The notes beneath the pieces were generated by a model, which ran no database searches, was not told the origin of the DNA, and worked only from the letters and a program-made list of their open reading frames with translations. Shown here piece by piece: positions 1-64,000 of a stretch of 64,000 nt of DNA. The DNA lies in contig JAUCBJ010001071.1 in NCBI GenBank assembly GCA_032718475.1, forward strand, positions 107,494 through 171,493, read 5' to 3'. A program made the translations under genes and the position numbers. Each line of letters opens with the position of its first letter. The first letter of the stretch is position 1. This stretch comes from Nemertoderma westbladi (taxonomy: Eukaryota; Animalia; Xenacoelomorpha).

Positions 1-223
1 CAAAGGTCAAAGGTCATTGTAGATAAACAAATAATAGGTTCTCACACGCTGATCAAAGGTCATTGTAGATAAAAAATGAGAATGTATGAGTAGGCTTTGG
101 TTTGGAAACCAAGGTATTGAAACCTCCTCAATATATGATTTATATTGATATTCAAGTGCTCATGCCATGAGCACTTTACCAACGGTCAAGAGGTTTTGAA
201 AGTTAATTAAAGTAATTTTTATA

Positions 224-1050
224 ATGACTTGCATTCTATATAGTTTAATCCTGGGATCAAAGGTTAATGTACTTTCAGAAAACAACATTGATCAAGCAAT
301 AGAGTCTAAAAAAACTAAAACAACTACATGGGTTCAAGAAATGGAAGGTAGAGAGTCAGGGTTGATATTTAATGGAATCACTGAAGCTAAATCAAAATTA
401 TCTGTTTTTTCAAATATGGGTGGGTCTAGTTTTATAAAACTACCTTTTAGATCAACCTATATTGTCAATGTGAAGAATGATGATGAAAAATGTTTCCTAT
501 GGAGCATATTAGCACACATCCAACCCAAATCAGAACATAGATATCGAGTTACTAAGTATAAACCATTTGGAAATATCCTAAATATGAAAGGTATAGATTA
601 CCCAGTCTCTTTAAAGTCAATTAACAAAAACAAAACAATTATGCTATTAATGTATTTTGTATTGAAGATAAGAAAGCTCTTCTTCCCCTTCGTATTAGTA
701 ATTTCAGAGATAGAGAGCAGATAGACTTGTTGCTTCTTACAGATGGTAAGAAACAACATTATACTTTGATTACAAAATTTTCATCATTTTTAAATCGCTT
801 CATTCGAACAAATACATCGCTTACTCGCTCGTTGTGTTACTGTCGGAATTGTCTGAGAAGTTTCTTTAAAACAGAAGGTCTACAAAAGCATGAAGAATTA
901 TGTTATGGGAATAAATCAGCAAAAATCATCATGCCTATAAAAATCAAAAATAATATTCTAAAATTCGAAAAGTATTGGTATAAGTCAAAGCTACCTTTTG
1001 TTATTGTTGCAGACTTTGAAAGCATAAATGTACCAATGAACCAGATTGAT
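224..1050 (+). pseudogene. Polinton/Maverick protein-primed DNA polymerase B, N-terminal fragment (frameshifted, truncated)
   Basis: Motifs GSSFIKLP, IVNVKNDDEKCFLWSILAH, GIDYPV, HYTLI..FS, YCRNCL..F..LQKHEELC and LPFVIVADFES (Exo I) are typical of Polinton pPolB; split over ORFs 224-724 and 727-1158. Confidence 0.85.
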
Positions 1051-2585
1051 CTATTATGCAAACAAATTCCTTACCAGACTGACAAAAAATTTCAAACTAC
1101 AGTAAAATTTCAACTACTTTTTTACACCAATTTATCACAAATTATCATATTCACCTAATTTTTCACTTAAAAACTGATGGATTCAAATTTTCTGAAAATA
1201 GTTCATATGTTCTGACTATATGAGCACAATATGATTAGAAGTTCATACAGAGTAGAGTTGCACCAATCCAAATGGTCTGTCCAATATATTTATTGTCTTG
1301 CTGTAACTAAGATTATTTATAAAATTGGTTTACTTAAGAAATCAAAACTAATAGAAAATTTTTATGGCTACTACTATGTGAAAACATGATTAAACCAACT
1401 AGTATTGATACTACCCAGTTCCTGACATTTGAACAAATGGGGTTGAGAACCCCGAAGTCAGCTTGCATGCATCTACTGTTAGAGAATGCCTATGAGTCTA
1501 ATCTTTTGACTGATATATCAAAAGTAGATTATCTAGCAGGCAATGGAGGTAATATGTTCCTTCAAGATGTGCCTGAATTGGAAATGTTTGTTGATGATCG
1601 TTATGTAATAATAATAATAATAATAATATAATAATATCTAAGATGTGTATGGGTATCTTCGAGAAGATCAAGTCGTGAGAACCAAAAGTTATATCATGTT
1701 AACAACTGGAAGGTTTGGGTCTGCCTCTTATATTGTGGAGAAGCTGAGGAGGGAGGCAACACAAACAATCGGTAAGAACTGTGGTGACTTTATACACACA
1801 AAAATATTAGCCTCTGTACCATTACAATCTCATGGACTGATAATGCAAACAGTGCATAAAATTGAAGGAGAGATGAATGATAAATATATCAAAAACTGGA
1901 AAAACCTGGAACAAAAAGAACCTATTGCTGTCTTTGTTGCAAAGTTGGATGTATCTGTAATCAACCTAGATGATCTGCAGGAGCACTTGGCTGAATTTGG
2001 TGAGTACTACAGACATGTGGATGGGGAATATACTCTGTTGACTACACAAAGGACTTTGCTGGAACCCTCGATAGGAAGGCAATAGTCAAACATCTAGTGG
2101 AAACAAAAGGTTGGAGGTTGGAAGGGACATTTCAAGCAGAATTGGAGGGTGATCAGCTCACAATTTCGGAAAACACTTCATCTGTGGGAAACCATGTGTT
2201 GACATACATCACATCTTGGGGCGGAAATACAATGAGAGTGAAGCTGTACAACAAAATTGTTTGTCAGTTTCAAGCAGGAGAAGTATTGGAGAATTTTGGA
2301 GGGCATTTGGCAGACTACGCTGATTGCAGGAACCCTGTCCTTCGGAAATCCTTAGAACATCCATTGATCCAGCAATATGGATGTACAAGAGTTGAGATAT
2401 CCTTGTACTCTATGAATTACATATCTAGAGATCTTGGCGTGGGAGTGATGAGAAGTGCATTAGAAAACATACAGCCATATCAGGGATTATTTGTTCAGCC
2501 AAGCGGGAGGAATCACTGGCTAGCTCTAGCAAAAAAAAAGGTTTCTGGAGTGAAAGTGCAGTGTAAGTTTGATATACAAGAAAAT

Positions 2586-5500
2586 AGACAAAGATGGGGG
2601 AAGATGGGAGACAAAGATGGGAGACAAAGATGGGAGACAAAGATGGGAGACAAAGATGGGAGACAAAGATGGGGGACAAAGATGGGGGACAAAGATGGGG
2701 GACAAAGATGGGAGACAAAGATGGGAGACAAAGATGGGAGACAAAGATGGGAGACAAAGATGGGAGACAAAGATGGGAGACAAAGATGGGAGACAAAGAT
2801 GGGAGGCAAAGATGGGAGACAACGATGGGAGACAAAGATGGGAGACAAAGATGGGAGACAAAGATGGGAGACAAAGATGGGAGACAAAGATGGGAGACAA
2901 AGATGGGAGACAAAGATGGGAGACAAAGATGGGAGACAAAGATGGGAGACAAATATGGGAGACAAAGATGGGGGACAAAGATGGGAGACAAAGATGGGAG
3001 AAAAAGATGGGAGACAAAGATGGGAGACAAAGATGGGAGACAAAGATGGGAGACAAAGATGGGAGACAAAGATGGGAGACAAAGATGGGAGACAAAGATG
3101 GGAGACAAAGATGGGAGACAAAGATGGGAGACAAAGATGGGAGACAAAGATGGGAGACAAAGATGGGAGACAAAGATGGGAGACAAAGATGGGAGACAAA
3201 GATGGGAGACAAAGATGGGAGACAAAGATGGGAGACAAAGATGGGAGACAAAGATGGGAGACAAAGATGGGAGACAAAGATGGGAGACAAAGATGGGAGA
3301 CAAAGATGGGAGACAAAGATGGGAGACAAAGATGGGAGACAAAGATGGGAGACAAAGATGGGAGACAAAGATGGGAGACAAAGATGGGAGACAAAGATGG
3401 GAGACAAGGATGGGAGACAAAGATGGGAGACAAAGATGGGAGACAAAGATGGGAGACAAAGATGGGAGACAAAGATGGGAGACAAAGATGGGAGACAAAG
3501 ATGGGAGACAAAGATGGGAGACAAAGATGGGAGACAAAGATGGGAGACAAAGATGGGAGACAAAGATGGGAGACAAAGATGGGAGACAAAGATGGGAGAC
3601 AAAGATGGGAGACAAAGATGGGAGACAAAGATGGGAGACAAAGATGGGAGACAAAGATGGGAGACAAAGATGGGAGACAAAGATGGGAGACAAAGATGGG
3701 AGACAAAGATGGGAGACAAAGATGGGAGACAAAGATGGGAGACAAAGATGGGAGACAAAGATGGGAGACAAAGATGGGAGACAAAGATGGGAGACAAAGA
3801 TGGGAGACAAAGATGGGAGACAAAGATGGGAGACAAAGATGGGAGACAAAGATGGGAGACAAAGATGGGAGACAAAGATGGGAGACAAAGATGGGAGACA
3901 AAGATGGGAGACAAAGATGGGAGACAAAGATGGGAGACAAAGATGGGAGACAAAGATGGGAGACAAAGATGGGAGACAAAGATGGGAGACAAAGATGGGA
4001 GACAAAGATGGGAGACAAAGATGGGAGACAAAGATGGGAGACAAAGATGGGAGACAAAGATGGGAGACAAAGATGGGAGACAAAGATGGGAGACAAAGAT
4101 GGGAGACAAAGATGGGAGACAAAGATGGGAGACAAAGATGGGAGACAAAGATGGGAGACAAAGATGGGAGACAAAGATGGGAGACAAAGATGGGAGACAA
4201 AGATGGGAGACAAAGATGGGAGACAAAGATGGGAGACAAAGATGGGAGACAAAGATGGGAGACAAAGATGGGAGACAAAGATGGGAGACAAAGATGGGAG
4301 ACAAAGATGGGAGACAAAGATGGGAGACAAAGATGGGAGACAAAGATGGGAGACAAAGATGGGAGACAAAGATGGGAGACAAAGATGGGAGACAAAGATG
4401 GGAGACAAAGATGGGAGACAAAGATGGGAGACAAAGATGGGAGACAAAGATGGGAGACAAAGATGGGAGACAAAGATGGGAGACAAAGATGGGAGACAAA
4501 GATGGGAGACAAAGATGGGAGACAAAGATGGGAGACAAAGATGGGAGACAAAGATGGGAGACAAAGATGGGAGACAAAGATGGGAGACAAAGATGGGAGA
4601 CAAAGATGGGAGACAAAGATGGGAGACAAAGATGGGAGACAAAGATGGGAGACAAAGATGGGAGACAAAGATGGGAGACAAAGATGGGAGACAAAGATGG
4701 GAGACAAAGATGGGAGACAAAGATGGGAGACAAAGATGGGAGACAAAGATGGGAGACAAAGATGGGAGACAAAGATGGGAGACAAAGATGGGAGACAAAG
4801 ATGGGAGACAAAGATGGGAGACAAAGATGGGAGACAAAGATGGGAGACAAAGATGGGAGACAAAGATGGGAGACAAAGATGGGAGACAAAGATGGGAGAC
4901 AAAGATGGGAGACAAAGATGGGAGACAAAGATGGGAGACAAAGATGGGAGACAAAGATGGGAGACAAAGATGGGAGACAAAGATGGGAGACAAAGATGGG
5001 AGACAAAGATGGGAGACAAAGATGGGAGACAAAGATGGGAGACAAAGATGGGAGACAAAGATGGGAGACAAAGATGGGAGACAAAGATGGGAGACAAAGA
5101 TGGGAGACAAAGATGGGAGACAAAGATGGGAGACAAAGATGGGAGACAAAGATGGGAGACAAAGATGGGAGACAAAGATGGGAGACAAAGATGGGAGACA
5201 AAGATGGGAGACAAAGATGGGAGACAAAGATGGGAGACAAAGATGGGAGACAAAGATGGGAGACAAAGATGGGAGACAAAGATGGGAGACAAAGATGGGA
5301 GACAAAGATGGGAGACAAAGATGGGAGACAAAGATGGGAGACAAAGATGGGAGACAAAGATGGGAGACAAAGATGGGAGACAAAGATGGGAGACAAAGAT
5401 GGGAGACAAAGATGGGAGACAAAGATGGGAGACAAAGATGGGAGACAAAGATGGGAGACAAAGATGGGAGACAAAGATGGGAGACAAAGATGGGAGACAA

Positions 5501-7106
5501 AGATGGGAGACAAAGATGGGAGACAAAGATGGGAGACAAAGATGGGAGACAAAGATGGGAGACAAAGATGGGAGACAAAGATGGGAGACAAAGATGGGAG
5601 ACAAAGATGGGAGACAAAGATGGGAGACAAAGATGGGAGACAAAGATGGGAGACAAAGATGGGAGACAAAGATGGGAGACAAAGATGGGAGACAAAGATG
5701 GGAGACAAAGATGGGAGACAAAGATGGGAGACAAAGATGGGAGACAAAGATGGGAGACAAAGATGGGAGACAAAGATGGGAGACAAAGATGGGAGACAAA
5801 GATGGGAGACAAAGATGGGAGACAAAGATGGGAGACAAAGATGGGAGACAAAGATGGGAGACAAAGATGGGAGACAAAGATGGGAGACAAAGATGGGAGA
5901 CAAAGATGGGAGACAAAGATGGGAGACAAAGATGGGAGACAAAGATGGGAGACAAAGATGGGAGACAAAGATGGGAGACAAAGATGGGAGACAAAGATGG
6001 GAGACAAAGATGGGAGACAAAGATGGGAGACAAAGATGGGAGACAAAGATGGGAGACAAAGATGGGAGACAAAGATGGGAGACAAAGATGGGAGACAAAG
6101 ATGGGAGACAAAGATGGGAGACAAAGATGGGAGACAAAGATGGGAGACAAAGATGGGAGACAAAGATGGGAGACAAAGATGGGAGACAAAGATGGGAGAC
6201 AAAGATGGGAGACAAAGATGGGAGACAAAGATGGGAGACAAAGATGGGAGACAAAGATGGGAGACAAAGATGGGAGACAAAGATGGGAGACAAAGATGGG
6301 AGACAAAGATGGGAGACAAAGATGGGAGACAAAGATGGGAGACAAAGATGGGAGACAAAGATGGGAGACAAAGATGGGAGACAAAGATGGGAGACAAAGA
6401 TGGGAGACAAAGATGGGAGACAAAGATAGGAGACAAAGATGGGAGACAAAGATGGGAGACAAAGATGGGAGACAAAGATGGGAGACAAAGATGGGAGACA
6501 AAGATGGGAGACAAAGATGGGAGACAAAGATGGGAGACAAAGATGGGAGACAAAGATGGGAGACAAAGATGGGAGACAAAGATGGGGGACAAAGATGGGA
6601 GACAAAGATGGGAGACAAAGATGGGAGACAAAGATGGGGGACAAAGATGGGAGACAAAGATGGGGGACAAAGATGGGAGACAAAGATGGGAGACAAAGAT
6701 GGGAGACAAAGATGGGAGACAAGGATGGGAGACAAAGATGGGAGACAAAGATGGGGGACAAAGATGGGAGACAAAGATGGGAGACAAAGATGGGAGACAA
6801 AGATGGGGGACAAAGATGGGAGACAAAGATGGGAGACAAAGATGGGAGACAAAGATGGGGGACAAAGATGGGAGACAAAGATGGGAGACAAGGATGGGAG
6901 ACAAAGATGGGAGACAGAGATGGGAGACAAAGATGGGAGACAAAGATGGGAGACAAAGATGGGAGACAAAGATGGGAGACAAAGATGGGAGACAAAGATG
7001 GGAGACAAAGATGGGAGACAAAGATGGGAGACAAAGATGGGAGACAAAGATGGGAGACAAAGATGGGAGACAAAGATGGGAGACAAAGATGGGAGACAAA
7101 GATGGG
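2586..7106. repeat. 13-bp tandem minisatellite (AGACAAAGATGGG)n, about 347 units
   Basis: Directly visible; near-perfect core with variant units only near both edges. Confidence 0.99.
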
Positions 7107-7909
7107 AGAAAGCTATATTGTGGAGGTTTTCGAGGTTGTCCTATATTTTGCTTCCAAATTAGAAATCAAAATGAAATTGAAAAGGGCACAGAAATAGCAC
7201 AGAAATGCTATTTCAAAGACCCCACTGCAAAAACAATACTTTGTTCATCGAAACTTCCAACACAGTGTAGGTCAGTTCAAGCAAGAATTCCGTTGGAAGA
7301 AATGTTGCCACCAACAGATTTCATAGAATGGACTTGGAGAAAAGAGCCTTGCAAATCATTGGGAACAGCAAAGATGCATTGGAAACTACAAGAGGTGCCT
7401 GAATACTTGCAAACACATCAAGTATCTTGGTTGTCAACGTGGAAAAGAGCGCAGAGGAACATTGATATTCTACATTATTTAGAATGTGAAAAATGGAGAC
7501 AAGAGGCACTGCAAAGAAGTGCAAGAAATCGAGAAGAAGTAGCCCTGATACACAAAAGGTTGCTGGAGTTTAAGAAAAGAAAAGAGCAGTTAAATGAACA
7601 GAAGGAATATGTTTTGCATCTATTGAAGCCTACTCCCATACAAAAAATTTGTGAGTTGGATGGTTAGAAACCATTACAAGTAACTGTGCTTGGATTTCGA
7701 CAAGCAACTGGACCCTACCAAAGATACGAAATGTTGCTTTCGATTGGTGGTGAAATTTCCAAGATATATTCTAACCGAGGCTTGGAGTGTGTTTTAGATG
7801 AATTGAGAGATGCTTTTCACAGAGCACAAGAGCAAACTACAAGAGAAATTTATTTTTTGGTTGATGCAGAGCTGGAAATTGAAATTCAAGCACCCAAAGA
7901 GTTCATTAA

Positions 7910-9464
7910 CCCTATTAAACCCGGGGGGGGGGGGTCAATATGACCCCCCCGTGTTTTTTTTATTATAATTCTGAAACAAACGCAGTTGGGAATCTGAAAT
8001 TTTATGACTTTTCCTAAAAATCTATTGCCTTCCTAGTAGTGAAAACCGTTTTCAAAAATATTCGGTACTTTTCGAGTTATAGCACCATTTTTTAACCCTA
8101 CTTTTGGCACTTTTTTTGAGACGTTTTTTGAAAATTACATTTCATTAAATATGAATTGTAACATATCTATTTTTGATTTACACCGGTTTTTTGGTGTTAG
8201 AAATTTGATGGAATTCATATAAATTGATTTAGAAATTTCAAACTTGTTTTTTTCGGTGGGTGACAAATTTTGGTGCCAGCACCAAATTTTGAATTATGTC
8301 AATTTTGTAAATTGATTGTTTGAAACGTGTTTTTTACGCAATTGGGGTTTTTTGGGGTTCTGGATTCGATGAAATATATACGAGTTGCACCAAGCGTATC
8401 AAACTTGTATTTTTCGGTGCTGTGTGCAAATTTTGGTGCTAGCACGAAATTTTGAAAATTCATTCGATAGATAAAATTGCTTGTGACAATTTATTTCTTG
8501 CGTTTTAGAGGTTTATGGCTGTTCTGAATTCAATGGAATAAATAATTATCGAACTAGACATCTCAAACTTGTATTTTTCGGATGTGGGTGCAAAATGTGG
8601 TGCTAGCACCAAATTTTGAAAACCATCAAATATATCAATTGATTGTGTCACCTTGTTTCTTGCGTTATACGGGTTTGTGATGGTTCTGAATTCAATGGAA
8701 TCAGTAAAAATTTCATAAGAGTTCTCAAACTGGTATTTTTCGCCAGTGGGTGAAAATTGTTGTGCCAGCACCAAATTTTGGAAAATATGGAAATTTATCA
8801 GTAGATAGTATCACCTTGTTTCTTGCGTTATACGGGTTTATGAGGGTCCTGAATCCGATGGAATCCATAAAAACAACACTGGACATCGCAAACTTGTACT
8901 TTTTGGTGATGTGTACGAAATTTGGTGCTAGCACCAAAATTTGCCAAATTACGCCGAAAAATACAAGTATCAATGATCTGGCATATTAGAAATGTATTCC
9001 ATTAGAATCAGCGCCCTCGAAAACCTGAAAATGTGAATTTATAGCATCGTATAAGTGAATTAAAAATTTTGTGTTCTACCTGAAAAGTGCTGGTTACTTG
9101 TTTTTTTCATTTTTTTCCTACGCAGAGAGGACTAAACAGCCATTTATGGTAATCATATCATTTTTAAATATTTTCCAATGTATTTTGCACCCCAGAAAAC
9201 CTGTATTGAAAAATAATTAGCCGAAAATGTAACTTTCAAATTTTGTGAAAATTGTGCACTACTTGTAATTTTGGTGCTGCAATATAACCACCCCAGTACA
9301 TTTTTTCGAAAATTTTTTTTTTCGGTCGGATCCAGACAAGTGATACCTACGTACAAACAAAAAATCAGACGTTTTCGTAAATATTTGTAGATTTTAGAGG
9401 GGGGGGGTCAATATGACCCCCTCCCGGTATTTGTACAGCATTTTATAGCCCGGTACTAATAGGG
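7910..9464. mobile_element. Non-autonomous piggyBac-like element (MITE) with about five internal ~162-bp repeats
   Basis: TTAA at 7906-7909 and 9465-9468; termini CCCTATTA...TAATAGGG; subterminal GGGGTCAATATGACCCC palindromes at both ends; repeated AAACTTGTATTTTTCG..GGTGCTAGCACCAAATTTTG blocks at 8240-8945. Confidence 0.9.
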
Positions 9465-11368
9465 TTAATGAGCAGCAGCAGATAATTATTTGGTATCCAA
9501 TTAAATTATTGAGAAGCCCAATTGAAGGCGAACAACAAAATATACAAGATAGATTGAAGAAAGTCGAAAATGAATATGAGAAAGCCAAGTCCATGTGCTT
9601 GGTTGAATATCCTGCAAAAGAGAAGAGCAGTGCAGTGTGAGAAAAGTGCTTGAATTGGAAGAAGGTGAATATCAATGTATAGCATATTGGAACCAGAGCT
9701 ATAGAGGAAAAGTGCGTCATGTATTATATACCTGCAGAACAAGGATGGTGAATCTGCGAGACCAGTGTATGGCTATTTCTTGCAGAGAGAAGTTGAGCAG
9801 ATACAGTGTGATTTGTCCACAGTATTATCTCCATTGCTAGTGAAAGTTGGAAGAACAAAGACAACACCACAGAAGAACAAGGATAGAATCATCACTTTAG
9901 CACACACTCTGCATAGCACAACAACCATGTCAGAGCCCTAGGTTTAGCACAACAATGGTAATTGTAGACATAACTGAAACTGAGAACAATTTTGCCTATT
10001 AAATAAAAGTGGTGCATACTGCACACATATGCAACAGACACCATCTGATGAAGAAAGCAATATAGTCCGATTCAAAAAATGCATACATTGTCTCATACAA
10101 TAAATTCCGAAACTTTTAGAGGATTTAGTGCAGCATGCGTTTGTCCTGGATTTTAACAAATTTTGACCAACAAAAATAGTATTTTGCAAAAGTAGGCTAA
10201 ATCTCTTGCCATAACACAAAATCTTAGCAGGTTAAATATTTGGGCAACTATGCATTTACATAGATGCATACTTACCTGCACTGCAGTCAAGTATACTTAC
10301 CCGCACTTTTTACGGGCATGAGTACATGCATACTTACCCACACTTTGAGCAGCAAGTTGTCAAAATGAAGCCTAAATGCATACCTACCTGCAATTTAGCA
10401 TCCCGGAGCTCATGAATTCTTACTTTTGCATGGATAAATTTTGTTAGTTATGCCTTGATTAAAAATTTGTCACCTATCGACTGTGTCCTGGGGAGAACAT
10501 CCCGGGTGATGTGAACCGGCCTTAACAGTAGATTATATCAAAGGTTTCGTTTTTTGAAACCTCGCAGGTTTCAGCTGGTGCAACCCAAAGCCTAATGAAA
10601 ACTGTCATATAACCCTAACCATGGGTATAACCCTAATCATATGAGGCCATGTCAGGTCAGGTCAGGTATTCTAGGTCATTGATCAAGAAAACTTGCCACC
10701 TCCATGCAGCATAAAGGAGGTGCCACCTGTAGCTGCATAGACCCTCTTACTAGGGCAAATCTGGTCCTGTAACTAGGACCCCCTTCGTTCTGGGATAAGG
10801 ACGCCCTTGGTCCTGGATTAAGGACCCATATACTTGGCTGCAGGGGTATATGGCCTGACCAGGCAGATGGTGATCTACCAATGGCTGGTCAGGAGTAGAG
10901 TGTTCTCATGTCCACTCTGAGAGCACTTCACTGCGACCTGCACCTGGCAGCAAGGGTACAGGGCATGACCCAGCAGATGAGCTGCAACAGCCAATGGTGG
11001 GTCATGTGCGCCAGAGTAGATATGGGTGATGGGCCTCATATCTGACTCCATTGCGACACCCACCCTGTGGAATGGCAAACCAGGGTGTGGGATTTGCCCC
11101 GAGAGCTGAGATATGAGGCCATAATCATTGAAATTTTGAGGAATTTCGCTTTGATTATGGCCTCATATGACATCGACATATTGTACTCTTCATTCTACGT
11201 AGATCACAGTATAGATAAAGGCTACAGTAATGTTATTCAATGTTTAAATTACGAATTGTATGTTTTTAATTGCTGAAAGCGACTACTAGAATCCACTTTT
11301 TTTTTGGGGGGGGGGGGGGGGGGGGGGAGGAGGAGTGGTCATGAAATTTTTAATGCACATGCTCTCAC

Positions 11369-12155
11369 TGTTCGCGCTTTCAGACCTTTAGCAGTTTAAC
11401 CTGCCAAATTTAGGTGCTTCTAGGTTATAAATCGACTTTAGCCTGGATACTTTGGATACACTACATTAGCCGAAGCCAGCCTATGCGCGACAATTCACCC
11501 GCTGGATATACCCGGGAGACTGGATTCGGAAGCTCTGACCTTATTGCGGTGTAGGCCTACTGTATTATTCGATTGATCGTTAATATATAATCTCTGACAA
11601 ATATTATTCACTTTCGGGAAATATCAACAGTTCCTTTAGGACGTGGCGCTCTAAGTATGTAAACAGAGTTATGACTTACACTAAACACAACGGGATGGCT
11701 AATGATTCACGTATAAAGCGCATTCTTTAGGAGATGCTTTGTTATCTGTCACAATCATGCACACTACCGCACAATGCTGCACACCGATCTGCCGACCTTC
11801 ACTAATTTTAGTCACATATAAAGAGAACAGCAACCGACACATGTAGTGCCTATGAAATAGCATTAGATTCACTCCAAAACCACTTTAATGTAAGTCGCAA
11901 TTGCTATATGTAACCTGTCTCTTACCTTCAGTATATCAAGAAGATTGGGGTTTTATGATTATTTATCGATATTATCCAAATATAATAATATTCCATCAAC
12001 TGATATAATTAATAACCGACAGTAAATAGCAGTAAAAATGCGGTGTTTGTAGGTGACAATATGATTTGTAACAATATGAATTGCGTTGATAACAGTTATA
12101 CGTTTCTATGATCAAAGCCTACTAATGTTTGGCTAAAGTCTGAAACATAGAAATT
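11369..12155 (-). repeat. 3' LTR (lacks its inner ~376 bp)
   Basis: Nearly identical to 22135-22925; identity stops after TAGAAATT. Confidence 0.92.
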
Positions 12156-14583
12156 ACGATCGGTGTATCCGCCGGTCGAGGTACCTGGTTGATCGATATC
12201 AACTTCAGTGGAGCGAGGTCTAATGGCCTTTAGGGCGCGTCTTAGGACAGCAGCTCCTACTGGTCCCTGACGAGTCGTCTGGACAATAGCGGTAGGTGGA
12301 CCATGAGTGGTGAGAAACCTCCTCGGTTTAATGGTTCTTTCCAGCTCGCGTTCTCGGGCTCGATATTCGTAGGGCCGTCGAGATACTTCCTGTAACTCAG
12401 GGTGCGAGTTGATAAATAAATCGCCATACTCAGGGTCTTGACGGATGAAATTGATCAAATGGTATGAATTAATATCATTAGGATTGACGTTCCTGAGATA
12501 TTTTCGAACAAATTTGGTGGAAATACACTCACCAACACGCTTCATTAGTTCGTAACTCGGTGTGCGTGTTTTTTGTTCAACAGACGCGAATAGATAAGGA
12601 TGGAACGCGTAAACTCCCTCGTAGGCGCGTCCAGGGTAATAGCGATGGCGTGACTCACAATGTAAGTCCGCGTTCACTTCCCAAGCCCGGATGTAGCGCA
12701 GGGTAATCATCTCATCTACGCTTTCCAGATCGCAGTTAAAAGGGCAATTAAAACTGGGATGTCCTTTAAGTTGACAGTAGTGGCATTGAGTCATAAATTG
12801 GGGGCAGACTGCAAAAATGTGCGAGTTATTGAGTCTGCAATACACACAATAGATCTCCATCATCGGTTGTTCATGGAAATAGGAGCAGGGTACGTCTGAG
12901 TCCATAGGGGTGAAATGATCTCTCGATCGCATAATCGGCAACGTTTTCGAGAAACATAGTTGGCATGCCGATAATCGTATGCGGTGAGACATTGTGGACC
13001 TTGATACCATTCCAAGACGTAGTCGTTATCGCTGCTCCGGGGCGCTGTAGGCTGAATCTCCTCAGATTCTAAGCATATTGGTTCATCTTCCAATTGCATA
13101 GCTGAGATAGGTGCGGCTGTCTCCGCAAGCGAACCCACTGTCTGAACTTCCACGACAGAATAACCCATGGGTATTCGAGGTCTTTGTATAACAGATGAAT
13201 GTAAGTTCTGTATACAAACGTCCTTGAAAAGGGCGAATCCTGCGCTGTCTAACTTCTCCGCAGCTGAGTCTCTTAGGCTGAGTTTGGTCAGAGCGCGGTC
13301 CTTGAACTGACTATCAACGTTACGGAACGGAGTCAGAAAGCGCCTGAAACATTCGAAGCGAATAAATTTATTGTGTTCATCTAGCTTGGCGAGTTTGGTT
13401 CCAAGTATTAAGGGATGGGCGCGTATGGTGCGACTGCACACATCGGCTAGCCAACCGGCAAGTGCGGCGTTATCAAAGATCGTGTATATAGCTAAGGAGG
13501 GACGAAGTGGAACACTCATAAAGCTATACGCGGCGCCAGGTGCGGTCAATGGTCTGTCAAAGTATAATCGAGAATAATGATCTCCATATACTTGTTGTTA
13601 GTTGATAGGATTTCCAACCTTGAAATTCCATCCGTATTCTTGAAAGGCAAGATGTCCAATGGAGGTTCGTTGTACTTTAGTAATGCCGCTGGGTGTATTT
13701 GCATACATAGTGCGGAAGAAACCTCGGCCTTCTGCCCAGGGAGCAATCAGCTGAGTATCGACGAAAGGGTATGGAATGTTCTCCATGTTCCGAAAGTCGT
13801 TTTGGAGATCTCCATAAACAGCTGAGCCGATTTTAAGGATTCTTTCGTTAAACAACATCTCGAGCACGGGCTGGGGTAACATCGATCCATCGATACCCAT
13901 GGCCAGTTTGCGCTCGGTGTCAGTGAAGATCCTTTTCCGATCTTCTGCCGAATAGCGTCAAACGCGTTTCGTACAACGCTCTCTTCGACTTCGGTAACGG
14001 GTTGTATCGGGGTTAAGCCTGGACGGTTGTACGGGTTAAACGGCAATATTAGATGACCGCGTCCTAATCCGGCTAGGTAGGGTTGGCGAATATCTAGTGA
14101 GCCCACTACCGGAGTGCCACCGATTAATTGTTCGGGTAACACAAGATCTTTAAATAGTGAGTACAGTTCAGGGGGATCCGTTATACTATTAGGATCAAGC
14201 GTTTGAGGTCTCACTGAGGAATGAGGAGGTCTGACCGAGTATTCCGGAACTCTGATCATCGGTTTATTTAAGGATCGTTTGAGTCGAGCGAGCGTAGGTG
14301 ATACGTCGAACAGGTTTCGCTCGAAACTCCCATAAGTATATCGTGTAAAACTGTGTTTAGCGCAATGTCTCCGCGGATGTTTATGTCTTTCCGTTTGCTG
14401 ATTGGGTCTAGGGCATTCGTCGCAGTAATACCAAAGACGCACGTCCTGCAGGGGAAATGCGGGTGATCGTTCTCCAGTTTTACAATATTCCTCCATCTGT
14501 TCGAAGCTATCTGGTATGACAGGTAGCGGTCGATCGGCGGTAAGATACATCATAGTGAAATAAAGTCGTTTGAGTTCTGTCAT
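12096..14583 (-). pseudogene. Extra ORF of the BEL element: DEDDy 3'-5' exonuclease (WRN/EXD/RNase D-like) plus CCHC zinc knuckles
   Basis: LPQPVLEMLFNERILKIGSAVYGD, FVDTQ, SIGHLAFQEYGWNFK, PL..SLAIYTIFDNA; knuckles CVYCRLNNSHIFAVC and CHYCQLKGHPSFNC; frameshifts near 13910 and 12925, in-frame stop 13598-13600. Confidence 0.75.
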
Positions 14584-14761
14584 GGGGTCATGATGTATAC
14601 CTTGAGGATATCGAGTTTCTAGATTTTGTTGACTGGCAATATTGAGATATGTTTCTCTCAGGAATTCCAGATAATCGTTGAAGTCGCTGCGTTTATCCGG
14701 CTCTTCAACGTCTTCCCTTTCGAGTCTGTTTCGAATAGAATTCTCGTGTTCTATTCTCAGT

Positions 14762-15067
14762 TTATCGTTCCGACTCCGCTGGGTATCTTTCGGTGTCTAC
14801 ATCGTCCGTATCGTGTAAATCGATAGGATGGCCAGTAGTTAAGAAGTCCATATACGTACCATTACGATGCGTATAGCGAGCGGTGAATTTTCTATAGTCC
14901 AATTCACGCGTAAGTTGCTCCTGGGACATTGGTGGTTCGATATAACGACCATCGTCCTCCGTAGTAGTTGGACCAGCGTCGACGCGTATCAAGCTATCAA
15001 CAAACGCTTGTAAAGGTAGAGTATATCGCTCCCTGATACCAAGATCATCTTCTATCAACTCAGTCAT
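14762..15067 (-). CDS. Small ORF of unknown function inside the BEL element, upstream of the exonuclease gene
   Basis: ATG-started 101-aa ORF on the element's sense strand, in a GC-richer, coding-like segment. Confidence 0.35.
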   Translation of the reverse strand: MTELIEDDLGIRERYTLPLQAFVDSLIRVDAGPTTTEDDGRYIEPPMSQEQLTRELDYRKFTARYTHRNGTYMDFLTTGHPIDLHDTDDVDTERYPAESER

Positions 15068-16689
15068 ATCTGCTATATGAGTTAATCAATATTATAATGA
15101 GTTTATATTTAGGCTAGCGGGCGTCGCTGCCTACCCCTCTCTGCCCCCAGACAGTGCAAGATCCTCAGCGCCGATGTACCGTCGTTGCTGTGTTTTCGCC
15201 AACGTAGTAGCTACACAACGACAACGATAACTGGCACAAGTCACTCCACTGTCCGTCCCAAAGGCTTAGATTTACTTCAGGTTTTTTGCTGCAGAGTTAG
15301 GGCTACTTTCACAATTGCGACTCGCTACTGTAAACACACTTTAGTAGTAACATTCACCTATAAACGCACAAATTCCACACAACTGTCACAAATTGTACAC
15401 ATTCGGGCCATTTGTCCGTTAGTCAAGTGCCTTCCAGAATGCCACGTTATTATTATGTATCCTTGGATACTAGCAGTATGCTATTTATTCCTTATGCTAT
15501 TCAATGGGGCAAGCTTTCTATGGTTCTTTTAACTCACTTCTAATTCTAGCGTGGTTGTTGCTATGGTGACATTATGGAAAGCTAGCGGTAGAATTAGGGT
15601 AATTCTCATGCATACAGATCTGGGATGCTATTTAATAGTAATTCTTTAATTGTCAATATCCCCTTTATACATGATTTTATGAATTTTATCGGCTATTGAC
15701 TATATATTGGAGATTCTCGCACACTAATACACTTAATAGGGTGAATCTCCGCTCCCATGATCTATTAATTAATGGAATTTTGGGAATGTTATAAATTGTA
15801 TAAAAATGACAATTTATCAAATTCATTAAAATATGAATTTAAATTTATTCCCGTAAATTTTATTATTTAACATTAAATAGACACAATTTTATTCCAGAGC
15901 ATGTCTGGGGACTGGGATCCTTGATTCTAGGAAATTTGTCTTTTTAAGAGTATCGGTAAGTGCTACGATATCTTAATTGACTAGAATTTTAAAGGATCTG
16001 AATTTGACAGACTTTATAAATATTAATAATTAATATTTAAGATGTGCACCGGTTTATTCCAGAACTTGTCTGGGGACGTTAACCACTGATTCTAGAATTT
16101 TGTCTTCAAGTATATCGGTGGGTGCCGCGATATCTTAATCGACTAGAATTACAGATGGTCAAAGGGTTTAACAGATTTATTTGCGTTGTACGCTACTGTT
16201 AAAGGGACATCACGCTACTATATGTATTATTTAATATACGGTATGAGAGCAATATCGCAAGAAGCAATGTCAGTGAGAAGAGGCAAGTCGTTTCCAAGGT
16301 CTACCCAGAGCTTGGTTTAGCCGAGACACGAGGATCTGAATTTTGCATTCCTAATACTCTACTTTACCAATAATACTTGAATATAGTAGGAGCTTTATTG
16401 TACTTTAATAAGTACGGATATTTCATCTTACTGTAGTTACGTATTTGTAATGTAATACGGACAGTAAGGAAAGAGAAAAAGAATTATTTCTCGCCGTCGC
16501 TCTAAATATATAATATATGTAATAAACACTAATATATATTGCACTATTCTACTAAATAATCGCTAAAATAACATTTTACTAAATAAAATTAAAGAAAACG
16601 ATTATAATAAAATTACATAATAATACATACATAAATATAAAATAATAAGAATATAAAATAATATAGTCACACACCCACTCCAGACGTTG

Positions 16690-19600
16690 TTAAGTTGGGG
16701 AGTCCCTAGATGTTTGTTGGATTAGGGAGGTGGTCGTGGGAAGAGTATCTTGCCTTCCATAGTTTCCGGAGAGTTCTCTGTCTCTTTCCAGTAAACATAA
16801 ACGACCAACTGGGCGATTGAGCTGCTGTGTCTCGAAGACAATTCCCGGTTTCTTAAAGTTACGTCGCATGACGACGAGTTCTACCGATCGCACCAAACCA
16901 TCATCCGAGATGTGAGTCTCGATGACACGACCTGTCTGCCACCGCTTACGTGGAAGGCAATTATAACACAACCGCTTATCCCACATGACTTCCCGTCTAT
17001 CCTTTAATGATTTCTTTAGGAATTCATCACACACATTCAAACGGTGGGGCCCATCACACAGAGCACATTTCGGTTTGATGTTACTTACCTTATTTTGAAT
17101 AACGTTGTGCACACTCGTTCTTTCTTCGGGCTTTCTTACCTAAATTATCTTAGGAGACGTAGGAGGGGTTTTTCTTACCTGTTCTCTCCTGTCATTGGTT
17201 CGAGACTTGAATTTACTTACGTCTTTAGGCGTTTTGTTGACATAATAAGATCTTTCAGTGTCTTTCCTGCTGTCCTCTTCTTGAGAAGCCTGGCTTTCGC
17301 CGTCGTTGGTATAACACACTGGTGTTACCTTTCTCCTAGAAACAGGTTTCTCACTTACCTTGTTTTCCGGTGTCTTCTCTCTGGACTGCTTTAGGAGCTG
17401 TAATTTCACTTCTCCATCTAAGAATGACATGAGATCAGCCATGGTAGGGTCTCGTCGTTGTTGTTCCATCATATATAACACTTTCTTATCCCAGCGTGTA
17501 CCTACTCCACCCTTCGGTATAGTAGAGGCCACGGCTCCAATAACCATAGAACTCTGATATTCATGAGACTTACCTAGCCAATCTAATTGTCTACAGATCT
17601 CCTGAATCTCATCGGAAAACTCTATAATCCCACTGCTAATGAACTTTCGGGGGGCTACCAATTTTGCATACAAATACCTAGCTATGTTATTCCTATTACC
17701 ATACCTGATGTTTAGGGTATCCCAAACTTGTCTTAGTCCATCTGGATGTCCAATAAACTTTAACGCCATTAACTTGGGAGATCCTTCCAAGCACTCGATG
17801 AGGAATCTAAGTTTCTCTCCGTTAGATAACACAGAGTTCTGTATGTTATCCTTGTAATATTCATTAAAAGGTTACCATTTCATCTCATCTCCATTAAACT
17901 TGACGATCTCTCCCACCTTTACCGCTTGACGGGCTTCGGTTCTAGCCATTTGACGCGTAAAACTTTCTTGGGCCATCGTATTATTTAATATCGAGTTATC
18001 GGTATATAAATTTCTCGGATTATGATCAGGTCTATATGGAATATCATTGTCAACAGGTTTATAATTACCCTTAATAGGGTTTACTATAGGAGTTTCTACT
18101 TCACTAGCAGTATAGATGCGTGTAGGCTCCACACCTTGCGCATGAAATACTTCAGACCTAACAGGTTGACACATTGTTACCGGGGTTGGTGGTATACCCC
18201 TTTGTGTATTTACTAATTTATCGCGTTCTAACGCGATACTCTGCTGCACCTCTTGCAACTCTAACCTACTTTCCCTTACTGTTCCTTTAAACTGATGAAC
18301 AGTCTCCTGCATCTGCCCAAGCAGGAGATTCATCCCCCGCCGCCCCTCATCCACCCACTCGACCGCCGAAGAGGGAGCCGCCAACATAGAGGCGGGCGAG
18401 CGAGAGACGACGGGCGATAAATTCTTGATCTCTCGCTCGGCGTCCAGGACGGGTTCGGACTCGGGAACAGCCCTACTGGGCACAGGTAGTTTAGTACTGT
18501 GCAAAGGGAATTTAGAGGTAGGTTCTGGGAGTACAGGTGTCTCTATCACCAAAGGGGTGGCTTCGAGAACAGGCCTAATTATTTCCGGTTCATCTACTAT
18601 AGTAGGGAGTCTTTCTACTTTAATAATTTGGTCTGTGAGTTCTGTACTACCTAAGTCTGTGCTAGCTAGTTGCCTTATAACAGCTGGGGGCAAATCAGGC
18701 AATTTCTGACGGTGGGACATTCTTCTACGCCTACTTAGACGAGATCTATTTCCTCCGCCTTCAGGATCGGTGGTATCGCCTTCATCAGAGGATGTAAATC
18801 CCTGTCGTTTGGGAGTAGATCGACTCATCATCTGCATTTGACTAGCTGTTAACTGTTTATTTATGCAGTCTTGATTCTCTTGAATATTTTCCAACTCTAG
18901 TTGGGTGGTCTCTTCAGATGCTCTTCGTTCTGCTTCTGCCACTGCTATCTTTCTTTCCGCCTCTGCCGCTGCCGCTTTTGCCTCTGCCGCTGCCGCCTTT
19001 CTTTCCGCCGCTGCCTCTGCCGCCTTTCTTTCCGCTTCTGCCTCGGCCATTGCCGCTGCTGCCATCTTTCTGTCTTCTATACGTTTTTTCTTGACTTGTT
19101 CTTCTCGGACCCTAGCGATGCGGAGTCTTTCATCAAATTTAGCTTGGTTCGCAGCTAACATTTCCGCATCGATTGCGTCCAACACAAGCTTGGCTCCTTC
19201 ACTATTAGGGCGAAGTCCATACAGCCGCCTCCTCAACTCTTCGTCACCTAGGAATCTTTGATAGTCTGACAGATAGATGTCAATAGCATCCCTCTTATGC
19301 AGTTTCTCAGCTGTCGCCTCACTTTCCACTTGGGAAAAGGTAGCGTCTGTTGATTCTCCATGGGTTGAGCGCTCATCCAGCCGAACTTTCCACTGGGCCG
19401 TTTCTTGAACCTGGAGACTCACCCGCTGGAACCAAGTCTTTACAGCAACTTGCAACGACGTGTCTTGTCTTCTTTTCGAAGCTTCCTCAAAGGCCGATAG
19501 GATTAGTCTGATTCTTAGAATTCTTTCTCGAACTTGATAAAGCAGCTCTCCCTGCTCTTGAGGTCCTTGGGGTTGTCGATACAGTTGTTCTTCTAATCGC

Positions 19601-20232
19601 TCCAAAGAGCTGAAGAATCCCTGTACGTATCCTGCTGCCGACCTCTTCCATACAGCTGGATCACTGGTGTCTTTTGTTACTCCCATCCTGTGTTACTCCC
19701 CTTCCGATAAGTCAAACGGGAGTCCGGGTCCGGGGAAGTTCCATTGCTACTCGACAATAGACTTCAGTTCCTCCCTTGTGTATCCCGCATAACTATCCTT
19801 GGTCGATCGCTTACTTCTCGCCCAATCAATTTGGTGTTCCTCCACCGCAATCAATACCCTAGTGAGTACGGCTGCAGGAAGGATGAGAAGGGGATCTGAA
19901 TAAACCGCATCTGCCATCTTAGCTCCGCGCTCGGGTGTCAGCTCTACAGTATCCGCACTACTGTAGCTGTCGGGTCGCTGAGAAATAAGTTCTCGGCTCG
20001 AGTGTTGCTGATGTTCCGCTGCTTCTTGGTCTCGCTTGACTTGGGCTCTAGTGCCTATGATGGACCTACGGTGTTGGACTAGCCTAGGGTCTGATACTAC
20101 TACTGGAGGGATGATCTTTCTTACAGTAGGAGGTGAGTTGAACTTCGGTCTCACACGTTCCACACTCCTATCTGGGTCACAGATGGTTGTATCTAGGAGA
20201 CTGTCTGACAGGTTTTGCTTTGTGTCAGACAT
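16690..20232 (-). pseudogene. BEL/Pao gag fused in frame to the integrase C-terminal tail
   Basis: ORFs 19747-20232, 17872-19686, 17140-17832 and 16690-17112 share one frame, separated by single stops; KFNGD..KW, LSNGEKLRFLIECLEG..WDTLNIRYG (DUF1759-like), CALCDGPHRLNVC, LCYNCL, then PRKRWQTGRV..DDGLVRSVEL. Confidence 0.88.
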
Positions 20233-22134
20233 GTTTGTTTGTACAGTTGAATGCCTACTGCTATATTACAGTTAAAGCTAGTCTAGTAATTCAGTATCAC
20301 TGTTAGCCTAGTAATTAATTACCGATATCATTACTCTATGTAATGTGATATATATACAATATAATAGAGTACCGGTATTTACTTATAGTATATATAAGTA
20401 TTATTACAGACCAAGTTTGTCACAGAATACCGGTATATAATTTCAGCGCAAATATATAAATATATAATAAGCCTATCGTGAATACCGGTATACAGCTTAC
20501 ACTTATAGTATATATAAGTATAATTACAGACTAGAATTAATTACAGAATACCGATATATAATTTCAGCGCAAATTTATAGAAATAAATATAATAAGCCTA
20601 TTGTAAATACCGGTATGTCAATTATTTTAGAATAATTGAATTTCTGAATTTTAGGGGTTACTTGGTTACTTTACTTTACCTTATTGTCGTTATTTAAGCA
20701 GTAGTCCAACTGACATTAAGACCTAATTGTTATATGACAGGCCTACTATTTTATAAATTGGTTTGAGTTGATTTATAATATATATACCCGTTTAATGGCT
20801 TTGTTACAATATTTGAAATAAATGTTATTATTTCTGGGAAGGAGTCACTACACAGAAGCTGTACGCTCTCAGTGAAGTGCTACTTGTTGGACACTAAAAC
20901 AAATAATTCTAATTTGCCTAAGTTACTTAATACTACAAATTACGTACAATTCGGGTGAGATTACAATCTCTAAATAAACACAAAAATTACACGTACGAAT
21001 TTTTAGGGTAATTTCACAAGAAGTCTACAAACCAGCCTAACAAAGGGTTAGAATATCTGGTTATTACAAACGGACTGGATACTACGGTATTTGAAAGTAA
21101 CAAAGCAGTAGTAAATATAATGTGTTGTTCAGATAGGAAAAATACCACCGTCTGACGACTTATAGCCGTATCACTATAAGTACTAGGTTATGTATCACGG
21201 AGTGTTCCTACCTAGAAGTTAATTACCGCGGCCTACCAGAGCCAACGTGCCTATTAACCACTTTACAACACAAATATACTGCCTACACACTAATTACCTT
21301 CGGAAAGCACTGTACACTAAACCCTAAATTAGGTACAAGTACTTATACAACAAATAACTAGCAGTTAGAAATACTTGTACAGCTAAAGGGACCACGGTAT
21401 CTGCCGGAGTGACCAAAGCATAAAATCTCCAGTCTTTACCTACGCCAAACAGCCCTGATGTAGTACCGGGGTTAATTTAACTATAACGGTATGTATAACA
21501 AGCACAATTACTGTAGGAATAAACTTGGGGGTATGAATGTTGCGAATAATCGCATAAACTCTGAATAATAAATATTACGCTACGCGTACAGACTACACAA
21601 ACAAAATACAGACCAAACGCTGGCAGACTACTATCAAGCCTAAACAAACTACAGTATATGCAGACTCCGAAATGGTTAGTTAGTATGCGTTCTAACCGAG
21701 TAGTACGACTTATTCTTTCGGGGGGATTTACCTTACAGCACTGGAAGCCCCTACATTCCTAACTAGTACTTTATCGGACATACACTCTACACACACTGCA
21801 ATCTCTTCAGACTTAACAACAGTCAGACAACAGTCCAGCCTACAAATTATCTGTACAATCTGAGCAGGCTTACACATCTTCTGCTCAATATTAACCTACA
21901 AATAAATAAAACTGACAGAAATAAGTAAACCATACAAAGGAATAAGGGGTGATCAATCCCTAATCCCCTAACAGCCTACAATATACAATATATCACAATC
22001 GAAATAATACTGGTGTACCTGTACTGCTGTAAGTACCGGTTCGGGTGGTTAGGTAGTTAGGCCTACTGGATACCAGTCGACCGGTACTTTAGTCTTTATT
22101 GCCTACGTCGCAATAAAGATCCAATAACTGTTAT

Positions 22135-23301
22135 TGTTCGCGCTTTCAGACCTTTAGCAGTTTAACCTGCCAAATTTAGGTGTCTTCTAGGTTATAAATC
22201 AACTTTAGCCTATGACGAGTATTGGATACACTACATTAGCCGAAGCCAGCCTATGCGTGACCATTCACCCGCTGGATATACCCGGGAGACTGGATTCGGA
22301 AGCTCTGACCTTATTGCGGTGTAGGCCTACTGTATTATTAGATTGATCGTTAATATATAATCTCTGACAAATATTATTCACTTTCGGGAAATATCAACAG
22401 TTCCTTTAGGACGTGGCGCTCTAAGTATGTAAACAGAGTTATGACTTACACTAAACACAACGGGATGGCTAATGATTCACGTATAAAGCGCATTCTTTAG
22501 GAGATGCTTTGTTATCTGTCACAATCATGCACACTACCGCACAATGCTGCACACCGATCTGCCGACCTTCACTAATTTTAGTCACATATAAAGAGAACAG
22601 CAACCGACACATGTAGTGCCTATGAAATAGCATTAGATTCACTCCAAAACCACTTTAATGTAAATCGCAATTGCTATATGTAACCTGTCTCTTACCTTCA
22701 GTATATCAAGAAGATTGGGGTTTTATGATTATTTATCGATATTATCCAAATATAATAATATTCCATCAACTGATATAATTAATAACCGACAGTAAATAGC
22801 AGTAAAAATGCGGTGTTTGTAGGTGACAATATGATTTGTAACAATATGAATTGCGTTGATAACAGTTATACGTTTCTATGATCAAAGCCTACTAATGTTT
22901 GGCTAAAGTCTGAAACATAGAAATTCCAAAGCCGGTGTTCTGGCATCAGGAAAAATACACACACTGACTGAATTGCGTGAGTTTCTGTATACAATGTCCA
23001 ACACAGAGTGAAAACCGCTCTGATTGGTCGACCGAACAAAGAACGAACAAAGAACAAAGAAAAAGTTACACGTGGACACAGCTGATAGATGTCGTCATCT
23101 GAGTTCCGATGTTTAGAGTATTTGGCTTATTGCGACATAAAATCGCTAGTTATGTCCGCTAAAGTACACATACAGAAGAAATGGCTTTTTATGTCCACTA
23201 AAACACCGGTACAGTAAGGAAACGGCTTTTTATGTCCGTTAAAACAACTACAGAGTACTTTGCGGGGAAAATAACCAGCTAATTCCGCAAAAGCCTTTAC
23301 A
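22135..23301 (-). repeat. 5' LTR (full length, 1167 bp)
   Basis: Begins TGTTCGCG on +, ends TTTACA followed by TSD CTCAC. Confidence 0.85.
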
Positions 23302-23771
23302 CTCACAATCGACGTCATCGTCGTTGCCACCATCGTCGCTCGGGTGGACATTTCGTCACTTGGGCGGACATTTCGTCGCTTGTGCACACTTTTCTTATGA
23401 CGTCATCTCTGTCATTATTCGACGACTGCTCCGTGTCCGCCTGTGACCAAATGTCCCGTTTTTGGCGAAATGTTCGCCCGAGACCAACGGCGAATTTTAT
23501 TTTCCAGTTCCTAGTCGTACTCGTTGGGCGTGATGACGGAGCTGAGATTGAAACTTAAGCATAAGCATCCGCCAGTTACAATTACAGTAATGCAAGTTAT
23601 GTCATTCAGTGTTTTTGACTAGGTTTTGGTACGAAAAAGTTACGAAAAATGGCAAGAAAGAGACCCAAAAAACCTGGCAAAATGCAGATAAATGTCGAAA
23701 ATGTTGCTAAAAACTGCTACATTTTGAAAAATTCCAAATCAAACCATCCCCCCCCCCCCCCCCAAACCATT

Positions 23772-24660
23772 GCAAATTGCAGAAAAATGCTGAAAATGAT
23801 GCGAAAAAGTGCAAAATTTTGCTAAATGCCAAGTCAAAAACGCCAAACCACTTGGCAAATTGCAGAAAAATGCTGAAAATGATGCGAAAAAGTGCAAAAT
23901 TTTGCTAAATGCCAAGTCAAAAACGCCAAACCACTTGGCAAATTGCAGAAAAATGGGGAAAATGATGCGAAAAAGTGCAAAATTTTGCTAAATGCCAAGT
24001 CAAAAACGCCAAACCACTTGGCAAATTGCAGAAAAATGCTGAAAATGATGCGAAAAAGTACAAAATTTTGCTAAATGCCAAGTCAAAATCGCCATACCAC
24101 TTGGCAAATTGCGGAAAAATGCTGAAAATGATGCGAAAAAGTGCAAAATTTTGCTAAATGCCAAGTCAAAATCGCCATACCACTTGGCAAATTGCAGAAA
24201 AATGGTTAAAATGATGCGAAAAAGTGCAAAATTTTGCTAAATGCCAAGTCAAAATCGCCGAACCACTTGGCAAATTGCAGAAAAATTGGGAAAATGATGC
24301 GAAAAAGTGCAAAATTTTCCTAAATGCCAAGTCAAAATCGCCGAACCACTTGGCAAATTGCAGAAAAATGGGGAAAATGATGCGAAAAAGTGCAAAATTT
24401 TGCTAAATGCCAAGTCAAAAACGCCAAACCACTTGGCAAATTGCAGAAAAATGCTGAAAATGATGCGAAAAAGTGCAAAATTTTGCTAAATGCCAAGTCA
24501 AAATCGCCATACCACTTGGCAAATTGCAGAAAAATGGTTAAAATGATGCGAAAAAGTGCAAAATTTTGCTAAATGCCAAGTCAAAATCGCCAAACCACTT
24601 GGCAAATTGCAGAAAAATGTTGAAATGATGCGAAAAATTTGCAAAATGCCAAACCACTTG
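23772..24660. repeat. 83-bp tandem satellite, about 10 units
   Basis: Unit GCAAATTGCAGAAAAATGCTGAAAATGATGCGAAAAAGTGCAAAATTTTGCTAAATGCCAAGTCAAAAACGCCAAACCACTTG; ORF-track starts are spaced 83 bp apart. Confidence 0.97.
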
Positions 24661-25287
24661 CTGAAATGCCTTTGGTCGCTTTCAGTTTCGTGTTTTATTT
24701 CCTTCTCTTTAAATTTTTCTTGAAGTAGCCTGCCTAATCGGTAAAAACAAATGTTTTATTGTCCAAAAGGTCTAAAGTTCACATTTTTGGTTCCGACAGA
24801 GCGCATAATTTTAGAGTTTAAATTTACACCAGATCAATTAACTTCTTCCACGAGACATCTCTTCACTATTTCCTGAACCACAATTCCCAAACGTCTCAGA
24901 CTTTTACCTCTTTCATTATTTGAGATCGGCGGCGCATCTTGCTTGTCCGTCACAACCGAAATGTGGCTCACCTGAACGTCGTTTGTGAAGTTGGTGGCCG
25001 ATGTCGCCCAGAGCACTCCGGCCAACTCGAATTCCCCGACCGACCTTTCTTGCAGGCCCGGGTTGGGGAAGTACATTGGACTACTTGTGGTCGGTCTAGC
25101 AAAGATCCTGATTGGCGCACGTTCTCCTCTCAGCTTGATCTTCTTGTCCAACTCTTCTCCGGAATTGAAGACGGCACGTGAGGGAAAGCCGTTCTGAGGA
25201 GGTATCCATTTGTTAAAGTACCCATCAAAGAGAGGACTGGCGCATCCATCTGACTTTAATACAGTCCCGCTCTCAAAAAGCATTCCT

Positions 25288-25345
25288 TTGATCAAACATT
25301 GATCAAACTTTGATCAAACATTGATCAAAGTTTGATCAAATATTG
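25288..25345. repeat. 11-bp palindromic tandem repeat (TTGATCAAACA)x5
   Basis: Directly visible. Confidence 0.9.
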
Positions 25346-25728
25346 AAATGAACCAGGCTTATAAATCCTGCCATTGAGTTCTACCAAAGGCGCTGCACTT
25401 CAAAGTCTAGATTCCCACTGAGCCGTGTGTCAATCAAGCAGCCCTCTCTCTCTCTCTCGCTCTCCCTGTGCGTGTAATGCTCCATGTGCTCTGTAGGATG
25501 TCTGCAGAGCACACAGGACACCACGTCCATATCATACCATAGGTTTGTAAGCTATAGCCGTTATTTAAACCAGTTAAAGCCTAGGTTATAATAATTTACA
25601 GCGATTATCAGAAAATAACAGCCGCAATTGAATCTCCACTTGGCGGTGTGGTGGTAATGAAAGCAAGGGCGGGTAGGGGCTGTGTGGAGTTTAATTCTGA
25701 GTTACGCAATGTGTTGGGTGGATGGCTA

Positions 25729-26982
25729 CAGTCCCTATCTCATTCTAGATACTGTTTCTCAAACTGGGTACCTTTTCTCTTACCTCACTCTTACTAACTC
25801 AAACCTGTCTGGTTTACTCAAATCCAACTCAAACTCGCGTAACCACCCACTGTGCACTGTGTAGCATTCATACAACAAGCTGTCTGTGTTTAATGGCCCA
25901 CTCGCTTCTGTTATACTCTGCCTACGGGTACTTTATGGTCTCCTGCTGTTATAACATTCCCTAAACTTGATTTGTTTGTGTGTAATTAACTCCAGTAGAC
26001 AGTGAGAATTAAGTTGCAGACTCAGTGACTCAATTTATTTTTAAATTTCAGAATAAAAAAATTATATGCTAAAAAATTATTAAACTGAAGAATTATTAAT
26101 TTTTATTACATTTATTAAGTATGTATGACTCATAACATATTAACGTTATTTTACATTAAAATATAACCATATAATATAACCAACCAATTTAATAAATTTA
26201 TTTTAATGTCGCGTATGTTTCGCTAATGTTTCTAATGTTTAACTTTAATGTTTTACTAATGATTAATTCTCTATTACATCGTCAACACAATTATTCGCAA
26301 TACATCCGGGTGTGGGTATACGGGGCAAAGGGGCCAGAGGAAACCTCTGTAATTATAGACAGGGCCATATTTATGGGAGGAGGGGGGGGGGGGGGGGTGT
26401 TGCGAGGTCCCATATGCACTAATAATTCTTAATTAACCATTAGATTGTTAAACTGATATGTCTTGTAAGGCACCAATTGACATCAAACAGACAGACAACA
26501 GAACACCAATTTCCCACAACAATATTCCCAGAATTAAAACTTTCTCTACAAACAGACCGAGCCAGTGTGGTTTAGTTAACAACATACATTTAGTAAAGCC
26601 CACAAAGGAACTGCTTGATTGACATGTCTTTTATGAGGCACAGGCAAGCCGGCCTGCCCAGCTTATGTAATTCAACCCATTAACTCAAGAGCCCAAGCAA
26701 CAGACAGAGGCCCCTTCCCCATGTGGTGCCTCACTCAACCAGAGTAATTATCCATCCCGTACAGGAAGAGTAATGCTGAGTATGACACAGTTGGAAGTCA
26801 ACCTAACTCAAACCAAGGCGCCAGACTCTAGTTTGAGTTAGATTGAGCTGGCTGCATCTTTCTGATTTCTCAACTCTTACCCCAGTCTTACCTACTGAAA
26901 TTCTCCGTTGACTATCATTAGTAAAAGGTTTGAGAAATGATACCCAGTTTGAGAAATAATATTCAGAATGAGATAGGGACTG
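25729..26982. mobile_element. Tc1/mariner-type MITE
   Basis: ~42-bp TIR CAGTCCCTATCTCATTCT..TTTCTCAAACTGGGTA and its reverse complement; TA on both sides (25727-28, 26983-84). Confidence 0.85.
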
Positions 26983-28235
26983 TACAATACATTATAATGG
27001 GGGGGGGGGGGGGGGGGGGGCAACTAGCGTACCGAGCGAGGGGGAGGCCTTGAGAAAGCATACTAAAAAACCCTTTCCAGTTGAAATGAGAAAACAAATA
27101 ATATATATATAAAGATCCACATTCCAAATTTTCTGAAACAAAAGCGGTCTCAGTGGTATTTGCTGTATATTATTAGTTTGGGGTGCCGACAGCGACAGAC
27201 CACTAACAAAGTAAAGGCATAGCATGTGTAATGGCTCTTAGCTTATGCCGCCCCAGCATGTTAAACAAATTATCTGCTGTGGAATGGAATTCTCCGAAAT
27301 TTCGAAATTTACAAAAGGCTTCCCAATAAATTAGACAGCCAACTAACCCATACACAGGAGGCCGCGAACCAAAGAGATTGGCCTCCTGAGCAAGGAACTA
27401 TGCAGGTAGTAATGTGTACTGAACTAATTTATTACACTAAACTTTCTTACTAAAATTTCAACATGGAGGACTTTTCTGTTTGTCCAAAAACAATTAAACA
27501 GACGTTGTATTTGTCTCGATATTAATTAAAATTTCTACCTTATCTCGCAAATAGTGGCGCCAGTTGGTTGCAAATAAAAAAGTTCTCCAGCCCAAATCGA
27601 TGAAATCTACTTTGGTTTATTGTTTTGGTTAGAAAACACAACCCCTTTAACCTGCTCCTTTCGATGTTTTACATTAAATTTTTGAAACTAATTGTAGCTG
27701 TACCAGTAATGAGCCTGTTCTCAGATACACTTGCGGTGACAGCACGGTGAAATCGCACTGTGAATCACAGCATTTGGGTTGTGGTTACAGAGATGCGAGT
27801 GAAGCAGTTACAGTCAACTGTATGTTCGGTTGGGTGATGCGTGATGACTTAGCCCGCGGGAATCTTAGCCCGCAAAATGGGAATCGTTTACCCGCAAGCT
27901 TGCTCTCTTAGCCAGTGGGCAGGGCATCCTTAGCCCGAAAATAAATTGTATTAGCCCGCGGGAATTGATACTGGACGATTAAATTGACAGACTGGCTTTC
28001 TAGTGAATAATTTCTAATGAAAATAATTTAATAATATTCCAGAGGCAGTATTTTAGAACGTAGCCCGGAGTTGTTAGTGGGGCCTATTACAAGACTCAGT
28101 CTGGTACTGGTACACGTACACTACCACAACACTGTGTTGTCAATCTAATAATGATTATAATAATTCACAGCCACAATTGAATCTCCACTTGGCGATGTGG
28201 CGTAATGAAAGCAATGGCAGGTATGGCCTGTATGG

Positions 28236-28883
28236 TGGCCCATTAGAGCCACTACATTTTATTTATTAATTTTATCGTTTTTTAAAAATTTAATGTTAAT
28301 TTTTAAATCAAGTACAATTAAAAAAACATTAAATTTACTTTCACTTTCGTTTCCAATTAGTTTTACTTTAACTTTCGTTTATTTTTAGTTTTACTTTTAC
28401 TTTCACTTTCGTTTTAATTTTTGTTTTACTTTCACTTTCGTTTTAATTTTAGTTTTACTTTCACTTTCGTTTTAATTTTAGTTTTACATTCACTTTCGTT
28501 TTAATTTTAGTTTTACATTCACTTTCGTTTTAATTTTAGTTTTACATTCACTTTCGATTTCATTTTAGTTTTACTTTAACTTTCGTTTTAATTTTAGTTT
28601 TACATTCACTTTCGTTTTAATTTTAGTTTTACATTCACTTTCGATTTAATTTTAGTTTTACTTTCACTTTCGTTTTAATTTTAGTTTTACATTCACTTTC
28701 GTTTTAATTTTAGTTTTACATTCACTTTCGATTTCATTTTAGTTTTACTTTAACTTTCGTTTTCATTTCATTTTCGATTTTTGCACACGGCCCATTACAG
28801 TCACCCTATTAGCCAAGGACTACGGCGGCCACCTTTTACCCTTACAATCAATTGCAGGCTGTGGCTGTGGCTCCAATGGGCCA
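28236..28883. mobile_element. MITE with internal 29-bp tandem array
   Basis: TIR TGGCCCATTRGAGCCAC / GTGGCTCCAATGGGCCA; array TTCGTTTTAATTTTAGTTTTACATTCACT at 28330-28780; TSD unclear. Confidence 0.7.
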
Positions 28884-28945
28884 TGCAAGGCAGCCCAGTA
28901 CAGCCATCGATTTTCGAAGAGAAACTTAAAACTGATTTTTGCAGG

Positions 28946-29141
28946 TGGCCCATTGGAGCCACAGCCTGCAATTGATTGTAAGGGTAAAAGGTGGCCGCCG
29001 TAGTCCTTGGCTAATAGGGTGACTGTAATGGGCCGTGTGCAAAAATCGAAAATGAAATGAAAACGAAAGTTAAAGTAAAACTAAAATTAAATCGAAAGTG
29101 AATGTAAAACTAAAATTAAAACGAAAGTGAAAGTAAAACTA
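28946..29141. mobile_element. Truncated inverted second copy of the same MITE
   Basis: Near-perfect reverse complement of 28682-28883. Confidence 0.8.
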
Positions 29142-29635
29142 TAATTAATTTTCAAAAAATAATTTTCACAATATTTTTTTTTCACAATTTTATTTATTGA
29201 TTTTAAACACGTTTTAGAACGATTACATGCGTTTTAAATAGAATCCAGCATTTTTCTAAAAAATGTTCTAGAACAAAAAATATTTGTTCTAGAACATAAT
29301 TTTTTTTAAAAATGAATAGCTAACATCTTCTGGAACATTTTCTATATAAATAGTTATGTTATAAATATATATAAAAATGGTTATACATACCATAGTAATG
29401 CCTCGGTGATCTTGTTTTGTGTCCACTCTTCTTCAGGAAACTGACATTGAGGCCGATCTTGTCAATTGCGCCTTGGATGTGTTCCAGCATTTCATTCCGG
29501 GTCTTCCTTTCGCTGTTTGGAATGTCATCAGTGTTGAATTGCTCGCCGTCCTCTGCCGTGAGGTGTCTTCGAATGTACAGCTCGGGATTGTCCATCTTGA
29601 ACGCGCCGAGAATTTTCCAGTGGTGATTGGGTATT

Positions 29636-30129
29636 AGTATGTCCTGTGACCCCACTTTTTGAAGAAAAAAAACTAGCTAGTAGATTCAACAAATATTACT
29701 AGCTGTGCATGTATTTTGATGGAGGGATCTATCGTGATGTTCCAGAACTTTATTTTACTGTTACCATGGTTACCGTTTTAGAGAAAATTAGGTTGTAAGT
29801 AATAATGTCGGTTGTGACAAATTTTGCTTAATGAAATCGCTTAATTTTGAGTGTATTTTTAGTATGTCCTGTGACCCCACTATATGAAAAATCTAGTTAG
29901 TAAATCCACCAAATATTACTATCTATGCATAGATTTAGATGGAGGGATCTATTGTGATGTTCCAGAATGTTATTTTACTGTTGCCATGGTTACCGTTTTG
30001 GAGAAAATTGAGTTGTAAGAATGTAGAACTTGAGTGGGGCTATCATCATCACCAACATAGCAGTAGCTAGTATGTCATAAATTACTATCTAGTTTTTTTT
30101 ATCGAAAAGTGGGGTCACAGGACATACTA
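29636..30129. mobile_element. MITE-like element with TAG-starting TIRs and an internal ~225-bp duplication
   Basis: TAGTATGTCCTGTGACCCCACTTTT at 29636, reverse complement ending 30129, direct copy at 29860; no clear TSD. Confidence 0.6.
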
Positions 30130-31299
30130 CTACCGGTGATTGTAGGGAAGTTTTTGGAGAGGCGACGTCGAACAGAACTTTTCTTTCCCGGACACTGAGC
30201 ATTCCTGAACACTGGGAATTTCCTGTTTGAGCATCAGTGGGGGAACCTCGCTGGTTTCAGTTGGGGAAACCCAAACCCTAATGAAAACTCATATAACCCT
30301 AACCCTAAGTCATGGTTCTCATTCCTCAAAATTTGTTTGATTATGGCCTCATATGACTTAGGGTTAGGGTTATATGGCAGTTTTCATTAGGGTTTGGGCC
30401 CTAACCAAAAAACTAAGCCATGTTTCTAACCAAAAAACGTAAAGTAGAGAGTATAATAAACAAAAAACACCAGCTACCATAAAAAAAGGAGCCACCATAC
30501 ATTTTTATTTTTTTGAACACAAATAAAAACAACAATAATAAACAACAATGTTGTTTTCTATAAACAACAATATTCTAGAATTATGATGTTATGAAAATTG
30601 TCTAAATTCATAATTTTAATAAAAATTCTACATTAAAAAATCAATATTTTGATAACCTAAAAAAACACTAGCTAGCTTTAAAAAACACCAGCTAGCTTTA
30701 AAAAACACTAGCTAGCTTTAAAAAAACACTAGCTACCATAAAAAACACAAGCTACCACATAAGCTTGTATCAGCCGACCATATTCTAGAATAACACACCC
30801 ACAAAAAATTTAATAAATAGAGTAATAAAATGTGTCAAAATGGGTTTTTGTGTTTTTCGAAGCACTAGCTACCATAAAAAACACTAGCTACCATAAAAAA
30901 CACTAGCTACCATAAAAAACCTAGCTACCATAGAATGTCATCATCCAGCTAACACAATGAGAAAAAATTGGTCAGAAATAGCTAAAAAATTTCATTAAAA
31001 ATGGGTACACAGGGCATACTAGTACCGACAACTCTTGCTGCACAACAACAATTCTATTAGCAGGAAATGATAAGTGTTAAATAATAGGCATACATTATTG
31101 TTTTCGAGAGAATACAATTCATTTTGAAACTTATTATATGTATTATATAGAAAAGTAGAGGTAGGTAAAACGTAAAACTAATGTTCCAGAATAAATCCAG
31201 CCCACTATTTGGTGAATACGAAATTAGGTGAATATTATAATTTATGATAAATCGTTCTCAAAAGTAGTTGAAATCTTAATGTAGTTTGAAATTTTTTGT

Positions 31300-31609
31300 C
31301 AGTCTGGTAACACCAACTGAAGCAAGTAAGGTTCCTGATTTGATTAAACAGACTATGGATCAGAATAATTTTCATAATGAATTGACCATGAAAAAGAAAA
31401 AAATAAAGTTTAAAGTTGGAGAGCGAGTGAGAATATTCAAGTGGAAATCACATTTTGAAAAAGGTTATACAGCAAAATGGACAAGATAAATTTTCATCAT
31501 AAGAAAAATAAACAATTCTGCACCCCCTACTTATGAATTAGAAGATTTGGAAGGTGAAGAAATCTATGGAAAATTTTACGAACATGAATTACAGCATACT
31601 GATTTTTAA
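31300..31609 (+). pseudogene. Polinton retroviral-like integrase, C-terminal fragment
   Basis: TPTEAS..KFKVGERVRI..FEKGYTAKWTR*IFII..PPTYELEDLEGEEIYGKFYEHELQ, with an in-frame stop at 31487-31489. Confidence 0.88.
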
Positions 31610-31633
31610 ATTTTTTTTAGTTATATATATAAA

Positions 31634-32047
31634 ATGCCTATGATTTATGATTTTGAAAAACATAAGTATAATTTACCTACTAGGGGAAGTGGATATCGGA
31701 ATGAGTTTCATAATGTGTTGCAGAACGAATTTCCGAAGAAATCTGGTGATGGAATTGGTAATATCATTTCTGGAGTAGGTAAAATTGCCAAAGTGGCGAT
31801 GCAAAATAAAGAAGTGTTTTCTGATGCTGCAAAGTCAGCCGGTGCAGTTGCAATTGCTACATCTAAAATTGTTGATGCTGTAAAGGCAGCCAAACGATTC
31901 AATGAATTACGTGAGATACAACGAATTAATGAATTTAGAGAAACAAAAAAGGAAAGTGCGAAAAACAGATTAAGTCCAGAAATTATTACCAAAATAAAAG
32001 AAATACCTACTCGCAATAAATATGGAGATGGATTTGAAAGATTTTAA
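31634..32047 (+). CDS. Polinton small basic protein with GxG motifs (putative virion core or membrane-lytic protein)
   Basis: Intact 137-aa ORF between integrase and capsid; RGSG, SGDG and YGDG motifs; amphipathic IGNIISGVGKIAKVA. Confidence 0.6.
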   Translation: MPMIYDFEKHKYNLPTRGSGYRNEFHNVLQNEFPKKSGDGIGNIISGVGKIAKVAMQNKEVFSDAAKSAGAVAIATSKIVDAVKAAKRFNELREIQRINEFRETKKESAKNRLSPEIITKIKEIPTRNKYGDGFERF

Positions 32048-32071
32048 TAATATTTTCTTATCTATAATAAA

Positions 32072-32584
32072 ATGAGTAGAGTAAATGAAAAAATCTTTCA
32101 ATTGGATGAACCAAACTATGTTAGTTACAATCGTAAAAAACAAGATTTCATAAAAATTGCACCAACTACTGGTACAGCTAATAATCTAAATCAAGGAGGT
32201 AATGTGATATCTTTTGAAGTTAATAACCAGGCTAACTTCTTATATCTTCCTGAATCATTTATTTATTGTGAATTTCAGTTTTCAAATGAAGCAGGAATTG
32301 CATTCCCTGGAAATAATACATTGGAACATAATTGGTTCCCTCGAGTTATTGATGATATGAGACTTGAAATTGGCAGTCAACAATTGGAAATTATAAATGA
32401 ACCTGGAGAATTTGATACAATTTTGAAATTTTTAATAAGAGGTAGAGATTATGCTAATGCAAATATTGAAGGATGGATCCCTGATACTGGAACTGGAAAT
32501 TCAGTTGCTAACATAAATCCTATACCAAATACCTACTGTACAGTTATCCTGACATGGTCAGTACACAACAGCCTACTGTCCTAA
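32072..32584 (+). pseudogene. Polinton major capsid protein (double jelly-roll), N-terminal part, truncated
   Basis: IFQLDEP..IAPTTG..NLNQGGNVISFEVNNQANFLYLPESFIY..N..P.VIDDMRLEIGSQQLEII resembles the Polinton/adintovirus MCP N-terminus; similarity is lost after ~32525. Confidence 0.75.
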
Positions 32585-34296
32585 CCTAACTGTAACTAAA
32601 AAAATTTCATTTATTTAAGAATGTTATAGGGCATAAAGTGATGACAAATGTAATATCTCTAAATATACTTATCATGTAAACCTCACTTATCTTTCAAAAT
32701 ACGCTCTTTTATGTAGTTAAAACAGCTAAGTGATATGAAACACACTTTGTTAACAATTCTGACAAGTTACCATGACATCTATGTAGAAACTGAAACATAT
32801 CGTATATTTTCCCTTACTCGATATAGTGGGGGTGGAGGATGATTTAATGACGCTACGACTAATATAGCCCGTTTCTAGCCAAAGTTACCCGTTGCCATGG
32901 CAACTGCAAGCAAGAAAGTAGTGCATATTGTTCCTTAGACTTGATATATTGGTGGTAGACTCTGATGCTACGACCACTACAAATGCATTACGCCCGTTTA
33001 AAGCCCGTTGCTAAGGATATTGTCAATACTGCTAACTTTGAAGGTCGATTTCACTTGGTTGCTATGGTATTTTCAAAAAAACTAAATATGCCATTAAATT
33101 CTTCATATCGAAAATAGTAATCTTTCCTAAATTGTATCTCGTCATATCTACTATGAGAGCTGTTGCTATGGCAATTTTGTCCGTTACTATGTTTAAGACC
33201 TCCTAAAAAACGAGCGCAACCATTTGGCGAAGTCTACCCAAACTTTTTATAATGTCCCATATCTGTACTAAACATCTATGTAGGGTAGCTCATCTTATTT
33301 ACTCTTCTCTTCTCTTCTATTATTATTCTCTTCATTTATTATCTCTATTTACTCTACACTATTCCCCTGCGATGACTAAAATTTTTAAAATGATAAACCA
33401 CTGGGTGCGGGGTAGTGTACAGTAGTAACAGTGGGTTCATAATAGTATTGGGTTAGTACTGTTTACTGTTCGAGCCAATTGCAGGTTACGTCATTTTGGC
33501 AATAATAATAGAGTACTGTAAGTTCTTCCTGTATTTCTACTATGCCGGTATACGGGGGAAATTTGATTGGCCCCAAAACTTTGGTAGTAACTACCCTCCT
33601 ATTGTGGCCCTATATTAACATACACCTGGTGGCAATAAATAAATATAACAAACCTAGGTAGTATATTAAATCATTATTTATAATATCCGGGTATAACAAT
33701 TTATTCATAATATTAATTTTACATTGTTCTTACAGTATTATGTAGATTACTGTGATACGATGCTACTGTACTGTACAGCATTTTATCGAAAACGTGCTAA
33801 TATCACAAGAAGGAGGAACACTGTTTGAACATTTGAGAATGATGTTACATTGTTACATACTCTTTATTGCTTTACAAGCCTCATTTATTCACAAAATATA
33901 AAAATACCTTCAGAAATTCAAACACAGTGACATTAAACGAACAACTAAAAATAATTACTGAAACGCGGGAAATTTAATTTGTTACATAGGCCTACTATAT
34001 ACTTTATACCAGTTACGGTACAGTTGCGGTACTGCTGTTGCTGTTACCAAACCAAACAAATATACAACCACCTAATCCCACCCATAACTCGACACCAAAA
34101 TTTCAATTTGCAAAGTCAAAAACCATTACTAGGCCTACTGTGGGCATACACGTCTGCACGTGTGATTATACTGCTCTTACATTAACTTGTACACACAGTA
34201 CACGTAGGCCTATTATTAAGTTAAATTAATAATTATTATTATTAATAATAGTAACTACAAAGCTAGTATTTAATTACTTTTCTAACTGCTTCCGTG

Positions 34297-36215
34297 ATGG
34301 CTGATAATTTGACTGTAGTCATAAAATACTGGAACTGTGGGTACGGGCTCAATTGGTCCTCATATATACTAGGCTTAATTAGCAACCCGAAACTGAAAGT
34401 AACCAGCGAAGAAATCTCACCTAACCGTCGATCGGATTTGTGGGGCGCGGCGGTAGGTGTTGACCTAATTGTATGTGTCCTCACACCGGGATTGCTCGAA
34501 CACATTCATAGAAACTGTTGCGTTATACGTGATCGCCCCATCTGCATTGGTGTATTACTTGGGGAAGGCCTAGAGGCTAGTCAGCTGCCTGACTCTCTAA
34601 CTAACAAATGGAGAATCCTAGATGGAACAGCGGCTAGAGCGGTGTCTGAAAGTAACCTTGATGTCAAGTGAGTTGACAAAACTGTTCGATATCAGGTGTT
34701 AAAGTACAGGGTTCGATCCCGGTTCAGTTCTCTTTGTTGTAAAGTTCGTGTACAGCCAGCTTGCTGGGTTTTCTACATAGTTATTATTATAATAATACGG
34801 TCGGTAGGCCTGTAGTGTAGGCCCTTACTAATAAGTGATCCATATCTCCCTTTTCATGTGTAGTCTTACTTCCAGTTTAGGCATATGTAGACTACAATCT
34901 CGTGATGTTATATTTTAAGAAAGAATAAGGCGGCTTTGTACTTTAAGTTAAACTAAAGATAAAATCTACTCTATACGCTTTAAACAGTGTGGGTCCTTTT
35001 TTTTATTGTTGTGCAGGTAAGTCACCGTTTCAGTTACTGTATCATGTAGCCCTTCTGTACATTTTGCGGTTTTTTTTCAGATTGTTGCAAATTGTCAACA
35101 CCAGTCTATCTCAAATAAAAGGTTCTGGAGATATTACACATGACCCGCAACCAATGCCTAACCATTCTTTGGAGTCCATGAAATCTAAAAGGTTCTTCAG
35201 GTCAACTCCAAATTTATTAAATAGCGACGAACCAACGGAGTATGAGCCGATAAGCCCACATAATACCAGTGCAGATACAACGTCCGCTGGGGTCGTGGTT
35301 AAGAAACAGAGTTTTGGGAGACGATTATTTGGAAAACATCGGGAAAGAAAAGGTGGAGATATCAAAGAAAAGAAACCCGAAGAATCATCATCCTCACAAA
35401 AGAAAACCAATAAAATCACTGGTTTATTTCCTCCCAAACATTGCTATACAGTTGGAGATGAGATCGGTATAATGTTTAATTCTGGATTCTTAAAAGATAT
35501 CAAAAAATATCAAGTTAAATTCTCCTCAGCAGCAGGATGTAAAACCATGAAAGGGTCAGTTTATTCGAGCAACCTACTAGGATGTTTTATTCCGAGTCTC
35601 AGAGGACACATCACTCTTGAGGTACGTCAAGGTGCCAACTTTATCGACACCAATGATATATTTGTTCAAACTCTCAACGCCTATTTCGAATCGGTACTCG
35701 ATGGCATCTTACAACCGTGTGACTTTATACTGGAATCTGTTGGGGCAAAAACTTTAGAGGAATTGGATGACTTACTCACCGCTGGATTCGCAAGGGTAAA
35801 GCCCGAATTTAAATTTGACATTTTATTAGAGAATCGACCATCTTATATATCGTACACTCCACTGCACTTTGCAGCCGAATACGGCCTTCTGCAACTTTGC
35901 TCCAGCTTGATGGATTGTCCTGGTTCTAGAAATGCCCTTTATATACAGAACTTGAAGAACATGACGCCTTTGCAGTTGTCTCAGCTAAATGGGCGTGAGG
36001 AAGTGAGCGCTTTACTGAGACAGATGGCCGGGGTTAGAGATAGTGGAGTGGGTAGCTGGGGTGGAAGCAGTTGTGCGTCGGAAAGCCCCGGTGATGATGG
36101 TGGAAATGCCACAGACTTATTGGCAATATATGCCGTGGATAGTGACCAATCAAGCGATCCAGATACTGTAGTTGAAGGTGATGAAGACGAAGGTGATTCA
36201 GTCAGACCCCTATGA
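34297..36215 (+). CDS. BCAP/BANK1/Dof (stumps)-like adaptor with TIR-like, DBB and ankyrin domains; 2 exons (34297-34667, 35081-36215), 501 aa
   Basis: Phase-2 compatible GTGAGT donor and TTTTTCAG acceptor; WSSYI..VCVLTPGLL, FPPK..EIGIMF, LDDLL, TPLHFAAEYGLLQLCSSLMDCPG..TPLQLS..G. Confidence 0.8.
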
Positions 36216-37796
36216 TGTTTTACATCAAGTTGGCTGATTTGGTCCCTTCCTTCAATGGGGATAACTTACTGAGAGCTGATTAGGGAAAGACTAATGGCGT
36301 ACGTGGGCCAAAACTGAGTTATTAATTTTATTTGGTTTATAAATTATTGTGCTATGCTAGTGCTAGATTCTGTCTCAATTAGACAAACTCGTTTATTTTA
36401 TTTATGTTGCTGCGGGGATTAACTAATCCCCTAATTGAATTAGCTATATAATTATAACGTACTGTAGGTCGACTGTATGGTCTAAATGGTTGTCGATGCG
36501 TTAAGTAGCGGATCCAATATGTTTTACTGACCTACGGTAGCAGATGACGAGGGGATTTAGAATCCAAATCCACCTCTTTTTGGTTACGATGCTGGATGGC
36601 TTACGAATTTCAAACCCTAATATTGTGTACAGTATTTGTATTATACTTATGCTACCATTGTAATAATTTGGCGTGTACAGTAGGCAAATTTCCAATTGGG
36701 GTGTCGTTTCAGCCTTCCCATAGGGTTAATGTTAATTTATATTGAAAAATTAGTGCCTAGAACGCTATAGAAGTAAAAATTTTACATCAAACTGTGTTCC
36801 GAAATTTAGTTTATTGTTTTGGTTAGAAAAGCCTGCCATTATGACCTGCTACTTTCATTTTAAAGGTACCGTAAATAGTGAATATCGAAATTAAATATTC
36901 GCGAAATTAAGTTAATATGTTAAAATAGGCTGTGATACTATGTACGACACCCCAATTGGTAATATGCGTAGGCGTAGACCTACAGTTACAGTACAGTAGG
37001 GCTATATTTTAAACGGAATGGTTACTGTAATATTATTGAATTTATAAAATAAATCGATTAAATTGAATTTGAAAATTAAATAAAGTCTCGAGTTATATTA
37101 TTATTCAAAATTTTCTTGTAGATTCTCCCAATAATGTCTGATACTGTACCTGAAATGACTTGAAAAAAGCTTATATTTATGCGATAATTAAGTTACACGC
37201 CGCATTTCGACATGATTTTACATATATTCACTACTTGAGAAATAACATAATCTGAATAACTGCTGGATCATCCAATATGTTTACTGGCCGCATGTTTATA
37301 AAGTCATATTTCTGTTAATTACAGATACTGTAGTTGCAATCACAATGCAACCTTCTTCAGTGAGAAATAGAAGGAAAAAACTGCTGGTTACCATCAAAAT
37401 TAACCCTGTGTAATTGACTTTCTTTATTGTTTTGGTTAGAATAACGTGTGCCACTGTAACCTGCTCTATATGGCATCTGATCTGATTAACAGAAATTCAA
37501 TCAATATTGTGCAGATATTGATTCAATATGCAAACATATTGAATTAATATTCTCAAATATTGAATCAATATTCGCACATATTGCATCAATATGTTGACAT
37601 GCTTAACATTTATGTAGGTATGAATGTAGGTATGAATGTAGGTATGAATGTAGAATATAGAATGCATTTATGTAGATAATCAAATTGGAAATCAGCAATT
37701 ATTTAAGAGGAAGAGGGAGAAATATATTGGCTACTATAGATGTCTCTTTACGCGGACCTAAACATATTATATCAGTATTTAGAGTGTGTGTAATAA

Positions 37797-38678
37797 CTAG
37801 AAAGCCAGCAAGCTGACTTTAAACGAACCTGCCCCTCAAACCAGTACCCTGAGTGAGCGAAAATTAAACCACGAAAATTCATCAACTCAAGGATAGAAAC
37901 ACCAGCTGCTGGTACTCATGAGTAAGCTACTACTACTGTATTGATTGAATGGATAGGCCCAAACTGCACAGAAGTATATTACTTGCTAAATTTATTACTC
38001 TCTCACTCCATCCCAGACAGTAATCAAACGCCAACTGTTAGTTTATATAATGTATTACTCCGCCAGTAGCTCTTCCCAGTGAATTCTATGGGAATATCTA
38101 TTAAGGTTACTTACTCACTGCTATGTTAGGTGGAAGGCCAGCTGAATGGATTGTAAGCACTGTGCCGTTCAAATGTTTTATAGGTTGATGATAATGAATG
38201 GAGAGGGACCCAACTACTTTACACTACGTTATGTCCATGGACGGTCTCCTTATAGCCAGCTTAGGCTGGCTTTTCTAGTTGAATCATATTATTATGCAAC
38301 CAATAATTTTCTCTTTTACACGAATTTGTGCGTTTTTTGACGGACTAACAAATTTTCGCGACGTTCTGTTCGAGATTGGCGATATTTGAAAAGCTTGGTG
38401 AATGAAAAACTTGGTGCATGTACTCGACGAGTTGAAATCGGTAAAATTGGACTTTAAAGTTTCAAAACCGCTATTTTTCAGTGACCCTGTTATCGAAACG
38501 CCACAAAAATATACAGTCTTGTGCGCAACCAAAATTCATGTAGAGTTTGTTATTAAATGTTTTGCGTACCTGCTTGAGTTTTTGAGATATTGGATGGTTA
38601 TACACACACACATCGTGTTTTTGAACGGCTGAACTCTCGACAAGAACTACCCTGGCCTATTAATTGGCAGGTTCGTTA
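37797..38678 (-). mobile_element. Helentron-associated non-autonomous element (HINE/DINE-1-like)
   Basis: Subterminal inverted repeat AACGAACCTGCC/GGCAGGTTCGTT; terminal hairpin AAAGCCAGCAAGCTGACTTT next to CTAG. Confidence 0.65.
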
Positions 38679-38931
38679 TAATCAAGGTGTACTTGGTACT
38701 TGTATCCAGTATAATAAACTGAACCACTAATATCTCCACATAATAAATGCATAATTACAAACACCTCGAAAAATACAGCTTGCCAACACATTGTTACTAT
38801 CAATAATCAAAAAATCAGTGGCTAATAAAATGGCAGCTGGCTTTTGAAATTAATACTCCATATCTCAAGAACCTGTGGCCTAGTGGTTGTAGTCTCGGCT
38901 TCCACCTGGAGGTCCCAGGTTCGAATCCGAC

Positions 38932-38974
38932 ACCACGCTGATGAGACCCAGTAAGGTCGAAACGCGTACGTGGT
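38932..38974 (+). ncRNA. Minimal type I hammerhead ribozyme
   Basis: ACCACG-CTGATGA-GACC cagtaa GGTC-GAAA-CGCG-TA-CGTGGT: intact core, stems I and II, palindromic stem III. Confidence 0.92.
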
Positions 38975-39177
38975 TTGGAGAGATATGAGATACTAATTTC
39001 AAGAAAAATTACGCGATTCTTAAATTTGTACACTACCCGGTTAAAAAGTACGCATGTGATGGGATTAGTCCTACAATTGCGCCAATAAATTATTAAAATA
39101 AGTTATTTTCGGTAAAATAAACTTGTCATTCAAGGTAAAGACCCCTAGATCCCTTCCTATAATATAATAAATGCATA

Positions 39178-39497
39178 ACTAGAGACGGCGTCAAGACGCC
39201 GTTAAGCAAGTCGGAAGTCATCAATCAAATGTAAATTCCATCAACAAGCTGTCATTGGTGTTATTTTACCATTGCGCCTATGGCGTTTTTTCGTTTATGT
39301 CTATTTTTCGAGCCCACGGCTCATGGACGAAATAGCGGAACATACCAGGGACCTTAGAATCGCGGTATCTAGCCGCTGTGAAAATTTCATCAAAATCGTT
39401 AGAGTAGTTTTGGCTGTAGATCAGCCAGTCAGCCAGCCAGCCAGCCAGTCAATCAGCCAACAATTCTTACAGTAATCAAGTCCTACGACTTGCTAAT
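39178..39497 (-). mobile_element. HINE/DINE-1-like element
   Basis: Subterminal IR AGCAAGTCG/CGACTTGCT, hairpin ACGGCGTCAAGACGCCGT next to CTAG, (CAGC)n microsatellite; splits the retrozyme consensus AATGCATAATAACAAAC. Confidence 0.75.
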
Positions 39498-39766
39498 AAC
39501 AAACACCTCGAAAAATACAGCTTGCCAACACATTGTTACTGTCACACCCCAATCACAACATCTAACAGTAGGCTGGTAGGCCCTACAGCGCATTTGTCAA
39601 GTTGTACCGGTACCCTCAGTCAGTCACTGCCTCATTACAGTTTTATAGTTAGTACTGTAACTGTAGTAGGCCTACTCCCGGCAGAACACTACAGTACTGC
39701 AGTACTACCGGTACTGAAACAGTGCATCAGTGAATAATTTAACATCAACAATCCTGCAATCTGACA

Positions 39767-40312
39767 ATGCGCGTAGAGAGGTGTTATTTCTGTTCCTGCC
39801 CTGTTTACCCTGGACACGGAATTTTGTTTGTGAGAAACGACTCGAAACAGTTCCAATTCTGTCGCCCAAAATGTCACAAAGCGTTTAACCGAAAGAAAAA
39901 CCCGAGGAAAGTGCGTTGGACGAAAGCGTTCCGGAAAGCCTCGGGAAAGGAGCTGACGGTGGACGCGGCCTTCGAGTTCGAGAAGCGGAGAGACTGTCCG
40001 TTAAAATACAACCGAGAACTTTGGGGTAAAACTCTGACAGCGATGAAACGCATAGAGGCTATTCGAACGCGGCGGTTTAATCGACACATCGAGAGGCGGT
40101 TGAAGAAGGGAGACGAACTCCTCAAACAAGCGGACATTAGGGAGGTTAATAAGAACATTCATTTAGCGACATCAGTTAAAGCACGTCGGAAGGAAGTTGT
40201 TATAGAACCGGAGACTACCGGAAGGGAACGTTCCGTTCCCATGGAGGAGGAGTTACTGGCCCCGGTTATTCATCACGAAACTCAGGATATGGAAGTTATG
40301 GAGGAAAATTAA
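39767..40312 (+). CDS. RSL24D1: Ribosome biogenesis protein RLP24 (L24e family), intronless
   Basis: [67 protein letters not shown]. Confidence 0.96.
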
Positions 40313-40914
40313 ACAGATAAATCTGTAAATAAGTTCTTGTGTTTCCAGTTTTATTTAAAATTAAAGTCTTATATTAAGCGACTAAACGTGGCAACGTAAA
40401 CTGGTAATATAATTACGTACACGTGCTTTTCTGCCCTTGCTATATTTGAATTTCCGTTGTGCAAATTATATTGAGAATGGATGACGGAATTGGGTTGATA
40501 TCAGAATTTCACACCAGTTACATTCATCATTACTTAAGATAGTATAATGTGACCCCGACTTAAGATAAACATGTAAATTTCCAATAAGAGATTCCATTAC
40601 GAAATATTTTATGAAGCGCCATTTTTTTTGTCAGATTTACGTTCGGAATTGGAATTGTCCTGGGTCGCTTCTCAAAATGAAAAATATTGGTGGTATATAA
40701 AAACATATTATAAAATATTATTGTAAAAAACGGTCCTCAGCCTTAATAAAAAGCATGATTCCTTCCATGTGTGAAGTAGAAATGTATTGAAACTGTGTAG
40801 TTAAGTTATAAAAATATTTATTTAAATTTTTTCATTAAATTCTGTGGGTCCATATGGGCAGTGGGCACAGTGTAACACCGTAGTAATGTTGCCGATACCA
40901 TTTTACAAACTACA

Positions 40915-43900
40915 CGAACACCATATTACCACACTAAATGCAGCTTATTCTACTGAACACCATAACACCAACGCACTAACTGCACCTTATCCTATTCTTA
41001 ACACCATAACACCACCACACTAACTGCACCTTATCCTATTCTGAACACCATAACACCACCACACTAACTGCACCTCATCCTATTCTGAACACAATAACCC
41101 CATCACACTAACTACACTTTATCCTATTCTGAACACCATAACACCACCACACTAACTGCACCTTATCCTATTCTGAACACCATAACACCACCACACTAAC
41201 TGCACCTTATCCTATTCTGAACACCATAACACCACCACACTAACTGCACCTTATCCTATTCTGAACACAATAACCCCATCACACTAACTACACTTTATCC
41301 TATTCTGAACACCATACCATAACACCACCACACTAACTGCACCGTATCCTATTCTTAACACCATATCACCACCACACTAACTGCACCTCATCCTATTCTG
41401 AACACAATAACCCCATCACACTAACTACACTTTATCCTATTCTGAACACCATAACACCACCACACTAACTACACCTTATCCTATTCTGAACAACATATTA
41501 CCACCACACTACCTACACCTTATCATATTTTGAACACCGTATCAACACCACACTGCTGCACCTTATCATATTCTGAATACCATATCACCACCACACTAAC
41601 TGCACATTATCATATTCAGAACACCATAACACCACCACACTAACTGCACCTTATCCTATTCTGAACACCATAACACCACCATACTAACTGCACTTTATCC
41701 TATTCTGAACACAATGCACCCTATCGTAATCTGAACACCATTACACTACCACACTAACTGCACCTTCTTATTCTTTTCTTAACACCATAACAACACCACA
41801 CGAACTAGACCTCATTCCCTTCTGAACACCATAACACCACCACCACACTAAGTTCACCTTATCGTAATCTGCAACACAATATCACCACCACATTAACTGC
41901 ACCATTTCTTAACACCATAACAACACCACACTAACTACTCCTTATCGTATTCTGAACACCATATAACCACCACAGTACTGCAACTTATCCTATTCTGAAC
42001 ACCATAACACCACCACACTAACTACACCTTATCCTATTCTGAACAGCAAAACACCACCACCACACTAAGTACACCATATCCTACTCTGAACAACATAACA
42101 CCACGCCACTAACTGCATCTTGTCCTACTCTGAACACATTGTCACCACCGCACTAATTGCACCTTATCGTATTCTGAACACCATATCACCACCACACTAA
42201 CTGCACCTTATCCTACTGAACACTATATCACCACCACACTAACTGCACCTTATCGTATTCTGAACAGCATGTCACCGCCACACTAACTACACCTTACCCT
42301 ACTGAACACTATATCACCACCACACTAACTGCACCTTATCGTATTGTGAACACAATGTCACCGCCATACTAACTACACCTTATCCTACTGAACACTATAT
42401 CACCACCATACTAACTGCACCTTATCCAATTCTGAACACCAAATCACCACTACACTAACTGCACCTTATCCAATTCTGAACACTGCACCTTATCATATTC
42501 TGAACACCATAACACCACCGCACTACTGCACCTTATCCTACTGAACACTATATCATCACCAAACTAACTGTGTGTCAACCTTACCCTATTCTGAACACCA
42601 TATCACCACCACACTAACTGCACCTTATCCAATTCTCAACAGTGCACCTCATCATATTCTGAACACCATAACACCACCACACTACTGCACCTTATCCTAC
42701 TGAACACTATATCATCACCAAACTAACTGTGTGTCAACCTTACCCTATTCTGAACACCATATCACCACCACACTAACTGCACCTTATCCAATTCTGAACA
42801 CTGCACCTTATCATATTCTGAACACAATCACACAACCACACTACTGCACCTTATCCTACTGAACACTACATAATCACCAGACGAAGTGTGTGTCAACCTT
42901 ACCATATTCTGAACACCATATCACCACCACACTACTGCACCTTATCCGACTGAACACTATATCACCACCACACTAACTGCACCTTATCGTATTCTGAACA
43001 CCATGTCACCGCCACACTAAGTACACCTTATCCTACTGAACACTATATCACCACCACACTAACTGCACCTTATCGTATTCTGAACACCATATCACCACCA
43101 CACTAACTGCACCTTATCCTACTGAACACCGTATCACCACTACACTAACTGCACCTTATCCAATTCTGAACACTGCATCTTATCATATTCTGAACACAAT
43201 AACACCACCACACTACTGCACCTTATCCTACTCAACACTATATCACCACCACACTATCTGCACCTTATCGTATTCTGAACACCATATCACCACCACACTA
43301 CTGCACCTTATCCAATTCTGAACACTGCACCTTATCATATTCTGAACACAATAACACAACCTCACTATTGCACATTATCCTACTGAACACTACATAATCA
43401 CCAAACTAAGTCTGTGTCAACCTTACCATATTCTAACACCATATCACCACCACACTACTACACGTTATCCGCCTGAACACTATATCACCACCACACTAAC
43501 TGCACCTTATTGTATTCTGAACACCATATCACCACCACACTAACTGGAACTGCACCTTATCCAATTCTGAACACTGCACCTATTCTGAACACAATAACAC
43601 AACCACACTACTGCGCCTTATCCTACTGAACACTACATAATCACCAAACTAAGTGTGTGTCAACCTTACCATATTCTGAACACCATATCACCACCATACT
43701 AACTGCACCTTATCATATTCTGAACACCATATCACCACCACACTAACTACACCTTATCATATTCTGAACACCGTATCAACACCACACTAACTGCACCTTA
43801 TCCTATTCTGAACACCATATCACCACCAGTCCACCACACTAACTGCACCTTATCCTATTCTGAACACCATATCACCACCACACTAACTACACCTTATCCT

Positions 43901-44255
43901 ATTCTGAACACCATATCACCACCACACTAACTGCACCTTATCCTATTCTGAACACCATATCACCACCAGTCCACCACACTAACTGCACCTTATCCTATTC
44001 TGAACACCATATCACCACCACACTAACTACACCTTATCCTATTCTGAACACCATATCACCACCACACTAACTGCACCTTATCCTATTGTGAATACCGTAT
44101 CAACACCACAATGACTAAGTGATTACACCTTATCATATTCTGAACACTGTATCAACACCACACTGCTGCACCTTTTCCTATTCTGAACCCCATCAAGACA
44201 ACACTGTTGCACCTTATCCTATTCTGAACCCCATCACCACCACACTGCTGCAACT
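40915..44255. repeat. ~44-bp degenerate minisatellite, ~3.3 kb
   Basis: Unit CACCATAACACCACCACACTAACTGCACCTTATCCTATTCTGAA with shortened variants. Confidence 0.96.
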
Positions 44256-45359
44256 TATCGGAAACTCATCGAACCGGTATTTGTATTTATCGCTCGTAAA
44301 ATGTTATCCCGGTAAGCTCCATTACAACAGCGTTATTTACCATACGATTATTATACGCACCGAGGAACTGATAAAGAGGCATTCTTAAGTCAATTCGAAC
44401 AATTTTTTCTTAAATTCATCTTATATTTTTTATGTTACACCATTCAATATAATTTATTTTTCTAATTTCACCAATTTATACTCGTTTCGCAGTTTATCGG
44501 AGACTGTGTATTGGATCCCCGCGATCCGTATCCCAAATATTTCACACAGGTCGTCTTTTCTACTTAAGGCGCGTTTCTTTATAACTTAATTTCTTAACTT
44601 CCTGAATTTGATTTCTTTTTTTTTAAACGTAATTTCTAGAAACTTCATGTCACATCACTAATTGATACGTAGGGCCTATAATCATGAGTTTTTTTTGAAA
44701 AATTGATCCAGCATTTTTATATGAGGTTTTTACCTGTTTATGAGCTATTTTCAAGCTCTTTTTGAGCTTTATTCTATGTTTTTTATGTTTAAATATTCCC
44801 AAATTTTCAGATTCATTTTGAAGCAATGGATTTCTTGAATTTTTTTTCAACGAGAAGGAGCTCGAAAAAATACATCGCGGAAACGGGCCTATTAGCATGT
44901 TCTATAAATCAGCTGATCTGCATACTGTAGCAACGCCCAGCAACCACATAAACAATGTGCAAGCGGATGTTGTGATAGATAACTTCCGCATACAGTATTA
45001 GCACTCTAGGTTGGGACTGCCTCGCAAAGCCTAAAATCAAGGCCTTTCTGGAAGAGGTGGCCTTGGTCGAAAAGTATTTCAAATACAAAGAGAGGGGAAG
45101 GGTCTCTTGTCGCAGTCAAAATTAAACCCGATCGATGATACGAACCAATATGAAACGTACTAGCGTGTACGACATTATTGGGTTTATTGTTTTAGTTAGA
45201 ATCTTTTTCCTTAACTGATGATTAAGAGATATTAATTCACCGCGAGCATTTGTTTCAATTGTCTACATTTTTCTCCCCTGTCTCTTCAAATATATTTATA
45301 ACATTAATACCGGTGCAGTGTTCTAGCTGATGTTAAATTTATACGTATTTATATTAATT

Positions 45360-48184
45360 ATGGACGACAACGATAAAACGCGTCTCGCATTCCCAAAAGC
45401 GGAGGGGCTATTCCTCGGGGTTCCTGAGTGGCTAGAGACCCAGAAGATTGTCTGCGACGTTCGGGTATCCAACCGACAACCGGCCCTACCGAACTCCCTC
45501 GCGGAATGGGAACACCGCCATTGTTGCGTTCTACCGACGGATCTCAAGGAGTTCTACGCGCGTTCCGACGGCGTTCTACTCCAGTGGAACGTTATGTTCG
45601 ACGATATTATCACGAAATTGGGTCGGTTTGAGGTGAATCCGGTGACCTCGTTAACTAGACTCGCTGGGGTCGGGAAAACCAACCCACTTTTATTCCTGGA
45701 GAGTTCCATAACAACCAACAGGTTGGTTTGTTAATGAACTGATAAAAGTAATGTGTTGCTAATTTTCTTGCTGTGGTCGGTGGTTTATATAAATCTTATT
45801 TACTTTCTTCTTGGTATCATCGCAAGAACAAACATTGGTTTAATCCGGAGCCTTGAGGTCACATCTGTGTAGCTCCATATGTCATGGGTTCGAGCCCCGC
45901 ATATGGGTGCCATAGGAGTTTTCCTTTCGGTTTTAATGTTTAAAGGGAATAGCAGGGCGCATCTCTGTCTTACATTGTTAAATGATAGTAAAATGAAAAC
46001 CAATTCCATATGTAGAGTTATAGTGCAGTTGTGTAGTTCTGGCTTTCGGACCTAAGGAAATAAGTCGTTAAAGTTTGTGGCTAATCCCTGGCTCTTATTA
46101 CATGTACGGCCGAATAAATTTTGAACTTTTTTATGCGGTACTTTATATTGGCATGATCCCGAGACTGGTTTTACCACTTCTTTAAACGTATTTTAATCAA
46201 AATGGTTCAATTTAAGACGTTAACAATGTAAGCCTGGACAGTGGACAGCTACAATTAATCATTAATTAATGATTATGTACCTATTAATAATATTAATTGT
46301 CCAGGTGTAGGCCTACATGTTAAATTCATATTATACATTTAGACTGCATATTACAGTAAAGGTTTAGTACAATTTGATTTTTATTACGTTTCGCTGCAAC
46401 TATTTCAACTTTTTGTCATGAATGATGTCCGTCATGTTCCGTGGTCGATAGAATTGAATACATCATTGAGTTGGGATTTATTATAATCCTCTCTCGCTCT
46501 CCTCCGGATACCTTGTACTTAAGAGACTATTATTCGGACAGCTCTGTTGAAATATGTGGGTCAGCCACGTAACAGGTCACGGCAACTGTTATCGTCCGTG
46601 TTTATCCTTTAACAAATAACTAGCCTACCTATTAAGAGTAAAGTCTCTAACATTTAACACTATGTGGTGACGATTTTATAATTTTTTAATAAGGAAATCG
46701 AATTAAGCTTATTTTTGTTACACATTGTAAACTTAATCAGTGCGGTGATATCCCCCTATCTTACGGAACGCTTCAAAGTTTTCACTAACTTAGTAACAAT
46801 GGGGGAGTACTACTACTACTACTACTAGGATCGGCATGCTGCATTGCAGCTGCATTTTTAAGAATGCTGTGCCGGCTTGTCAACAAAATTGCACCGCCAC
46901 AACTCCCTATCACCCATGACATTTGCTAGATCATCCGCATCTTCAAGGCCAGTGTCCTTTAAGATGCGTCTCAAGAAAGTCATGGGCTGTCCACCATGCT
47001 TATTCACTCCATGAGGCTGCCAAAGTACAAGATTATGCACTGGCTGGTCCTCACGGCGAAAGCAATGTCCTGCAAAGCGGAGGCGATTTTGTTCTAGTGT
47101 CAAGCTTGGGGGAACCAATGAGACACCTCCAATGTTATATAGTGTCTGGTTGGAGATGTGTGCATTGTACTTGACAGAATGAACCCGGCGTAGCATTCTT
47201 GTGAATGTGCCATCCAGAGATTTGGTGTCCTCAGCAGTTAGAGCCCAGCATGGACTCCCGTAGAGGAGTACTGGAACTACTGCTGCTCTAAATAATCAGT
47301 ATAGTTATGGGGAGGGGGACCGCAGACCGCACTGGAAATAAGTCATAGACTTTGTGTCATGGTTGGCATGACGGCAGAAGAAAATAAATTTTAACCTTAT
47401 TAAGTTTAATACTATTATTTGTTTTTTTGTGGCAAGCTACTGTATTCTATCCAAAACACTAATCAAAGTTACAGGTTACAGCTTAATTTTTGTTTGAAAT
47501 CAGCTGTTATTTGCCTTTGTTTTCACTAACTTGATCAACTATGTTAGAGTCACCATGGCAACAGCTCACATTTACAATGTACGAAGTTATCCAAATTTAG
47601 ACTTAGAACTGAAGATGTGTAATCAAGGTAGTGTCAAATCGAATTGTTGTTACGATAATATATATTGTTTATTTTATATCAGGGGTCACAAAAAACCACG
47701 GTTTGACGAATCCAGTCGAATATTCGAGTTGGATCCTTGTCAAGGTTTCGGTAAACTCTGTTTGGTCTACAACGAAACGAAACCAAACTCTCCGGCTAGC
47801 CTCGCCGAAATATGGTTTATGGATCGTGGATTCAACTGGAATTTTATCGGAAGGTCCTTCAGCGAATATTACCGCGTGGCGTTGTGCCATCTCGGTCTGC
47901 CGTTGTGGCATTACGCGCTCACTGATATCGGATTGCCACTTAGCGCCACCCAGTGGTTTAATTATTTCTCCCCCCTACGGGCGGCGTTGAGTTCTTGTTT
48001 AGGTCGAACTGTAAACATACCGACTGAGGAAAATCCAGTGGAGAATAAACTCGATACTCAACTGTTATTTAAAGATAAAACCGAGAAACCGACTCCTAAA
48101 AAATCGCAGACTCAACAACATCGTTCCAAATCCTCGCTAATTAAAGCCAACACCAAGACTAATATTCTTAACAAACTTTCATAA
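45360..48184 (+). CDS. TPGS2: Tubulin polyglutamylase complex subunit 2; 2 exons (45360-45721, 47683-48184), 287 aa
   Basis: WEHRHCCVLPTDLKEFY..SDG..LQW and PRFD..SRIFELDPCQGFGKLCLVY..EIWFMDR..F..YYR..HLGLP.W; phase-2 compatible splice sites. Confidence 0.9.
46808..47292 (-). mobile_element. RTE-clade LINE, 5'-truncated 3' end in the TPGS2 intron
   Basis: VVPVLLYGS..W, LRR..HISN..LY, RLRFAGHCFR, DRELWR; (TAG)n tail at 46808-46829. Confidence 0.85.
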
Positions 48185-49024
48185 CGATGTTGGATTTTTA
48201 GCTTTTATTTTGTAAATCTTTATTTAACTAATTGTACAGTTAATCAACTTTATTTTACTTCATCTCCTGGCATATAATAAATAATATAGCAATGTAGGCC
48301 TACTATTGTATATAAAGTTATTTGAAAATGCAAAACAAAATTGAAACCTTACTTTTTTATAATATAAGACGTGGGGGGCGTATAAAAGGTAGCTGAATAT
48401 AAAAAGTGTAAAAAATGTCTCAGGATTGTAGGCCTACTAGATCGTGACAACAGATTATAACAGCGGAAAACCCTCAGTGCGATTAAAATAGAATCCAGAT
48501 GTTTCGAAAAATATTCCAGAACGAAAAATGTTCTATATCACTAAATAACATTTTTAATTAATAGATATGATGTTATAGAACATTAAAAAAAATAAGAAAT
48601 AAAAAATGGGCCCAGTTAATATAGGGGTTTTTATTTTTTAATAATTTTTATATAGGGCGCCTAACTTTTAAGCACCATTTTCGTTCGTAAAATTTCTATA
48701 AAAATTCTTACAAATTATATACAAATTTTCAAAAGTTGTATTAAAAGCTTTATAAAAAGTTTTTAAAAGTTATATAAAAATTCGTAAAAGTTAAAAAAAA
48801 TCCAAAAATTTATATAGAATTAGAATTTCAAAGTTATCCAATTGTATTATTGTCATTCCAATTATTTATTCGAGAATATTTCCAAACACAAAAATACTGC
48901 AATTAATTAACTTTTACGAATTTTTATATAACTTAATGAATTTTGATCTTTTACGATTTTTTATATAACTTTTAGGTTTTTTTTTATACAGCTTTTACAT
49001 TTATACATATATGTACACTGTAGG

Positions 49025-49263
49025 CAGTGGCGGATTTAGGGGGTATGTCACCATGTCATGACAAAATACCCCTTGAAAAAACCTATAAATCTATTTTTTT
49101 TACTCTCGATATATTTATTCAGTAAAACGACTTTTCAGCTCTTTTCATCAATAACATAATAAGCCTAATCCTGGTCCCGCCCCCTCCCCCCCCCCCCCCC
49201 CCCCCCATCATCTCTTAAATAAAGTATGACATACTCCTTTCGAAATTACAATATCCGCCACTG
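49025..49263. mobile_element. hAT-like MITE
   Basis: TIR CAGTGGCGGAT/ATCCGCCACTG; 8-bp TSD ACTGTAGG/ATTGTAGG (one mismatch). Confidence 0.85.
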
Positions 49264-49488
49264 ATTGTAGGCCCCTAAAGTTTTGTAAATTTTAATACAA
49301 TTTTTGCTAACTAAAATGGACTTTAACCAGAATATTTAACCAATATCACTATTAACGGACCAAATTCCAGAACTGAATAATACCATTTACAATTTAATAA
49401 GATAAATGAAATGGGTAGGCCTACTGTATTTGGTGGTTGGTAGTCCTACTACTGATATTCGTAATGAATATTAGTAATCAATTATAAA

Positions 49489-50096
49489 ATGATTAAACTC
49501 TTATTCACATACTACTTCGCCATACAAATCTTGTCGTTTGCCAAAGAGCTCGATTCTAGGTGTACTACGGATGTGGAATGTGAGGATAACAATATAAACT
49601 CTACGGGTTTCAAATGCCGTGAAAATAAATGCGTTGAAATAGAACAAGTTACGAAGAAACAGAAGAAAGGGAATAAGATCCCACTAAAAGGTAAGTAAAA
49701 CACTGTAGAGATAAAAATTAAGGCATTATACTGTACACTACAGCATAGGAATAGATAAGGCAGGAGTTCCGATATTGAGCAGTATATTTCTTTGACTTAC
49801 AATAAAATAATATTTCCTTGACTTACAATAAAATATTTTTATTTAACTCTACAATTAATTAATAGGGTTGTATTGTAAATTATTATCTATAACTCATGTT
49901 TTTTTTTATTTCGCATCGACAAGCTTGGGTAATTTGCACTCCTGTATTAATCGTTGTTGCAATTGCCATTATTATAATATGCGGGAAAATACTCCACATC
50001 AGGAAAGGCAAATGTTGTCAGAAATCCACTGTAATCGGACCCTACGAATGGCTTACTGTTGAAAAACCGTTAAGTAAGTTTAAGCTATTAAATTAG
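49489..50096 (+). CDS. Small single-pass membrane protein with Cys-rich ectodomain; 2 exons (49489-49690, 49924-50096), 124 aa
   Basis: Signal-peptide-like N-terminus, CTTDVEC..FKCRENKC, strong AAG|GTAAGT donor, phase-1 compatible CAAG acceptor, TM segment WVICTPVLIVVAIAIIIIC. Confidence 0.6.
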
Positions 50097-53000
50097 TTTT
50101 CTCTAAAATATCCTCTTTATTGTCCGCAAAAGTGCGGACAATAATACTCAAAGAAGATCAGTAATTACGTTGGTAATTATGAATAAATTTAGCAATAAAA
50201 TATTTTGTATTAAGTTGGATCTTGTGCTCCAGTAGTTTAATAAAATTTGTGTTTGATTATTTGATTACCGGTACTGTTCTGGAATATGAGCCTCGTGCTT
50301 AAGGTACCCTTTCGCTTGTAATGCCACAACTATACTGACTGACTCAAAGAAATAAAGTTATCAATCAATATGACACTGAGACACAACTCAGTAACCAATC
50401 AAATATACAAACCTATAATAAACCAACAAATTTATCGCGCGTAATGTTATCTTACACCTATAAAATATTGAAGTAGGCCTACTCTTAATATAATAGAACA
50501 CAAAGAGGGTAAATAAAATAGCACAATGGGGTAGACGACTCGGAAATTTTTTTTCGAGTTTTCGTTGGTTTCATGTGAAAGAGCATGTGAAAAAACCCCA
50601 GAGAGCAATTTTACTTCAAAAAAATTAATATTTACCGAGTTATAGCGATTTTAAAACGCAAAATTAGCAACATCGAAAAATCAGGCCGTTTCAGAAAACT
50701 GCACGAGTGACGTCAGCCATAACACAGCAACAGTCGTCAAGCGCAGTTGATTGGCTAATATAAAGTATAATATTGCAGTATCTAAAATAAAACAAATAAT
50801 AAATGTAGCTATGTGGGGCGAGACACGTATGGCGAGCCATCAGCGAACTGATATAATTATACTATGGCCGTTTTTCAAAAGTCTGTGTGTGTGTGTGTGA
50901 CATGTGTGTGTGTCGGTAGCCATAAATGTCGGAAGCCATAATCTAAATTAATATATTCAGCTAAAGAGCACCAATCTGAGCGAATGATACATCGGTTAGC
51001 AAGGCAGCTAGCTACTTGCAGACCAATCATAGGTGGCCTGCAGCAGGCTGGGTTGGTTAAGTAGTAATCTCAATAAATAGGACCCAGCAGGAGAGCGGAG
51101 AGGATCTACTGTGCTGTGATTGGTTCTTGACTTACATTGGTAAGAACCAGCAGTGAATCTTAGATTAGCTTTTTTCAGTTCACATATTGTTTATAATCAT
51201 AAACACAAAATGATTCAATTATTCAATTTTGCAATGTACCGGATGGGTGCTAGCGAGGTAGGCCTAGCAGGTCGTCAGTCCGTCATCCTACAAGTTGGAT
51301 CTTGACTCTATCATGTGCGTTCATCTATATGATGCAGACCATCCTGAGCCCGTGAACATGAATTGTAAAGGCTATCTCGAGGCTGATTATTTTACACATT
51401 TACTTGATACTTGCATGAATGCGTCTTTGAGGTAAAATTGCATTATTCTACAGTTGTTTTGTTATCGGAGAAATTACTGATCAGCAAGCAGGAAATTATA
51501 ACAGCATCATCGTAACCACTCTGCTGACACTTTGCAGAATAAATTCTACCAGACCACAGCTGCGTGTTGGGAGGACGCCGACCAGTTTGCGGTTCTTCAG
51601 TCTGCCACTAGGAGGCGAAATGTCTGAAAGTGAAAATCTTATCCTATTTTGTTATTAATAATGATTTTTAGCTGATACTTAGGTCCTTTACACAATATGT
51701 TTATAATGTTTTTTTTTGCTGATACCAAGCAGAGTATACTACACCGTAAGGGTGTGTATTTGGGCTTGGGGAGACGATGATGACCAATCTACAGTTCCCC
51801 AGTCTGCCGCTATTAGGGGATGAAATGTCTGAATGAGGAAACCTACAATTTTGTTGTTTATGAATGCTTTTTTGCTGATACTTGGCACTTGGCAGGCAGT
51901 CTGTCACTAGGGGGCGAAATGTCTGAAATTACAACCTTCCATTTTAATACGATAGAGTTGCTGCAGTGACCTACTGCACTACAGGTTGTTTGCGAGGACG
52001 CTGACCACTACTCTGCAGTTATACAGTTTTCCACTAAGGGGAAAATATCACACAGTTTAAACCTTTTCCCATTTTATTATTTATCTATTACAACATAAAG
52101 CCTTATGTTTATTATTGTATGTAGCTGCAACTAAAGCGGCATCAGTCTGTTTGTTTGAGAGAATGCTCACTTATGTAAAGTTTTGTTAAGTTAATTAATT
52201 AATTTATTTATGTTTGATATTGTCCATTGATTGATTTACTGTATAGAAGCTTGTGAACTAGAAGGTTTCTAGTGTTATATATAAATATGCATTGTCTGTC
52301 TGTGAGTCTATGAGTCTGTGAGTCTGTCCAAGCTATACGCTCCGACACACGAGCACCAATCTGAGCAAATGATCGAAAGCTCTCTTCCCGAGCACATAAA
52401 CTATCGCTATCTCGAGGCTAATTTTACTTGTTTGTTTGCGTGAATGCGTATTTTGTGTGGGGCGAGACACGAATGGCGAGCCATCAGCGAACTGATATAC
52501 TGTAATTATACTATGGCCGTTTTTCAAAAGTCTCTGTGTGTGTATGTGTGTGTGTGACAACAAGGCACGAACAAGGGCAGCCGTGCCCAATAATATTTCT
52601 TGAAGTTGTACATTACTAAAATGGCAGCTAAAGCTAAAGTCATTGACCAAGCCAGTGCCTAGGCTAGCACACAAGGACATGGCCTAACCTGTAGTAGTCT
52701 AGTAGAAGGAATAGTGCTCCTTCAATACATCTCAACAGACATCAATTCATTTGCCTGTGCCTACCATAACATAACATATATGCTTGATTTCCAATCACCT
52801 CTCACCACAATTATTATTAGTAATTAAAAGTTTCAATTCGATTTGTCTTTCCGTTATCTGGTTATTCAGTTATTGCATTATTAATAAATAAATGTTGAAA
52901 AATATATCTTAGGCCAGTATTGGTTGACAGAAGGAGATACGCAATGCGTATCCCATTGCGCCTCATAATAGCCTCTCGTCAACAAGTCAACCCCACCGAC

Positions 53001-54864
53001 TAGCGGCACTGGCTGTTTCAGCTGACGGGGCTCTGTCGAAAAACGCGTCCCTGATGCAGTAAGGGCCCTCTTTTGAGGAGCAATGGAGCAATATTATTAT
53101 TGCCGCGGAACTGCTTCTACTCTAGGCCAGACCTAGCCAGAAGTAGAATCCTCACCAACCATCAACACGAATAGATGAATCTGACACTTGCCCCAACACA
53201 CCCCCCCCCCCCCCCCCCCCCCGCCCCAATGACGCAGAGGCAGACCAACAACACACCTCTTCACCTCTACCGATGTCGGAGAGTAAAATACCACTCATTA
53301 TAGAATACAGGATAAGTTTGATCCAAGCAATGCAACGAAACCTGTAAGTTAGAAAATGCATGGTCCCAATATTTGCAAAATAATTACAAAGTCCTAGTCC
53401 GAGTGGCCCACACCCGCTCACGTGTGCCCACTGCGGATCTTCCGTAGTAAACCAATTTGGTCAGGTCAAATCCAAACATTCACTGGAGATCACCAAATGG
53501 GGCGCTATGTGAAATACCGTGCAGACACGATGATGAAATATATCTTACGAAATATGGTTAATAATTAAAACGTGTCGCTAACATTCTCGCTGTGGGGGTT
53601 TTAAGGGGTGCTGATTACATTTCTGATGTCAGTTTTCACGTTTACATAAATCTAGTCTGTCTGGCTGTTGGTCTGTCGGTCTTTCTGTCAGTCAGTCTGT
53701 CAAAACTTAAGAAAGTATACTAACTAACCAACATTCCCGCTATGGGGGTGTTAAGGGTTGCTGATTTCATTTCTGATGTCAGTTTACACGTTTACATAAA
53801 TCCAGTCTGTCTGTCTGTCGGTCTTACTGTCAGTCTGTACTACTGTACTGTGGTTGGCATTACGCCATATACCTAACATTGATAATACAGTCTACAATAA
53901 AGCCTATCCTATCTACAGTACAGAATGGATTTTTTGCCATGAAGAGCACTAAATGTCTTTAATACTATCCACCAGTATACCTAGACCAAGAGCCTTCCAA
54001 TAAAACATGTATTGCAGCATGACGTCCACTGCATGTCTTAGTGTTGTCCATGGTGACATGCACTGGACGTCATAGGCTCTAAGGGGTTAAGCAATACGGT
54101 CCCTACTTCGCCCTGTCGACACCCCAGCCATTCTTCACCAATCCTTTTTTAGAGTTTTTAAATTTTTTTGTTATTGGTGAAAGTTCTAGAACATTAGTAG
54201 ATATGTTCTTTATGATAGCTACCGGTAGTGTTTTTTGCTAGCTAGTATTTTTAGAAATTATAAAAAATGTGAAAGTCCATGATATTTCAGGTTAAACTGT
54301 TGAAGAATATATTAATGACCAAAATAATTTCCAAAAATTACTAGCTAGTAAAAAATACTAGCTATATACCATAAAAAATCTACTAAGGTTCTAGAACATT
54401 CACTAATATAAAAAAGCAATCAAAATCACAAAAAATAAAGGTTAAAAAACTCATTCGGGACTCTTTTGCTTAAGGAGTCAAAATTGTAGAACAAAATTAC
54501 CGAAGTTTGCGACGTTTGCGAAATTCGCGACGTTTGCGAAATTCGCGAAGAATCCGTCAGTTTCTGTGCCCTAATGGGTTCGTGCCAAAACAATCAAATC
54601 TTACACACTTAACACACACGAACTAATTTAAAGTGGGTATTAGTATGCCTGAATAATTAAATAGAAATTAAGTTAATGAACGCTATTTCAACATGAAATC
54701 TACGGAATCAATACACAACACACGCACACTACTGAATTTAAAAATTTATAAAGATTGCAACTTATATTTGCCTACCTTTTAATGGGTGACTAATTTAATT
54801 ATTCAACCCTATATATTTGTAGCCTTTTTAATTTGTGCCTTTAATTGAATCAAACATTAAACAT

Positions 54865-55100
54865 ACAATATTGCAATGTTCTGGAGTTAATATACGGAAA
54901 TAATAACCTGAAGCGAATAAAACTGAATAATCACTGATGCCGTTCCTGAAGCAAATTAACCTGTATAATTACCGAGGCCGTAGGCCGAGGTTATTATATT
55001 AGGTTAATTTGCTGAAGGATAAGGCAGAAGTGATTATTACAGTTTTATTCGCTGAAGGTTTTTATTTCCGTATATTAACTCTAGAACATTGCAATATTGT
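54865..55100. repeat. 236-bp imperfect palindrome downstream of the recombinase gene
   Basis: Arms ACAATATTGCAATGTTCT.. and ..AGAACATTGCAATATTGT, centre GGCCGTAGGCC at 54976-54986. Confidence 0.93.
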
Positions 55101-55310
55101 GTTTATTGTTAATTTGAGCATATTGGAAGTACTACTAGCGTAGTGTATGCGTTTAAAGCCAATTTTTAGGATGAGTTCCAATACAACATGGTTATTTAAT
55201 TTATTATTTCACAGTTAAATAGTATGTTAAGCATATTATACTGTATCATTTTATAGTATTTTTAATGTTATTACGAAGAAAAACGCCTAATGAAATTACA
55301 CCGATACAAG

Positions 55311-56957
55311 CTATATTTTGTAATAATTTATATTGACATTTGAGTTATTTATAATAGGTGGAGGAAATGTAGACGGGTAATTATAATTCCTCATCAAACC
55401 AAAGTTTATCCCTGAGCCTCCAACACCTGGGTATCCTGGACCTCCAACACCCTGTACACCTAGACCAACACCTGTGAAGGCTGACCCTCCTACACCACGA
55501 AATCTTTGACTTCCAACATCTGGGTGTCCTGGACCTCCAACACCCTGTACACCTAGACCAACACCTGTGAAGGCTGACCCTCCTACACCATGAAATCTTT
55601 GACTTCCAACACCTGGGTATCCTGGACCTCCAACACCCTGTACACCTAGACCAACACCTGTGAAGGCTGACCCTCCTACACCACGGAATCCTTGTCTTCC
55701 AACACCTTGTATACCAGGATCTCCAGCACCAGTAAACGCCCTGAAACCTGGATTGAGAAATTGTCCTCCACCTAAATGTCCAACACTCTCTACTTCTTCA
55801 AGAGCCGCGACAAGCAATTCATCATCATCATTGGCAATGACATGGATATCCATTTCAGGAGCAAAGTTGTCGATATTGTCTATTCTACGTTTTTTTGAGA
55901 AGACAGATGACAAGCTGTCAAACATTTCTTTCTTTTTAATTTCAGAGCATTTAGGGGCATATGCCCGAATGCTTCCTTCGTTCTTGTGCGCGGTCAAAGC
56001 GCAAATATGCCTCGCTTCAAATCCTGCCTGGTCTAAATGTGTAATGCAGGTGGCACGAATGCAGTGGTTGGTGTATTTTTGACTAAGCTCTAAGTTAACA
56101 CAGAGATTGGTCATAAATCCAGCTAATGTGTTGCGTCCAACAATCCTTCCTTCATACCACATTTTGTCTCTCACTTGTGGTTTCTGGCGTGGCTTCTGCC
56201 ACAAACAAGCACTTTGAGAACTTAGCTTTGATACATACAACTCATATGAGTGCAGCGGGCATTGATCGTCGTCAGGGTTTTCATAAAGCCGCCCTTCGTT
56301 TGCAATAGCCGTGTCATTGCGGACATGATTCTTATCAAGCTCATCCATTCCTTGTTCTAAATAGCGTAATCCAGTGGAATGGTCTACTTGAATAGCAAAA
56401 GTGCTTTTAGTCATTCCATAGAGATTTTCTCTTCCCCTGCGACAAAAGAAATATAGTATATAGAACAATACACTTTGCTGAAGCTTCTTAGGTTCACAAA
56501 GAGTTTTATCTATTGTGAAGTATTCCTTTATCTTTATAAGATCTTCTTCAATGATTTGCCTCTTATTCATTATAACGGCCTTTCCTTGCTTTTTTGTTTC
56601 TACACTCATCGCCGTAAACATCAGGTTAGCTTGACTAAACTCACTATCGCTAACTATATCAATATTGCGCTCGATTTTGAAATGTCTATTTAAAGATGCA
56701 CGGATGGCTTTCAGTGAGGTGAGTTTGTAAAAAGAATTATCTTCCTTTCGAATATTTGAATAAAATTCAAAGAGCAAACTAGGTAGATCGTCATTGCTCA
56801 ATGATGAAAGATCTCCTTTACCAGTTTCTTTCAGATACGATTGTAGTATCGCTATATGAGAACTCGTAGCAAGTTTGGTATTTTTGCTAATTCTATTATC
56901 TATTAAATAATTCTGTCTTTCAACAGAAACACTTTGGAATCTGTTTGTATAAGACAT
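55311..56957 (-). CDS. Crypton-type tyrosine recombinase (DUF3504/ZMYM/KCTD1-related) with Gly-rich tail
   Basis: Catalytic residues present: CRRGREN (R), DKNH (K), TNHCIRAT (HxxR), TAHKNEGSIRAY (H..Y); N-terminal FYSNIRK..YK..SL..IRASLNRH; uninterrupted 548 aa. Confidence 0.92.
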   Translation of the reverse strand: MSYTNRFQSVSVERQNYLIDNRISKNTKLATSSHIAILQSYLKETGKGDLSSLSNDDLPSLLFEFYSNIRKEDNSFYKLTSLKAIRASLNRHFKIERNIDIVSDSEFSQANLMFTAMSVETKKQGKAVIMNKRQIIEEDLIKIKEYFTIDKTLCEPKKLQQSVLFYILYFFCRRGRENLYGMTKSTFAIQVDHSTGLRYLEQGMDELDKNHVRNDTAIANEGRLYENPDDDQCPLHSYELYVSKLSSQSACLWQKPRQKPQVRDKMWYEGRIVGRNTLAGFMTNLCVNLELSQKYTNHCIRATCITHLDQAGFEARHICALTAHKNEGSIRAYAPKCSEIKKKEMFDSLSSVFSKKRRIDNIDNFAPEMDIHVIANDDDELLVAALEEVESVGHLGGGQFLNPGFRAFTGAGDPGIQGVGRQGFRGVGGSAFTGVGLGVQGVGGPGYPGVGSQRFHGVGGSAFTGVGLGVQGVGGPGHPDVGSQRFRGVGGSAFTGVGLGVQGVGGPGYPGVGGSGINFGLMRNYNYPSTFPPPIINNSNVNINYYKI

Positions 56958-57874
56958 TTATATTTGTCTTTGTATTATTATTATACTATAGCTCATGCCA
57001 CTACATTAATTTGTATTAAATATAATGTAATGTATATTTTCTAGAATCCCGTATCAGAGCAATTTATAAGAAAAGAGTATAATTTTAACATTTATAGAAC
57101 ATTTTTTTAAAATTATACGATTTTTTTAAAATTATACGATTATAATTTTAGCTAGTTTCCGTAGCAATATGCGAAAATTAACAATAAACTAAAATATATG
57201 TCACAATATTGGTCTGTCGGTAGCTGGTCAATGAATCCCTCATAAATTTGTTAATTAGTCGCTGCTCAGTCATTGAACATTTTAACACGTGCTGCTCGAA
57301 GACCCCACAACGTGTATTTATTTGGATGTGTATTTGTGTTGTGTTAAAAATCGATTATAGGATAGCGGTATGGAGGCAAATTATTCATATGAAGTTAATT
57401 ATTCTAGAATAATATTTATTTCGCCCATACCTGTACCATAGAGCTGTAGCTAAAAACAAATATAGCTAGCTAAATACTGCCAGGCGTTTCAGTAATCTAT
57501 TTTTTAATTGTTTTTACAGCGAACAATGCGGGATGGGTAGATTAGCACTAGATGGTAATTTTTTTTTTGTCAGTTCACTGTAAAGTGTTACTGGTACTAG
57601 TGTTGCCCGTGTCACCATTATTCTGCCTTTAATAATAGCTGTATTTGGTTTGACATCCAAAAATATCAAAATACCAAAAAATACCAAAACATAATGTTTT
57701 GGGCTATAGGTTTATGTTCTTGACATATTTTGGCTAGTTACATTTGAAAAAAAAAATGTTTTAAAGAAAATAAAAACAAATGTTTGTGATAGCTAGTGTT
57801 TTCAATGGTATGTACTGTTTTAATATTGTAGCTAGTGTTTTTATAAAATACCACAAAATCTTATTTTTTGATGC

Positions 57875-58155
57875 CATTTCAGATGCCATTACACCAACGC
57901 ATGTGGTAGAAGTAAAATGTCCAACATCAAAACATGCCATTCAAGAATCGTATATTATCACAATCGAATATCGTAAGTGATAAATTCATGGCACAAATCC
58001 AACTTGAAATGCTTCCAATCCATCTTTTGAAATGAATGGCGAAGTGAAAATAGTTGAAGTATCATATGATTCCATATACATGCAAAGTTTACTGAAAAGT
58101 AGTCCTAGCTTCTGGAAGGAATATATATTTCCCAAAATTGTGAAAAAGTAGATAA
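57875..58155 (+). pseudogene. YqaJ/lambda-exonuclease-like fragment
   Basis: DAIT..VVEVKCP, then in shifted frames KFMAQIQLEM and FWKEYIFPKI. Confidence 0.55.
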
Positions 58156-60545
58156 TTAAAAATGTAAATTATACAGTAGTTATAGTTCAACTAAATTCTG
58201 ATTAATGCTGATTGTATTGAGATGGCAGCTGAAGATATTTTTACTACGTCATCCATTACAGCTACACATCGACTAACTATCAACTATCAATTGGAATTCA
58301 ATAATTTAACTTGTATAAAAATAATTACAATCGAAAAAGTGCGAATCCACAATCTAATCCAAAGTAATCTAAGTTTTGAAGCTTAATGAAACATCAATAA
58401 GCTACTGGATTTCTACCACCTGGCAGTTTTAGCTACAAAATATGTTTTATTTTAATAGCTAACAACTGTATAGTTTGGGAAAAATAATTATTATTCTGGA
58501 ATAATTAACTTGTCATGAATCAATTTCCACATTAAGATATCAAATAATGTATTCTTAACACAACACAAAAACACACTAAATAAATATTAGCTACACAATT
58601 TATTTTAGTTACTAAGAGATTTATATTGTATAGTAACCAATGAACATTTACTGCTGCACTAGTGACGTCACTAGTGCAGTTTTCTGAAACGGCCTGATTT
58701 TTCGATGTTGCTAATTATGCGTTTTAAAATCGCTATAACTCAGCCAATATTAAATTTTTTTGAAGTAAAATTGCTCTCTGGGGTTTTTTCACATGCTCTT
58801 TCACATGAAACCAACGAAAACTCGAAAAAAAATTTCCGAGTCGTCTACCCCATTTTACTTTCCTTAGAGAAAAAGAGAGTTAGCCATAGACCACCTGTAC
58901 ATAGGCCTTGGATTGTAGTCCACGAAATATCGAAGTTTATCTCGAAATCTCGACGTGGCTATGAAGCTAAACTGGCCTCCGGCAAAATAGATGTTGGTAC
59001 ATGGCGGAATGCAGCAAAACATGCAAACAAGCATCGGCATTCATCTCCTGGGAAGGACCACCGCAGGTAAGGTGCTCATATCAAATAAGGCCTACAGTTT
59101 ATTTTCACTACGCTTACACACCTACTTGTAAGCAGGTTAGTAAAGAAGCAGGTTGCAGAGGTGGGTTGAAAAACCAAAACAATAAACCATAACTATATTC
59201 AATTGTAGGAAACTCAATTAAATTTAGAATCAACAGCTTGTGAATCAACAGTCAGCTGTATAGACCAATAGGATTACAGGTGGGTGAGTACAAAACAAAG
59301 ACTAAAGACCTGTACAAAACACATGTGTTAACTTTCGTTTATTGTTTTGGTTCCCCCAACACGCCTCTGTAACCTGCTCCTTTAAATGGCAATGGGACAT
59401 AACGCTCTTTGGGACCTAAACGCTACTTTACCTCTTTGTTTTGTACAGGTCTTGAGTCTTTGTGTTTTGTTTTGTACTCACCCGATTACAGGTACAGAGG
59501 CAGGGTGTACAGTAGTAGCCCTATGCGTAGCTTTTACCCCCTATATTTTCTTACAGTTGCACCTAAGGGCATAATATTTTGATCTCATATCATCGGCATC
59601 GCGTTGGACAACTAAATATATTCTGACTGCAAAATGCTTTACCTCAATTTAACATAAAACATGCTTTTAACATTAAAACATGCAAACATATTTTTCGGTG
59701 TCAAATATGATCTTATTGAAATTTAAACTACCTTGGGGTTTCGTAAATTTTTTTATACTTACCGGTATTTATACATTTTTTAGAGCGTAGGCCCTAGTGT
59801 TTTGAATGTCAATAGGCTACCATTAGTGTCTCTCATTTTACTGTAATTCTAAAATAAAAAAAAAACATTTATTAAGGAAAAGCTATATTTTTATATATAT
59901 ATTTATTAATGGTGTTGCGCTAGTGTAAGTATGTTTGTGTTTGTTAGGAAAACTACGAAAATTTAAATTGGTCATGGATGAATTCTCCAATCGGGACATG
60001 GATGAGTCTGAATTGTTGCTCACTGAACATTGAAATTTCAGATTTCATTGAACATGGCACATATTTGCAACCACAATACAGTTATTTAAATATTGATTGT
60101 TAATATTGTATATTACTCTGTTATAATATAAAATTACGTTGATAAAATTAACATTAGAATCATACAGTAAATTAATTAAGACCTGTGAACTGCAGTTTAA
60201 TTAATTCGAAAACAATCAGAGTTAGAAGGCCTACCTATTCGCCCATGTGATGAATACCAGGATTTCACTTTTCGGTCGACTTTTTATTGGAATTTTATAT
60301 ATTAAGATTTTTAATTTTTTTAATTTATCTTTATTAAGTGTTTTATAGCGCGTATTTCTATCTTATAACCTGCACATATACTAATTCGTTTATTGTTTTG
60401 GTTAGATTCAGCCGTTTCTGTAACCTGTGTTTTTGGTGAAAACCTGGTATTCTTCACATGGGGGTAACTACAAAGTGAAATATAACGGCAGAAAGTCTGG
60501 TATTCTTCACATGGGCCTACAGTCCTACACGCTACCTATTTTAAT

Positions 60546-61031
60546 CTAATTTACAGATACAGATAATGATTTATTTCCTTCAATATCTTTACCAGTATGC
60601 GATTCCGCAATAATCACATATTTTCCGGGAAATATAATAAGGTGAACCGCACCTTTGAGCGTCAATAACAGAGGTCCAATCCAAACCCAATGACTCTCCC
60701 CGTTAAATTCTTCTTTGTAAACTGCGCCCAGAGTAATGGCCACTGTAGACCCGATGATCACGACTTGGACCAATAAAAGCCCGATAAATCTCAACAGTCT
60801 AGCCAATCTGAGGTGAGTGGGTCGCCATTTTCGTTGTAACTGTGCAACATGTACCGCCAAGGATATACAGTTAACCGCACCCCCAATAGTAAACCAAACT
60901 ATTTTGCCAACGTTGTTAATAGCGACACTAAAATACACAATCATAGAAAGTGCAATGATGATTCCAATAATAGTGAGTATAATTCGGAATAAGATAGGAC
61001 ATTTTTCGTTGGGTTTTTTGCACAGGGCCAT
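60546..61031 (-). CDS. Four-TM membrane protein, heme transporter HRG1 (SLC48A1)-like, intronless
   Basis: 161 aa, four hydrophobic helices, His at the end of TM2 followed by Q..W, and ESHW..TLK.A in TM4, as recalled for HRG1. Confidence 0.55.
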   Translation of the reverse strand: MALCKKPNEKCPILFRIILTIIGIIIALSMIVYFSVAINNVGKIVWFTIGGAVNCISLAVHVAQLQRKWRPTHLRLARLLRFIGLLLVQVVIIGSTVAITLGAVYKEEFNGESHWVWIGPLLLTLKGAVHLIIFPGKYVIIAESHTGKDIEGNKSLSVSVN

Positions 61032-62540
61032 TACAGGTTATAATTGTTAAATACAACTAATCAATTAAGTTAAGTAGAACTAGAGTATTAATGGGTGGGA
61101 GGGAGAGGGGGTCACAAAAAATACGAATTTAATAAATAAAAAAACCGTGGTTTAGCGCTTTCTTTTCACTTCTATTATAGGAAAGGAGCAGGTTACAGAT
61201 AGTGAAGTACTTTCAACGTATTCACCCCCCCCCCCCCCTCCCCAGAGGGAAAATCGAAGCAAAAAACAGATGATTACTATTGACCTTCGTTTATTGTTTT
61301 GGTTCGCAACCAGTCCTCCCTCCCCTTATTGAAGGTATTAGACCTATAGGCTAATTTACATGGCAACATTTTGGGCAAGTTGGTCAGCAACAACAACTAG
61401 CAACTTAATTTTGACAACTTAACTTAATATGGCACCTTTTTAACAGCAACTTCGTGTTTCTACGGCGCAAATTGATCCGTAACCTAAACCGTCACCAAAG
61501 TTGCTGACAAAGTTGCCCAAAGAGTTGGCTCGTGTGTCGTGTAAACCGGCTCTAAGAGATCATTAATTAATTACAACATAATTCTTAATCTGCAAAATTA
61601 TACTTCAAATTTTAATATTAGGCCTATGAAGATAAACTAAAAAAAATCTAAATTTAAACCAATCCGGCCAAACCGAATTAAACCATCCACTCCAGGAGAA
61701 ACTAACAAATATCATATATCTGATTAGCTAATTGTACAGTACAAGATGATACAGTAATTATCCAATAAAACAGTATTTTACATATGTCAGGCAATATCTC
61801 TGCCTTGTTAGAAGCAGCAAGACCAATAATGAACACAATACAAATAGGCTACTACAGAACTACCAACGAATACGATGATGGTGCACTAGTCACAGTACGG
61901 TCACCATGGTACACAGCTTCTGCTAATGCGTCGTTCTTATTGGCTCCTAGGTGAGTGATTGTTAGAATTAGTTATGATATGTGGGCCTTTACCACTTTTT
62001 AATGAAAGAGCCTGGCGTTGACCCAACATTGCTATACATCTTTATCACAGGCCTACCGAGATAAGAATCGCCTTACTACCACGACTGTACTACTGTTCCT
62101 AAAATAATGAAAAGCAATATTATAGACAAAGTAATAGAGTAATATTCTATTACAGTACTGTTGTACCATTGCATATTAATATTGCTACAGTTTATTGGCT
62201 TAACAATAAATTTGTGCTGCTACCATGCAATTCACAATCGGCCTGCTGCAATGCAGCTTGCCTTTAAGCCTCACTCCATAAGGCTACTAAAGCATAAGAT
62301 TGTGCACAGGCAGGTCCTCGCGGCGAAAGCAATGTCCTGCGAAGCGGAGGCGGCTTTGTTCAAGTGTCAAGCTGGTTGGGTGCAATCTTCGCTCGTGTAC
62401 AACCTTACTGGGTCTCATCAGCGTGGTGTCGGATGGTAAATGGCAGCTGTCTTTGAAATTAATTCTCCATATCTCAAGAACCTGTGGCCTAGTGGTTGTA
62501 GTCTCCGCTTCCACCTCGAGGTCCCAGGTTCGAATCCGAC

Positions 62541-62583
62541 ACCACGCTGATGAGACCCAGTAAGGTCGAAACGCGTACGTGGT
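62541..62583 (+). ncRNA. Minimal type I hammerhead ribozyme
   Basis: Same sequence as 38932-38974. Confidence 0.92.
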
Positions 62584-62952
62584 TTGGAGAGATATGAGAT
62601 ATTAATTTCAAGATAAATTACGCGATTCCTAAATTTGTACACTACCTGGTTAAAAAGTACGCATGTGATGGGATTAGTCCTACAATTGCGCCAATAAAAG
62701 ATAAGTTATTTTCGGTAAAATAAACTTATCATTCGAGGTTAAGACCCCTAGATCCCTTCCTATAATAAATGCATAATAACAAACACCTCGAAAAATACAG
62801 CTTGCCAACACATTGTTACTATCAATAATAAAAAAATCAGGGGCTAATAAAATGGCAGCTGTCTTTGAAATTAATACTCCATATCTCAAGAACCTGTGGC
62901 CTAGTGGTTGTAGTCTCCGCTTCCACCTCGAGGTCCCAGGTTCGAATCCGAC

Positions 62953-62995
62953 ACCACGCTGATGAGACCCAGTAAGGTCGAAACGCGTACGTGGT
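62953..62995 (+). ncRNA. Minimal type I hammerhead ribozyme
   Basis: Same sequence as 38932-38974. Confidence 0.92.
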
Positions 62996-64000
62996 TTGGA
63001 GAGATATGAGATATTAATTTCAAGATAAATTACGCGATTCCTAAATTTGTACACTACCCGGTTTAAAAGTACGCATGTGATGGGATTAGTCCTACAATTA
63101 CGCCAATAAAAGATAAGTTATTTTCGGTAAAATAAACTTATCATTCGAGGTTAAGACCCCTAGATCCCTTCCTATAATAAATGTATAATAACAAACACCT
63201 CGATAAATACAGCTTGCCAACACATTGTTACTATCAATAATAAAAAAAAATCAGGGGCATACTTAACTTGACACAGTGAACCCGATGAAGGAGGATTCTT
63301 GTGTAAGTGCCATATTCAGAGATTTGGTGCTCCTCTATGAGAGCCCAGCATGGAATCCCTTATAAAGTAGGAGCATTGGTTCTACTGCTCCTCTATAATC
63401 GAACCTTAAGTTTCCGACGTATGTATTCCATGCGACTTTCAAATCATGGAAAGCCCATTAATGCTGCCCATGGCTTTCCCTCATGTATTCGAAGGTCAAC
63501 CTTGACCTACTATATAGTACTGTAGGTCAAGGACTCACCTAACCTCCGGATCCATGATCTCAGGTAGGAGAAGTCATCCTCATGCTCAAGCACACGGGTG
63601 CCCTTAGAGCTTATGTTCATACAGCAGACATTTCATGTGAAGAATACCAGACTTTCTACCGTTATATTTCACTTTGCACTTACCCCCATGTGAAGAATAC
63701 AAAAGATCAGTTAGGTACTTGGCACGAATTTCCCCAAATAATGATTTAAGTGTGTCACCCTTACTCAAGGACTCTCGATAAAACTTCAAATGTATCTGTG
63801 TCACCATCAACAGTAGACACAAATGTTGTCTAACCATCGTATACTGATCTGATTGCTGCAATAATTTCCTCAGGAATCCCATATAATGAAAGTATGCTGA
63901 ACATACGTGAGCGAGAGACTGAATCAAAGGCCTTGAAGAAGTCAACAAAGATAACAGCCAGATTTCAGATCAGCTTTTCGTTTTTGATGCTATTCAAATT

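Follow-up and report, generated by a model that had tools for sequence, protein, structure and literature searches.

A eukaryotic mobile family with a predicted Rep_trans-like nickase, a fixed 5' end and Polinton DNA at several of its junctions

The window analysed here, a stretch of 64,000 nucleotides from contig JAUCBJ010001071.1 of Nemertoderma westbladi, carries on its forward strand a gene for a Rep-like protein which is broken into several pieces. The first piece starts with an ATG at 1386 and extends to 1605 (57% identity to residues 1-70 of the relative P0005). The first-pass annotation had taken the peptide PTSIDTTQF for an IDxL-type N-terminal strand, but this is the unconserved start of the ORF, and the role of the invariant N-terminal Asp belongs to the first of the two D in FVDD (1593-1595). 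Adjoining FVDD, some 40 inserted bases carrying (TAA)n and stop codons (1606-1644) split the gene; a contig of run X3 spans this place without them. The second piece (1645-2004) is 52% identical to residues 70-189 of P0005. The frameshift previously proposed near 2005 corresponds to a frame break near 2000-2019, but because of the (TAA)n insertion it is not the sole break before the core. The predicted catalytic core follows at 2019-2537 with the motifs DxTxD (2040-2054), KxYNK (2241-2255) and RxE (2388-2396), and the peptides quoted earlier are present in this order on the forward strand: SVDYTKD at 2034-2054, KLYNK at 2241-2255 (Tyr 2247-2249) and TRVE at 2385-2396. The similarity of this core to its relatives is far above chance, as its 178 amino acids match 21 proteins among 228 candidates, the best with 60% identity and an E-value of 6.6e-61. 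In the tree the window core is the sister of P0005 (support 97/100).

Downstream of the core about 25 codons are absent near 2540, and a 13-bp minisatellite of 348 copies occupies positions 2586-7109 (forward strand). The repeated unit derives from the coding sequence of the gene itself and reads RQRWE in the register of the homologs; after the array the gene reads KAILW, and RQRWE...KAILW corresponds to KKWEKAVLW in the closest relative. Of the two insertions described before, this one is therefore ruled out as foreign DNA, and only the second (7910-9464) is foreign. Between the two, after a frame break near 7110-7125, the piece 7125-7904 (forward strand) encodes the middle domain, a long helix and the first predicted OB-like domain (46% identity to residues 424-572 of P0005, 30% to 434-716 of P0016), with a stop codon at 7665-7667. 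The foreign insertion is a DNA transposon unrelated to the gene, non-autonomous and present in high copy; a TTAA duplication flanks it, its inverted ends read CCCT/AGGG, and we take it to be piggyBac-like; 32-42 contigs per run diverge from the window at 9468. Beyond 9470 the gene contains stops and frame breaks, and its C-terminal pieces with the second predicted OB-like domain (9561-9938, forward strand) match residues 778-882 of P0016 and 739-833 of P0012. Thus the C-terminal region does carry on past both interruptions, as had been noticed, and reaches about 100 bases farther than the 3' limit of 9840 given at that time. Judged from its reading frames, the window gene is a dead copy, interrupted in at least six places, and it is valuable mainly for its two junctions.

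The first of these junctions defines a fixed 5' end. The non-coding leader (1074-1385, forward strand) begins directly after TTA (1071-1073). Contigs of runs X2 and X3 match the window from 1074 to 1316 with another 100-base flank and rejoin the ORF at 1413, while other X2/X3 contigs track the window to 1073 and then diverge. A second copy of the 5' end lies without Rep gene on the reverse strand (31046-31307), again after TTA on its own strand; positions 31310-31221 are 90% identical to the 5' end of the element over 91 bases, and about 265 bases can be aligned. The GACAAC/GTTGTC leader repeat seen in some subfamilies only is absent from the window. On the other side, a probable 3' non-coding tail (9941-10490, forward strand, end approximate) contains short direct repeats at 10261-10400. 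Contig depth falls to the single-locus level only at about 10400-10470, and another contig matches the window over 10283-10486 and then departs; because contig depth is no copy number, we only infer a 3' end at about 10490.

The relatives belong to an unnamed family of proteins of 800-950 amino acids which comprises 757 clusters at E<=1e-10, with named members from the sea slug Elysia crispata and the ciliate Tetrahymena utriculariae. Such a family was not found in the literature searched. The homologs are not single-copy host genes: in the cluster of P0044 all 11 members match the family profile, three of them at full length, on contigs of five sizes between 2.0 and 4.5 Mb, and diverged copies also occur in the species of the window itself. 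Intact copies, which had been suggested as a search target, do exist, e.g. three 843-aa ORFs in one cluster. Another cluster of 15 members, once taken as consisting wholly of Rep copies, was rejected as such, since five members lack a family match and P0208 matches over 32 positions only. One member, P0331 (MBS0032581.1), is labelled as coming from a Candidatus Baumannia metagenome-assembled genome; carry-over of host DNA might be guessed as the source of this bacterial label. Insensitive pattern scans found no relatives in GTDB genomes (0/20 and 0/77 stretches), in IMG/VR (two scans, 0/40 and 0/5 stretches) or among 50,697 phage records; the locus L034 was a chance phage match and was dropped.

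Among intact relatives the pattern D...DxTxD...KxYNK...RxE is conserved in 97-99% of the aligned rows, in the order and with the spacing of Rep_trans proteins. In the numbering of P0016 the counts are D62 122/124 (the Asp of FVDD in the window), D206 148/151, T208 148/151, D210 148/150, K274 150/154, Y276 150/154, K278 153/154, R323 151/155 and E325 150/154, and the same residues are invariant in 18 of 18 divergent members with 15-31% identity. The D/D/Y/K/R/E conservation among homologs on which the first-pass annotation depended is thus borne out. The spacing equals that of D46, D142-A144-D146, R189-Y191-K193 and R212-E214 in RepDE (PMC4797284). The DxxxD motif had been described as metal-binding; in RepDE the ligands are D46, D142 and E214 according to the same paper, hence not both Asp of the motif. 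The would-be ligands of the new family, i.e. the N-terminal Asp, the motif I Asp and the motif IV Glu, are conserved at 97-98% in Rep_trans order on predicted strands. In two confident models (pLDDT 94 and 90) the conserved residues lie on beta-strands, 60-70 holding D62, 201-212 D206, 270-277 Y276 and 321-329 E325, and a Tyr on a strand distinguishes Rep_trans from HUH enzymes (PMC5714925). No HUH motif occurs among the invariant columns.

When the predicted domain is compared with 48,161 solved chains, the best match is RepSTK1 (Z 7.2, rmsd 6.2, 180 aligned residues, 16% identity), and RepDE reaches Z 5.7. TBP is nearly equal to RepSTK1 (Z 7.1), both being below the tool's caution line of 8, and with the full-length model 14 TBP chains rank above RepSTK1. 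Among viral proteins an NCLDV early-transcription-factor-like protein comes first, and inovirus proteins also rank near the top (E 1.5e-4; G2P E 2.5e-3). This tie and this viral list could speak for a TBP-like or viral early-transcription-factor-like DNA-binding module, whose conserved residues would form no nicking site. We consider this very improbable, as the five near-invariant acidic, Tyr and basic motifs stand in Rep_trans spacing, RepSTK1 gives the highest identity and the longest alignment in the domain search, the Rep-like ORF is the only large ORF of the mobile unit, and the TBP likeness of RepSTK1 itself is confined to the sheet (PMC4797284).

Language-model features point towards Rep_trans clusters (0.92, a value flagged as weak), and for the full-length protein the language-model atlas gave no usable match. 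Foldseek with the full model against the PDB returned nothing at E<=0.001, with RepDE at rank 48, and the OB-like domain calls are based on weak matches (Z 3.4-3.7; E 0.006-0.05). Sequence searches against Pfam, PHROGs and the PDB gave nothing useful for the family: 21 of 21 members are without Pfam match, and none of them matches PF02486 at E<=1. A DDE_Tnp_4 match in one of the 21 (E 0.00095) was dismissed as noise. A profile alignment against 90 RepSTK1 relatives scored 22 (E 0.04), which was reached by one of 40 block shuffles and one of 40 column shuffles, so the profile-profile score is not above shuffles; the best alignment pairs DxTxD with DxAxD and KxYNK with RxYEK. The suspected Rep_trans match is therefore upheld at a modest level by structure and not by profiles. 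The motif I Arg (RxD) is absent, S, C, Q, D and E being the five commonest residues there (145/151 rows), and the Ser noticed two residues before the first Asp of the window's DxTxD is genuine and a trait of the family. Motif II (T/SxY/ExG) is likewise absent, with only a Gly just upstream in register (G255, 153/156). We predict that the domain is Rep_trans-like in function, yet it is not a member of PF02486.

The models place the family beside the Rep_trans group (PF02486, MOB_T relaxases, RepD/RepDE, RepSTK1 and the Phage_CRI (PF05144) gpII of inoviruses), with which it shares the crescent TBP-like sheet (Z 7.2/5.7), the order and spacing D...DxxxD...R/KxYxK...RxE and the Tyr on a strand. 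It differs from this group by having no Pfam or significant profile match, by lacking the motif I Arg and TxYxG, by its length of 800-950 amino acids with middle domain, long helix and two predicted OB-like domains, and by being eukaryotic, chromosomal and multi-copy. A comparable case is Rep-Arvir (DUF7845, RepSNJ2) of archaeal viruses and plasmids, likewise a Rep_trans relative visible only structurally, with D/E, D, Y and E at the same places and TBP matches in fold searches; its archaeal replicons, KHYYM motif and wHTH domain are its own (PMC13107129). A Pfam match to DUF7845 was not found in the new family. According to the same paper, Rep_trans had previously been described as bacterial only.

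The multi-copy state speaks for mobility, and the junctions for a single fixed end. Of 32 relative loci, nine begin at exactly the same point, behind five different upstream flanks; on the other side the same nine diverge only a few bases from the stop codon, where mosaic 3' sides of three kinds begin. Because near-identical copies were assembled from short reads in the metagenome loci, the 5' flank and the 3' side of a locus are possibly mispaired. TTA is found at seven of seven junctions (the 9-locus group and the window, i.e. two subfamilies). In L001 and L026 the junctions read ATAG and AATC, not TTA, and an inverted copy of the 5' end lies on the far side; in L001 the inverted ends measure 138 bases (98.6%) and enclose the Rep gene together with two small ORFs, in L026 they measure 141 bases (95.7%). 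These inverted ends with their non-TTA junctions would fit a two-ended element just as well. Here the nickase would cut at one end and at its inverted copy and move the unit between them, and copies with a single end would have decayed or been assembled wrongly. We regard this as clearly unlikely: no inverted copy of the 5' end is found near the 3' side of the window or in the 9-locus group, the second copy in L026 truncates the Rep gene like a nested insertion, the ends of L001 are tandemly repeated, and no target duplication was seen at the loci examined. Neither an empty site nor a circle nor a new insertion was seen among these loci.

Both copies of the 5' end in the window adjoin the only two Polinton patches found in it (about 1.2 kb matched in 64 kb; a target size of 3.3% is a post hoc figure). 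The first target, outside the element, is a fragment of a Polinton protein-primed DNA polymerase gene (200-1073, forward strand), cut at the 5' junction: 320-795 matches the ORF just 5' of the DNA_pol_B_2 ORF in the viral contig L042 (E 2e-17), and 838-1035 the start of that DNA_pol_B_2 ORF (E 3.2e-6). The second is a Polinton remnant (31308-32540, forward strand) in which a C-terminal integrase fragment, cut at the second junction, is accompanied by a small ORF and part of a capsid gene; the integrase matches the rve/Chromo integrases of all eight viral contigs (E 1e-13 to 1e-18) and the capsid fragment the DJR capsid ORF of L039 (E 3.6e-7). With Polinton ORFs as queries, tblastn did not find the rest of either target gene in the window. 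In the 9-locus group three of five flanks lie inside one Polinton polymerase-region ORF, and more polymerase-like pieces adjoin the Rep gene in L025, L023, P0214 and P0091. Five of 32 loci (L006, L008-L010, L012) match Polinton ORFs directly (E<=0.001) or via L009, L016 is linked by a 26-base match only, and many of the 32 have flanks without Polinton ORF match.

This closeness to Polinton genes, together with a polymerase-region ORF that reads in frame into the Rep ORF in L008-L010 and L016, could also be explained by a variable, recombination-shuffled accessory gene of Polintons and no independent element. This explanation has very little probability in our view, because the polymerase and integrase ORFs are cut at different codons and in both orientations, L006 is out of frame, the gene is missing from 8/8 Polinton-like viral contigs (partial, 4-12 kb), and no such gene came up in the Polinton papers searched by term. 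The concern that the homologs might prove to be a known Polinton accessory ORF was not borne out in these eight contigs; the gene interrupts Polinton core genes and is not one of them.

Repeated junctions with polymerase and integrase genes are also compatible with a helper-dependent satellite replicon of Polintons/adintoviruses, which would persist as a small replicon where a Polinton is replicating, nick its own origin and borrow the polymerase and possibly the capsid of the Polinton, the genomic chimeras being by-products of co-replication. The dependence of adeno-associated virus on adenovirus is the model for this reading. Many relatives are found on contigs of 3-6 kb that also encode one or two further small, conserved ORFs (one of 92-96 aa in 10/32 loci, an HTH/coiled-coil/hydrophobic ORF in four; the two are absent from the window), and inverted duplications or hairpins occur in L001, L006, L019, L026 and L029. 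We nevertheless think it rather unlikely, since no locus contains a capsid-like gene, terminal direct repeats are found in 0/32 among the contigs listed, the IMG/VR scans gave no relative and megabase contigs carry intact copies. A similarly small chance is given to a combined form, a Rep_trans-fold satellite replicon with its own single-strand-binding domains that parasitises replicating Polintons as a non-HUH counterpart of adeno-associated virus, jumps into them by one fixed end and rides between animals and protists.

In our opinion the family is probably a one-ended, rolling-circle-type transposon with a predicted non-HUH, Rep_trans-fold Tyr nickase and a preference for Polinton DNA. Observed are the family itself, its presence in many copies, its invariant residues, a 5' end that is fixed while the flanks vary, the junction TTA, the variable 3' sides and several Polinton flanks; the nicking chemistry we infer from that of RepD and RepSTK1. 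A divalent metal would be held by D62, D206 and E325 (P0016 numbers), and at the fixed end Y276 would cut a single strand and remain attached to its 5' phosphate. A host or Polinton polymerase could then extend the freed 3'-OH and displace the strand, which the two C-terminal OB-like domains might coat, before the 5' end on the enzyme is linked to a 3'-OH of the target directly after TTA. Termination would be loose, so that neighbouring pieces would travel with the element and the target gene would often lose its other half. Speculatively, the exposed strands and free 3' ends of a replicating Polinton may account for the bias in targets and provide transport from host to host.

Helitrons, Replitrons (PMC10288648) and IS91 are alike in that a short target motif receives one precise end in a set orientation, in a loose other end carrying flanking DNA and in tandem and nested copies. 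Their enzymes are of the HUH type, in which the Tyr sits on a helix, in contrast to the modelled strand position in the new family; Helitrons add a fused PIF1-type helicase and Replitrons have terminal direct repeats, whereas no helicase family match was found among the members searched. A preference for Polinton DNA is not reported for them in the literature searched. Polintons/adintoviruses supply the flanks at many junctions, and the element, without polymerase, integrase, ATPase or capsid of its own, breaks those genes.

The earlier observation is thus partly confirmed and its interpretation supported, and none of the three refuting outcomes named with it occurred. Of an unclassified transposon or endogenous virus, the mobile element with a predicted Rep_trans-like nickase stands, and the virus, with no capsid gene seen in any locus, is not supported as such. 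In the literature searched all eukaryotic rolling-circle transposons are HUH-based, and descriptions of the Rep_trans fold are confined to bacteria and, since 2026, archaea. The chemistry of the family is directly testable because intact copies exist. That junctions repeatedly fall within polymerase and integrase genes of Polintons points to an element parasitic on an endogenous virus and to a testable route for horizontal transfer, and a large family with such an enzyme in animals and a ciliate would mean a new transposase chemistry in eukaryotes and extend Rep_trans to the third domain of life.

The Rep-like gene of the window is one broken gene, running from an ATG at 1386 to about 9938, as outlined by aligning intact relatives to the window. 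All peptides quoted in the first-pass annotation are found in the order given there, and its claim that the gene continues past both interruptions agrees with these alignments. The single frameshift it proposed does exist as a frame break near 2000-2019, but it is not the sole break. The gene also contains a (TAA)n insertion (1606-1644), has lost about 25 codons near 2540, and carries an array of 348 copies of a 13-base unit which is the gene's own coding sequence (2586-7109). A further frame break follows near 7110-7125 and a stop codon at 7665; a non-autonomous transposon flanked by TTAA occupies 7910-9464, and further stops lie 3' of it. All folds and searches were run on unbroken pieces or natural intact proteins, never on a mended window gene. 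The minisatellite has grown from 13 coding bases to 4.5 kb; long tandem arrays also occur in four of 32 metagenome loci holding relatives (L002, L003, L015, L018), directly downstream of a small second ORF.

Of 228 candidate proteins, 21 matched the unbroken core of 178 aa (2004-2537), the best at 60% identity (E 6.6e-61). A profile built from 21 relatives and searched against 1.84 billion proteins gave 1136 clusters (50% identity) with E<=0.001, the best 150 of the 1136 being listed; 757 are found at 1e-10 and 288 at 1e-30. Full-length members comprise 800-950 aa. Named organisms among 30 clusters examined are Tetrahymena utriculariae (KAL4501587.1), Elysia crispata (KAK3743194.1, matching the family profile with E 4e-113) and a Candidatus Baumannia metagenome-assembled genome. 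The protein carrying this last, bacterial endosymbiont label (MBS0032581.1) is a full-length member; pattern scans of IMG/VR, GTDB and phage records revealed no family member. In a tree of 38 rows, none dropped, the window core is sister to the relative P0005 with support of 97/100, and the deeper forks are unsure because of long branches. The homologs are multi-copy and not single-copy host genes: in the cluster of P0044 11/11 proteins match the family profile (contigs of five lengths, 2.0-4.5 Mb; three full length), and in two other clusters 15/15 listed of 30 and 15/15 listed of 16 do so, where some cluster members are the two halves of a single broken copy. Sequencing runs of the window's species (three runs, two samples) also contain diverged copies, of which some lack the (TAA)n insertion.

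Nine residues are near-invariant when counted over rows that take in broken copies (numbering of the relative P0016): D62 (122/124), D206 (148/151), T208 (148/151), D210 (148/150), K274 (150/154), Y276 (150/154), K278 (153/154), R323 (151/155) and E325 (150/154). In 18/18 divergent members all nine are invariant, and the proposed conservation of D/D/Y/K/R/E thus holds, with one reassignment: the residues of PTSIDTTQF, taken earlier for the N-terminal motif, vary among relatives, and the invariant Asp is that of FVDD (1593-1595). For RepDE, a solved member of the non-HUH Rep_trans initiators (PF02486-type), PMC4797284 gives the motifs D46, R140-D142-A144-D146, R189-Y191-K193 and R212-E214; D46, D142 and E214 bind the metal, and Y191 sits on a strand. 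Both confident AlphaFold models, one full-length (pLDDT 94, pTM 0.81) and one of residues 1-358 of the relative P0007 (pLDDT 90, pTM 0.87), place all near-invariant residues on strands.

The match to Rep_trans which had been anticipated was found in structure, where it is modest, but not in profiles; Pfam matched 0/21 members. Among 48,161 solved chains the domain finds the Rep_trans member RepSTK1 first (Z 7.2, rmsd 6.2, 180 aligned, 16% identity), yet the TATA-binding-protein (TBP) fold ties with it (Z 7.1, 157 aligned, 8% identity), and RepDE is eighth (Z 5.7). When the full model is compared, the first 14 places go to TBP chains and places 15-17 to the three Rep_trans entries. Viral structure matches are mixed, with NCLDV early-transcription-factor-like proteins at E 9.4e-5 next to inovirus proteins at E 1.5e-4 (G2P at 2.5e-3), and a language-model atlas gives 0.92 to Rep_trans clusters in a match flagged as weak. 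A profile alignment to 90 RepSTK1 relatives sets DxTxD onto DxAxD and KxYNK onto RxYEK at a score of 22 (E 0.04) not above shuffles (equalled by 1/40 and 1/40). The motif-I Arg and motif II of Rep_trans are missing from the family. A non-catalytic TBP-like protein would accord with the TBP ranks; set beside nine residues kept in 18/18 divergent members, it is highly improbable, and we predict, with considerable confidence, a Rep_trans-like nickase. Its C-terminal third contains two beta-rich domains with weak OB-fold matches to RPA70N and LEF-3 (Z 3.4-3.7), POT1, RPA and RADX (E 0.006-0.05) and phage SSB (E 0.008).

In two runs, some contigs track the window up to and including 1073 and diverge from it there; others begin to match at 1074 behind a different flank, continue to 1316 and re-enter the ORF at 1413. 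The element's 5' end is therefore 1074, directly after TTA. Upstream of this junction lies a fragment of a Polinton polymerase. A second copy of the 5' end starts at 31307 (minus strand), also after TTA, and is joined inside a Polinton integrase without its core; together with the integrase fragment, a short ORF and a piece of a capsid gene it occupies 31046-32540. The only two Polinton patches found in the window (1212 bases matched; about 2.1 kb drawn generously) are the sites of the only two 5'-end copies, and tblastn with Polinton ORFs found neither target gene continuing elsewhere in the 64 kb. That the Rep-like gene is itself a Polinton accessory gene would account for this company; a term look-up in three Polinton papers (PMC8502044, PMC11161782, bioRxiv 10.64898/2026.10.13.758929) gave no rolling-circle or Rep_trans gene, and we give this idea very little credence. 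Judged from aligned contigs, the 3' end probably lies at about 10430-10490. A very high-copy repeat (10654-11109) is inserted just past it.

Nine near-identical loci of the 32 share one exact start about 240 bases 5' of the conserved coding region. Five different flanks precede this start, and TTA starts 5/5 junctions. Three flanks map to sites within a single Polinton polymerase-region ORF (L008/L009/L010/L012; L006; L016); the remaining two are a small gene and a piece occurring in another copy's 3' mosaic. On the 3' side the loci diverge at most a few bases from the stop codon and continue as shuffled mosaics of three kinds; short-read contigs may mispair 5' and 3' ends. Polymerase-like pieces also border the Rep gene in L025, where the match to the L009 flank has E 9e-7, and, tied to verified Polinton ORFs weakly (E 0.006), in L023 and the relatives P0214 and P0091; the flanks of many other loci did not match Polinton ORFs. 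These flanks would also suit a satellite of Polintons, which we consider rather unlikely. A two-ended element is less likely still. In its favour, L001 and L026 carry inverted copies of their 5' end of 138 and 141 bases, with junction letters other than TTA; no inverted copy was found at the element's 3' side in the window.

Several further features were seen in the relatives. At 2/3 sites (L008-L010, L016) the polymerase-region ORF reads in frame via the leader into the Rep ORF, and gene calls of P0214 and P0350 are fused likewise. The right ends of L005, L006, L007 and L012 are one common hairpin (arms of about 32 bases in L006, T-rich loop), just before which L008 diverges from that sequence. 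In L017, L021 and L022 one copy is apparently nested head-to-head inside another copy's Rep gene. A conserved ORF of 92-96 aa is present in 10/32 loci (including L001, 3267-3542, minus strand) and an HTH/coiled-coil/hydrophobic ORF in four (L001, 3728-4393; L017; L021; L022); Pfam matched neither L001 copy.

Elsewhere in the window, an ORF of 548 aa (55311-56957, minus strand) is, by motif, a putative Crypton-type tyrosine recombinase. The ORFs at 16690-19692 (minus strand) are putative Gag-like ORFs of a BEL/Pao-type retrotransposon, of which the direct repeats 11369-12155 and 22135-22925 (98% identical) are possibly the LTRs. The intronless ORF at 39743-40312 (minus strand) presumably resembles the ribosome biogenesis protein RSL24D1/RLP24.

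The analysis observed the family and its copies, the conserved residues, the fixed end with its TTA, the variability on the 3' side and the Polinton flanks; as a mechanism, a one-ended rolling-circle-type transposon with a non-HUH enzyme reads best and is somewhat favoured. Y276 would nick the strand at the fixed end in a metal-dependent reaction, forming a 5'-phosphotyrosine. A host or Polinton polymerase may displace the strand (no helicase domain was found in the family protein), the OB-like domains would coat it, and the bound end would be joined to the 3'-OH following TTA. Loose termination could then capture flanks and lose the far half of the target.

The same pattern is described for Replitron-1 (PMC10288648), whose left end is exact and follows a short motif while the right end is fuzzy, with a different enzyme. 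The archaeal Rep-Arvir was likewise predicted from structure and catalytic residues without sequence signal, and its Tyr and two acidic residues later proved essential (PMC13107129). The review PMC5714925 places Rep_trans in plasmids, phages and conjugative elements, and among the papers listed by a search of largely open-access full texts there was no eukaryotic Rep_trans element. Our verdict is that the element would operate as Rep_trans enzymes and rolling-circle transposons do, and that it belongs to neither named family. What is new from the window is the putative targeting of Polintons.
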